Shown: positions 1 through 64,000, counted from the first letter of the stretch. The stretch: 64,000 bases of DNA from an uncultured Saprospiraceae bacterium (GCA_937941095.1 CALDYJ010000016.1:45843-109842), one strand, 5' to 3'. Made by a program: numbers and translations. The notes: a model not told the origin generated them from the letters alone.

Positions 1-7517: not shown

Positions 7518-7532
7518 AATTTTTTAACCCTA

Positions 7533-7552
7533 TAGATACCGATTGGTATCTT
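7533..7552. promoter_or_regulatory. Second copy of the TetR-type operator (TAGATACC-gatt-GGTATCTT) upstream of the hydrolase gene
   Basis: It matches the reverse complement of 6901..6920 at 19 of 20 positions. It ends 10 nt before the ATG at 7563. Confidence 0.6.
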
Positions 7553-7562
7553 AATTTAAATT

Positions 7563-8387
7563 ATGGCTTTAATAAAAAAAATAATTAGCATTTACTTTAA
7601 ACTGCTAGCATACATAGCTCCCAAACAAGTAGGCAAACAAGCTTTTTATTTGTTTTGCATACCATTCAAAGCGAAGCTCAGTCCTAAACAGCAAGCTTAT
7701 TTAAATACAGCTGAACAAAAAGAATTATTCGTAGAAGATCAAAAAGTTGTTTGTTACAAATGGGGCCATGGTCCGAAAAAGATCTTAATGGTGCATGGTT
7801 GGCAAAGTAATGCATACAGGTGGAAGAATTACATCGAGCAGTTTAATCATGAGGACTATACTGTAATTTGTTTCGATGCCCCTGGTCACGGAAATTCTAA
7901 AGGATTATATTGCAATGTTCCTTTGTATGAGAAATCTCTTTCTGCAGTAGTAGATCATTATGGTACACCTGACAGTATACTCTCCCACTCTATTGGCGCT
8001 TTTTCCAGCATTTACTTCTTATACAAGAATGGTTTCAAAGTAGAAAAATTTGTTTCCTTGGCATCTCCATTCTCTGCTCAGCAATTTTTTAAAGTTTACA
8101 AAAAAGAATTGAACTTAAATCAAAAGATTGCCAAACACTTAGAAGCCTATTTTAATTATTATACTGGCCACCCTTCTGCCTATTTCTCATTAGAAGAATT
8201 TGCTCCAAATTTAAAAGCAAAAACTTTGATCATTCATGATAAAAAAGATAAGGTCACTCAAGTAGAAAACTCGATTCAATTAAATGAAATTGTTGACTCA
8301 TCTGAACTATGGGCGACTGAAGGTTATGGCCATGGTTTAAAAAACAATAAGGTTGTCACACGTGTAAGAGAATTTTTAGAATCATAG
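7563..8387 (+). CDS. Alpha/beta-fold hydrolase
   Basis: MVHGWQSNAYRW, DAPGHGNS, nucleophile elbow SHSIGA, and a late His in GYGHGL. Confidence 0.75.
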   Translation: MALIKKIISIYFKLLAYIAPKQVGKQAFYLFCIPFKAKLSPKQQAYLNTAEQKELFVEDQKVVCYKWGHGPKKILMVHGWQSNAYRWKNYIEQFNHEDYTVICFDAPGHGNSKGLYCNVPLYEKSLSAVVDHYGTPDSILSHSIGAFSSIYFLYKNGFKVEKFVSLASPFSAQQFFKVYKKELNLNQKIAKHLEAYFNYYTGHPSAYFSLEEFAPNLKAKTLIIHDKKDKVTQVENSIQLNEIVDSSELWATEGYGHGLKNNKVVTRVREFLES

Positions 8388-8401
8388 CAAGGCAATTTTT
8401 A

Positions 8402-9475
8402 TCATTGTGACAATTGCATCAATTCTATGGTGAGTTTACTGATCGCATTACTTGTCCCAGAAGTATTAGACAAAGCGACTACAACCAGTTTTTGACTAGG
8501 TACTATTATTAACTGAGTATTCGCACCAATTTGTCCTCCTCCGTGCCCTATGAGTGCATTTTCATTCCCTTTCTGTCCATAAAGAAACCAACCACATCCA
8601 TAAGGATTTCCATCTTTTGGTAGCACATCTACAGTTGTCATTTCTTGAAAAGATACTTCCGAAATAAGTGTATGATCAATAACAGCCTGTCCAAAATTAA
8701 GAAGATCACCCAAAGTGGTTTCCAAACCTCCTGCTGGAATCCTATTGCTCAAACTATAAGGTTCAAAAAGTTTAGCCTTTTTGTTCTTGCCTTTCTTGTG
8801 ATAACATTGAGACCTGTTTTCATTTTTAATGCTTCTGTTTTCCACGCTTGTGTTGGTCATTCCTGAAGGTTCCCAAATGTTCTTCAACATATAATCCTCA
8901 AAGCTCATCTGCGAAATCTCTTCAATGATTAGACCTAAGACCACATAACCATAAGTCGTATAAGCAAATTCAGTCCCAGGTTTAAATTTTAAAGGCCGAT
9001 CTTGGAAAACTTTAGCTGCGTCCTTCATTGTGGCATATTCCACTTCATTTAACTTTTCTTCTTTTTTTTCATAAGCCCCCATCCCAGAAGTATGTGCCAA
9101 TAACATTCTTGTTGTTATTATACCCTCTGGGTGTTCAGGATAGAAAGGAATATAGGTTTGAATTTTGAGGTCGAGATCCAGTTGACCTTTTTCAACCAAT
9201 TGCATGCATGCCACAGCAGTCATAGGCTTCGCCAATGATGCTACCCTTGTTAAAGTGTTTTCATCAAATGGTTTTTGAGTTTCAGCATCTCGATAACCAG
9301 CAGATTGTGACCAAACAATTTTACCATTTATTGAATAGGCCGCAAGCATTCCTAGGTGACCATCGTCTTGAAATACTTTTTTGAATTTGGCATTTTGCTC
9401 TTCGAATGGGCTTTGTGCATTCACATGAAATGAATAGGCAAGCATCAATAAAAAAGAAAGAAATAACTTATACAT
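8402..9475 (-). CDS. Secreted serine hydrolase, beta-lactamase (class C / PBP4-like) family
   Basis: Signal peptide MYKLFLSFLLMLAYSFHVNAQ. SxxK motif in VASLAKPMT, and HGGGQIG near the C-terminus. Confidence 0.8.
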   Translation of the reverse strand: MYKLFLSFLLMLAYSFHVNAQSPFEEQNAKFKKVFQDDGHLGMLAAYSINGKIVWSQSAGYRDAETQKPFDENTLTRVASLAKPMTAVACMQLVEKGQLDLDLKIQTYIPFYPEHPEGIITTRMLLAHTSGMGAYEKKEEKLNEVEYATMKDAAKVFQDRPLKFKPGTEFAYTTYGYVVLGLIIEEISQMSFEDYMLKNIWEPSGMTNTSVENRSIKNENRSQCYHKKGKNKKAKLFEPYSLSNRIPAGGLETTLGDLLNFGQAVIDHTLISEVSFQEMTTVDVLPKDGNPYGCGWFLYGQKGNENALIGHGGGQIGANTQLIIVPSQKLVVVALSNTSGTSNAISKLTIELMQLSQ

Positions 9476-9945
9476 AATGCATTTTCTTTTTAATTAACAA
9501 TGATTCAAATGGTGGAAATAATTGTAAACAGAAAAAGCACAATTTTATTTTTCTGATAAGCTGGTCATTCAAAGGATTAGACTAATTCTTTATAGGTTCA
9601 CCTAATCTGTCTAGAATTAATTTCTCTTTGCTTGGATAAGTATTATAAATTAATCCACCTTCCTTATTAATCCTATTCTTTGAATCGGTCAGTAAAATTG
9701 GTAAGTTGCTTTTTAAAACAGTGCTTATTCCATCATTTTCATTAAAGAGAACGTTTTAAGATAAAAGTTGCAAATTTGGAGAGGTTCATTTTAGGAATGT
9801 CTTGCATTGGAGATTCACTATGTGATTGATTCGTATAATTTTTGAGGAGTTTGTTTAAAATGCTGAGTTGATGAATAAAAATGCTAGTAAAGTTTTCATT
9901 AAATAAATGTAATGAAAAGTAAATTCCTAATTAGGTTAAATCAAT

Positions 9946-11340
9946 CTAAGCTTTTAAAAATCCATTAATTTTTGAAACCGAATCTTTTGCATCACCATAA
10001 AGCATGTCCGTATTGTCATTAAAAAACAAAGGATTTTGTACCCCGGCATAACCTGTTGCCATTGATCGTTTCATCACAATTACTTTTTTAGCATTCCAAA
10101 CTTGAATGACAGGCATTCCATAAATCGCAGAGTTTGGATCATCTTCGGCACCAGGATTGACAATATCGTTAGCACCTATGACCAATACAATATCTGTTTC
10201 TGGAAGGTCTTCATTGATCTCTTCCATTTCCATAACGATGTCATAAGGTACATTGGCTTCAGCCAATAAAACATTCATGTGACCTGGTAATCTTCCTGCA
10301 ACAGGATGAATTCCAAATTCAACTTTTTTTCCATCCTTTTTCAAATGTTCTACCATTTCGTGAACTGGAAACTGAGCTTTGGCAACAGCCATACCATAAC
10401 CTGGAACAATTACCACAGATTTAGCATCATTTAAAAATCCTGCAACTTCTTCATGATTAACGGAAGTAACTTCACCAGTAACTTCTCTCGCAGGACCTGT
10501 TGGCGCTGCTCCAAATCCTCCAAAGATTACAGAAATAAAAGAGCGATTCATTGCTTCACACATAATAATAGAAAGAATAGCACCCGAGCTTCCAACTAAA
10601 GCACCTGTTACAATTAATAGATCATTACCCAGCATAAATCCTGCTGCCGCTGCTGCCCAACCTGAATAAGAATTAAGCATGGAAACTACCACTGGCATAT
10701 CTGCCCCACCAATAGCCATAACTAACATCACTCCAATAAAACAAGCTATGGCTGTCATAACGTACAAGTACATCATTCCTCCAGTTCCAGATGCTTTCGC
10801 AAAAAACACCCCAAGCACTATACAGCCAATTACCAATAATATATTCACTAAATGACGTCCTGGATAGACTAACGGCTTGCTTCTTATTTTTCCATCTAAT
10901 TTACCCCAAGCAATGATGGAACCTGTAAATGTAATTGCGCCAATAAAGACACCAATAAAAATCTCTGTCAAGTGTATGTTGTGATCTACACCTGTTAGTG
11001 CTTGTGTGTGAGGGTCTAAATAAGAACCAAATCCAACCAATACTGCTGCTAAACCTACAAAACTATGCAAGATGGCAACAAGCTGAGGCATTGATGTCAT
11101 TTCTACTTTTCGTGCCACCAAAATACCAATAATGGAGGCGATCAGTATCGCTGCAATAATCCAGGTATGTCCTTCTACACCTTCTCCTAAAACAGTAGAT
11201 AAAATAGCTATGATCATTCCGATGATGCCATACATGACTCCTCTTTTTGCGGATTCCTGAGAAGATAATCCACCAAGGCTAAGTATAAAAAGTATGCTGG
11301 CAAATAAATAAGATGCGAGTTGTATATTTCCTGAGATCAT
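9946..11340 (-). CDS. pntB: NAD(P) transhydrogenase subunit beta
   Basis: Polytopic N-terminal half plus the conserved C-terminal NADP(H) domain ([48 protein letters not shown]). It sits directly downstream of pntA. Confidence 0.9.
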
Positions 11341-11343
11341 AAT

Positions 11344-12882
11344 TTATTTTCTAAACATTTTCAACATACGATGAGTAACAACAAAGCCTCCAACGATATT
11401 GATACTTGCCACTAAAATGGCTATAAAAGCTAAGATGGTCATTGGATTAGACAGATCATTGGTGGTTTGTAAAAGACCACCGATGATAATGATGCCTGAG
11501 ATTGCATTTGTAACGGCCATCAAAGGTGTGTGCAAGGAATGAGAAACATTCCAGATCACCTGCCAACCAATGAAGACTGATAATACAAAGACGGTAAAGT
11601 GTTGCATAAAATCTGAGGGTGCAACCATGCCTAAACCATAAAGCACGGCTCCTATTATCCCAAGTGTAATGGCCATTCGAATTGTTTTCTTTTTGGCTAA
11701 TTCTTCTTCACTCGGTAAAGCTATAAGTGGTGCTTCTTCTGTGACTGCTTTTGTTTTTTGAGGACTAACCGGTAAAGGCTTTGGTGGCCAATTGATGTTC
11801 CCATTATGAGTCACCATAGCTCTGGAAACCACATCATCTTCCATGTCTATTTTAAAATTTTCAGCTTTACCCATGTCATCCAATAGATGGCAAAGATTAT
11901 TTCCATACAATTGACTTGCTTGAGAAGGAAGTTGATCCAACTTGCCTACAATGGTTACACCATTGTCAGTAGTGTATACTTCACCATTTTTAGTCAAGAC
12001 ACAATTTCCTCCGCTTGAAGCTGCTAAATCAACAATCACTGATCCTGGTTTCATTGCAGCCACATGATAGTCTAAAATTAATTTGGGAGCTTCTCTTCCA
12101 GGAATCTGAGCAGTCGTAATGATGATGTCAACCTCTTTCGCTTGCTCCTTAAACAATAACATTTCTGCTTCAATAAATTCCTTACTCATCACTTTAGAAT
12201 AACCAGAGGCTGTGGCGCCATCTTCTTCTATTTCTACAGTCAAGAAGTCGGCACCCATGCTCTCTATTTGTTCTGCAACTTCTTTTCTGGTGTCGAAAGC
12301 TCTCACGATTGCTCCTAATGATCGGGCTGTTCCTATGGCAGCTAAGCCAGCAACTCCAGCTCCGATGACAAGCACTTTTGCTGGGTTTACTTTTCCAGCT
12401 GCAGTAATTTGTCCATTTAAAAATCTTCCAAAATAATTGGCTCCTTCGATGACAGAACGATAGCCTGCAATGTTAGCCATAGAAGAAAGTACGTCCATCT
12501 TCTGTGCTCGGGATATTCTTGGAATTGCATCCATGGCAATGGCATTGACTTTCTGATCGGCCAACTTTTGAAGCAATTCTTTATTCTGAGCGGGATATAA
12601 ATAGGACAGCATGACTTGGCCTTCACGCATCATGTCTATTTCTTCATGGCTTACCGCCAATACTTTCAATATGATGTCAGTGCTGAAATACAATTCTTTC
12701 GCTGAAGGTATGATGGCTGCGCCAGCAGCTTTATAAGATTCATCAGAAAAATTTGCTTTCTCGCCAGCACCAGATTCTACATAAACTTCAAAACCTTGTT
12801 TGAGGAGTCTCTTTACTGTTTTCGGAGTAGCTCCAACCCGTGATTCATTTGGGTTGATCTCCTTTGGAATTCCAACTTTCAT
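11344..12882 (-). CDS. pntA: NAD(P) transhydrogenase subunit alpha (fused alpha1 + membrane alpha2)
   Basis: Alanine-dehydrogenase-like N-terminus ([39 protein letters not shown]) plus C-terminal TM helices. ATG at 12882 is preferred over the track TTG at 12885. Confidence 0.9.
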
Positions 12883-13202
12883 CAAATGTGTGATTGTGTG
12901 ACTTTGGATAATTTGAAATACCTTACATATATAGAATATATTTAGGGCTTTTCATATTAATTAGGCTACGAATTTGGAAAATGTTTGACGAAATGCTCCG
13001 CTGGCAAAACAATTAATGAATTTTACCTTCCTAGTGAAATGAAAATTGTGATTCTCTTTTGAATTAATCCTTTTATTATTAGAGTAGCTAGATTTGTACT
13101 TTATGATCCAAAAGGCTGCAAAATTTACAAAACATTTTCTACTTTCTTTTGCTGCTAAAGCTATTTACTTATCCAAAATTTACATCCAGAATTGATGTCC
13201 TG

Positions 13203-14621
13203 TCATTGTCCACCACATCCATCAATTTTGATTTCGAATATTGCACCTAATTCAATTTCAAAACCATTGTCCAAACATATTTTAGTCCCAGAATCATAAA
13301 TAACAGAATTACCATTCGTGATTTTTTGATCAGATTCTATCATGCCAAAAGTTTCATAATTTGCATTGGAACTTACTGTCCCAGTCAGATGATTCCCATT
13401 AGAATACGAATAGGACAAAGGACAAGAACATAAATTATTTGAGTACGAAAACTCATAAGTCGAAGTCGTTCCTTTATAATCTGCTTCTAAGGTCCAAGTT
13501 CCATATGGGCCAGAAGAAGGTAGATTCCATGACCAATACCACCAAGATCCAGAATAAGTCCCTGGAGAAGTATGCGTCCAAGAATTCCATACATTATTAT
13601 TTGGATCTCTCAAGCGCATGTTCGTGACATCACCGCTTAGTTGATCTCTATAATAAAAAGCAGTATATATTGTTTGACCAGGATTAAAACAATTTGCAAA
13701 ACTTGGCACTTCTGTATTTGAGCATCCTTGAACAGGAACAGCTGAGTGGGTGAGTAATGCATTAAGGGTCGACACCCGATAGGCTTGCTGATTAGACCAC
13801 CATGAACTAGTATTTAAAGAATTACATGCACCCGAAAATGGATCAATTAAATTATCCATTGCATCATATAATTCAAAATGCAAATGAGGGCCAGTTGAAC
13901 ACCCTGAACTAGCTACTATACCTAAGTATTCACCTTTTGCAACAGTTTGTCCTACTGTTTTGGAAGTCAATGCATTTTTCTTCAGATGTCCATACCAAGC
14001 TTCAGAACCATCGGCATGAGCAATGTAAACAGCATTCCAATTACCTGAACATGAACAATTGTTATCAACGTTTCCATCATCAATTCCTATTATTGTTCCT
14101 GCAGCAGCTGCCACAACTTCAACTATTGAATTTTCATATTGATACCATTCAAAGGGCCATAGTGAAATATCTATTCCTTGATGATTGTATCCTCCATTGG
14201 TATCATATGTTCTATTGCCACAATCATAGTCTAAATTAGTTGATCCAAATTGATTAAAAGAAGCAGAACCTACGTTTGGATTGTGATCCACATAATTAGA
14301 AATGGTATAATAGCTTTTAAACTGTTGGTTGGAAATCATTTGTAAAGGCCAATCCAAAATTACAATGGAATTGTTCTTAATTTTTAAAAAGCCTTCATTC
14401 AGTAAATGATTTTTATTTTTTTTAAGCCTCTTTTTAAGATTTGCTCTTTGGTTTTCATTTAAACACTGTTGTTTTTTCAAATTAATTTGTTCTACATTAT
14501 TGTAAGCCTCTTGTGTCTGAGCAAAAATTGAATTAATAAGAAGAAAAGAAATAAAAAGTTGAGCGAAAGTGCTTCGTAATAAAAAGAGTGAAGTGGTAAA
14601 ATTAGACACTGATTGAAGCAA
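13203..14621 (-). CDS. Secreted M23-family (LytM-type) metallopeptidase with C-terminal extension
   Basis: HQGIDIS (HxxxD) and GPHLHFELYD (HxH) motifs. Hydrophobic signal-like N-terminus. The track start is TTG, so the start is uncertain. Confidence 0.7.
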   Translation of the reverse strand: MLQSVSNFTTSLFLLRSTFAQLFISFLLINSIFAQTQEAYNNVEQINLKKQQCLNENQRANLKKRLKKNKNHLLNEGFLKIKNNSIVILDWPLQMISNQQFKSYYTISNYVDHNPNVGSASFNQFGSTNLDYDCGNRTYDTNGGYNHQGIDISLWPFEWYQYENSIVEVVAAAAGTIIGIDDGNVDNNCSCSGNWNAVYIAHADGSEAWYGHLKKNALTSKTVGQTVAKGEYLGIVASSGCSTGPHLHFELYDAMDNLIDPFSGACNSLNTSSWWSNQQAYRVSTLNALLTHSAVPVQGCSNTEVPSFANCFNPGQTIYTAFYYRDQLSGDVTNMRLRDPNNNVWNSWTHTSPGTYSGSWWYWSWNLPSSGPYGTWTLEADYKGTTSTYEFSYSNNLCSCPLSYSYSNGNHLTGTVSSNANYETFGMIESDQKITNGNSVIYDSGTKICLDNGFEIELGAIFEIKIDGCGGQ

Positions 14622-14711
14622 AACTGTAGGTTTTATGTATTGTTTTGACTAAAGTTAATCATTTTGCTTAGCAATTTGCCATACTTAAAATCTAGAATTT
14701 AAGTATGGTAC

Positions 14712-14740
14712 AAAAAAAGACCCGTCATAAATGACAGGTC
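14712..14740 (-). terminator. Rho-independent terminator of the cold-shock gene
   Basis: The minus strand reads GACCUGUCAU-UU-AUGACGGGUC followed by U7. It is a 10-bp stem with one G-U pair, 29 nt after the stop codon. Confidence 0.65.
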
Positions 14741-14768
14741 CGTATAAGTTGAGAATTAAAATGCTAGC

Positions 14769-14963
14769 TTATACCTTAGAGACATTAACTGCATTTAATC
14801 CTTTTTGTCCTTCTTCCACATCAAAAGAGACCTTGTCTCCTTCAGTAATTTGGAGACCGTTTAATCCATTTGCATGAACAAAAACATCTCTTCCACCATC
14901 ATCTGGTGTAATAAAACCGAATCCTTTTGATTCGTTGAAAAATTTAACTGTACCGTTACTCAT
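14769..14963 (-). CDS. Cold-shock protein (CspA family)
   Basis: [30 protein letters not shown] contains the RNP1/RNP2 motifs. The protein is 64 aa. Confidence 0.92.
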
Positions 14964-15019
14964 TATTAAAAATATAAAATGTTAAAAAGGCGGGATATTA
15001 TCTTAATAGCCCTACCACA

Positions 15020-15027
15020 CAAATATA
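15020..15027 (-). promoter_or_regulatory. Putative -7 box (TATATTTG) for the cold-shock gene
   Basis: The plus strand caaatata is the reverse complement of TAnnTTTG. It lies ~57 nt upstream of the ATG. Confidence 0.3.
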
Positions 15028-15488
15028 ACAGCTATTGTTTAGAATTAGTTCTATTCTAACTAATATTATTTAATTTCTATGGCCATCACCTTGTACATGG
15101 AGTCTTTAAAACAGGACAAAATCAAAATTTATTACTGAAATTTTTGAGAAAATTTCATTTTTAGTTTGCTTTTGTCAAAAAAAATAATAAAAAATTCTGT
15201 TTTTTATTTGATGATTAATACCATTTTATTTTAAATTTTTCATCCATTTTTCGAAATTTCAAGTCCGAAATTAGGATTTTCTCATTTGGAGCTAAGTCTT
15301 CTAATAGCCAAGAATACAGAGTCTGATGGCCTTCAATTAATGTAGGACGATCAGCTTTCCTTGCTTTACCAGAGTAAATGCCTCTACTTCAGCCTCCATG
15401 ATTACAATTTTCATTGACGCTAAATCATACTCCGACTAAGGTGCTTGAAGCATCTTTAGGCTCAATTCTGAAGATTAAGTAAGATAAG

Positions 15489-15986
15489 CTATTTTGCATC
15501 TGGGGATCTTTCAATTGAGCTTGCATGATCATTAATCACGTACCATTCGCCTTCATCTTTTTCCAAGACATAAGAAACTTGCATTCTATTAAAATATGGT
15601 TTCCCATTTCTTTCTGGCTCTTTATAAAGACTTTCGACAATCGCTAAACCCATTGATTTTCCAATTTCCGTATGTATGACTTTTGACTCCATGGTCCACA
15701 AAGAATCTTGGAACCATTCTTCATGAAAATCCACAAACCCACTAACAGAGTTAATAATTTCTGAGCCTTGCATTATTAACTTCATTTTGCCTTTTGGAGA
15801 AAGTGTACTTTTTAAAGAAAGTAAATCTTTGCTAACAACAGCATCTAAATGCTTTTGAATGGCCTTTTTAAAATCTTGCTTATTCTTTATTTGAGATACT
15901 TCAAGATTGTCAAGCTCTTTATTGTTTGAGCATGAAAATGTACAAAACAATAAACATACACTTATAAGCAAAATTGTATTATGCAT
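15489..15986 (-). CDS. Lipoprotein, NTF2/SnoaL-like (DUF4440-like) fold suspected
   Basis: Lipobox-like LLFCTFSC. The size and C-terminal EGEWYVINDHAS pattern are typical of NTF2-like small proteins. The family call is weak. Confidence 0.45.
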   Translation of the reverse strand: MHNTILLISVCLLFCTFSCSNNKELDNLEVSQIKNKQDFKKAIQKHLDAVVSKDLLSLKSTLSPKGKMKLIMQGSEIINSVSGFVDFHEEWFQDSLWTMESKVIHTEIGKSMGLAIVESLYKEPERNGKPYFNRMQVSYVLEKDEGEWYVINDHASSIERSPDAK

Positions 15987-16002
15987 AGGGTGTAAAATAA
16001 TT

Positions 16003-16578
16003 TTATTTCAAGTTAATTCCTAATTTGTTGACTTTTAGAATCCATTTTTTTCTTTTCTCTCCTGTTGAAAAACGAATGTTACCAAAAGAAATTGAACGTA
16101 CTTTTTTATTGCCGATAAACTTTCTAGTAAAGGTACTTAGAGCACCATATCTTGGAGACTTATAAATAAGATGATCGTTGGATGAGGCTTGTCCAAAAGT
16201 GGATAAAAAAAGTACGGATTTGTCTTTAAAGTATTGCTGCCATTTCTTTGAGTCTTTTATAAAATTTAAATCAAAATTTGCACTTAACACTCTATCTAAA
16301 AAAACTTTCAACAAGACTGGATAAGCTCCTGACAATATTGGGAATACCCAAACCAAGTGATCCGCCCATTCTAATTTAGCTTGCGCATCTAGCAGATCTG
16401 GCTCTAAACATAAACTCTTCCCATAAGCATCTTTTAAATTGAAATCAAATTTTAAATTACGGAGCGCCAGGTGTGTAACCTTTGCTCCACTTTGCTCTGC
16501 TCCTGAACTGTAAGCCTTCGTCAAATCGCTTGAAAAGCTATCTTCTCGAGGATGCCCATTGATGATTAATATATTCAT
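16003..16578 (-). CDS. Flavodoxin-like NAD(P)H dehydrogenase (quinone) family protein
   Basis: MNILIINGHPREDSFSSDL N-terminus and the ADHLVWVFPI pattern are typical of the Flavodoxin_2 / NQO family. Confidence 0.7.
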   Translation of the reverse strand: MNILIINGHPREDSFSSDLTKAYSSGAEQSGAKVTHLALRNLKFDFNLKDAYGKSLCLEPDLLDAQAKLEWADHLVWVFPILSGAYPVLLKVFLDRVLSANFDLNFIKDSKKWQQYFKDKSVLFLSTFGQASSNDHLIYKSPRYGALSTFTRKFIGNKKVRSISFGNIRFSTGEKRKKWILKVNKLGINLK

Positions 16579-16590
16579 TCTGACTCAGTA

Positions 16591-17874
16591 TTATTTATTT
16601 TTGAACTTCATTCTTCCGCCGACTTTTACGGTAAAATTATTTTCCAAGTATGGATTTGCTGCAAGCCAGCCATCAGACTTTAAACTTAGGTCGATATAAG
16701 GCAGAAATTTTTTAAAAGGAGGAGAAAATTGTACTTGCAAAAAGCCGCCTAGTTTTTTATTTGTATCATAAAACAATTGATTGCTTGGTTGTTGCCAGCC
16801 AGCTAGTCTGATCATCCCCCAGTTGTTTCTCAACTCTATCTCTAAGCCTAAAAATGAATTGTTTTCATTCCTGTAAATTTTTGGGCTAAAAATACCACCT
16901 AACTTTTTATTTTTAAAAAACACATTGCCGCCGACCATAAATCCAAAAGAAGTCATGTGATGTCGCATTGAAAAATTGAATTTTGTTTTAGTGCCAAGTT
17001 CATCAATTCCTAAAAGATTTAGATCAATAAAATTTAATAAAGAAAGTTTAAATTGATTGTTTAAAAAACCTTGAGCCTCCTCCGATAAATCATTGAATTC
17101 AACATACCTGTCTACTCCGATGCCAGAAGGATGTGTTCCTCTTTCTGTATATGAAATAAAAGGATTAAACAAGTCATAAGTGGCATTAATTGGATCATAC
17201 CCATTAGCATCTCTTTTGAGTATGTTTTCATTCTCACTGTTTTTAAATTTGACCAAAGGTTTAGAACCCTTTTGAGTAGAACCAAAGAGATAAAATGAAT
17301 TGACGAGGTAATTGCCCCAATATAAACCATAATTCCAAGTAGTTACTTCGTTAAAAAACACATCCTTTTCGATGGCTAATACAAATTCTAAATTCCCTTC
17401 ACTTCCTGCAGTTGCCTCTCTGACCAGTGCTGAAGGATTATCTAACTTAAAATGGACTAGATCTTCGTCCTTTACTCCTCTGACACTATTTGACCAAAAG
17501 GTGTTTCTACTTTCGATTTCGTATAGAGACAAAATAGATCGATGATATTCTTCATGTAACCAAGTATTTGAGAAAGGAATAGGGGCAAAATCAACTATTG
17601 ACATTATAACTTTACTCCAAACATCTCCATTCTTACCTAAGTGCCTTTTACCAAAAAGTTCGATTCCAAAATGAGTAGCAAAATAAAAGCTTTTTGACAA
17701 TTGGACTGATTGGTCCATTGATGCTGTTGGAAATTCTGCTTTAAAATTATATGGATATTCTATAAATGGTAAATCAATGTAGAATTGAAGTGTGTCATTC
17801 TTTTGGGCAAACACAAAATCTACCATCAGCAGAAAACAAAAACAGCATGTTACATTTAAAGTAAAGGGTCTCAT
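16591..17874 (-). CDS. Hypothetical secreted / outer-membrane protein
   Basis: Signal peptide ending VFAQ. Aromatic-rich alternating C-terminal half ending FTVKVGGRMKFKNK. No family recognised. Confidence 0.45.
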   Translation of the reverse strand: MRPFTLNVTCCFCFLLMVDFVFAQKNDTLQFYIDLPFIEYPYNFKAEFPTASMDQSVQLSKSFYFATHFGIELFGKRHLGKNGDVWSKVIMSIVDFAPIPFSNTWLHEEYHRSILSLYEIESRNTFWSNSVRGVKDEDLVHFKLDNPSALVREATAGSEGNLEFVLAIEKDVFFNEVTTWNYGLYWGNYLVNSFYLFGSTQKGSKPLVKFKNSENENILKRDANGYDPINATYDLFNPFISYTERGTHPSGIGVDRYVEFNDLSEEAQGFLNNQFKLSLLNFIDLNLLGIDELGTKTKFNFSMRHHMTSFGFMVGGNVFFKNKKLGGIFSPKIYRNENNSFLGLEIELRNNWGMIRLAGWQQPSNQLFYDTNKKLGGFLQVQFSPPFKKFLPYIDLSLKSDGWLAANPYLENNFTVKVGGRMKFKNK

Positions 17875-17982
17875 AAACTTATTTTTTAAGCTTGCATTAG
17901 CAAGAGCTAATTAATTTGCAAGATTTAAAACAAAGTTATTTGACTACTTCATTATATTCATTAACAAATGTTAAGAAATATT

Positions 17983-18564
17983 CTATTCATAATTTCTTGC
18001 TATTTCTTTGCGAATTCTGCTTAAAGAAACATTTGTGATGCCCAAATATGAGGAAATGTAAGAGTGTGGAATAAGGTTTTCTAAGGAGGAATACTGATCT
18101 CTGAAATCAATTAATCTTTCTTTGGCATTCATGGAATTTTGATTAATCTCTTTCGCAACCTTTTGTTGCAATTCGCCCTGTAGAACTGCATTAGCCCAAA
18201 CTTCAATCTCTTTATGTTCTTTCATTAGATTCATTAAATCTTCATTTCTGAAGATCAATAATCTAACATTTGTTATGGCTTGTAAATTGAGAATAGAATG
18301 ATTTGCATTTGTCCTAGTTACATTTGGAGAAACTGGTTTATTTGGAGTAAAAAAAGAAAGCGTAATTTCTGCTCCAAAGTTATCTAGAAAATAACTCCTA
18401 CAGATTCCTTCGACAATCCAATATTCCATTTTATTTTCTCGATCTTTCTCCACAAAGTTTGTTCCTTTTTCAAAAGAAACTATATCCATTATCTCAGAAA
18501 GTATTTTTGAAGAGCAATGTGATAGAAAAAATTTATTGCTGATGTATGAAGATATATCTTTCAT
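17983..18564 (-). CDS. Crp/Fnr-family transcriptional regulator
   Basis: cNMP-binding-like N-terminal domain and a C-terminal HTH (ISSYLGITNVSLSRIRKEI). Confidence 0.75.
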   Translation of the reverse strand: MKDISSYISNKFFLSHCSSKILSEIMDIVSFEKGTNFVEKDRENKMEYWIVEGICRSYFLDNFGAEITLSFFTPNKPVSPNVTRTNANHSILNLQAITNVRLLIFRNEDLMNLMKEHKEIEVWANAVLQGELQQKVAKEINQNSMNAKERLIDFRDQYSSLENLIPHSYISSYLGITNVSLSRIRKEIARNYE

Positions 18565-18733
18565 AAATTACTTTATTTAATATGTAAACCTAATATCATC
18601 TCCCTTTGTAAATACAATGCATTTCATTTTTAGTTGCATGCATACAAATGAAGAATTCTTGAAAAATTCAATACCTTTGGAATAGGTAAAAAATTATTAC
18701 GATTAATGAGTTAAATCGAAAGACGTCTTTAGT

Positions 18734-19276
18734 ATGAATTCTAATTCAAAATATTTTAGTCAAGAATCAGAACGACTGAGCTTTAGAAAAATGAACAAAG
18801 CAGATATCCCTTCTTGGATTCCTTTTTTTGAAGACAATCCACTTTTAAAATATGTAGGTGTTGACCTCTCGAAAAGTGCTATGGATTTAGCAAGCGAATG
18901 GGTAGAAATGCAATTGAAACGTTATGAAAATTCAGGTCTAGGTCATCTTGCCGCTATTACAAAAGATTCAAACAAATTTATTGGTGTCGGTGGTATTCTT
19001 CCGAGAGATTTGAATGGTCGAAAAGAATTTGAAATCGCTTATTCACTCCTTCCAAAGTATTGGAGAAAAGGATATGCAACTGAACTAGCTAAGCAAATGA
19101 GTAAATTTGGAGAAGCATCAATCGAAACGGATCGCTTTGTATCTATCATAGACAAAGAAAATTCAGGCTCAATTAATGTTGCCATTAAAAATGGAATGGA
19201 CCTATTGTTCGAAACCAAGTATTTAGATATGGACGTTTATGTATATGGTAAGAATAAAAGCAGCTTAAAAAATTAA
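18734..19276 (+). CDS. GNAT-family N-acetyltransferase (RimJ/RimL-like)
   Basis: LSFRKMNKADIPSW ..., IAYSLLPKYWRKGYATELAKQM (acetyl-CoA-binding motif A-like). Confidence 0.8.
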   Translation: MNSNSKYFSQESERLSFRKMNKADIPSWIPFFEDNPLLKYVGVDLSKSAMDLASEWVEMQLKRYENSGLGHLAAITKDSNKFIGVGGILPRDLNGRKEFEIAYSLLPKYWRKGYATELAKQMSKFGEASIETDRFVSIIDKENSGSINVAIKNGMDLLFETKYLDMDVYVYGKNKSSLKN

Positions 19277-19306
19277 GCCACTTTTATTCTTAATCAATAT
19301 TGACTT

Positions 19307-21703
19307 TTACAACCTGTTCTTCTCTTTATCACTAGTGGATTTATTCTTCACTACTCCATTTAATAAGGTTCCAAATTTATACATAAAAGACAATCTACAA
19401 TAATTTGTATTTCGATCCCTTTCATAAAAAATTGCTGTATCTCCCACAGAATATGTTCCAGAAGGCCAAGAACTTTTGAACACATCAGTTACCATAAAAC
19501 GTAAACTTAATTGATCTTTGAGTAATTTTTTCTCGATGGTAAAACTGAGGTTATACATTTTATGGCGATGCGATATGCCCTCGAATTGATCCCCACTGTA
19601 CCAAAACATTGCTTCTAGATTAAAAAGCTTACCAATGGTGAAGGTATTGTTTGAATAAAAATAAAACCTTGGCTTTGGAGTTATTCTAAGTACTTCGATG
19701 CTATTTTCTTCGATTTCTGTATAATCTACATTTAAAATATTACTAGAAGAAAACCATGCTTTGGTAAATTCTTTAGACAAGTTAATGTATCCTTGTCTCT
19801 TAAGACTGTAGTTAACTGGCTTAAGTACATATGCATATGGCCCTTCGCCTCGAAGTGCTCTTCCTCCCAATGGATCTATCGTATGATTGTACCCAAATTT
19901 TATATTAAAACCTTTGACCGCAGTATTGATTTCTAAACTGTGCGTTCTTTGGGCTTTAAGGTTTGGATTACCTTGTATCGAAGTGTATGGATCTTGATAA
20001 AACAATACAGGATTTAAACTATGGTAAGCTGGTCTTCGAATACTTGAAGTGTAGGCAAAATTAAAAGTTTGCTTCTCTGATGCCTTAAAGTTTAAGGACA
20101 AGTTTGGAAATAAGGTAAAATAATCATCTTTCAACTTATTGGTTTTATTGTTTACAAAATCGACATGATAATTAGTATATTCATTTCTTAAACCGATAGA
20201 ATAATTCAATCGATCCCCTACAACATTAGAATAGTTAAGATAAACTGCGCCTAAGTACTCTTCAAAATTAAATTCATTAGATAAGCTGGGATCCAAATTA
20301 AAGCCCATAAGTTCATCCATGACTAAAAAGCTAAGGCCTGATGCATTATTTATTTTACCAAGCCTAGCTCCTACTTCTAAATATTTATTTGGATTAAAGT
20401 ATTTTGTGAAATCTATTTGCCCTGAAATTATTTTTATGTCATGCTTATAATTGCTTTGTAAGATTCTATGACTTAAAGAATTTGCTTCGATTCTTTTTTC
20501 TAGGATATCATTATTCCGCTCATTATTAATGGTAGCAAATTCCGCCCCAATAAAAAAAGCCGAATTTAAGGTATCTATTTTTATTCCATAATTGGCAGAT
20601 AATGAATGATCCTTAGAAAATTCCTTACCGCTCAAATCCGTTTCGAAGTAATTCTCACTCACTAAATCTTTTATGACATTATTGCTGTTTTGATCGAGGC
20701 TTATTTTTTCTTTTAAACCTTGGTAAGCAATTGAAAAATAATTATTCTCATTAAAATCATATTGCAAACCTAAATGATAATTGAATTGAGAATTAATTAC
20801 CCAATCCCAATCGGTAGTCAAATCAGTCATTAAATAGACTGCCTCTTTCTCCCTGTTTCTTGTGGTATGCAAAATTTCTCGAGTATCACCATTTTCAAAA
20901 GCCAAGTTTGCATTTAAACTTAGTTTGTTTTTCGAAAAATTTAAATTAGCGTTTGAGAAAACCCTTTCTCCTGCGAAAACATTGCTTGTAATGTTTTGCT
21001 TTAAGCTGGATTGAAAACCATTACTGCTTAGACTCAAGGTTTCAATTTTTACCACAGCAGCTCCAGCAGCATCATATTTTGCTGAAGGATTTCTAATGAG
21101 TATTATTCTTTTTATGTTAGAGGTTTGAATCATTGTCAATTGGTCAAAAGTGATTTTTTTTTCATTCAAATAATAAACTATATTTTCTTTTCCTATTACT
21201 TGAAAGGAATCATCAGTAGATAATACACCTGGTGTTCTGCTTAATATTTCGTTTATTGAACTGCTAGCAGCTAAAGAAGTCTTCTCAACATTAACTTCAA
21301 CTGTTCCATCAACTCTTTGTGTGAATAGAGCAATTTTCCCTTTGACCAATACTTCTTCCAAAAGGTGGTCTTGAGATCCAACAATTATGTTTAGCAAGTC
21401 TATGTTTGGATGAGCTTCAAAATCTACTTTTATTAATGTATCTTCAAAAAGCATGGAAGTTAATTTCAAAATAACCTTACTTTCCTTGATATCATCCAAC
21501 ATAAATGGTTCATCTATAAAACTTGTTCCTTTAATGAAAGTAGAATCAGTTGCATTCAACACCAGGACATTGCCCAATAAGGTTTCATTTTCCTTGTTTA
21601 CAACCTTACCAGAAATTGAATTAGCATTTTGTGCATAAAAAACATTTGTGGAGAGCAATAGTATAAACAAGAAGCCATTCTTCAACAAATTAATTTTAAT
21701 CAT
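19307..21703 (-). CDS. Outer-membrane beta-barrel receptor-like protein with N-terminal carboxypeptidase-regulatory-like domain
   Basis: Signal peptide ...NVFYAQ. ISGKVVNKENETLLGNVLVLN is CarbopepD_reg-like. A plug-like region is followed by a long Y/F/N-rich barrel ending in CRLSFMYKF-type strands. Confidence 0.65.
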   Translation of the reverse strand: MIKINLLKNGFLFILLLSTNVFYAQNANSISGKVVNKENETLLGNVLVLNATDSTFIKGTSFIDEPFMLDDIKESKVILKLTSMLFEDTLIKVDFEAHPNIDLLNIIVGSQDHLLEEVLVKGKIALFTQRVDGTVEVNVEKTSLAASSSINEILSRTPGVLSTDDSFQVIGKENIVYYLNEKKITFDQLTMIQTSNIKRIILIRNPSAKYDAAGAAVVKIETLSLSSNGFQSSLKQNITSNVFAGERVFSNANLNFSKNKLSLNANLAFENGDTREILHTTRNREKEAVYLMTDLTTDWDWVINSQFNYHLGLQYDFNENNYFSIAYQGLKEKISLDQNSNNVIKDLVSENYFETDLSGKEFSKDHSLSANYGIKIDTLNSAFFIGAEFATINNERNNDILEKRIEANSLSHRILQSNYKHDIKIISGQIDFTKYFNPNKYLEVGARLGKINNASGLSFLVMDELMGFNLDPSLSNEFNFEEYLGAVYLNYSNVVGDRLNYSIGLRNEYTNYHVDFVNNKTNKLKDDYFTLFPNLSLNFKASEKQTFNFAYTSSIRRPAYHSLNPVLFYQDPYTSIQGNPNLKAQRTHSLEINTAVKGFNIKFGYNHTIDPLGGRALRGEGPYAYVLKPVNYSLKRQGYINLSKEFTKAWFSSSNILNVDYTEIEENSIEVLRITPKPRFYFYSNNTFTIGKLFNLEAMFWYSGDQFEGISHRHKMYNLSFTIEKKLLKDQLSLRFMVTDVFKSSWPSGTYSVGDTAIFYERDRNTNYCRLSFMYKFGTLLNGVVKNKSTSDKEKNRL

Positions 21704-21889
21704 TTTTTAAATATTTCTCTCAATTTATATTTGAAATTCAAAAGAATATTAAATAATATAAGTATGCTCAAGAAATGTATAAGAATAGGATAAGACGCCA
21801 TTTTTTAAAACATAGTCAATACTTATACACTTATTGAGGATTTGTATACTTTACATGCAGCTTTTCAGTCAAGAACTTATCTTTACACC

Positions 21890-22900
21890 ATGTCAATTAG
21901 TAAAAGACACATAATTTATTGGCTCTTTATCTATGTAGTTTGGACATTCATGAAATCATCCATGAATGGAAATGTAACGGTTTATGCAAAAGTGAATTTG
22001 ATAAACATTCCGATTTTTATGAGTGCTTTTTACTTTTTAAAGCATTATCAAATTCCATATCTATTTGATAAGAAGAAGATCTTTTTATTCTGCATAAGTC
22101 TTATTTTTAGCTCATTAATACTTTATCTTTTTTGGAGAGTAGCAGGTTTTTTTTGGTTGGATGACTTAAGAGAATTACATGGAATTCCTTTTTTTAGATT
22201 TGATCGATACTTGGTTTACTTTGTTCAATTTTATTCTCCCGGAATATTATTATTAGCTTGGGAGATGCAAGAAGAGAAAAGAAAAGAAAAAGATAGAATA
22301 CTTGAACTAGAAAAAGAAAAATTAAATACAGAATTAAAATTTTTAAAAGCTCAGTTAAATCCGCATTTCTTATTCAATACATTTAACAACTTATATTCTT
22401 TAGTGATCACTGGTGACCCAAATGCACCAAACATGATTTTACAGTTATCTTCGATTTTAGAATTTATTCTTTACAAAAGTCAAGTCGATAAAATTTCACT
22501 AGATGAAGAGCTTGCTATAATTGAACAATACATCGCGCTTGAAAAAATAAGGTATGGAGAAAAAATCAGTGTAGAATTTGCAAAGAAAGGAAATACCTCA
22601 GTCAAAGTAGCCCCTTTATTAATCTTATCCTTAGTTGAAAATGCATTTAAGCATGGTGCGAGTGGTGACTTAAATGTTTCGCGCATCAAGATATATGTCG
22701 AGGCTTCAGAAGATCAAATAAATTGCAACATTTGGAATACAAAATCAAAATTCGAAGGAGCTTCTAAGGATCCGCACAAAAAAGGAATCGGTCTTTCAAA
22801 TGTAAAAAGACAATTGGAATTGCAATACCCAAACGATTCAACAATTAGTATAGAAGAGAAAGTCGAATCTTTCGAAGTCACCTTATCAATAAATATATGA
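21890..22900 (+). CDS. LytS/YehU-type sensor histidine kinase
   Basis: Multi-TM N-terminus. LKFLKAQLNPHFLFNTFNNLYSL is the His_kinase box, and LVENAFKHG is the ATPase N box. ATG at 21890 is preferred over the track TTG at 21842. Confidence 0.8.
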   Translation: MSISKRHIIYWLFIYVVWTFMKSSMNGNVTVYAKVNLINIPIFMSAFYFLKHYQIPYLFDKKKIFLFCISLIFSSLILYLFWRVAGFFWLDDLRELHGIPFFRFDRYLVYFVQFYSPGILLLAWEMQEEKRKEKDRILELEKEKLNTELKFLKAQLNPHFLFNTFNNLYSLVITGDPNAPNMILQLSSILEFILYKSQVDKISLDEELAIIEQYIALEKIRYGEKISVEFAKKGNTSVKVAPLLILSLVENAFKHGASGDLNVSRIKIYVEASEDQINCNIWNTKSKFEGASKDPHKKGIGLSNVKRQLELQYPNDSTISIEEKVESFEVTLSINI

Positions 22901-22901
22901 A

Positions 22902-23603
22902 ATGAATAAATTCTCTTGCCTTATCATAGATGACGAACCACCAGCAATCCAACTCTTAAAAAAATATTGCACAATGGTCGAACAATTAGAGCTTAAAGCA
23001 AGCTTTCAAAGTGCAGTGGAAGCATTTGATTTTTTTAAAAATGACTCAGTAGATTTAATGTTTCTGGACATTCAAATGCCAGTCATTAATGGCATAGAAT
23101 TTATCAAGTCTCTAAAAAATCCTCCTTCAGTGATTATGACCACTGCTTATAGAGATTATGCCGTTGAAGGATTTGATTTAGACATAGTAGATTACTTACT
23201 CAAACCAATTAGCTTTGATCGATTTTTAAAATCAATTGACCGATTTAGATCAAAGCATACGGAAGAAGTTAGAAATTCGATAAAAGAGAAAAGTGTAGAT
23301 CATGTTTTCTTTAATGTAAATAAGAAGAATCATAAAATTGAATTTAGAGACATCCTTTATTTAGAAAGCTTAAAAGATTATGTTAAAATTCATACAAAGA
23401 ATAAAAACTTAGTGGTGAAAGGAAACTTAGGTACAATTCTTAAGAAACTTCCATCCTCTATTTTTATAAGGATCCACAGATCGTATGCGATTGCGATGCC
23501 AGCACTCAAAGCTTATAATCAGAAAGCGGTTGAAATTGCAGATACCACCTTACCAATAGGTGACAGTTACAAAGAAACGTTCCTTCAGAAACTGAATGCT
23601 TAA
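22902..23603 (+). CDS. LytR/AlgR-family (LytTR) response regulator
   Basis: REC domain (CLIIDDEPPA, DLMFLDIQMPVINGIEF) plus a C-terminal LytTR domain (ILYLESLKDYVKIHT ... FIRIHRSY). There is a 1-nt gap to the kinase gene. Confidence 0.85.
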   Translation: MNKFSCLIIDDEPPAIQLLKKYCTMVEQLELKASFQSAVEAFDFFKNDSVDLMFLDIQMPVINGIEFIKSLKNPPSVIMTTAYRDYAVEGFDLDIVDYLLKPISFDRFLKSIDRFRSKHTEEVRNSIKEKSVDHVFFNVNKKNHKIEFRDILYLESLKDYVKIHTKNKNLVVKGNLGTILKKLPSSIFIRIHRSYAIAMPALKAYNQKAVEIADTTLPIGDSYKETFLQKLNA

Positions 23604-23612
23604 TTTTTCTAC

Positions 23613-25541
23613 CTAATTATTTACTAATATTTTCGATGCTCCTCTTATTACCTTTTTAACCACATCAGGATTTAGTAAAGTACTTACATCGCCGATGTTC
23701 TTAGCCTCTCCCGCTGCAATCTTTCTTAAAATCCTTCGCATAATTTTACCTGATCTGGTTTTAGGAAGGCCTGTTACTATTTGAATTTTATCCGGTTTTG
23801 CTATGGGACCAATTTCTTTGGTAACTACTTTTAAGAGAGAGCTATTAAATTTTTTAGTATCAATATTAGCATCCATTTTATTTTTATTCAAAATAACATA
23901 AGCATAAATCCCTTCACCTTTGATTTTATGAGGGTAGCCTACTACAGCAGATTCGATAACATTAGGATGCTCATTAATAGCATTTTCGATTTCGGCGGTC
24001 CCCATTCTATGTCCAGATACATTTATGACATCGTCTACTCTTCCTATTATCCGATACATGCCTTTTTTGTCTCTTCTTGCGCCATCTCCGGTGAAGTACT
24101 TATTTTTGAAAGATGAAAAATATACCTCTTTACATCTAGCATGATCTCCATAGGTTGTCCTTATCATGGAAGGCCAAGGATATTTTATACAAAGCAGCCC
24201 TTCTTTTCCATTTCCTTTAATTTCTTTTCCTTTTGAATTAAGCAAGCATAATTGTATTCCCGGTAAAGGTAAGCCGGCATAGGTTGCTTTTTGAGGAGAG
24301 AGTCCACCAAGTCCCGAGATCATAATTCCAGCTGTTTCGGTTTGGAACCATGTATCGACAATCGGTAAAGTATTTTTTCCAATCTTCTCTTTATACCAAT
24401 TCCAAGCTTCTTCATTTATAGGTTCTCCTACAGTTCCTAAAACCTTTAAGCTATTTAGATCATAATGACTTGGCCAATCATCTCCTTGTGCCATCAGAGC
24501 ACGAATTGCGGTTGGCGCTGTGTAAAACTGATTAACCTTATGCTTTTCGCAAATGTGCCAGAATCGCCCTGCATCAGGAAAAGTTGGAACTCCTTCAAAC
24601 ATCAACGTTTTTGCTCCAGCTAACAAAGGGCCATAAATGATGTAAGAATGTCCAGTAATCCATCCGATGTCTGCTGAACACCAGTAAACATCTCCTTGTT
24701 GATATTGAAAAACATTTTTGAAAGAATAACAAGTATAAACCATATAACCTCCACAAGTGTGCACTACCCCTTTAGGTTTTCCAGTAGAACCAGAAGTATA
24801 GAGAATGAATAAGACATCTTCGGAATTCATCTTGGCAGGTTTACAAGTCTTCCTTTTTCCTTCTATTTCTTTGTGCCACCATTTGTCTCGCCCTCTTTTC
24901 ATTTTCACTTTTGTGTTGCTTGCTTTGTAAACAATTACGGTTTCAACACTGCTACAATCTTTAGCTACTGCTTCGTCAACAATTTCTTTAACAGCTATGC
25001 TTTTATTTCCTCTGTTATTATAGTCTGAGCAAATAACCATCTTACAAGAACAATCCTTTATTCGATCTGCTAGAGCATTGGCAGAAAAACCTGCAAAAAC
25101 AACAGAATGTATAGCGCCAATTCTTGCGCAAGCAAGGACGCCAATGGTAAGTTCAGCCACCATTGGCATATAAAAACAAACTCGGTCTCCTTTTTTTATC
25201 CCATTAGATTTAAGCATGTTTGCACATCGACAAACTTCTGAATATAATTCTTTATAAGTGTACGTTTTGAAAGCTTGACTTGGATCATTAGGTTCCCAGA
25301 TTAATGCTACATCATTAGCTTTATCTTTCAGATGCCTGTCCAAACAATTTTCTGTAATATTTAACTGACCACCTTCAAACCATCTAACATCTGCTTCTTC
25401 AAATCCTCCACTTAGTACTTTCTTCCATGGCTTCATCCATTTAAATGTTTTGGCTTGCTTAGCCCAAAATTTTTCTGGATGCCTTACACTATTTTTATAT
25501 ATTTTTTGATATTCTTTAAAAGACTTAATTTGGTGTGTCAT
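23613..25541 (-). CDS. acs: Acetyl-CoA synthetase
   Basis: PEKFWAKQAK, RWFEGGQLNITENCLDRH, AMP-binding motif ILYTSGSTGKPKGV, TGDGARRDKKGMYRIIGRVDDVINVSGHRMGTAEIE, PKTRSGKIMRRILRKIA. Confidence 0.92.
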   Translation of the reverse strand: MTHQIKSFKEYQKIYKNSVRHPEKFWAKQAKTFKWMKPWKKVLSGGFEEADVRWFEGGQLNITENCLDRHLKDKANDVALIWEPNDPSQAFKTYTYKELYSEVCRCANMLKSNGIKKGDRVCFYMPMVAELTIGVLACARIGAIHSVVFAGFSANALADRIKDCSCKMVICSDYNNRGNKSIAVKEIVDEAVAKDCSSVETVIVYKASNTKVKMKRGRDKWWHKEIEGKRKTCKPAKMNSEDVLFILYTSGSTGKPKGVVHTCGGYMVYTCYSFKNVFQYQQGDVYWCSADIGWITGHSYIIYGPLLAGAKTLMFEGVPTFPDAGRFWHICEKHKVNQFYTAPTAIRALMAQGDDWPSHYDLNSLKVLGTVGEPINEEAWNWYKEKIGKNTLPIVDTWFQTETAGIMISGLGGLSPQKATYAGLPLPGIQLCLLNSKGKEIKGNGKEGLLCIKYPWPSMIRTTYGDHARCKEVYFSSFKNKYFTGDGARRDKKGMYRIIGRVDDVINVSGHRMGTAEIENAINEHPNVIESAVVGYPHKIKGEGIYAYVILNKNKMDANIDTKKFNSSLLKVVTKEIGPIAKPDKIQIVTGLPKTRSGKIMRRILRKIAAGEAKNIGDVSTLLNPDVVKKVIRGASKILVNN

Positions 25542-25589
25542 ATACTAATTTAAATAAAATGAAAGAATGGCATCCGTGACAAATTAAGT

Positions 25590-27704
25590 TCAAAATTTAA
25601 TCAAAGCGTCTGAAAAGAAAAACTGATCATCTTCACGGCTAACTTTAACCACATAAGAACCTGGGGTCAAACTTTTAATATCCAATTGACTTGCTTGAGA
25701 AATATTCTCCCAAGTTTTTACAATTTTTCCAGATCCATTATAAATTGAAACTTTCACTTCTCCTTCTAAGCCTCTTAAATTTAGAAAATCTTTACTTGGA
25801 TTTGGAAAAACAGCAATTATTTTTTCTTTTGAATCTACAGCATTTTGATTATTAAGTATTTCATTATTTACAAAATGTGCTAATAATCTAATATAGGCCG
25901 CTTGATAATAAATTGCAGGTTCTGAGATTTCCCATGAATTGATCGGATAACCGTCATTAAAGTCTAAATAGGATTTTAGCAATGGTTGACCAAAAGGTGG
26001 AGAAAATTCTTCAATTGAATAATATTGATTTACTCCTCCTGTAACGAATCCTGGAGCTGGCCCATTTGAAGAATTTAAAGCATGGTCATAGATGCTTCCA
26101 TCATAAAACCATGTATGATAAATTTCGTTCACACAATGATCCCCTCCATATTCATACATATTAGATAATTGAACTAAACCTAAGGGGTTAACACCATGAA
26201 AATAATGTAAATGCTCATAAGCTTTGTTCATAAGGTTTTCATTCAATTCTGAATTTACATCAAATTTATTGAAGAGCATGCATAAATTTCCAATGTTCGC
26301 TTTCGGCATGTTTGAGCCCCAATGATAAATCCAATCCGGTGATTGAGCTCTGAACAAGTCGTTTTCAGAAAATTTATAGAACCCATTGAAATCATCATTT
26401 AAATTGTTTTGAGCAGAATTTAATACCACTGAAACAATATTATCATCAGCATTTGGGAAGTTAGAATAATTCAATAAGGCTTCTTGAATTGAAATTTTAT
26501 ATGGTCCCCAAAAATCATTGCTGATGGGTTCTACTTTATTGTATTCAGATTTGATAAAATTATGGTACTTTTCTTCATTGGTTAATTCGTACAAATATAT
26601 GGCTGCAATCAATGCAGATTCAATTTGCTCTTCTTCATTACGATCTGCATCACCAGCGACTATTTCGCCATTATCACAATCTGTTTCCAAGGCATTATTA
26701 TCTTTAGCTTCTTTGAAAAAGTCCCATGCTATTTTAGCTTTCTCTAACATGAACAAAGCATCTGATTCTGTTCCTTCTATGGTCTGCAAAACTTTTGAAG
26801 CATGGGCTAACATACTTGCAGCTGAAGCTGAAGCTGAACTACATCTGTTTCCATAAAATCTTTGATCTTGATTAGCACTTGGAGGAATGTCAGTGTTTTC
26901 ACTATGATTTTGATTCCCCATTTTAATGATGGTAGAACCATCTTCATTCACCATTTTACAAACCCAATTTAACTCCCATAATAATTCATCAATGATATCA
27001 GGAATGGAGTTCCCTGATTCTGGTAGATTCCAATCATCACCAAATATATTTGGATTTTCTTGATAAGCTCCTAATAGATTATGGACTGCTGATTCAGCAA
27101 AGGTTACATACTTATTATTATCTCCAGCATCAAACCAACCACCGCTCAAATCTTTTTCTAAACTTGCATCATTAGGATTAAAAATTGATCGACAATTTTC
27201 GTCTTGAAGTGGCTTATCAAAATTCATCCCATCTGTCCATTTCGGGTCTGCATAAGGTTCTTTCTTTTCTGCATTGCAACGATTATAATAAAACATTTTT
27301 GATGCAACCTTAAGTAGTTCTTCATAGGGATTGTTGTTAATTTTAAACACTGCACTCCTCTCATCGTTTAAATCATCAAATACATAATAAGATCCTGCCT
27401 GTGTGTATGTCGAAAAATCAAACCACCAACCTTGATCTCCGGATTGAGGATGAGTTAATCCATTGTTCCATAAAATGACCTCTGCCTCAAAAACAGATTC
27501 ATTTGTAGATGCATCCACTAAAGCTAAGGTAGAAGAAGGAGTAAAAGTCTTAGTACCATTAAATCCTTCTTGAGGATTACTAATTACAGCAAATTTTGAC
27601 TTTTGGCTGAGGTAGCCGAATTGGTCTACATGAATAAACTCACTTACTTGAGCAGAAATCAGAAATGGAAGGTTTATTAAGAACAAAGCAAACAAGTTTT
27701 TCAT
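25590..27704 (-). CDS. Glycoside hydrolase family 9 endoglucanase-like protein with T9SS type A sorting domain
   Basis: Signal peptide. The GH9 signature is DLSGGWFDAGDNNKY. Ig-like N-terminal domain. The C-terminal tail is VFPNPSKDFLNLRG ... GSYVVKV ... ALIKF. Confidence 0.8.
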   Translation of the reverse strand: MKNLFALFLINLPFLISAQVSEFIHVDQFGYLSQKSKFAVISNPQEGFNGTKTFTPSSTLALVDASTNESVFEAEVILWNNGLTHPQSGDQGWWFDFSTYTQAGSYYVFDDLNDERSAVFKINNNPYEELLKVASKMFYYNRCNAEKKEPYADPKWTDGMNFDKPLQDENCRSIFNPNDASLEKDLSGGWFDAGDNNKYVTFAESAVHNLLGAYQENPNIFGDDWNLPESGNSIPDIIDELLWELNWVCKMVNEDGSTIIKMGNQNHSENTDIPPSANQDQRFYGNRCSSASASAASMLAHASKVLQTIEGTESDALFMLEKAKIAWDFFKEAKDNNALETDCDNGEIVAGDADRNEEEQIESALIAAIYLYELTNEEKYHNFIKSEYNKVEPISNDFWGPYKISIQEALLNYSNFPNADDNIVSVVLNSAQNNLNDDFNGFYKFSENDLFRAQSPDWIYHWGSNMPKANIGNLCMLFNKFDVNSELNENLMNKAYEHLHYFHGVNPLGLVQLSNMYEYGGDHCVNEIYHTWFYDGSIYDHALNSSNGPAPGFVTGGVNQYYSIEEFSPPFGQPLLKSYLDFNDGYPINSWEISEPAIYYQAAYIRLLAHFVNNEILNNQNAVDSKEKIIAVFPNPSKDFLNLRGLEGEVKVSIYNGSGKIVKTWENISQASQLDIKSLTPGSYVVKVSREDDQFFFSDALIKF

Positions 27705-27769
27705 TTGATTTTTTGTACAAAGATTAATAATTAAAATTAATGCTTCTCTTGACTAATGGATAAAATTAT

Positions 27770-27816
27770 ATTGAATTTCGAAATGAAATATATAAGAATA
27801 AATTGAATTTCGAAAT
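27770..27816. promoter_or_regulatory. Two exact 15-bp direct repeats ATTGAATTTCGAAAT, each containing the palindrome ATTTCGAAAT
   Basis: The copies are at 27770..27784 and 27802..27816 (32-bp period). A degenerate third half-site, cacattcggaaatt, follows. They lie in the divergent intergenic region between the GH9 gene and the 27918 gene. Confidence 0.45.
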
Positions 27817-27917
27817 CACATTCGGAAATTGTATTTAAATTGAGTGCTTATTCAAAAATAGTTCAAATTATAATTTAATTTTTGAAACCCATATTTATCC
27901 AAAAAGTTCGAATTCAC

Positions 27918-28511
27918 ATGAAAAACCTACTTTTAAGTCTATTCATTTTAGTTTCTTTGAACCTATATGCTCAAGACAATGCAGGTATCCCTATTTTTCA
28001 TCGTTTATTGATTTACAATCAAAACAATGAAGTCTTGATTGTAAAGATTAAAAATACTGAATATTGGTTGACACCAGGGATCTACCAAGACGATAAATTA
28101 TATTTGAAAGAAGGGCTTTGGACCTTAGCGAATGCATATGGCCTAGAAATTAGTCAGCCTGAATTACATGCAGTATTTATGCTTAAATATGCAAACGATA
28201 CTAAACTATCTATACGAAATATATTTGTGAGTCAAACTAAAGATGGCGTAAATAAGCGACCTGAATTTGTTAGTGAAGTAAAATGGGTAAGTTTAAAAGA
28301 GGCAAAAAAGATGTTAAGCTTTCCTCATATAATAGCAATGGTTAACCAGGTAAGCAGTTATCCAAAAACAATCTGGGGAGGAACCCTATCTAATTACAAA
28401 GAAGATGAAACATTCAAATGTAAGATTCTTGAAGATTTTTACCCTTTGTACGAAAGCCAGAAAGCGGCAAAGAAGAGAATGAAAAAAAGCTTGTTAAAAG
28501 AAAAAGCATAA
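27918..28511 (+). CDS. Hypothetical secreted protein (possible degenerate NUDIX fold)
   Basis: The signal peptide MKNLLLSLFILVSLNLYAQ starts at ATG 27918; the track start at 27882 is TTG. The pattern LLIYNQNNEVLIVK ... WLTPG ... KEGLWTLANAYGLE resembles a NUDIX fold with a non-consensus box. This call is weak. Confidence 0.45.
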   Translation: MKNLLLSLFILVSLNLYAQDNAGIPIFHRLLIYNQNNEVLIVKIKNTEYWLTPGIYQDDKLYLKEGLWTLANAYGLEISQPELHAVFMLKYANDTKLSIRNIFVSQTKDGVNKRPEFVSEVKWVSLKEAKKMLSFPHIIAMVNQVSSYPKTIWGGTLSNYKEDETFKCKILEDFYPLYESQKAAKKRMKKSLLKEKA

Positions 28512-28558
28512 AAAATGACCTTTACTTATAATTAAAATATTTTTCCAACTGGATAAGC

Positions 28559-31500
28559 TTACATTTTTACAAAGCGTTTTTGCTGTAATTTCCCCTCTTT
28601 ATCTTTCACAATTAAATGATAAACTCCCGGCTGTAAGTTTTCTAGATTTAAATTAATTATTTCTTTACTAGCTTTAGCTTGAACTTTTCGTTCGTATTTA
28701 AGGGATCCATTGATATCATAAATCATCATAGTAAGCTCAGCAGAACTTTTATTTTCAAGTAAGACGTTTAGGTCTGAATTAGTAGGATTAGGATACAGCC
28801 TGAGCAAACTCAAACCATCTGCATTAGATTGAAGAGAAATTGCAGATTGACTAGATACAAAATCATCCAATGCTAAACCAGTAGCAAGACAAGGTACTTC
28901 AATTAATAATTTCCTTCTAGTCCATTGTCCATCAAGACCCCAAGTTCCGTCCCAAAAATTCATGTACCCAAAATCATTTGAAGCGCTATTCCCTCCAGAA
29001 AAATTATTAAAACTATAAGACTGCCCATCGCTCCAAACAAAATCACCTTCTATGCTAGAATCATGGACGCCGATAAAAACTAAATCATTATCCAATTGAT
29101 TTAAAATAAATTGATTTTCACTCAGGTCATTTATTGTAGCGAGATTACCGCCATTTGCTGTAGCAAAAGTTTGCCCTTCTAACCAAGTATACTTTTCATT
29201 ACTGATAAAATATTTACTAAGACCTGAACTCTGCTCTCCTATGTAGGTAGCATTGGGAAAAGTTTCTTCACAGCCTGAAGTAGTGCTCAACACTGCAAAG
29301 GTTTCCGAAGCGACTAATACATTATTATTTTCATTGGATTCTTCTAATTGGTCGTCAGCATCAACTTTTAAAATAATGTAATAATCACCAGCTTGCAGAC
29401 TTTCTGGAATAGTCAATGCGCCTGTTACATCTGAAACTGTTTGGCCTGGGGCAAAAAAGCTGGTATTTATATTTCCGTCCTGGACATCATCTTCACTAAG
29501 ATTTTGGTCAACAGAGATGTAAGACTTAATGGTAAAAGCACCAGAAGCTAAATTGCCTTGGTTAGTTACATCGGTTTCAAAAAAGAGGACTTCACCTTGA
29601 TAAACTCCAGGTGTGTTATACGAAAAATTACTTAAGACCATATCAGGTTTTGGTGAATTATCAGGAGCATTAATTGTGATCCCGAAAGTGCAATTTTCTA
29701 CATTCCCACAATAATCAGTGGCTTCCACAGAAACTTCATATTCTCCTGGAACCAAATTTGATCCGCTAAATGGTCCAGTTAAGCTAAGTAAAAACCCTTC
29801 TTGATCGCAAGTAGTTGATCCATCGACCATGTATTCAACAAATCCTGAAGTTTCTCCTTCTGTTAGGTTGATGACAATATCTGATGGGCAGTTTAGATTA
29901 ATTCCAGATTGATTTTCATCACAAGGGACTTCGAGTATAAACTTTCTGGATGTCCAAGGACTGTCTAAGCCCCAAGCACCGTTCCAAAAGTTCATATAGC
30001 CATTATCTCCAGCATGAGTATTGGTCACTTCTAAATTATTATAAATGAGTGGTTCGCCCGAATCCCAGACCAAATCATCTTCTTGTCGCCGATCACTTAA
30101 TCCAATAATGACCAGTTCATTTCCTATTGCACTTCTCAAAAATTCATTTTCTTCTGCACTATTGATGGAAACTAGGTATCCTTCAGTATTCACAGCTACT
30201 TCAAGTTGAGCATCTTGCCAATTCATTTTTGCATTTGAAAGAAAATATTTACTGTTTCCAAATTCTCCTAGCACTTCATAACCCGCAACATCATCTGGAC
30301 ATTCTCCACCTTGATCTGGAGGCAAAACGGTAACTGTAAAGTTACAAGCGACACCATATCCACAAATAGCTAGAGGCCCGTCGGCATTCCAAGCATAATC
30401 TATTTGGTGGGTTCCAATAGGAATCAAGTCTCCGCTTTGATAAAATCCTTGATAGGTCAGACTTAAACCTTCACAATCAGTAGTATAGCTTGGCTCTTCC
30501 CAAGTAACAATTGCCCCTTGTTCATCTGCTGCTGTTACTGTAATATCTGCTGGACAAATTGCTTCTGAATTATGTTCTCTTGTTTTTAAAGTAACTACAA
30601 AAGAACAAGATGCTGAATTTCCACAAGCATCAGTTGCAGTTACATTTATTGGATAAGATCCAAATATCCCAGTTCCTCCACTACCAATTCCATCAATGTC
30701 AATATCGACAACACCAAGGGTGCAATCTGTCGTAGCATTTACATCGTATATGATCTGACCAGTAGTTTCTAAATAAGGTAAAAGGATTTCAAAGTCAGAT
30801 GGGCAATTGAGCACAATGCCATCTCCTGTTTCATTTTCACAAGTCATTTCGAGAATGTGTAATTTCCCAACATTACTTTCTATGAAAGACCAAGAACCAT
30901 CCCAAAAATTCATCATTCCATAATCTTTCGAAGCTGTATTCGCACCAAAATAATTAGTATAAGTTAAAGGAGAGCCATCGCTCCATTTAAGAGTTCCTTC
31001 TGTTTCAGAATCATTTATTCCAATTAAAACAAAATTGTTTTCAATTTTAGATCTTATGAACTCATTTTCCGCTGCACTGTTTACACTCAGCAATTCTCCT
31101 CCATTTTGTTTGCAAAGGTTATCTGCAGTAGTCCAATTTGAAAGAGCATTAGAAATAAAATAATTATTCCCTTCAAAAGATCCTAAGAATTCATAGCCTT
31201 CTAGATCTTCTTCGCACTCTCCTCCTCCATTATCGCATGGTGCACAAATACCTCCACAGTCTATACCTGTTTCGTTTTGATTTTGAATGCCATCGCTACA
31301 AGAAGCTTGGGTGCCATCTACAGGAGATCCACAAATGTAGATTTCACCAATACTAGCTCCGACATCTGATTTAGTAAAAGAAATATACCTAGTTTGCCAA
31401 TTTAAATCACTTAAAGCTTTCCATTGAACTGGCCATGCATTAACATTAAATGTTATTTCCTCATTACTTGCAACTGTAGGCAAAGTAGGTTTGATTTTAA

Positions 31501-33604
31501 AATTTCCTGCACCAAAGGTGTCGTAGTAATAGATATCGAAGATGTTATACTCTTTTCCTAAATCAAGGTAAACAACTTGATCAGCAACATAAGGAGTAGT
31601 CCAAGGAATTTCTACTCTCGCACCATTACCATAAGGAGGCTCTATAACCGTTTCCTGTTCGTCAAATAAACTCGCAGGCCCATTGTTTGCATTAGCATTA
31701 GTCCCATCTTCATTAAAAAGCATGTTTAGAGAAATAGGAATTTGACAAGTAGCTGGTTCTCCATTATAGTCTGCTAAAAGCAAAGGATTATCAAAATTAA
31801 TTCCAACATATGAATCATTGCCAATGTACAGGTATTGAAATTCTATTCTGATGACTTCCCCATCGTAATCACTTAAATCAACCTCAATTGCTTTATAACT
31901 ATCTATTGCATTTATAGCATTTCCCGTTGGAAAAGTGAGCAGTGATTCAGCTTCTTCTTTCCATACCACATCTCCTGACTGATTGCAAGCTTCAAAAACA
32001 ACAAGTTGTGCACTAAAATCATCAAAATTAGTTTCACTATAGTGACCAAAAGAATATTTAAAACTAAACCTTGCATTTGTATGCTCGCTAAGGTCAAATA
32101 AAGGTAATGCTAGGATATCAATCACCTCTTCATTGGTCACTCCATAAGCACGAGCACTCATCCAAACGTTCTCTCCATTTCTAACATCGTCCCATGAAGA
32201 AAAGCTCTGCCCCCCTTTTGCATAAGTATTGTACCCAGATGGTAGTAAATCAAAATCAAGATCGTAGTATGATTCAAAGTCTTCAAAATAATTAGGACTA
32301 ATTAATGTCAAATCATTATCAAAAACAAATTCCATTGCTAGCTCATCAAACTCAGGCAATTCATCGACTTGACCATTTGGAGAAAGTACTTCAATGTAAA
32401 TCTTTTGGATACCATTAGAAACTGTTATGGGATCTAATGTAAATGTTCCCGTCTCTCCATAAGCTAAATCACAATTAACTGTCATATTTTGAATCGGGCC
32501 ATTATCAATTCTATATTTAACCCCAAAAAATAAAAGTTGGTTTTGACCTTTATTTACTACTTCAATGATTGGGTAATAATTATCCTGACAAAAGGTCAAA
32601 TCAAATTCCTGAATCTCTTTTATTGCAACATTATTGCTTGGTAAATTTGATAAACAACCTAATGAGTTTAATAATTGTCTTCTTATGGGAGCAGCCAATA
32701 CATCATGCATTCTATTTTTTTGGCCTTCAGTGAATAAATCATAATCACCGCAATAAGACATAAAATTTAATTCAGAATTTTTGAAATTTGGATCATCATT
32801 ACATTCTGTTCCAAAGTTACAATCACTTCTTTTATGAGCTGGGGTATCACAAACTCTATCTCCTTCGTTTGCACAATCAACATCTGAAGGGCATCTTGTC
32901 CCGTCGCTATCCCCATTGAAGGTGTGAAACAGATACATATTATGTCCAACTTCATGAGCAAATACTCCAGAGTTTAGATTATAAATGGTCATGGTTGAGC
33001 CATCGTATTTGCCACCATTTGGATAAGTTGCATAGGCTCCAGCGCCATTAATTCTATGAACTACCCACACATTCAAATAATCTTCAACTGGCCAACGGCT
33101 AAGATCTTTGACGAGCACATCGTCAATGCCTGTTGAATTTCCCCACCTTACTCCTAATTCTGCGTAATCTGGAATATGTGAAGCATCTGTTCTAATGATA
33201 CCATTGGTTGGATTTCCTTGAGGGTCAAAAGTTGCTAAGCAAAATTCTATTTCAGTATCTACTGCTGAAGCATGACGATTTCCGGCAAAGTCGTAATTCA
33301 ACCTTTCAATTGCTTCTCTTATGTCATCGTCTGATAAGTAAGTATTTGATTCAGTATTTTCTCCTAAGTGTAAGATGTGTATGACCATAGGCAACACATA
33401 AGGTCCGGCTTGGCTCCGACTTCTGTTGTTAGACCTGTTCTTCGTGATTTCTTTAAGGGCATATTCATTCTTCAGATATCCTTCTTTATAGAGAGCATCC
33501 TTTTGCATACATTCTTGATGGTATGCATCAATGCCGCAATTTTGCGCTGATAGAATAGTAAATAATGAGAAAAATAGAATTACTACTAGTAATGACCTTA
33601 ACAT
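28559..33604 (-). CDS. Giant T9SS-secreted multidomain protein: M43-type zinc metalloprotease + 3 C-type-lectin-like modules + HYR-like + CARDB-like domains
   Basis: ATG at 33604 (MLRSLLVVILFFSLFTILSAQ). Protease motifs: HEVGHNMYLFHTF, GDRVCDTPA, NFMSY. Three lectin modules (~30840..31220, ~29920..30305, ~28885..29275) contain LIGINDSETEGTLKWSDGSP, IIGLSDRRQEDDLVWDSGEP and FIGVHDSSIEGDFVWSDGQS. HYR-like: ICPADITVTAADEQGAIVTWEEPSYTTDC. CARDB-like: VTNQGNLASGAFTIKSYIS. The tail is LYPNPTNSDLNV ... GVYHLIV ... KRFVKM. Confidence 0.8.
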   Translation of the reverse strand: MLRSLLVVILFFSLFTILSAQNCGIDAYHQECMQKDALYKEGYLKNEYALKEITKNRSNNRSRSQAGPYVLPMVIHILHLGENTESNTYLSDDDIREAIERLNYDFAGNRHASAVDTEIEFCLATFDPQGNPTNGIIRTDASHIPDYAELGVRWGNSTGIDDVLVKDLSRWPVEDYLNVWVVHRINGAGAYATYPNGGKYDGSTMTIYNLNSGVFAHEVGHNMYLFHTFNGDSDGTRCPSDVDCANEGDRVCDTPAHKRSDCNFGTECNDDPNFKNSELNFMSYCGDYDLFTEGQKNRMHDVLAAPIRRQLLNSLGCLSNLPSNNVAIKEIQEFDLTFCQDNYYPIIEVVNKGQNQLLFFGVKYRIDNGPIQNMTVNCDLAYGETGTFTLDPITVSNGIQKIYIEVLSPNGQVDELPEFDELAMEFVFDNDLTLISPNYFEDFESYYDLDFDLLPSGYNTYAKGGQSFSSWDDVRNGENVWMSARAYGVTNEEVIDILALPLFDLSEHTNARFSFKYSFGHYSETNFDDFSAQLVVFEACNQSGDVVWKEEAESLLTFPTGNAINAIDSYKAIEVDLSDYDGEVIRIEFQYLYIGNDSYVGINFDNPLLLADYNGEPATCQIPISLNMLFNEDGTNANANNGPASLFDEQETVIEPPYGNGARVEIPWTTPYVADQVVYLDLGKEYNIFDIYYYDTFGAGNFKIKPTLPTVASNEEITFNVNAWPVQWKALSDLNWQTRYISFTKSDVGASIGEIYICGSPVDGTQASCSDGIQNQNETGIDCGGICAPCDNGGGECEEDLEGYEFLGSFEGNNYFISNALSNWTTADNLCKQNGGELLSVNSAAENEFIRSKIENNFVLIGINDSETEGTLKWSDGSPLTYTNYFGANTASKDYGMMNFWDGSWSFIESNVGKLHILEMTCENETGDGIVLNCPSDFEILLPYLETTGQIIYDVNATTDCTLGVVDIDIDGIGSGGTGIFGSYPINVTATDACGNSASCSFVVTLKTREHNSEAICPADITVTAADEQGAIVTWEEPSYTTDCEGLSLTYQGFYQSGDLIPIGTHQIDYAWNADGPLAICGYGVACNFTVTVLPPDQGGECPDDVAGYEVLGEFGNSKYFLSNAKMNWQDAQLEVAVNTEGYLVSINSAEENEFLRSAIGNELVIIGLSDRRQEDDLVWDSGEPLIYNNLEVTNTHAGDNGYMNFWNGAWGLDSPWTSRKFILEVPCDENQSGINLNCPSDIVINLTEGETSGFVEYMVDGSTTCDQEGFLLSLTGPFSGSNLVPGEYEVSVEATDYCGNVENCTFGITINAPDNSPKPDMVLSNFSYNTPGVYQGEVLFFETDVTNQGNLASGAFTIKSYISVDQNLSEDDVQDGNINTSFFAPGQTVSDVTGALTIPESLQAGDYYIILKVDADDQLEESNENNNVLVASETFAVLSTTSGCEETFPNATYIGEQSSGLSKYFISNEKYTWLEGQTFATANGGNLATINDLSENQFILNQLDNDLVFIGVHDSSIEGDFVWSDGQSYSFNNFSGGNSASNDFGYMNFWDGTWGLDGQWTRRKLLIEVPCLATGLALDDFVSSQSAISLQSNADGLSLLRLYPNPTNSDLNVLLENKSSAELTMMIYDINGSLKYERKVQAKASKEIINLNLENLQPGVYHLIVKDKEGKLQQKRFVKM

Positions 33605-33735
33605 ATTAACAAATATTTTGGTGAACAAAACTAGATTGAGGAATGACAAAGGTAATAGAATCTAATTTAATAGTAAAGTATATGTACAAAAATAAATAAA
33701 ATCGTATTTTGTTAAATCTTCAATAGCGATCAAAA

Positions 33736-34317
33736 ATGAGCAAAACCATCTGGAACCCTTCTGTAATCATCGCATTTGTTGCTGTCTTAATAAGCAGTGC
33801 AACAGCACTAATCAGTTTAAAAGAATCCAAACTGATGCAAAAGCAACAATTGATTATGCAAGAGCAAAAAGAAGCTTCTGTATGGCCTTTTATTCAAGCC
33901 ATTTCCTATACGGAATACAATTTTGAAAAAGATTATGTTATTTACAAATACGAAGTAAATAACAAAGGAGTTGGGCCTGCTATATTAAATGATGTCATTT
34001 ATACTTATAATGATAAAGTTATGAGGAGTGGAGACTTAGCCAATGCCATCCAGGAATTCAAACCAGATTTTGATGTTACTCCTGTACAAAACATGAACAT
34101 AGACAACAAAGTCTTGGCGGAAGGCGAAGCTGTGAGTGTAGTCCAGGTAAGATTTAACAAACTCAATCAACAACAAGAAGAGCTAGTTGCCTTTATGCAT
34201 GACTTAGAATTCAATGCTTCATTTTGCTATTGTTCTGTTTATGGTAATTGTTGGAAAATTGAGGAAGGCAAAGTTCGAAAGGAAGCTACTTGTGAAATGA
34301 GAAAAGAAATCAGGTAA
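33736..34317 (+). CDS. Hypothetical membrane-anchored protein
   Basis: Single N-terminal TM (VIIAFVAVLISSATALISL) followed by a soluble domain with a C-terminal Cys cluster (FCYCSVYGNCW ... TCE). No family recognised. Confidence 0.45.
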   Translation: MSKTIWNPSVIIAFVAVLISSATALISLKESKLMQKQQLIMQEQKEASVWPFIQAISYTEYNFEKDYVIYKYEVNNKGVGPAILNDVIYTYNDKVMRSGDLANAIQEFKPDFDVTPVQNMNIDNKVLAEGEAVSVVQVRFNKLNQQQEELVAFMHDLEFNASFCYCSVYGNCWKIEEGKVRKEATCEMRKEIR

Positions 34318-34318
34318 G

Positions 34319-35254
34319 ATGAAATCAGGTAAAAAGAAGTCAGGTAAAAAGAAAATTGATTTTAAACATGTAAATATTCCTCAAGGAATTGCCCAAATCC
34401 CTTACGCTTTCAAGATTTTATTAGATACTCCATTATTTATTAAAAACCATAAACTTTGGAAAGGGTTTCTAGATCATACTTGGGTCTTGCTATTTTCCAT
34501 TTTTATAGCCATTCTTTTTACAAATATACTTTATGATGACTTGCATCATTATTTTTTTCCATCCGACAAGGAAGGAGCTATAGAAATTAACATCGATACC
34601 ACTGGTGAATCATCAGAGGATTTAGTTAAAAACATTGAAGAAGTGATAGAGGATGAAATGGAAGTTGACAACAATGAACTAGAAATTCTTGAACCAGACT
34701 TTTTAAACAAAGATGAAGTCTCAGAAGAAAAAAAACATAATTCAGTTTTTTCCGGAAGTTTAAAGTTTCTTCTTTTGATACTTTTAGAAATAATTATTTT
34801 CCATTTCTCTGTTAAAACGAATAACATCCTTAAGAAAGAAAATAAGTTGCTTGAGTTCAATGATTTTTATAAAGCAGAAATTAGGCTGATAAAGATCATG
34901 GGAAGAAACTGGTTATTAGGAATCTTAATGTATGTACTTGTTTCGGTTGTTTGTGGAATTACTGGTACAAAATATTTATCCGACACAATCATGTTTTGTA
35001 TTTATGGTTTTTATTTAGGTTTCGCTTTTTTAGATAATTATTTGGAGCAATTTAATTTTGACATTAATAAGAGTACGAAAACTATTCAAAAACATTTTGG
35101 AGCAGCAACTGTCATCGGAATATTTTCGAGCATAACTATGAACATCCCAATTATAGGGCCCTTGCTAGTTCCATTTATTTGTGGCATTGCAGCAACAAGG
35201 TATGGTCATGCTGCCAAAATGGAAGACTTTGTATTTGAAGAGACTGTTTCTTAA
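34319..35254 (+). CDS. Hypothetical polytopic membrane protein with Lys-rich N-terminus and acidic loop
   Basis: The ATG lies 1 nt after the upstream stop. MKSGKKKSGKKK, several TM helices, and an acidic segment EDLVKNIEEVIEDEMEVDNNELEILEPD. No family recognised. Confidence 0.45.
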   Translation: MKSGKKKSGKKKIDFKHVNIPQGIAQIPYAFKILLDTPLFIKNHKLWKGFLDHTWVLLFSIFIAILFTNILYDDLHHYFFPSDKEGAIEINIDTTGESSEDLVKNIEEVIEDEMEVDNNELEILEPDFLNKDEVSEEKKHNSVFSGSLKFLLLILLEIIIFHFSVKTNNILKKENKLLEFNDFYKAEIRLIKIMGRNWLLGILMYVLVSVVCGITGTKYLSDTIMFCIYGFYLGFAFLDNYLEQFNFDINKSTKTIQKHFGAATVIGIFSSITMNIPIIGPLLVPFICGIAATRYGHAAKMEDFVFEETVS

Positions 35255-35326
35255 TTGAAATTTCTGTTTTAATTCATTAAGTTCCCACCTAGTATATGGA
35301 TTTTGCATTTAATTAAAAATAATTCA

Positions 35327-36991
35327 ATGAAAAACAATTGCATCTTTATTTTCTTCCTTCTTTTTCAAAGTAGCCTCTTATGTCAAACGAGGACAGTTGG
35401 CACTATTATCAATGAAGAAGGAGCGCTTGATGGTTATACTTTTTTCTCCCCATTTTCAGGAACAAAAGCTTACATGGTTGATAATTGCGGCCAATTAGTC
35501 AATCAATGGGACCGAGGAACACTCCCAGGTTTAGCGGCCTATTTTTTAGAAAATGGATTGGTACTTAGAACCTTTAAACCTAATCCAATTGGTCCATTTA
35601 CATCGGCCAGTAATTCAGGAGGATTGGAACTTGTTGATTGGCAAAACAATGTTGTTTGGTCTTATGAATTGAATACTTCAACCCAACTATCTCATCATGA
35701 TGCCGTCATGATGCCAAATGGAAACATACTTATGTTGTCTTGGGAACTCGTTTTTGAAGACGAACTTATTCAATTAGGAAGAGATCCAAATGAGATTGCT
35801 CCGCAAGGTTTTGCTTGGAATGAAAAGATCATTGAAATAAAACCAATAGGTAATAAAGACATTGAAATTGTTTGGGAATGGAAAATAAAAGATCATTACA
35901 TTCAGGACTTAGACCCTAGTCAATCTAACTTTGGGGTAGTCTCAGAACATCCAGAATTATTCGATATAAATCTTCCGGAATTAAACAGTCCAAATTCACA
36001 TTCTGATTTAGACTACAATCACTTTAATGCTATTGATTATAATGAAGACTTAGACCAAATTTTAATTTCGGTAAGAAATTCAGATGAAATTTGGATCATA
36101 GATCACAGTACGAGTACTGCTGAAGCAGCCTCTCATGAAGGTGGCAGGTATGGAAAAGGTGGAGACATTTTATATAGATGGGGTAATGCGTCTGCTTATC
36201 AAAGAGCCAGTATAGCAGATGAAGTGCTCTTTGGTCAACATGGGGTCAACTGGATTGAAGAAGGTCCTCACAAAGGAAAAATATTAATTTACAATAATGG
36301 AAACGGAAGACCTGGTCCAGATTATTCAACTGTAGAAATTCTTGCCCCTATTCAAAATGAAGATGGTTCTTATCCAGTCCCGACTACGGAACCTTTTGGA
36401 CCAGAGGTGTCAGATTGGATTTATGGTGATCAAATAAACGAAAGGTTTTATTCTCCATATTTATCCAATGCTCAATTTTTGGGTAATGAAAATATTTTAA
36501 TCAATGCAGGTTCTCCTGGAAATATTTTTGAAGTAAATTTAAACAAAGAAATTGTTTGGCAATACATTATTCCATTGTTTGGTGACACGCCTGCAACCCA
36601 AGGAGGAAATGTCTCAAACAACGGCAATTTTAGAGCCTATAAATTTCCGAAAGATTTTTCAGGTTTTCAAGACATCGATATTATTCCTGGTGACCCCATA
36701 GAAAACGACAACAATCCTTTACAAGATTGTAACGAAGTCAATTCGATAGCTCAAATCAATCACACCACTTTTGACATTTCACAAAAAGAAGAATTAATTA
36801 GTATTCAATCGAATGAACAAAATTGGAATTTAGGTTTTTACACTATTCAAGGCTTGCCCATCCATTTACATTATTGCAAAACAAAAGATTATCAATTTTT
36901 ACATCATGTAAAAGTACCCGGAATTTATTTTCTTACTATTCAAACTCAATCAGGACAGAATTTTACAAAAAAATTATTTCTTCAACCTTAA
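35327..36991 (+). CDS. Arylsulfotransferase (ASST)-like beta-propeller protein with T9SS type A tail
   Basis: Signal peptide MKNNCIFIFFLLFQSSLLCQ at ATG 35327. LSHHDAVMMPNGNILML and DYNHFNAIDYNEDLDQILISVRNSDEIWIIDHS are typical of ASST-family propellers. The tail is GIYFLTIQTQSGQNFTKKLFLQP. Confidence 0.55.
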   Translation: MKNNCIFIFFLLFQSSLLCQTRTVGTIINEEGALDGYTFFSPFSGTKAYMVDNCGQLVNQWDRGTLPGLAAYFLENGLVLRTFKPNPIGPFTSASNSGGLELVDWQNNVVWSYELNTSTQLSHHDAVMMPNGNILMLSWELVFEDELIQLGRDPNEIAPQGFAWNEKIIEIKPIGNKDIEIVWEWKIKDHYIQDLDPSQSNFGVVSEHPELFDINLPELNSPNSHSDLDYNHFNAIDYNEDLDQILISVRNSDEIWIIDHSTSTAEAASHEGGRYGKGGDILYRWGNASAYQRASIADEVLFGQHGVNWIEEGPHKGKILIYNNGNGRPGPDYSTVEILAPIQNEDGSYPVPTTEPFGPEVSDWIYGDQINERFYSPYLSNAQFLGNENILINAGSPGNIFEVNLNKEIVWQYIIPLFGDTPATQGGNVSNNGNFRAYKFPKDFSGFQDIDIIPGDPIENDNNPLQDCNEVNSIAQINHTTFDISQKEELISIQSNEQNWNLGFYTIQGLPIHLHYCKTKDYQFLHHVKVPGIYFLTIQTQSGQNFTKKLFLQP

Positions 36992-37028
36992 ATCCTTAGC
37001 TTAGTAGCTCAATTAACATGAATATAAA

Positions 37029-39674
37029 ATGGTTGGTATTGGATCAGAATGGTCGCCGAAAGAATTAACAGAAAACTGTGTCCTAAATGACAAGATTGAG
37101 GAGATTGTTGAAAGCATAATTAAGCATTTAGATAAAGCTCCGCTAAGACCTGTCTTGATCACTGGAGGTAGTGGCGTAGGCAAATCAGTTTTGATCGATT
37201 TAGTGGCTCAGTATTTTTATCGAAAAAAGACTGTTTGTTATACAGTGACTGCTGGAAACTTAAAAGCAGGGAACCGATACATTGGCGATTTAGAAAATGC
37301 TTTAAAAAATTTCATAGAAGACTTAGTGGCGGATGATGCGATTTGGATAGCACCAAGGTTTCATGAGTTGTATTATGCTGGCAAACATGACAGCAACCCT
37401 TCTGGAATATTGGATCAGATCATCCCAATACTCGAAAGAAATGAGATCCGAATGATTGGTGAAATTAATGAGTCTGATTTAGAAAAACTCACTACCTTAA
37501 ACCCAAATCTTCAAAACACCTTTGAAATAATAAGAATACTTCCTTCGTCTCAAGACTTTACACTAAACTTAGCAAAAGAATGGATTCGAATTGATAAGAA
37601 TCAAGAAAAATGGGCTTCTATAAACGATCCTTTTTTAGAAGATCTGTATTTCATGTCTAAGCAATACCTATCCTATCGAGAAAACCCAGGAGCATTAATT
37701 GATTTTTTAAATTACACTAAAAAAAAGTTTACCAGCACTAATGAACCTTTGAGTAGAAATTCTTTTTATGAATCATTGAGTTCTTTAACAGGGCTTCCAA
37801 TTTCAATACTCAACGATAATGAAAAATTGGATCTAGAAAAAGTGAGACATTTTTTCAATTCCAAAGTTGTAGGACAAGACGAAGCTGTCAACGTCCTGGT
37901 TGAAAGAATGGCAATGATTAAAGCAGGCCTTACCGACCCAGACAAACCATTTGGAGTTTTCTTATTTGTTGGTCCTACTGGAACTGGAAAAACTGAAATC
38001 ACTAAATGCCTAGCAGAATATTTATTTAGCTCTACAGATCGAATGATTCGTTTAGACATGAGTGAGTTTCAAACTGCTGATTCTTATATAAAGATCTTTG
38101 GAAATTATGGTACAACTTCTGAATCAAATTCTTTGGTTAATGAAATTAGAAAGAACCCTTTTTCTGTAATCTTATTAGATGAATTTGAAAAAGCACATTA
38201 TCAAGTTTGGGATTTGTTTCTCCAAGTTTTTGACGATGGGCGACTAACTGATTCCCAAGGTTCAGTTGTAGATTTTAGGCAATCTATTATTATAATGACT
38301 TCCAATGCAGGTGCAAGCATTCCTTCTTTAGATCAGAGAAGAAGGGCACTAGGTTTTAATCCTAGCAAGATAGAATCTGCTGAAACAAAAAATCCGGCTC
38401 AAAATGTAATGGATGCTGTGAATGAAATTTTTAGACCAGAATTTGTAAATAGAATAGATAAAATTGTAGTTTTTAATCCATTAAGTCATGCTGCACTTAG
38501 TAAGATATTAAACATTGAACTTAAAAAGGTTTTAAAAAGAAGAGGGTTAAAAAATAGAAAGTGGGCCTTGGATATGGAAGAATCCGCCGTATCCTTTTTA
38601 TTGGAAAAAGGCTATACACATAATCTTGGAGCCAGACCTCTAAAACGAGCAATAGAACAATACTTGCTTGCTCCTCTAGCATTAACAATTGTTAATCACA
38701 ATTTCCCTAAAGGAGATCAATTTTTATTGGTAAGTAAAAGTAAGGATAAATTGAAAGTATCTTTTATCGATCCTGATGAACCAGAGTACACTTGGGAAGA
38801 AAAAATGAAGGTTCAAAAAAGACAAGAAGAAGTTGCACAAACACTTAGCCTTAAAAAAATATTGAGAGATTGTCTTGGAACGCTTGGTGAATTCAAGTGC
38901 ATTAAAAAAGAACTTAAGGCTTTAAATGAAAAATACCTTTCAGCTGATATTTCTGCCAAAAAAGAAAACCTGATGTCAATGATGTCTGAACAAGATTTTT
39001 GGCAAAGTGATAGAAAACAAGATGTTCTCTCTCAAATAGAATTTTTTGATCGTTTTCAAGAAGCCTACAATACTTCAAACAAACTTTTTGAACGCTTAGA
39101 AGATCCAGAAAAAGATCGTTTAAAATATGATCCATCTCTATTAAAAAAACTAGCACAAAGAACTTACCTTCTAGACAAAGCATTAGCATCATACTTTAAT
39201 GATGAATCTCAAGATGCATTAATCAAAGTTACTTATACCGAAGAAGATAAAGCTTGGGGAGAGACCTTAATTAAAATGTACAATGCTTGGGCTAAACTAA
39301 GAAAAATGGAATTCAAATCTATCTTCAATTCCAAAGACACCGAACGAAATTATCATATCTTTTCAATTGCGGGTTTTGGTGCTTATCATATTTTGAGCAA
39401 AGAACATGGTCTTCATTTTCAAGAACAAAAAAAGAATGAAAACATGGTTGTTACTCGTAGAAAGGCCCATGTAATTGTACTGCCACTACTTTCTATAGAC
39501 TATGAAAACAAATTGAGTTCTAATTACTTGACTAAAAGATTTGCCGGTAAGCAAAGTAATGAAACAGTAAGGAAATTTAATCTCGATTCAAATCAATGCA
39601 AAGATCTTATCAATAAATGGCAAACAGGTAATGTCGATAAGGTTTTGAATGGCGGTTTTGACTTAATTGAGTAG
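37029..39674 (+). CDS. ClpA/ClpB-like double AAA+ ATPase fused to a GGQ-less RF2-like (PCRF-type) C-terminal region
   Basis: D1-like: ITGGSGVGKSVL, with a degenerate Walker B (AIWIAPRFHE). D2: VVGQDEAVNVL, GPTGTGKT, ILLDEFEKA, MTSNAG, FRPEFVNRID, GARPLKRAIEQ. The C-terminal ~280 aa align to RF2 blocks (QDFWQSDRKQ; AWGETLIKMYNAWAKL; IAGFGAYHILSKEHGLH; VRKFNLDSNQCKDLINKWQTGNVDKVLNGGFDLIE). There is no GGQ and no SPF. Confidence 0.8.
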   Translation: MVGIGSEWSPKELTENCVLNDKIEEIVESIIKHLDKAPLRPVLITGGSGVGKSVLIDLVAQYFYRKKTVCYTVTAGNLKAGNRYIGDLENALKNFIEDLVADDAIWIAPRFHELYYAGKHDSNPSGILDQIIPILERNEIRMIGEINESDLEKLTTLNPNLQNTFEIIRILPSSQDFTLNLAKEWIRIDKNQEKWASINDPFLEDLYFMSKQYLSYRENPGALIDFLNYTKKKFTSTNEPLSRNSFYESLSSLTGLPISILNDNEKLDLEKVRHFFNSKVVGQDEAVNVLVERMAMIKAGLTDPDKPFGVFLFVGPTGTGKTEITKCLAEYLFSSTDRMIRLDMSEFQTADSYIKIFGNYGTTSESNSLVNEIRKNPFSVILLDEFEKAHYQVWDLFLQVFDDGRLTDSQGSVVDFRQSIIIMTSNAGASIPSLDQRRRALGFNPSKIESAETKNPAQNVMDAVNEIFRPEFVNRIDKIVVFNPLSHAALSKILNIELKKVLKRRGLKNRKWALDMEESAVSFLLEKGYTHNLGARPLKRAIEQYLLAPLALTIVNHNFPKGDQFLLVSKSKDKLKVSFIDPDEPEYTWEEKMKVQKRQEEVAQTLSLKKILRDCLGTLGEFKCIKKELKALNEKYLSADISAKKENLMSMMSEQDFWQSDRKQDVLSQIEFFDRFQEAYNTSNKLFERLEDPEKDRLKYDPSLLKKLAQRTYLLDKALASYFNDESQDALIKVTYTEEDKAWGETLIKMYNAWAKLRKMEFKSIFNSKDTERNYHIFSIAGFGAYHILSKEHGLHFQEQKKNENMVVTRRKAHVIVLPLLSIDYENKLSSNYLTKRFAGKQSNETVRKFNLDSNQCKDLINKWQTGNVDKVLNGGFDLIE

Positions 39675-39750
39675 TTAAATTTGGAAATAGTCTAAATACT
39701 GACACTTAATCCAATATAAGATATCTAACTTGCTACAATAAATTTATAAT

Positions 39751-42129
39751 ATGCAAAGATTAATACTTTTATCCTTATTATTTTTTACCACTTCATTTGC
39801 TTTTGCTCAATTTAATGTCACGCTTTCTGGAAGTATTGATTACGATCAAAGAGTCAATGACATTTGGGGCTATACAGATGATGCAGGTGTAGAATACGCA
39901 TTGGTTGGAACTAATACGGGATTTTCGATAGTTGGCCTTACAGAAGAAGGTGTACCGTCAGAGTTGTTTTTTATCCCTGGTCAAGAAACGACCTGGAGAG
40001 ATGTCAAGACTTGGGACAAATATGCTTATGTCGTTTGTGATGGATGTACAGAAGGAATGTTGGTCGTTGATTTGAGTGATTTACCTAACAGTATCGATCA
40101 TCAGATGGTAACAAGTACTGATTTTGGAATTTTAGAAAATGCTCATAACATTTGGATTGATGAATTTGGATATGCTTATCTATGTGGATCAAATCTAAAC
40201 GGAGGAGCTTTTGTGTTCGATTGCTTTACTGATCCTTACAATCCAAGTTTTGTTTCAAGCCTGACTGATCAATATGCGCATGATATTTTTGTGAGAGACA
40301 ATAAATTATACACTTCAGAAATATATGCAGGACAGTTTTGTATTTATGATATTGAAGACAAATCCAATCCTGTTCTTCAAGGCTGTCAGCAAACGGAATT
40401 TCAATTTACGCATAATGCATGGTTATCTGATGACAATAACTATTTATTTACAACAGACGAAAGAGAAAATGCCTCTGTTGGATCTTATGATGTTTCTGAC
40501 CCTACAGATATAAAGGAACTTTTTCAGTTTCGTTCTTTACAGACCATTGGACAAGGAACTATTCCTCACAATGTTCATGTATTTAATGATTATCTAATCA
40601 TTTCTTATTACACTGATGGTTGCATCATTGTTGATGCTTCAAAACCAGACAATTTAGTGGAAGTAGGTAACTTTGACACTTATCTAAACCAATCATTTGG
40701 GTTTAATGGGGTATGGGGTGCTTATCCTTTTTTGCCTTCCAGTAAAATTTTAGTTACAGACAGAGATAATGGATTATATGTTCTTACACCAAATTATCAA
40801 AGAGCAGCATTTTTAGAAGGAACGATTACAGACGCCTCAAGTGGTCAAACCATAAATAATGCAAGCATTGAAATTATCGACTTTGAGCGAAGTGCAGATA
40901 CAGATGCATTTGGTTATTATAAATTAGGCTACCCAGAAGGTGGAACTGTTTTGGTAAATGTAGCGGCTCAGACTTATGAATCAAAAAATGTATCTGCTGA
41001 ACTGATACAAGGAGAACTAACTATTCTAGATGTAGAACTCACTCCCCTACTCCCAATTTCATTTACAGGAACCGTTTTAGATTTTGATTCACAAGCACCA
41101 ATTCCTTTTGCAAAATATAAATTTGAAGATGATAACTTTACTTACGAAGGCGAAGCTGATGAAAATGGTGTATTCACAATTCCTGAAATTTTTGAAGGAA
41201 ACTATAATTCATACATAGGTAAGTGGGGACATGAAGAATTAGCCAATCAATCGAATGTCGTTTCCATCAATACAAACAATGAAATCTACTTGCTTAAAAA
41301 AGGATACGTAGATTTTTTCAATTTAGATCATGCTTGGGAATCCGGAGGAGAATCATTTTCTGGAGCTTGGGAATTAGGTATTCCAATCCATTATCCTTTT
41401 GACGGCTTTAATTTAAATCTAGATATTGTACCTAGTGAAGATTCTCCCAATGATCTTGGCAACTCCTGTTTCTTAACAGAGAACAATACCGATCCACCAC
41501 AAGGAAACATTTTTGGTAGAGTATTATTGTCTTCACCTGCAATGGAGATGTCTACTTGGAAGAACCCTACTCTTTCATTTGATTATTGGTTTTTTAATAC
41601 GACTAGCCCATTATTTGGTTTTCCTGAAATAGGAACTTCATTTATGGAGTTTAGTGTTTCGAACGGTGCTGAAACTGTTGATCTTTTTAAAATAAGCATC
41701 GATGAATTAGGTACTGTAGCTTGGAAAGAATATAAAACAGCGCTAAAAGGCTTAATTGACATAAGCGATGAAATGAAAATCCACATCTTAGTCCGAACAG
41801 AAATTGGAGACGAAATTACAGAAGGATTGGTCGACAATTTTAAAGCTTGGGACGCTGGCCTAGTTTCCACAAATGATCCATTGGCTATTGAACTAGAAGT
41901 ATACCCAAATCCTAGTAATGATTACATTAACATATTCGGATTAGAAACTTTATCAGGGAATCATGAGTATTCTATTTTTAATTCAACTGGTCGTATTGTT
42001 AAAACTGGAAACTTGATAAGCCAAGATCAACTAATTGATCTAAATGCATTAGCAAAAGGAATGTATTTATTGAGGATAGAAGAAAAAGAGAAAGGAGAAA
42101 GCTTTACAAAAAAGTTTACAAAACTATAG
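39751..42129 (+). CDS. Choice-of-anchor-B / LVIVD-repeat beta-propeller protein with CarboxypepD_reg-like domain and T9SS type A tail
   Basis: Signal peptide ...SFAFAQ. NDIWGYTDDAGVEYALVG, TTWRDVKTWDKYAYVV, EGMLVVDLSDLPN, GCIIVDASKPDNLVEVG. FLEGTITDASSGQTINNASIEI is CarboxypepD_reg-like. The tail is VYPNPSNDYINIFG ... GMYLLRI ... KKFTKL. Confidence 0.7.
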   Translation: MQRLILLSLLFFTTSFAFAQFNVTLSGSIDYDQRVNDIWGYTDDAGVEYALVGTNTGFSIVGLTEEGVPSELFFIPGQETTWRDVKTWDKYAYVVCDGCTEGMLVVDLSDLPNSIDHQMVTSTDFGILENAHNIWIDEFGYAYLCGSNLNGGAFVFDCFTDPYNPSFVSSLTDQYAHDIFVRDNKLYTSEIYAGQFCIYDIEDKSNPVLQGCQQTEFQFTHNAWLSDDNNYLFTTDERENASVGSYDVSDPTDIKELFQFRSLQTIGQGTIPHNVHVFNDYLIISYYTDGCIIVDASKPDNLVEVGNFDTYLNQSFGFNGVWGAYPFLPSSKILVTDRDNGLYVLTPNYQRAAFLEGTITDASSGQTINNASIEIIDFERSADTDAFGYYKLGYPEGGTVLVNVAAQTYESKNVSAELIQGELTILDVELTPLLPISFTGTVLDFDSQAPIPFAKYKFEDDNFTYEGEADENGVFTIPEIFEGNYNSYIGKWGHEELANQSNVVSINTNNEIYLLKKGYVDFFNLDHAWESGGESFSGAWELGIPIHYPFDGFNLNLDIVPSEDSPNDLGNSCFLTENNTDPPQGNIFGRVLLSSPAMEMSTWKNPTLSFDYWFFNTTSPLFGFPEIGTSFMEFSVSNGAETVDLFKISIDELGTVAWKEYKTALKGLIDISDEMKIHILVRTEIGDEITEGLVDNFKAWDAGLVSTNDPLAIELEVYPNPSNDYINIFGLETLSGNHEYSIFNSTGRIVKTGNLISQDQLIDLNALAKGMYLLRIEEKEKGESFTKKFTKL

Positions 42130-42140
42130 TGGACAAAAAC

Positions 42141-42189
42141 ATTAAGTTTACCTAGTTTCAAATTTAAATTTGATCTAGGTAAACTTAAT
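42141..42189. terminator. 49-bp near-perfect palindrome between convergent genes (probable bidirectional terminator)
   Basis: ATTAAGTTTACCTAG (42141..42155) pairs perfectly with CTAGGTAAACTTAAT (42175..42189). The 19-nt centre contains the nested palindrome CAAATTTAAATTTG. It is AT-rich but lacks a clean U-tract. Confidence 0.5.
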
Positions 42190-42201
42190 TTATTAAAGGT
42201 T

Positions 42202-43137
42202 TTAAATAATCTTCATTTTATTGAAAGTCTTCATCACATCTTTGACATGATTAGCAGAATTTTTCAATAATTTCATTTCTGATTTATTCAACTTTAATTT
42301 TAATATTTCTTCAATACCATTCTTACCCAATTTCACTGGTACACCTAGGTACATGTTTTTAATTCCGTATTGACCAGTTAACCAAGCACAACAAGGAAAA
42401 ATTCTTCCTTCGTCTTTGATGATTGACTCAACCATTTGTGCAGCTGCCGCACCAGGAGCATACCAAGCAGAAGTACCCATTAATTTAACAAGCTCTCCAC
42501 CTCCTTTTTTAGTTCTGTTTACGATTGCTTTCAATTTGGCGGCAGTGATCATCTCTGTAACTGGGATACCTGCAACAGTAGTGTACCTTGGAAGTGGGAC
42601 CATTGTATCACCGTGCCCCCCCATAAGGATTGCAGAAATGTCTTTAGGAGAAACTTTAAGTTCTGTAGCTAAAAATGCTCTGTATCTCGCAGTATCTAAA
42701 ATTCCTGCCATACCAAAAACTTTATTTGGTTCAGAACCAGATGCTTTAAAAGCAGCATAAGTCATTACATCAAGAGGATTTGATACAACAATGATGATTG
42801 CTTTTTTAGAATACTTTCTAATTGATTTTGTTACTGATACTACAATATTAGCATTAGTAGAAATAAGATCATCTCTACTCATCCCTGGCTTTCTAGGAAT
42901 ACCTGCAGTGATCACAACGATATCTGACCCTTTGGTATCTTTATAGTCATCTGTTCCGGTTAATTTAGTGCTGTAATAGTCAATAGGTGCTTGTTGCCAA
43001 GAATCTAATGCCTTACCTTTTGCAAAGTTGCCTCTGATATCTAAAAGAACTACTTCATTAACGATATCTTTGTGGGCAAGTACATTTGCTACAGTGGCAC
43101 CAACATTTCCAGCGCCTACTACGGTTACTTTGCTCAT
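42202..43137 (-). CDS. mdh: Malate dehydrogenase (LDH-like MDH)
   Basis: MSKVTVVGAGNVGATVANVLA (Rossmann fold), VVITAGIPRKPGMSRDDL, GGHGDTMVPL. Confidence 0.92.
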   Translation of the reverse strand: MSKVTVVGAGNVGATVANVLAHKDIVNEVVLLDIRGNFAKGKALDSWQQAPIDYYSTKLTGTDDYKDTKGSDIVVITAGIPRKPGMSRDDLISTNANIVVSVTKSIRKYSKKAIIIVVSNPLDVMTYAAFKASGSEPNKVFGMAGILDTARYRAFLATELKVSPKDISAILMGGHGDTMVPLPRYTTVAGIPVTEMITAAKLKAIVNRTKKGGGELVKLMGTSAWYAPGAAAAQMVESIIKDEGRIFPCCAWLTGQYGIKNMYLGVPVKLGKNGIEEILKLKLNKSEMKLLKNSANHVKDVMKTFNKMKII

Positions 43138-43184
43138 TGAGAATTTTTTTTTATTAAAAGATTAAATAATTGAATTTTGCACCG

Positions 43185-43192
43185 CAAAAATA
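43185..43192 (-). promoter_or_regulatory. Putative -7 box (TATTTTTG) for mdh
   Basis: The plus strand caaaaata is the reverse complement of TAnnTTTG. It lies ~48 nt upstream of the ATG at 43137. Confidence 0.3.
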
Positions 43193-43215
43193 CTTTTTTT
43201 ATTATAGCATACAAC

Positions 43216-43905
43216 TCAATTTTGTTTTAAATGCTTATAATATGCTTGTTTGATGCGGTGTGGGTTGACCCCAAAATAAAATTGTAGGAAGGCATATAAA
43301 TTTGCACATTGAACTTTTAGGTAAGCATTTTGATCGTATTTTCTTGCTGAAACTAAAACACTTTTTCTAAAAATCTTATACTTTGTCTTTTTGCGAGCTC
43401 TTCTGATCAGATCAAAATCTTCCATAATGACAAACTGTTCATCAAAACCATCGAGCTCTTCAAAGAAATCTTTTTTAATGAAAATCGTTTGATCTCCTCC
43501 TCTCATCATCAAGAGATCAAATCGTGTAAAAAACGAGTTTATTTTTAAACGGATGTCATTTGCATTAAAACGAAATCTATAGCCACCAATTGAACTTCCT
43601 TCTTGTGTAGCTTTTAAAATATCTTGAATGCAAGTCAAAGGAGGTTGGCTATCTGCGTGAATAAAATAATAAACATCGCCTTCTGCAATTCGGACTGCAT
43701 TGTTCATCTGTTTCGCCCTGCCTTTTTCTGATTCAATCCATTTTACATCAAATTGTTCAGCAATGGATTTTGTAGCATCAATGCTACCACCGTCAGAAAC
43801 TATGATTTCATAAAGTTCTTTTTCCTTTAATTCACTTAAATGATTCAAAAGTTTTTCAAGACAAAACTCTTCATTACAGGTCGGAATAATGATACTTATT
43901 TTCAT
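43216..43905 (-). CDS. Family 2 glycosyltransferase
   Basis: MKISIIIPTCNEE, VSDGGSIDAT, YYFIHADS (DxD-like region). Its start codon overlaps the stop of the upstream gene by 1 nt (TAATG). Confidence 0.75.
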   Translation of the reverse strand: MKISIIIPTCNEEFCLEKLLNHLSELKEKELYEIIVSDGGSIDATKSIAEQFDVKWIESEKGRAKQMNNAVRIAEGDVYYFIHADSQPPLTCIQDILKATQEGSSIGGYRFRFNANDIRLKINSFFTRFDLLMMRGGDQTIFIKKDFFEELDGFDEQFVIMEDFDLIRRARKKTKYKIFRKSVLVSARKYDQNAYLKVQCANLYAFLQFYFGVNPHRIKQAYYKHLKQN

Positions 43906-45026
43906 TAAAAAGCTTCTCCAAATGTAAAGTAAAATTGCAATCCATCTTTTCCATATCCAAAATCAATTCTCAAATTGACCTTTTGTTTTTTATCTAAAGC
44001 ATACCTTAGACCAGCTCCAATTGCCGGTAAGGCCTCATTAGGATCAAATCCTTTCTCGTGACTATGGATACCACCAATATTTGCAAAGACAACAGCCCCA
44101 AAATTCTTTTTTAAAACGATTCGATATTCCATTTGAAGGCCAAAGGCAGCATCATCGCGATAGGATCCTCTGAGGTAACCCCTCGATTGTTTTCCGCCAC
44201 CGAAGAGAGCTAATTCATAAAATGGAGCTTCGCCATATACTATTTTCGTGTAAGCATTAAGAGCTAGGACATTATTTTTGATGGGAATATATTTGCTTGT
44301 AGAAAATTCGAAAAATGTAAAATCGTAATCACTTCCTAATGCTTTCGCATTAAAAAAGTATCGCATTTCTAAAAGAGAACCCTTTGTAGGAAAATTTATA
44401 TGATCTCTCTTATCTAAAATTAATAACGGTCCAATGCCTAAGGTAAGACCACCTTCTTTTCCTAAAACATCTTCAAATTTTAGGGCTCCTTCTTCATCAA
44501 AGCCTAATCCATTAAAAGCATCAAGTCTAAAATTTATACCTAAGTATAAATCTTTTTTAAATTTATGAAGATAATCAGTTTCAATCCTTGGAAACTTAAC
44601 GGAATAAGATTCAAGTGCGGTTCGATTTTCTATTCCAATCCCTTGATAAGGGTAAATGTAATCGTAGTATCCAAATTCGCCTTTAATCCAGATCTTATCT
44701 TCTTTAAAATAGAGATTATAAGGAAAATAAATAAGAAGTTGTTTGTTAAGCGTGTAAACCAAACCTGCGCTAATGGAAGATACTTTTTCGGAAACAATTT
44801 GTTGTTGCCATTTAAAAGAACACCTTGCGACACCACCGAAGCCTAATTTTGTTTCTGGCAAATAGAAAGCAACAGGTAAGGCTATGAAGGATTTTTCTTT
44901 CGTAAGCTTTACTTCTTGCGCGTTCAATTTAAAGTTAGCGCAGATAAGTATTAGGCAAAACCATGTTAATTTCACCTTGGTATTAACATTTTGGCTATGA
45001 ATCTTACTTTGGAAACTATGACGCAT
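43905..45026 (-). CDS. Omp85/BamA-like (bacterial surface antigen) outer-membrane beta-barrel protein
   Basis: Signal-like N-terminus (CLILICANFKLNAQ). Alternating barrel strands and a C-terminal ...GLQFYFTFGEAF with terminal Phe. ATG at 45026 is preferred over the track TTG at 45035. Confidence 0.6.
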   Translation of the reverse strand: MRHSFQSKIHSQNVNTKVKLTWFCLILICANFKLNAQEVKLTKEKSFIALPVAFYLPETKLGFGGVARCSFKWQQQIVSEKVSSISAGLVYTLNKQLLIYFPYNLYFKEDKIWIKGEFGYYDYIYPYQGIGIENRTALESYSVKFPRIETDYLHKFKKDLYLGINFRLDAFNGLGFDEEGALKFEDVLGKEGGLTLGIGPLLILDKRDHINFPTKGSLLEMRYFFNAKALGSDYDFTFFEFSTSKYIPIKNNVLALNAYTKIVYGEAPFYELALFGGGKQSRGYLRGSYRDDAAFGLQMEYRIVLKKNFGAVVFANIGGIHSHEKGFDPNEALPAIGAGLRYALDKKQKVNLRIDFGYGKDGLQFYFTFGEAF

Positions 45027-45159
45027 AATTGTCAAATTATGAATAATTATGCTGTTAACGTACTACTTTTATATTGAATACTATTTAAAGTAATATTTGA
45101 GTGCTAAAGGACAATTATAAGTCTAAATAATTCTTATTTTAGCATTTAAAAATTGAAGT

Positions 45160-46707
45160 ATGATTAAAATTATATCTACACTCTTATGTTCTCTTTTCCT
45201 TTGCAGTGCTTCTGGCCAAATGCCTGATGTATGGTGCACTATGACTGCAGAAGAAGGAGATTTGCAGATTGAAATGACTAAAAAGGCGAAAAAGGCCTAC
45301 GAAAATGGGGAAGTTTTAAAATCTGGAGAAATAACTTGGGTTCCAGTTAAGTTTCACATTATGGCTATGTCTAATGGAATTGGAGGGATTTCTGAAATTG
45401 AAATCTTTGAACAACTAGTAAAATGGAATGAGTTTTATTTAGATCAAGAGATTCAATTTTACATAGATGGTCCCACCTTCAATAGAATCGAAAACACGGC
45501 AGCTTATGAAGACCCAAGAGGGACTGCAGGCTCTTTTCAATTGCAAAATGCTAAAAATCAATTTTTCGGAAGGATGAATATATTCATTCCATTAAATTCT
45601 GGTGATATTTCAGGAGTTGGTACTTCTGCTGGTTATTATTCTCCGCAAGGAGATTGGATTGTTGTTAGAAAAAATGAGATTGCTAATAGCTCTGAGACCA
45701 TAATTCATGAAGCAGGCCATTTCTTTTCATTGTCTCATGTTTTTAGAGGATGGGATTTTGAACCATATGAAGAAGCTGTACATGGAAATCCAGCACCTGC
45801 ATTTTCTCCAGGTCAATTGAGAACAGAAAACCAAGACAGACAAGGAAACTGCGCAAATTGTAGTTTTGCAGGCGATATGCTTTGTGATACGAATCCAGAT
45901 TACTTATTGAGCCAGAATTATTCAAGTGGTAATTGTGATTATAATGGATCCATCATGGATCCTTGTGGTGTTGTTGTTGAACCGCCTAAAGAAAATGTGA
46001 TGTCTTATTTCTTTGGTTGTGATCAAGTATTTTCTGAGCAACAAAAAGGATTAATCTCAGCTAATCTTAATGAAAGAAGACAAGGAGGTTCTATCAATAA
46101 AAATCTAGAACCAGACAGAATTGCTGTTGTTGAATCTGGATTAACTGTAGTCTCACCTTTAGAAGGAGAAGTATTAGCTTTTAATAACATTGCCCATTTG
46201 GACTGGGAAGATGTACCTGGAGCAACTAAATATGTTGTTGATGTCGATAAATTTTCAAGTTTTAATGTTCAAAACGAAAGATTTATTGTTGATTATTCAG
46301 GACTTACTTTATCTGATTTAAATGCCGATGATGTTTATTATTGGAGAGTATATCCTTTTAACTCTACTTCAACTGGTGCAGGATGGTCTTCTACAAATTC
46401 ATTTACAACTGGAGATGGAACTACTGCAGTAGAAAGTATTGCTGCTTTAGACACATGGACTTTATCACCCAATCCAATGACTATTGATTCTGATGTTTTA
46501 GTTACACTAAGAGCAAAGTCAACTTTTAATGGTTTAATCAGTGTCAAAGACATAACAGGTAAAACAATGTCACAAACAATGGAAACATTAGGAGTTGGTG
46601 ATAATACGATAAAAATAAATACAGCTGACTTACAAAATGGTATTTACATAGTAAGTATTACTTCTGGAGATTCAGTAAGTACTAAAAAATTAATTGTCAA
46701 CAAATAG
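45160..46707 (+). CDS. M43-like zinc metalloprotease with T9SS type A tail
   Basis: Signal peptide. HEAGHFFSLSH (HExxHxxxxxH), GDMLCDTNPDY, NVMSYF (Met-turn region). The tail is LSPNPMTIDSD ... GIYIVSI ... KKLIVNK. Confidence 0.7.
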   Translation: MIKIISTLLCSLFLCSASGQMPDVWCTMTAEEGDLQIEMTKKAKKAYENGEVLKSGEITWVPVKFHIMAMSNGIGGISEIEIFEQLVKWNEFYLDQEIQFYIDGPTFNRIENTAAYEDPRGTAGSFQLQNAKNQFFGRMNIFIPLNSGDISGVGTSAGYYSPQGDWIVVRKNEIANSSETIIHEAGHFFSLSHVFRGWDFEPYEEAVHGNPAPAFSPGQLRTENQDRQGNCANCSFAGDMLCDTNPDYLLSQNYSSGNCDYNGSIMDPCGVVVEPPKENVMSYFFGCDQVFSEQQKGLISANLNERRQGGSINKNLEPDRIAVVESGLTVVSPLEGEVLAFNNIAHLDWEDVPGATKYVVDVDKFSSFNVQNERFIVDYSGLTLSDLNADDVYYWRVYPFNSTSTGAGWSSTNSFTTGDGTTAVESIAALDTWTLSPNPMTIDSDVLVTLRAKSTFNGLISVKDITGKTMSQTMETLGVGDNTIKINTADLQNGIYIVSITSGDSVSTKKLIVNK

Positions 46708-46733
46708 CATTTTTGTTTTTATTTGATAAAAAA

Positions 46734-46768
46734 GCCAGGCTAAAAGAAAGTTTAGCCTGGCTTTTTTT
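46734..46768 (+). terminator. Rho-independent terminator between the two M43-like paralogs
   Basis: GCCAGGCTAAA-agaaag-TTTAGCCTGGC is a perfect 11-bp stem followed by T7. It is preceded by an A-tract, so it could work in both directions. Confidence 0.8.
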
Positions 46769-46826
46769 ATCTTTAATCATAGGGATCACTTTCATAATTC
46801 AAAACCAATTATTTAACATCCTTATT

Positions 46827-48380
46827 ATGCCTAAGCTAACCTTTCTTTGCTTTTTTCTTTTACTATCTCCAAACTTATTAGCTCAATCAATTAAGACATG
46901 GTCTTGTGGCATGAGCCAGACTGATCAAGAATTGTTAGCAAAACGAACACTGGAATCAAAACGAACATATGAACAAGGCCTTACAAGTTCAAGAACTGAA
47001 ACAACATGGGTTCCTGTAAAATTTCATTTAGTTTCAAGAACAAATGGAACTGGTGCTATTTCTGAAATTGATGTCTTCGAAAATCTATGCACACTAAATG
47101 ATTACTATTTTGATCAAGATATCCAATTTTATATAGGAGATGGAGAATTTAATTACATTTTAAATTCTAATGCTTATGAGTCTGGTATAGGCACAGCTGC
47201 CAATTTGCTTTTCGACCAAGCTAAAAGTGAATATCCAGGAATGCTCCATATTTTCATACTTAATAACTATGCGGATGGTGCTGTTTTTAATACTGACTTT
47301 GGAGGATTTTATTCCATTTCAGATGATCACATATTACTTGAAATTGAATTTGTCCGAGATGATAAATATACGATCGCCCATCAAGTTGGCCATTATTTCT
47401 CACTGCTCCATACACACCATGGATGGACAGCTTTTGGCTATGACATAGATAAATTTGGCCAACAATGTCCAGAGATTTTACCTGGAGGACTGGTAGCTGA
47501 GAAACAAGCTAGGGAAGGTGATTGTAAAAATTGTGATGAAACGGGTGATTTTTTATGCGATACAAATCCTGATTATTTTTTCTTTAAATATTATGATCAT
47601 GATAATTGTGAATATTTGGAAGATGTCTTAGATCCTTGTGGTGAATTGGTTGTACCGCCAACTGATAATCTAATGGCGTATTATGGTTCCTGCGAACTTA
47701 GTTTCACAGAAGAACAAAAAGGATTAATTGAAGCAAGTCTATTTAATAGAAGAAAAACAGGGAGCATTAATCCGGAATTTAATCCAACAGAAGTAGAGCA
47801 AATCACTGGAGAAGTAACTATTATTTCTCCACTTGAATCAGAAGTTTTAGATCATAATGATGTGGTTAAATTAAAATGGGAAGAAGTAACTGGTGCCAGC
47901 AGATACATTATAGATGTAGACATTGTATCAACTTTTAATGTCCTTCCAGAAAGATATTTTTCTGAATCTCCTCGCATTACGATTACAGATCTAAATCCAA
48001 ATAAAGATTATTACTGGAAGGTGTTTCCGTATAATGAAACTTATACTTGCCATACTTGGTCCGATACTTTCTCATTTACAAGTGGAGATGGACTGACAAA
48101 TACTAGCGACCTTTTCTCTAACAAAGACTGGTCAATACATCCAAATCCAATTTCATTCGAAAAAGAAATTACTTTAATTATAAATTCCACGAAGACCATA
48201 AAAGCTGAATTCCAAATTTTTGACCTATTAGGAAAAGAAATGAATAACAAAACGGTGACTTTAATAGCAGGAAATAATACAATTAAAATGGGTCTCGAAA
48301 GTTTGGAAAGTGGAACCTATATGATCTCTTACAAAATTGATCAAAAATCTTCTTCCAAGAAACTAATTGTAAATAAATAA
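46827..48380 (+). CDS. M43-like metalloprotease paralog with HQxxH in place of HExxH (possible pseudo-protease), T9SS type A tail
   Basis: The ATG at 46827 gives the signal peptide MPKLTFLCFFLLLSPNLLAQ; the track start at 46713 lies upstream of the terminator. The site reads IAHQVGHYFSLLHTH (codon caa). GDFLCDTNPDY and NLMAYY are present. The tail is IHPNPISFEKE ... GTYMISY ... KKLIVNK. Confidence 0.7.
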   Translation: MPKLTFLCFFLLLSPNLLAQSIKTWSCGMSQTDQELLAKRTLESKRTYEQGLTSSRTETTWVPVKFHLVSRTNGTGAISEIDVFENLCTLNDYYFDQDIQFYIGDGEFNYILNSNAYESGIGTAANLLFDQAKSEYPGMLHIFILNNYADGAVFNTDFGGFYSISDDHILLEIEFVRDDKYTIAHQVGHYFSLLHTHHGWTAFGYDIDKFGQQCPEILPGGLVAEKQAREGDCKNCDETGDFLCDTNPDYFFFKYYDHDNCEYLEDVLDPCGELVVPPTDNLMAYYGSCELSFTEEQKGLIEASLFNRRKTGSINPEFNPTEVEQITGEVTIISPLESEVLDHNDVVKLKWEEVTGASRYIIDVDIVSTFNVLPERYFSESPRITITDLNPNKDYYWKVFPYNETYTCHTWSDTFSFTSGDGLTNTSDLFSNKDWSIHPNPISFEKEITLIINSTKTIKAEFQIFDLLGKEMNNKTVTLIAGNNTIKMGLESLESGTYMISYKIDQKSSSKKLIVNK

Positions 48381-48415
48381 GTATACTTATTTTTAAAACA
48401 ATCTACATTTTAGTC

Positions 48416-48451
48416 AGAGCTGCTTCTCTTAGAAACAGCTCTTTCTTTTTT
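48416..48451 (+). terminator. Probable rho-independent terminator after the second M43-like gene
   Basis: AGAGCTGCTTCT-ctt-AGAAACAGCTCT forms a 12-bp stem with 1 mismatch, followed by ttcttttttt. Confidence 0.55.
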
Positions 48452-48578
48452 AGGTGGAGCTTATCTCAAAATCAAGAGATGAGAAAATTATCCAGCTAGA
48501 GAGAAATTGTTAATTATTCCTCTCTGGTTGCTAATTTTACAATTAAAAGGTTTAAAATCAATATTAAGACAAAAAAAG

Positions 48579-48610
48579 GCCTAGCTAATGAATATTAGAC
48601 AGGCTTTTTT
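48579..48610 (+). terminator. Second terminator-like hairpin immediately upstream of the sucC promoter
   Basis: GCCTAGCTAAT-gaat-ATTAGACAGGC (4 + 5 bp with a 2-nt internal mismatch) followed by T6 and preceded by A7. Confidence 0.4.
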
Positions 48611-48617
48611 ATCTTTG
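48610..48617 (+). promoter_or_regulatory. Putative -7 box (TATCTTTG) for sucC
   Basis: Matches TAnnTTTG. It ends 17 nt upstream of the ATG at 48635. Confidence 0.35.
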
Positions 48618-48634
48618 TGGCTTAATAGAAAATT

Positions 48635-49843
48635 ATGAATTTACACGAGTATCAAGCCAAAGAATTATTAGCAAGTTTTGGAGTAGCCATTCAGAAAGGC
48701 CATATGGCCGAAAGTCTTGAAGAAGCAAAAGCTGCTTATGAAAAGATAAGAGAGGAAAGTGGCGCAGACGTTGCCATCGTGAAAGCTCAAATCCATGCAG
48801 GTGGTAGAGGTAAAGGAGGTGGTGTCAAATTGGTTAAAAACATGGATGAGCTTGTGGAACAAAGTGGCAACATTCTAGGAATGATGCTTAAAACGCCTCA
48901 AACTCCAGGAGGTATGGATGGCGAAGGTAAACTTGTGAGAAAGATATTGGTAGCGGAAGACGCTTATGCTCCTGATTTTGACTCTTGTAAAGAATTCTAT
49001 GTCTCAGTCTTAATGGATAGAGAAAAGAAATGCAATGTCATAGTATATTCTACGGAAGGTGGAATGGACATCGAAAAAGTTGCAGAAGAGACTCCGCACT
49101 TGGTTCATAAAGAACATGTTGATCCTAACGTTGGACTACAAGGCTTTCAATTAAGAAAAATTGCTTTCAATCTAGGCTTGAGCGGTCAATCTTTTAAAGA
49201 AATGACCAAATTCATTTCTAAACTATATACAGCTTTCGTTAAGTCTGATGCCTCTTTATTTGAAATTAACCCCTGTTTATTAACAGGAGATGAAAGAGTA
49301 ATCGCTGTAGATAGTAAAGTATCTATTGATGATAATGCATTATTTAGACATCCAGATTTAGCTGCATTGAGAGATCCAGAGGAAGAGGATCCCACTGAAG
49401 TGGAAGCAAAATCATTCGGATTGAACTATGTTAATTTGGATGGAAATGTTGGCTGTATGGTAAATGGGGCAGGTTTAGCAATGGCTACCATGGATATCAT
49501 TAAGCTGTCTGGAGGAGAACCAGCTAACTTTTTAGATGTAGGAGGAACAGCTGATGCAAAAAGAGTAGAACAAGCTTTTAGAATTATTCTAAGAGATCCT
49601 AAAGTAAAAGCTATATTAATCAATATATTCGGTGGAATCGTAAGGTGTGATCGTGTAGCTCAAGGAGTCGTGGATGCTTATAAGAATATGGGTGATGAAA
49701 TTAAAGTGCCCATCATTGTAAGACTGCAAGGAACTAATGCAGACATTGCAAAGGATATTATCGACAACTCTGGTTTAGAGGTCCATTCCGCAACTTTATT
49801 GCAAGAGGCGGCTGATCTTGTGAAAAGTGTGCTTGCAGTGTAA
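48635..49843 (+). CDS. sucC: Succinyl-CoA synthetase (ADP-forming) beta subunit
   Basis: MNLHEYQAKELLASFGV, ATP-grasp region, NLDGNVGCMVNGAGLAMATMDIIKL, NIFGGIVRCD. Confidence 0.93.
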   Translation: MNLHEYQAKELLASFGVAIQKGHMAESLEEAKAAYEKIREESGADVAIVKAQIHAGGRGKGGGVKLVKNMDELVEQSGNILGMMLKTPQTPGGMDGEGKLVRKILVAEDAYAPDFDSCKEFYVSVLMDREKKCNVIVYSTEGGMDIEKVAEETPHLVHKEHVDPNVGLQGFQLRKIAFNLGLSGQSFKEMTKFISKLYTAFVKSDASLFEINPCLLTGDERVIAVDSKVSIDDNALFRHPDLAALRDPEEEDPTEVEAKSFGLNYVNLDGNVGCMVNGAGLAMATMDIIKLSGGEPANFLDVGGTADAKRVEQAFRIILRDPKVKAILINIFGGIVRCDRVAQGVVDAYKNMGDEIKVPIIVRLQGTNADIAKDIIDNSGLEVHSATLLQEAADLVKSVLAV

Positions 49844-49845
49844 TA

Positions 49846-51072
49846 GTGAACTGCTATACCTTATTACAACTTAATCAATTTATTAGGCGCTTTGTCAGCC
49901 TAAATGCCCCTGAAGGGATTTGGATAACGGCTGAAATAGGCCAAATTAACCAATCAAAAGGGCACCACTACCTAGAACTTATTCAAAAAGCAGAAGAATC
50001 AGATCAATTGCTTGCAAGATCTCAGGCTGCTTTGTGGGCAAAAAGCTATGAACAGATTCAAGCCAAAAAGAAAACTGCTATCAAAGAGCTCTTAAAGGAA
50101 GGTCTCGAAGTAAAATTGAAAGTAAAAATTGATTTTCATGAGACTTTTGGGCTTAAACTATTTATAGAAGATATAGATGAGAATTATACTTATGGCAAAA
50201 TGGCCATTAAGAAAACTGAAATTCTAAATCGTCTTAAAAAAGAGAAGCTCCTTGACCTAAACAAAACAACGCATTTAGATCCTCCAATCAAAAAGATAGC
50301 GGTAATAAGCTCATCTACCGCTGCAGGATATGAGGATTTCATAAATCATCTCGAGAATAATGTATATGCTTATCAATTTAAGGTCTTGCTTTTTTCTACT
50401 GCAGTTCAAGGCCTAGGCATTGAACAAGGGTTTTTAGACGCCTTTGAAGACATAAGCATTTATGACGATTTTGATTGTGTAGCAATTATCCGGGGTGGTG
50501 GATCTAAAATTGATTTGGCGGGCTTTGACAATTACGAAGTATGCAAGGCTGCTGCGAAGTGTAAATTTCCAGTTTTGGTAGGAATTGGTCATGAAATTGA
50601 TGAAACCCTTCTTGATTTAGTTGCTCATTCTTCTTTAAAAACACCCACCGCACTTGCTGATTGTATCATTAATTTAAACTTAGCTTTCGAATCTCAAGTC
50701 CAAAATTTAGGTTTAGATATTCAAGCCAGCGCAAAGCACTTAATTGCAAACAATCGATTAGCTCTAAACACTCTTTTACTTAATATTATTGGTGATGCTA
50801 ATAATTACTTGAGAAGCCAAAAAGATGGCTTAGACCTATTGCTTTCTAAAATTGAATACATGAGTAAGCAAGCTTTTATGAACGAAACAAAGTCACTTAA
50901 GCACATTGAAGAGACTATAAAAATTTTAGATATAGAAAATACTTTAAAACGTGGATTTAGCATCACAAGATTGAATGAGAAAGCAATAGAAAGTGCAAAA
51001 AATCTAAAAGAAGGAAATGTCCTCACCACAACATTTTGGGATGGTGAAATTGAATCCATTGTAAGAAAATAA
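49846..51072 (+). CDS. xseA: Exodeoxyribonuclease VII large subunit (GTG start)
   Basis: OB-fold N-terminus (IWITAEIGQINQSKGHHYLELIQ), IAVISSSTAAGYEDF, AIIRGGGSKIDL, GIGHEIDETLLD. Confidence 0.85.
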   Translation: MNCYTLLQLNQFIRRFVSLNAPEGIWITAEIGQINQSKGHHYLELIQKAEESDQLLARSQAALWAKSYEQIQAKKKTAIKELLKEGLEVKLKVKIDFHETFGLKLFIEDIDENYTYGKMAIKKTEILNRLKKEKLLDLNKTTHLDPPIKKIAVISSSTAAGYEDFINHLENNVYAYQFKVLLFSTAVQGLGIEQGFLDAFEDISIYDDFDCVAIIRGGGSKIDLAGFDNYEVCKAAAKCKFPVLVGIGHEIDETLLDLVAHSSLKTPTALADCIINLNLAFESQVQNLGLDIQASAKHLIANNRLALNTLLLNIIGDANNYLRSQKDGLDLLLSKIEYMSKQAFMNETKSLKHIEETIKILDIENTLKRGFSITRLNEKAIESAKNLKEGNVLTTTFWDGEIESIVRK

Positions 51073-51076
51073 AATC

Positions 51077-51277
51077 ATGGCTAAAAAAAAGGGTAAAGAT
51101 CTCAACTATAAAGATGCCATCTCTGAGCTGCAAAACATACTTGCAAAATTGCAAGATGAAGAAACCTCTATAGATGACCTAGTTAAGGAAGTAAAAAGAG
51201 CTCAAGAACTTGTAAAGTACTGTAAAGACGTGCTTAGAAGCACAGAAACTGATTTAGAAAAGATACTAGGAGAATAA
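51077..51277 (+). CDS. xseB: Exodeoxyribonuclease VII small subunit
   Basis: 66 aa, sited 4 nt after xseA. YKDAISELQNILAKLQDEETSIDDLVKEVKRAQELVKYCKDVL is the typical XseB helical hairpin. Confidence 0.85.
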   Translation: MAKKKGKDLNYKDAISELQNILAKLQDEETSIDDLVKEVKRAQELVKYCKDVLRSTETDLEKILGE

Positions 51278-51439
51278 AAAACGCTCCGCCTGCAATCTAA
51301 TTACTCTCTCGATAAATAGTGCAAGGGAGCGCCAACAAAAACTAGAGTCTAACCCAAGAAAGTGATTAGAGTAGAATTTCTACATCTCAAAAGTAAACTA
51401 ATTAACTTATTTAACAAAAAAAAATTAATTGCTTAACCT

Positions 51440-51796
51440 TTAGCTTTTGATGAATTTCTTTTCTTTTATTTTGGCTTTTTTACCCGTTACATTTCTTAAG
51501 TAATAAAGCTTTGCTCTTCTTACCTTTCCACGTTTGAGTATTTGAATTTCTGCGATTGCTGGGCAAATGAAAGGGAAAATTCTTTCAACCCCTACTCCAT
51601 TAGATATTTTTCTAACAGTGAAGGTCTTAGTGGAGCCTGATCCATTGATTTGGATTACATTGCCTCTGAAGTTTTGGATTCTCTCCTTATTTCCTTCAAC
51701 AATTTTATAACTCACGACAATGTTGTCTCCTGGTTTAAAAGGAGGAAAATTTGTCTTTGGTGTCATTTGCTCGTGAACAAATTTAATGGCATCCAT
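51440..51796 (-). CDS. rplS: 50S ribosomal protein L19
   Basis: [62 protein letters not shown] at 51796 (MDAIKFV) is preferred over the longer track ORF. Confidence 0.9.
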
Positions 51797-51903
51797 CTTT
51801 TTAATCTTTATCTGGTTCAAAAGTGGCGCAAATATAAGCATTATTACCGTAATCTGCCACTTTTAATATTTACATCTTAATATTTAATAATATATGCTCT
51901 AAA

Positions 51904-54162
51904 TCAACGAATTAAGGTCACGTATCCCTTTTCTTCAATGGCTTCACCTCTTGGATCTTCGTAATTGACTAAAGAAAGATAGACTCCATTAGGCAAGGAT
52001 TTACCTGAATTATTCTTTTTACCATTCCATCCTTCAAATGGATCTTCCGTTTGGAAGACGATCTCTCCCCATTTATCCCATATAATCATTTCAAAGTTTT
52101 TGACATCAGAAAGGGTTCCTACACCTATAAAAACATCATTTTTAGTATCATTATTTGGCGTAAATGCATTAGGCAGAAAATAACTTGCTATGGGTACCAC
52201 ATCCAATGATGCAAAAGCTGTGTCTTGACAACCATTTTCATGTGTTACGATCAATATTATCTCTTGAATTCCAGTATCTCTGAACGTATAAGTTGGGTTT
52301 TGGTCCCTTGAAGCACTTTGACCAATAAATTCCCATTGCCATCTATCTGCAAGTTCTGATTGATCTGTAAATTCTACAGTAGCATTAATGGTTGTAATTT
52401 CTTGAGGGCTATAAGTAAATGCTGCTTTAGGCCCTTCTTTTATGGTAATCCAGTTTGGAAATTCTTTTCCAACCACACAATCGAAAGGGGTTACAATTTT
52501 CAAGGAAACCGAATAAGTCCCTGGTTCATCGTAAAGATGTAAAGGACTCAAAACAGTATCTGCAGAACCATCCCCAAAATTCCAAAGTATTTCATAACTA
52601 TCGTCAATAGGGCTTGTCAGATTATTAAATTGAACTTCTCCTGGAGTACAACCTAAAAAAGAACTAGGTTGAACGATTACATCAGTTGGAGCTGGCGACC
52701 AATTTATTGATTGAGAATACTCATCTTCACAACCATTAACATCTCTTACTCTTAGCGTGATGTTCTTAACACCTGGTTGATCATAAGAATGTTTCGGATT
52801 TTCAGTTTCAGAAGTAGCACCATCTCCAAAATCCCATAGCCAATTTGAAATGATGGGAGCCCCAGTCATTGAAGCATCGCTAAAACTAACTGGTCCAACA
52901 ACACAAGTATCGTAATCAAAACCAAAATTAGCGCTGATAGGAGGAAATACATTCACTTCTATGAAAGCCGTATCACCACATTCTAAGCCAGGATTAATAA
53001 ACAATCCACCTGTATAAGTACCAAAATCTGGAAAATCTACGGTTGCATCCCAAGTAGTAATTTGCAAGTTTTCGTCTCCGAGATCAAATTCCCAATAAAA
53101 ATCTGTAATGTTATCCCTATCGAAACTTTGGTTTTTAAAAAACACTTCCGTTTCACCACATGAGTTTACAATAAACTGCCCTACCCCAGCTGTAGCATCT
53201 TCCACCAAATCTACTTGAACCAAAGGATCACAAGTTGTAACGTTAAATTGAAAATCCCTTTTCACAGTACTTAAGAGCTCTCCATTTCTAAACTCACTGA
53301 CACATACACCTACAACGTATTGTCCATTTATTGTAGGGACACCTGTGATGATTCCAGTGTTGGGATCTATCGATATTGTCGGATCTCCAACAACGGGTTG
53401 AATTGGAGTAAAAGTAGGAAGTATAAAATTTACATTCGCGTATGGAGGTGGAGTTTCTGGATCTGGAGCAACTCCATTAGGATCTGATCCTTGACCACCA
53501 TTACCTCCAGTTCCCGCAAGACCACCACCTATAAAAGGTGCACAAAATTCATAAACCAATTGATCACCGTCTAAATCAAAGGCCGAGTGATCAAAATTTA
53601 ATGCTTCATTTCCACAAATAACAATAGGAGGAAAAGCATTAAAAATTGGTGATGAATTACAAACTGCCTGTGCTGCAGGAACTAAATCTATGGTATAAGT
53701 AGCACCTGTTCCTCCTGGATCAAATATATTGTTTATCGTATTATTTCTACAGCATCTTTGATAAGAAACTGTGTAAGTTGTATCTAAAGTGCTCGGTAAA
53801 TTTGCGTTAAAAAAATATCTTCCTCTTTGTACACATACATTTTGAGGTATTTCCACACAAGGGTTATTATCTAAAGTTGGTTCTATCTCATCGATTAGAG
53901 GTGCATCTAGGTTTACAACATCTATTACTTCCCCTTGACTAAAAATTGTTACCGTCCCTGTAGTAAAAGACCCAGGAGCAGAATCAAAGTTTGCCCCTTG
54001 CCCTTGACAATCACGATAGATATACATGGTAAAAGTGTAATCACCTCCCCCATTGCATACATAAGTAATTTCTCCTCCGATAATGTGTGCTGCCCATGAG
54101 CTTTGGTATCCAATTAGACTTAAGACAAACAAAAAAATTATCCTGAAATAGCTGGTCTCCAT
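51904..54162 (-). CDS. PKD-domain surface protein with T9SS type B (gliding-motility-associated) C-terminal domain, paralog 1
   Basis: Signal peptide. Conserved N-terminal module AHIIGGEITYVCNGGGDYTFTMYIYRDC. PKD-like repeats (WDFGDGATSETENPKHSY, NFGDGSADTV). The CTD reads FLPNAFTPNNDTKNDVF ... IWDKWGEIVF ... GWNGKKNN ... NGVYLSLV ... GYVTLIR. Confidence 0.75.
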   Translation of the reverse strand: METSYFRIIFLFVLSLIGYQSSWAAHIIGGEITYVCNGGGDYTFTMYIYRDCQGQGANFDSAPGSFTTGTVTIFSQGEVIDVVNLDAPLIDEIEPTLDNNPCVEIPQNVCVQRGRYFFNANLPSTLDTTYTVSYQRCCRNNTINNIFDPGGTGATYTIDLVPAAQAVCNSSPIFNAFPPIVICGNEALNFDHSAFDLDGDQLVYEFCAPFIGGGLAGTGGNGGQGSDPNGVAPDPETPPPYANVNFILPTFTPIQPVVGDPTISIDPNTGIITGVPTINGQYVVGVCVSEFRNGELLSTVKRDFQFNVTTCDPLVQVDLVEDATAGVGQFIVNSCGETEVFFKNQSFDRDNITDFYWEFDLGDENLQITTWDATVDFPDFGTYTGGLFINPGLECGDTAFIEVNVFPPISANFGFDYDTCVVGPVSFSDASMTGAPIISNWLWDFGDGATSETENPKHSYDQPGVKNITLRVRDVNGCEDEYSQSINWSPAPTDVIVQPSSFLGCTPGEVQFNNLTSPIDDSYEILWNFGDGSADTVLSPLHLYDEPGTYSVSLKIVTPFDCVVGKEFPNWITIKEGPKAAFTYSPQEITTINATVEFTDQSELADRWQWEFIGQSASRDQNPTYTFRDTGIQEIILIVTHENGCQDTAFASLDVVPIASYFLPNAFTPNNDTKNDVFIGVGTLSDVKNFEMIIWDKWGEIVFQTEDPFEGWNGKKNNSGKSLPNGVYLSLVNYEDPRGEAIEEKGYVTLIR

Positions 54163-54437
54163 TATTGTGGATTTGTGTGTTATGTATATTCCCTTAAATA
54201 TATCTCTAATAGCCTATAAAATGGCAAATAAAAGTACTTAATACTATAAAGTATTTGACATATAAGGCATTATGAGAATTTTAAGAACAATAGAAATGCT
54301 TGCCTTCAAATATAACATTTTATCAATAAACCGAGCTTATAGCCAGAAGGCAATTCTCACCAATTATCAATTGGTAGATACAGAGAAAAAGAGGTTATTA
54401 TTATTAATTTAGGCAAAACAAGATTAGAATGCCCCCA

Positions 54438-56690
54438 TTATCGAATTAAAGTAGCGTATTCTTTTATTTCAAATTTTCTTCCTCTTGGGTCGGTGTATCT
54501 GACATAAGCTACGTAAACTCCGTTTGGTTCTTCTCTTCCGACATTGTTCTTTTTTCCATTCCATCCTTCAAAAGGATCTTTCGTTTGAAAAATAAGTTCT
54601 CCCCAGCGGTCCCAAATAATCATCTCATAGTCCAAAAGATCTGCTAATGTTCCTACTCCTTGAAAAACATCATTTTTTGTATCGTTGTTAGGTGTAAAAG
54701 CATTTGGTAAAAAGAAATTTACAATAGGCTCTACATCAATCAATGCAAAGGCTGTATCTTGACATCCGTTTTCGTGGGTGACCAAAAGTACTATTTCTTG
54801 TAAACCTGTATCCCTAAAAGTAAAGCTTGGATTAACATCTCTTGATGCACCTTGATTTCCAAACTGCCACTGCCAGCGATCAGCTAAGATGGATTGGTCA
54901 AAAAAAGAAACCGTAGGATTTATGCTGCTTACGCTCGTCGGTGAAAATGTAAAGTTAGCCGTTGGGCCTTCTTTTATGCTTATCCACTCTGAAAATTCTC
55001 TTCCAGCTCGACAGCCAAAAGGCGATGTAATCCTCAAGCTGACGGAGTACGTGCCAGGTGTTTCATAAACATGTGTAGGGCTTATTTCTGTGGAAAAAGT
55101 CCCGTCTCCAAATTCCCATCGGATATCATAGGTGCTGTCTATAGGGGTTGATAAATTGTTAAAAACGACTTCACCAGGTGTACAGCCAATGAATGAACTA
55201 GGTTGGACTATAATTTGATTTGGAACTGGAGCATAAACAAATGTGGTATCAATTTCATCTTCACACCCGTTAGTATCTGTTACTTTGAGAGTAACCACCT
55301 TTGTACCTGGCGTGGTAAAAGTATGTTTCGGGTTTTGAGTTGGTGAGATTTCTCCATCACCAAAATCCCAATCCCAATTAGTAATTTCTGGTGCACCAGT
55401 AAAAGAAAAATCTGTAAAACTTACAGGCCCTGCTATACAGGTATCATAGTCTACGTCATATTCGGCCGTAATAGCAGGATAAACATTCACAAAAATATCT
55501 GCAGTGTCTCCACATTCTGTACCTGGATTTAAGTATAAATTCCCTTTGTATAAACCAGTATCTGGAAATACAACTGTCGCATCCCATTCATCAATAATTA
55601 AAAGATCGCCTAAAATGTCAAATTCCCATGAGAATTGAGTTATGTTGCTCCGATCAAAGCTTTCATTTTTAAAGAATATCTCTGTTTCTCCGCAACTGTT
55701 GATAACAAATTCTCTATCCCCAATTATCACATCTTCCAAAATATCAGCTTTTACTAAAGGATCACAAGTAGTTACATTAAATTGAAAATCTCTTTTGACC
55801 ACACTGAGCAATTCTCCATTCCTAAATTCCGTAACACATACTCCTACAACAAATTGCCCATTTATGTTTGGGGTTCCTGAGATCACACCTGTATTAGGAT
55901 CTATGACAACTACAGGATCACCAGCGACAGGGCGAAAAGGGTTAAATTCAGGACCTATGAAAACAACATCGGCGTAAGGTGGTGGTGTCTCAGGATTTGG
56001 AGCCACCCCATTTGGATCTGAAGCATCTCCAGGTACACCTTGACCAGAACCTGCTAATCCGCCACCTACAAATGGTGAACAAAATTCGTAAACCAATTGG
56101 TCTCCATCCATATCAGTCGCACCATGATCAAAAATGAAAGGAACTCCAGAACAAATGACGATTGGAGGAAAGGCATCAAAAGTTGGCGAAGAATTGCATA
56201 ATTCTCTAGCTCTTGGAATAAGTTCTATGGTGTAAGTCGCTCCAGTGCCTCCTGGATCACGAATGTTATTAATGGTATTGTTTCTACAACAACGTTGATA
56301 AGAAACAGTATATGAATCTGGGGAATCCGGCAAAGTAGCACTAAAAGTATACCTCGCTCGCTCTACACATACATCATCTGGAATCTCAACGCAAGGATTA
56401 TCAATGTTTGGTTCTATTGCATCTTCAACCGGTGGGGCAAGGTTAACACTTTCGACAACGCTTCCATTTCTGAATAAAGTAACAGTCCCAACTAATGAAC
56501 CAGGGGTTGAATCAAATTCTGCTCCATCTCCTTTGCAATCTCTATAAATAAACATGGTAAAGGTATATTCACCATTACCATTACATACATAGGTCACTTC
56601 TCCTCCAATGATGTGTCTTGCCTCTAACTTAATTGAGAATATCAGTAAACAGGATAAAATGAAAAGTAGCTTAAAATAGTTAAATTTCAT
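54438..56690 (-). CDS. PKD-domain surface protein with T9SS type B C-terminal domain, paralog 2
   Basis: Collinear with 51904..54162 along its whole length (both are 752 codons in the track). RHIIGGEVTYVCNGNGEYTFTMFIYRDC, FLPNAFTPNNDTKNDVF ... EYATLIR. ATG at 56690 is preferred over the track TTG at 56696. Confidence 0.75.
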   Translation of the reverse strand: MKFNYFKLLFILSCLLIFSIKLEARHIIGGEVTYVCNGNGEYTFTMFIYRDCKGDGAEFDSTPGSLVGTVTLFRNGSVVESVNLAPPVEDAIEPNIDNPCVEIPDDVCVERARYTFSATLPDSPDSYTVSYQRCCRNNTINNIRDPGGTGATYTIELIPRARELCNSSPTFDAFPPIVICSGVPFIFDHGATDMDGDQLVYEFCSPFVGGGLAGSGQGVPGDASDPNGVAPNPETPPPYADVVFIGPEFNPFRPVAGDPVVVIDPNTGVISGTPNINGQFVVGVCVTEFRNGELLSVVKRDFQFNVTTCDPLVKADILEDVIIGDREFVINSCGETEIFFKNESFDRSNITQFSWEFDILGDLLIIDEWDATVVFPDTGLYKGNLYLNPGTECGDTADIFVNVYPAITAEYDVDYDTCIAGPVSFTDFSFTGAPEITNWDWDFGDGEISPTQNPKHTFTTPGTKVVTLKVTDTNGCEDEIDTTFVYAPVPNQIIVQPSSFIGCTPGEVVFNNLSTPIDSTYDIRWEFGDGTFSTEISPTHVYETPGTYSVSLRITSPFGCRAGREFSEWISIKEGPTANFTFSPTSVSSINPTVSFFDQSILADRWQWQFGNQGASRDVNPSFTFRDTGLQEIVLLVTHENGCQDTAFALIDVEPIVNFFLPNAFTPNNDTKNDVFQGVGTLADLLDYEMIIWDRWGELIFQTKDPFEGWNGKKNNVGREEPNGVYVAYVRYTDPRGRKFEIKEYATLIR

Positions 56691-64000: not shown

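Follow-up and report, generated by a model that had tools for sequence, protein, structure and literature searches.

A ClpC-like double AAA+ ATPase, found across many bacterial phyla, with a C-terminal module derived from release factor 2

What would a Clp-type ATPase do with part of a peptide chain release factor? The question is raised by a gene in the window, a 64,000-nucleotide stretch of DNA from an uncultured Saprospiraceae bacterium. The open reading frame (37029..39674, + strand, as are all features described below) starts with ATG, stops with TAG and cannot be extended to a longer frame; it encodes 881 aa, a double AAA+ ATPase of ClpC-like type whose C-terminal module derives from RF2. 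A preliminary description of the locus had proposed a Clp ATPase with a degenerate first ring, fused to an RF2-like part without GGQ and SPF, and this has been borne out by Pfam, NCBIfam, hhalign, AlphaFold2 and Foldseek. Sequence comparison and structural models confirm a predicted Clp/Hsp100 ATPase of two rings, behind which lies an RF2-derived module devoid of both motifs. The best Foldseek matches of the full-length AlphaFold model are ClpC, ClpB and ClpA, headed by ClpC chains of ClpC–ClpP complexes (E=1.8e-39). The best explanation is that the gene encodes a ClpC-like Hsp100/Clp ATPase of a widespread subfamily that is still uncharacterised. No paper describing a combination of Clp/AAA+ and PCRF domains was found in a full-text literature search, in keeping with the earlier remark that no bacterial system of this architecture was known.

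A search for this architecture and its phyletic spread, as had been proposed, recovered around 363 clusters at 50% identity, covering more than 500 GTDB species in at least 10 phyla, and RF2 domain 3 is missing in every case. In 113 full-length homologs the two parts likewise form one continuous frame, and the C-terminal length does not vary. Cultured carriers include Ulvibacterium marinum, Lysobacter antibioticus, Labrys okinawensis and Asprobacillus argus, and a record with the identical protein exists for an independent contig of 114.8 kb. In most members the protein is longer and bears an N-terminal transmembrane helix, and in most phyla this membrane anchor is accompanied by a domain of about 240 aa and of unassigned type; the Bacteroidota form in the window is a soluble, shortened version. 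The N-terminal domain of the long-form relatives gave no significant match in Pfam, NCBIfam or a PDB profile search, the best PDB profile match being a TPR sensor (E=0.011, not significant).

The first AAA+ module (D1; aa 21-262, 37089..37814) aligns to the D1 of ClpC1, Hsp101 and ClpB, and both these alignments and the conservation in the family mark it as a degenerate, probably pseudo-ATPase ring. Walker A is present (GGSGVGKS, aa 46-53, nt 37164-37187) and Walker B is replaced by hhhh-P-R (aa 104-110): in the alignment to Hsp101 and ClpC1, 'AIWIAPRFHEL' stands opposite 'IILFVDEIHLL', with Pro-Arg in place of the acidic pair. Throughout the family the DE has become P-[NRS], with Pro in 112 of the 113 homologs, which agrees with the earlier reading that D1 retains Walker A and loses the Walker B acidic pair. 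The Arg-finger positions are not conserved either, and D1 presents neither the hhhhDE nor the Arg fingers of a catalytically competent ring. The pore-1 loop (AGNRYIGDLE, aa 80-89, nt 37266-37295), on the other hand, has an aromatic residue that is invariant in the family. Alignments and models thus show D1 as a predicted nucleotide-binding pseudo-ATPase that keeps a conserved aromatic pore loop.

The second module (D2; aa 263-580, 37815..38768) was delimited by Pfam and the family alignment, with AAA_2 at residues 307-479 (3e-45) and ClpB_D2-small at 485-564 (2e-18). Two tandem AAA+ modules, with a D2 of the AAA_2 type followed by ClpB_D2-small, are the arrangement of class I Clp/Hsp100 proteins and are shared with ClpC and ClpA. 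The earlier view of a fully canonical D2 holds for the ATPase motifs, all of which are invariant in the family: Walker A GPTGTGKT (aa 315-322), Walker B ILLDEFEKA (aa 381-389), sensor 1 TSN (aa 424-426), the Arg finger in FRPEFVNRID (aa 468-477) and sensor 2 GARPLKR (aa 534-540). The pore-1 loop region (IFGNYGTTSESNS; aa 356-368, 38094..38132) is hypervariable, 3 aa shorter than in ClpB and ClpC, and has Tyr in only 20 of 113 homologs; a motif scan of the 881 aa found no GYVG anywhere in the protein. In ClpA, ClpB and ClpC, translocation is driven by the aromatic pore-1 paddle. An unconserved D2 pore-1 loop without GYVG argues against a canonical threading motor, and the missing paddle makes processive threading into ClpP doubtful.

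As in ClpC and ClpA, sensor 1 of D2 is followed by a flexible loop (aa 431-454, 38319..38390), which contains the tripeptide LGF (aa 441-443, nt 38349-38357) and aligns with the VGF loop of B. subtilis ClpC and with the IGL loop of ClpA in the BAP chimera, both of them ClpP-docking loops. Within D2, the last AAA+ module, this hydrophobic-Gly-Phe/Leu loop is located on the side that would face ClpP, and [ILVM]-G-F is essentially invariant in the family (G in 113 and F in 112 of 113). Docking of partner proteins onto ClpP relies on a conserved element, the IGF-type loop (PMC9035409). The invariant [ILV]-G-F at the position of ClpC VGF and ClpA IGL speaks for a protease coupled to ClpP and against an unfoldase that works on its own. 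AlphaFold predicts the LGF loop to be disordered (pLDDT <50); IGF loops are likewise disordered. Neither this loop, nor the degenerate D2 pore-1 loop, nor the membrane anchoring of most members had been seen in the preliminary description.

Despite these likenesses, the family differs from ClpC and ClpA in several respects: it has neither Clp_N nor an M-domain, its D1 is without Walker B and Arg fingers, its D2 pore-1 loop is without GYVG, and it bears an RF2-like C-terminal module of about 300 aa and, mostly, an N-terminal transmembrane helix. The lack of a long M-domain is a trait of ClpA as well. There is no Pfam match to Clp_N, and there is no room for an M-domain, given that D1 starts at about residue 21, that the distance from Walker A to Walker A is 269 aa, as in ClpA, and that only about 15 aa separate the D1 small domain from the 'TGLP' motif; the absence of both domains had been correctly noted before. 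The NCBIfam ClpA model aligns over residues 42-563 (3e-89), and yet the NCBIfam scores stay far under the equivalog cut-offs of ClpA, ClpB, ClpV, ClpG and ClpK (331.6 against 1232 bits for ClpB, 300 against 993 for ClpA). With ClpB and Hsp104 the family shares a D2 that is about 40-45% similar by eye and that yields the best NCBIfam and PDB sequence scores; D2 is about equally close to ClpB (232.6 bits) and to ClpC (230.7 bits). ClpB itself combines a coiled-coil M-domain, an active D1 and GYVG in its pore loops with the absence of a ClpP-docking loop, and the family differs from it in each of these four traits. Such a docking loop is likewise lacking in ClpV and Hsp104. In the alignment, wild-type ClpB has no tripeptide matching LGF, whereas the BAP chimera with the ClpA loop has one.

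Beyond D2, an invariant and flexible hinge, F-x-D-P-D (aa 579-583), leads to a variable linker helix (aa 589-618; hinge and helix 38763..38882), with low pLDDT at 582-587. The module proper begins with a helical bundle similar to RF2 domain 1 (aa 619-723, 38883..39197), which includes the RF2-type FW motif and conserved residues specific to the family, E671, D674, R675 and R689. An alpha/beta part similar to RF2 domain 2 (aa 724-820, 39198..39488) keeps MYxxWAxxR, GFGAY and E-x-G-x-H. The end, similar to RF2 domain 4 (aa 846-881, 39564..39671; VRKFN...KD...WQTG..DKVL.GGFDL), is the most conserved part of the module: R848, D859, G875 and D878 are invariant, and the C-terminal motif IRxY...V.D.R......VLDG.[IL]D is found. 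Between the last two parts, profile, hhalign and conservation data place a hypervariable linker (aa 821-845, 39489..39563) in the slot of RF2 domain 3, where it replaces both the GGQ peptidyl-hydrolase domain and the switch loop. A short segment at this point had been described, and that part stands; its length is about 25 aa and not the 35 aa given at the time.

The kinship of this module with RF2 is supported at several levels. Pfam PCRF (PF03462), a region made up of domain 1 and the first half of the codon-recognition domain, matches residues 626-796 with 28.3 bits against a cut-off of 24, and the NCBIfam prfB model aligns at its positions 4-189. A family profile of 38 sequences matched RF2 in the PDB (E=1.4e-15) in two stretches, corresponding to RF2 4-219 and, at profile positions 253-310, to RF2 296-351 (domain 4), with no counterpart to RF2 residues of about 220-295. 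In hhalign against four RF2 sequences, the probability was 99.5% (E=7e-22). These searches recovered the PCRF/RF2 similarity with a gap over the GGQ domain that had been anticipated, and the blocks matched earlier from the sequence (the FW motif, the MYxxWA helix, the GFGAY/E.G.H strand and the C-terminal VRxF...D...G.FDL) coincide with aligned conserved columns. For the AlphaFold2 model of residues 579-881 (pLDDT 94.1, pTM 0.90), a prediction that had been proposed earlier, the top 50 Foldseek matches in the PDB are all RF2 or RF1 (best E=2.6e-12). Profile alignments and the predicted fold thus show residues 579-881 to be homologous to RF2, with domains 1, 2 and 4 present and domain 3 deleted. 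The conservation entropy is 1.48 bits in domain 4 versus 3.2 bits in the domain-3 replacement, and the module is under purifying selection. It is closer to RF2 (E=1.4e-15) than to RF1 (7e-13), and RF2 is the only one of the two to which domain 1 can be aligned over its whole length. Because the module is nearer RF2 and bears its FW motif, a secondary loss of domain 3 is more probable than a relic of the RF codon-recognition domain that predates the insertion, and the latter was rejected.

The resemblance to RF2 (PrfB) in domains 1, 2 and 4 extends to sequence and fold, and includes the FW motif, the MYxRWA helix, the E-x-G-V-H strand and the C-terminal IRSY..VKD....G....VLDG.ID. In contrast, the family lacks the GGQ domain 3, the switch loop, SPF, the GxGGxE tip and RRHTSF, it is fused behind an AAA+ ATPase, and the module reaches only 27.6 bits against TIGR00020, whose cut-off is 370. 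A scan of the entire 881-aa protein found no GGQ, SPF or PxT tripeptide, as had been reported for the first two; Pfam gave no match to the RF-1 domain (PF00472), and the 80-110 or so extra residues needed for domain 3 were seen in no homolog. The GxGGxE helix tip, the RRHTSF strand and the switch loop with its Trp are also gone from the module, the columns that correspond to the stop-codon reading elements (SPF, the GxGGxE tip and RRHTSF) are unconserved in the family, and in the 'HRLVR' strand of RF2 there is one position where a basic residue has given way to a near-invariant Glu. In RF2, the GGQ domain, the switch-loop Trp, the SPF loop, the GxGGxE tip and RRHTSF make the contacts with mRNA, with 16S and 23S rRNA or with the peptidyl-transferase centre. 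Judging from these losses, the module is predicted to be catalytically dead, able neither to hydrolyse peptidyl-tRNA nor to read stop codons in the way of RF2. Since all of RF2's known ribosome-contact elements have disappeared, the case for ribosome docking is weaker than was assumed in the preliminary description.

Other RF paralogs, such as ArfB/ICT1 and PrfH, are likewise reduced versions of the RF architecture that serve in roles other than normal termination (PMC6514570). However, these proteins keep GGQ and lose domain 1 and/or the codon-recognition domain, while the family described here has done the opposite, retaining domains 1, 2 and 4 and losing GGQ. The Clp/RF2-like fusion family is not mentioned in the RF survey of Burroughs and Aravind (PMC6514570), which, published in 2019, could not have detected it because it traced the GGQ domain. 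By functional analogy only, the fusion also recalls Dom34(Pelota)–ABCE1/Hbs1 and Vms1–Cdc48, where a release-factor-like protein and an ATPase act on stalled ribosomes; Dom34 is catalytically dead, and Vms1 recruits the AAA+ ATPase Cdc48 (PMC6514570). Nonetheless, Dom34 and Vms1 have an unrelated fold, aeRF1 or RNase-H-like instead of the bacterial RF fold, and are polypeptides separate from their ATPases instead of being fused to them.

The gene stands alone, with no conserved neighbour. When ORFs of at least 80 aa were called in 83 loci, compared by all-against-all BLASTP and clustered, no neighbour family occurred in more than six of the 83 loci, the sole additional 'conserved' clusters were shadow ORFs within the gene itself, and no link to translation genes was found. 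Three individual contexts read by eye had no partner common across phyla, and in the window the genes around it encode housekeeping functions or T9SS cargo. No sigma-32-like heat-shock promoter turned up when the 260-nt upstream regions of 74 family genes were scanned by regex; around the window gene, the results of a sigma-70 and terminator scan, a scan outside which Bacteroidota promoters fall, were below shuffle expectation.

The reading that we favour, tentatively and at somewhat less than even chances, is that of a ClpP-coupled, ClpC-like machine that the dead RF2 module may target to the ribosome or to a release-factor partner. A D2-powered hexamer would form and dock onto ClpP through its LGF loops, and the six RF2-like modules would tether the machine where the RF2 scaffold normally binds, either at the factor-binding/A-site region of the ribosome or on a protein recognising RF2 domain 1 or domains 2/4, for example RF3 or a rescue factor of the ArfA/BrfA type. 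What is then passed to the D1 pore and degraded could be a ribosome-associated protein or a released nascent chain. The RF2-derived module would be a built-in specificity element, and such a built-in adaptor fits a stand-alone gene without conserved partner genes. All known bacterial RF-fold proteins act on the ribosome, and domain 1 is the GTPase-interacting domain of RFs (PMC6514570). Against this reading, the module is attached on the ClpP-proximal side, at D2, a long way from the entry pore in D1, the known ribosome-contact motifs of RF2 are lost, the D2 pore-1 loop is degenerate, and there is no neighbourhood link to translation genes. A bolder version, which seems doubtful, would make the protein a single-polypeptide bacterial counterpart of Dom34–ABCE1 or Vms1–Cdc48: a codon-blind, GGQ-less RF2 module might bring the ClpP-coupled ring to stalled or idle ribosomes, where ribosome-bound proteins or nascent chains would be removed and degraded. 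The ancestral membrane-anchored form could, in this counterpart reading, target ribosomes jammed on the membrane translocon.

It is also possible, though rather unlikely, that the module was exapted off the ribosome as a domain for substrate or partner binding, assembly or auto-inhibition of a ClpC-like protease, in the last case playing the part that N- and M-domains play elsewhere with MecA or ClpS adaptors. The loss of every known ribosome-contact element is consistent with this, as are the new family-specific residues conserved in domains 1 and 4, the missing Clp_N and M domains, which are the normal regulators of ClpC and ClpB, and the lack of translation genes in the neighbourhoods. However, no non-ribosomal bacterial RF-fold protein is known (PMC6514570), and the whole scaffold of domains 1, 2 and 4, kept at constant length over at least 10 phyla, is more than a simple interaction patch requires.

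An improbable alternative is a ClpP-independent remodeller, whose module would dock at the A-site or factor-binding region of idle, hibernating or stalled ribosomes, with D2 ATP hydrolysis splitting the subunits or stripping a bound factor without degradation; this is the Pelota/ABCE1-like idea of the preliminary description. It would account for the retained RF2 scaffold, it agrees with a D2 pore loop that speaks against processive threading, and the near-equal closeness of D2 to ClpB and ClpC is in its favour. Yet it gives no reason for conserving [ILV]-G-F at the ClpP-docking position, the equivalent of which ClpB, ClpV and Hsp104 do without, and the loss of the ribosome-contact motifs counts against it equally.

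A conflict-system decoy or guard, in which the dead RF2 copy would act as a lure for phage or toxin effectors directed at RF2, which the AAA+ part would unfold or destroy, is very improbable. Several RF paralogs have been argued to stem from biological conflicts (Burroughs and Aravind, PMC6514570), a generic support, and in PADLOC the AAA_2 part gives only generic matches to the ClpB-like DolB and PDC-M37B. The RF-like module itself had no match in PADLOC, nor, as a tblastn query, in plasmid and phage collections, and a broadly distributed, stand-alone gene in housekeeping chromosomal contexts is unlike a defence island. The suggestion that the protein responds to phage attack accordingly found no support in partners, islands, plasmids or phages. 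Finally, an artefact in which a clp gene and a decayed prfB were joined by misassembly or by a frameshift, hinted at only by one split homolog (P0042 and P0125 on one contig), whose parts are thus separable by a frameshift or stop, is refuted by comparative data, since the 113 full-length homologs, the 363 clusters, genomes of cultured species and the independent contig share the continuous architecture.

Ribosome rescue and co-translational quality control in bacteria involve tmRNA/SmpB, ArfA/ArfB-type factors, RqcH and MutS2/SmrB, and to our knowledge there is no AAA+ machine that a release-factor fold guides to the bacterial ribosome. The fusion of Clp and RF2-like parts defines a new Clp subfamily with an unusual division of labour between its two rings, and a D1 that is dead but has a pore loop, next to a D2 that is active but lacks one, may be informative on how tandem AAA+ rings work. 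If the ribosome or an RF partner is still the target of the module, the family would give translation quality control a new, proteolytic branch, spread over many phyla; otherwise, this would be the first off-ribosome reuse of the bacterial RF scaffold. Should the counterpart reading be true, it would reveal a previously unrecognised pathway of ribosome rescue or ribosome turnover in at least 10 bacterial phyla. The cultured carriers make the question directly testable, and the family hints at a link between regulated proteolysis and the ribosome.

The open reading frame at 37029..39674 on the forward strand runs for 881 codons, from its earliest possible start to a TAG stop. Pfam places AAA_2 at aa 307-479 (3e-45), ClpB_D2-small at aa 485-564 (2e-18) and PCRF at aa 626-796 (28.3 bits; curated cut-off, 24), whereas the N-terminal third drew nothing beyond weak generic P-loop matches. 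NCBIfam aligns the ClpA model to aa 42-563 (3e-89), the ClpB model to aa 241-576 and positions 4-189 of the 353 in the prfB model to aa 625-796, all three with scores far below the equivalog cut-offs. A motif search of the 881 residues found no GGQ, SPF, PxT or GYVG. The preliminary description had read the protein as a two-ring Clp ATPase, which the AAA_2, ClpB_D2-small and ClpA matches bear out, followed by an RF2-like tail devoid of GGQ and SPF, both of which are indeed missing; every statement that it made on the sequence of this gene proved correct against the frame, the domain matches and the motif search.

To characterise the tail, 38 C-terminal modules from diverse homologs, starting after an invariant F-x-D-P-D hinge, were aligned (alignment A1). 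Against PDB chains, the A1 profile matches RF2 (E=1.4e-15) and RF1 (7e-13). The RF2 match is split, with profile 42-246 corresponding to RF2 4-219 (domains 1 and 2) and profile 253-310 to RF2 296-351 (domain 4), while RF2 ~220-295, the GGQ domain, has no counterpart in A1. Alignment with hhalign of A1 to four RF2 sequences gave a probability of 99.5% (E=7e-22) and a gap at the same place. The AlphaFold2 model built from A1 is confident (pLDDT 94.1, pTM 0.90), and RF2 and RF1 make up all of its first 50 Foldseek matches in the PDB, with a best E of 2.6e-12 and a best TM-score of 0.51, to free E. coli RF2 (1gqe). The proposed similarity to RF2 is therefore upheld by the profiles, which are gapped over the GGQ domain as had been anticipated, and by the predicted structure; on these two lines of evidence, it is a true homology rather than a chance likeness. 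By its sequence, the module is nearer to RF2 than to RF1, so that it is more likely a secondarily reduced RF2 than a primitive, uninserted form of release factor.

Within the family alignment, domain 1 retains the RF2-type 'FW' motif and the helical bundle, domain 2 retains the MYxxWAxxR helix, GFGAY and E-x-G-x-H, and domain 4 retains VR[RK][YF]...[KR]D....W[RQ]TG...V[LF].G.[FW]D[LV]. Alignment with RF2 shows that domain 3 (GGQ) and the SPF loop are missing, two losses that had been recognised earlier; that list was incomplete, since the tip of helix alpha5 (GxGGxE), the RRHTSF strand and the Trp-bearing switch loop are also absent or unconserved. No part of the protein varies more than the ~25-residue replacement of domain 3 (column entropy 3.2 bits), and within the module domain 4 shows the strongest conservation (1.48 bits). 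Alignment and model show what is predicted to be a folded RF2 scaffold, free of catalytic or decoding elements and under purifying selection, preceded by a flexible hinge.

Regarding the ATPase part, the first AAA+ module, D1 (about aa 21-262), can be aligned with the D1 modules of ClpC1, ClpC, Hsp101, Hsp104, ClpB and ClpA. Its Walker A is intact and the acidic Walker B pair is gone, as had been claimed, with 'DE' changed to Pro-Arg in the window protein and to Pro-x in 112/113 homologs; the Arg-finger positions show no conservation in the family alignment. The D1 pore-1 loop, A-G-[QN]-x-Y-I-G-x-L-E, carries an aromatic residue in all 113 homologs. The second module, D2, retains Walker A, Walker B (LLDEFEKA, 113/113), sensor 1, Arg finger and sensor 2, and its pore-1 loop has three residues fewer than that of ClpB or ClpC, lacks GYVG and varies across the family (Tyr in 20/113). 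Neither a Clp_N domain nor an M-domain occurs in the family, in line with the earlier reading. These motifs show D2 as the predicted ATP-hydrolysing ring and D1 as predicted to be nucleotide-binding and hydrolysis-dead, with a conserved pore-loop Tyr. As a separate observation, pore loop and ATPase fall to different rings, the dead D1 having the invariant aromatic pore-1 loop (37266-37295) and the active D2 a shortened, hypervariable and mostly non-aromatic one (38094-38132), a division accounted for by none of the models considered.

ClpP partners carry a docking 'IGF' loop (PMC9035409). The post-sensor-1 segment 'QRRRALGFNPSKIESAETKN', overlooked in the preliminary description, aligns residue by residue with 'KRNKYVGFNVQDETQNHKD' of B. 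subtilis ClpC, and also with 'RKSIGLIHQ', the ClpA-derived loop of the BAP chimera. The family consensus for its tripeptide is [ILVM]-G-F (G in 113/113, F in 112/113). The main disordered segment of the full-length AlphaFold model (pLDDT 84.7) is aa 431-454; the best match of this model is to the ClpC chains of ClpC-ClpP complexes (E=1.8e-39), and no PDB entry in that search aligns over more than ~646 columns, against 881 residues in the protein. Sequence and model mark the aa 431-454 loop as the predicted signature of a ClpP-docking 'IGF' loop.

The best 120 database matches all carry the C-terminal module, at a constant length of 346-387 residues after GARPLKR, and GGQ does not occur at a conserved position in any of them. 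Searched exhaustively with HMMER, the module profile (E<=1e-30) returned 363 clusters at 50% identity, and at least 544 relatives turned up when one genome per GTDB species was scanned, a result that answers the earlier call for a survey of phyletic spread. Nearly all of the best 80 of these relatives cover the query to about residue 880, and three of the 80 (loci L041, L071 and L080) are cut off by a contig end. These relatives are distributed over Bacteroidota, Acidobacteriota, Planctomycetota, KSB1, Moduliflexus, Gamma- and Alphaproteobacteria, Burkholderiales, Actinomycetota, Spirochaetota, Fibrobacterota, Verrucomicrobiota and Eisenbacteria, with carriers such as Ulvibacterium marinum, Lysobacter antibioticus, L. 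brunescens, Hyphomicrobium, Labrys okinawensis, Gaiellaceae and Solirubrobacteraceae. Databases name these proteins just 'AAA family ATPase' or 'ClpC'.

Complete family proteins have either about 880 aa or about 1100-1260 aa, and shorter HMMER matches look like fragments of short contigs. The longer, majority form (e.g. P0075, P0081, P0093 and P0096; L002 8001-11396, L003 8001-11369) has about 240 extra N-terminal residues forming a helical domain, for which searches of Pfam, NCBIfam and the PDB gave no significant match (the best was a TPR sensor, E=0.011). At least 92 of 134 majority-form proteins carry at the N-terminus a transmembrane-like helix with basic residues after it, a feature of none of the 54 short forms, the window protein included; the Bacteroidota form in the window has neither this helix nor the ~240-aa domain. 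One relative is split in two ORFs on an 18.8-kb contig, P0042 (592 aa) being the AAA+ part, ending just past the FxDPD hinge, and P0125 (288 aa) encoding the RF-like part by itself; the split may be natural, or the outcome of a frameshift or of a sequencing error.

The window covers an ordinary stretch of Bacteroidota chromosome with many T9SS cargo genes. The upstream neighbour of the gene encodes an arylsulfotransferase-like protein and its downstream neighbour a T9SS-secreted one. Clustering of all ORFs from 83 loci found no neighbour family in more than 6 of them, so the gene is a stand-alone unit. Shadow ORFs inside 37029-39674, on the opposite strand or in other frames (e.g. 37766-38059 and 38914-39192, both minus strand), recur in 81 and 78 of the 83 loci only because they overlap the conserved gene, and they give no evidence of antisense genes. 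Elsewhere in the window, a thiol-activated-cytolysin (CDC-like) gene (1365-3404, minus strand; PF01289, 6.7e-50) lies directly downstream of, and in stop/start overlap with, a gene for an 867-aa ankyrin-repeat protein (3401-6004, minus strand); in this Bacteroidota genome the pair may make up a pore-forming toxin module. Two tandem 752-aa paralogs with PKD repeats and a CHU_C type IX secretion signal (51904-54162 and 54438-56696, both minus strand) and at least five further Por_Secre_tail cargo genes (25590-27704, 28559-33649, 39751-42129, 45160-46707 and 46713-48380) make the window unusually rich in T9SS substrates. The gene at 28559-33649 (minus strand) encodes a 1696-aa secreted protein with an M43 (pappalysin-like) peptidase, three C-type lectin domains, HYR, CARDB and a T9SS sorting domain; of these, the C-type lectin and HYR types occur mainly in eukaryotes.

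Compared with known systems, ClpC/ClpA-ClpP is the closest in its way of working, to which the window protein would add a covalently attached adaptor. Dom34-ABCE1 and Vms1-Cdc48 are alike in idea but have no fold homology with it. The protein falls outside all curated Clp equivalogs, from which it differs in D1 Walker B, D2 GYVG and the N and M domains and below whose score cut-offs it stays, and it is not a release factor, lacking the RF-1/GGQ domain and the decoding motifs (27.6 bits against the prfB equivalog, with a cut-off of 370). Whereas ArfB and PrfH keep the GGQ domain and shed other parts, this family is their mirror image. A 2019 census of release factor diversity tracked the GGQ domain and does not list it (PMC6514570). 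A full-text literature search found no description of a Clp/AAA+ and RF2-module architecture, which is apparently undescribed.

Domain 2/4 of RF2 is the surface used by ArfA/BrfA-type factors. Domain 1 of release factors is the GTPase-interacting domain (PMC6514570). The explanation that we favour, tentatively, is a ClpP-docked ClpC-like machine tethered via its RF2-like modules and degrading its targets. A ClpC-like hexamer would form and dock onto ClpP via its LGF loops, and six RF2-like modules would act as a built-in adaptor, tethering it to the factor-binding/A-site region of the ribosome or to a protein that recognises RF2 domains; the D1 pore would then engage ribosome-associated proteins or nascent chains for degradation. 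Against this stand the loss of every known ribosome-contact motif, the degenerate D2 pore loop and the attachment of the module at the ClpP-proximal end of the ring. Somewhat less probable is the exaptation of the module as a non-ribosomal binding or regulatory domain. The ClpP-independent ribosome remodeller initially proposed is unlikely, given the invariant LGF loop. A decoy in a conflict system seems very improbable; the module matched no PADLOC model, and the gene was absent from plasmid and phage collections. An artefact is scarcely credible, and the architecture is real and conserved.

The protein is best described, from its sequence, as a member of a Clp/Hsp100 subfamily with a putative RF2-derived targeting domain. 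It might, rather doubtfully at present, represent a bacterial Clp protease that a dead release factor brings to the ribosome.
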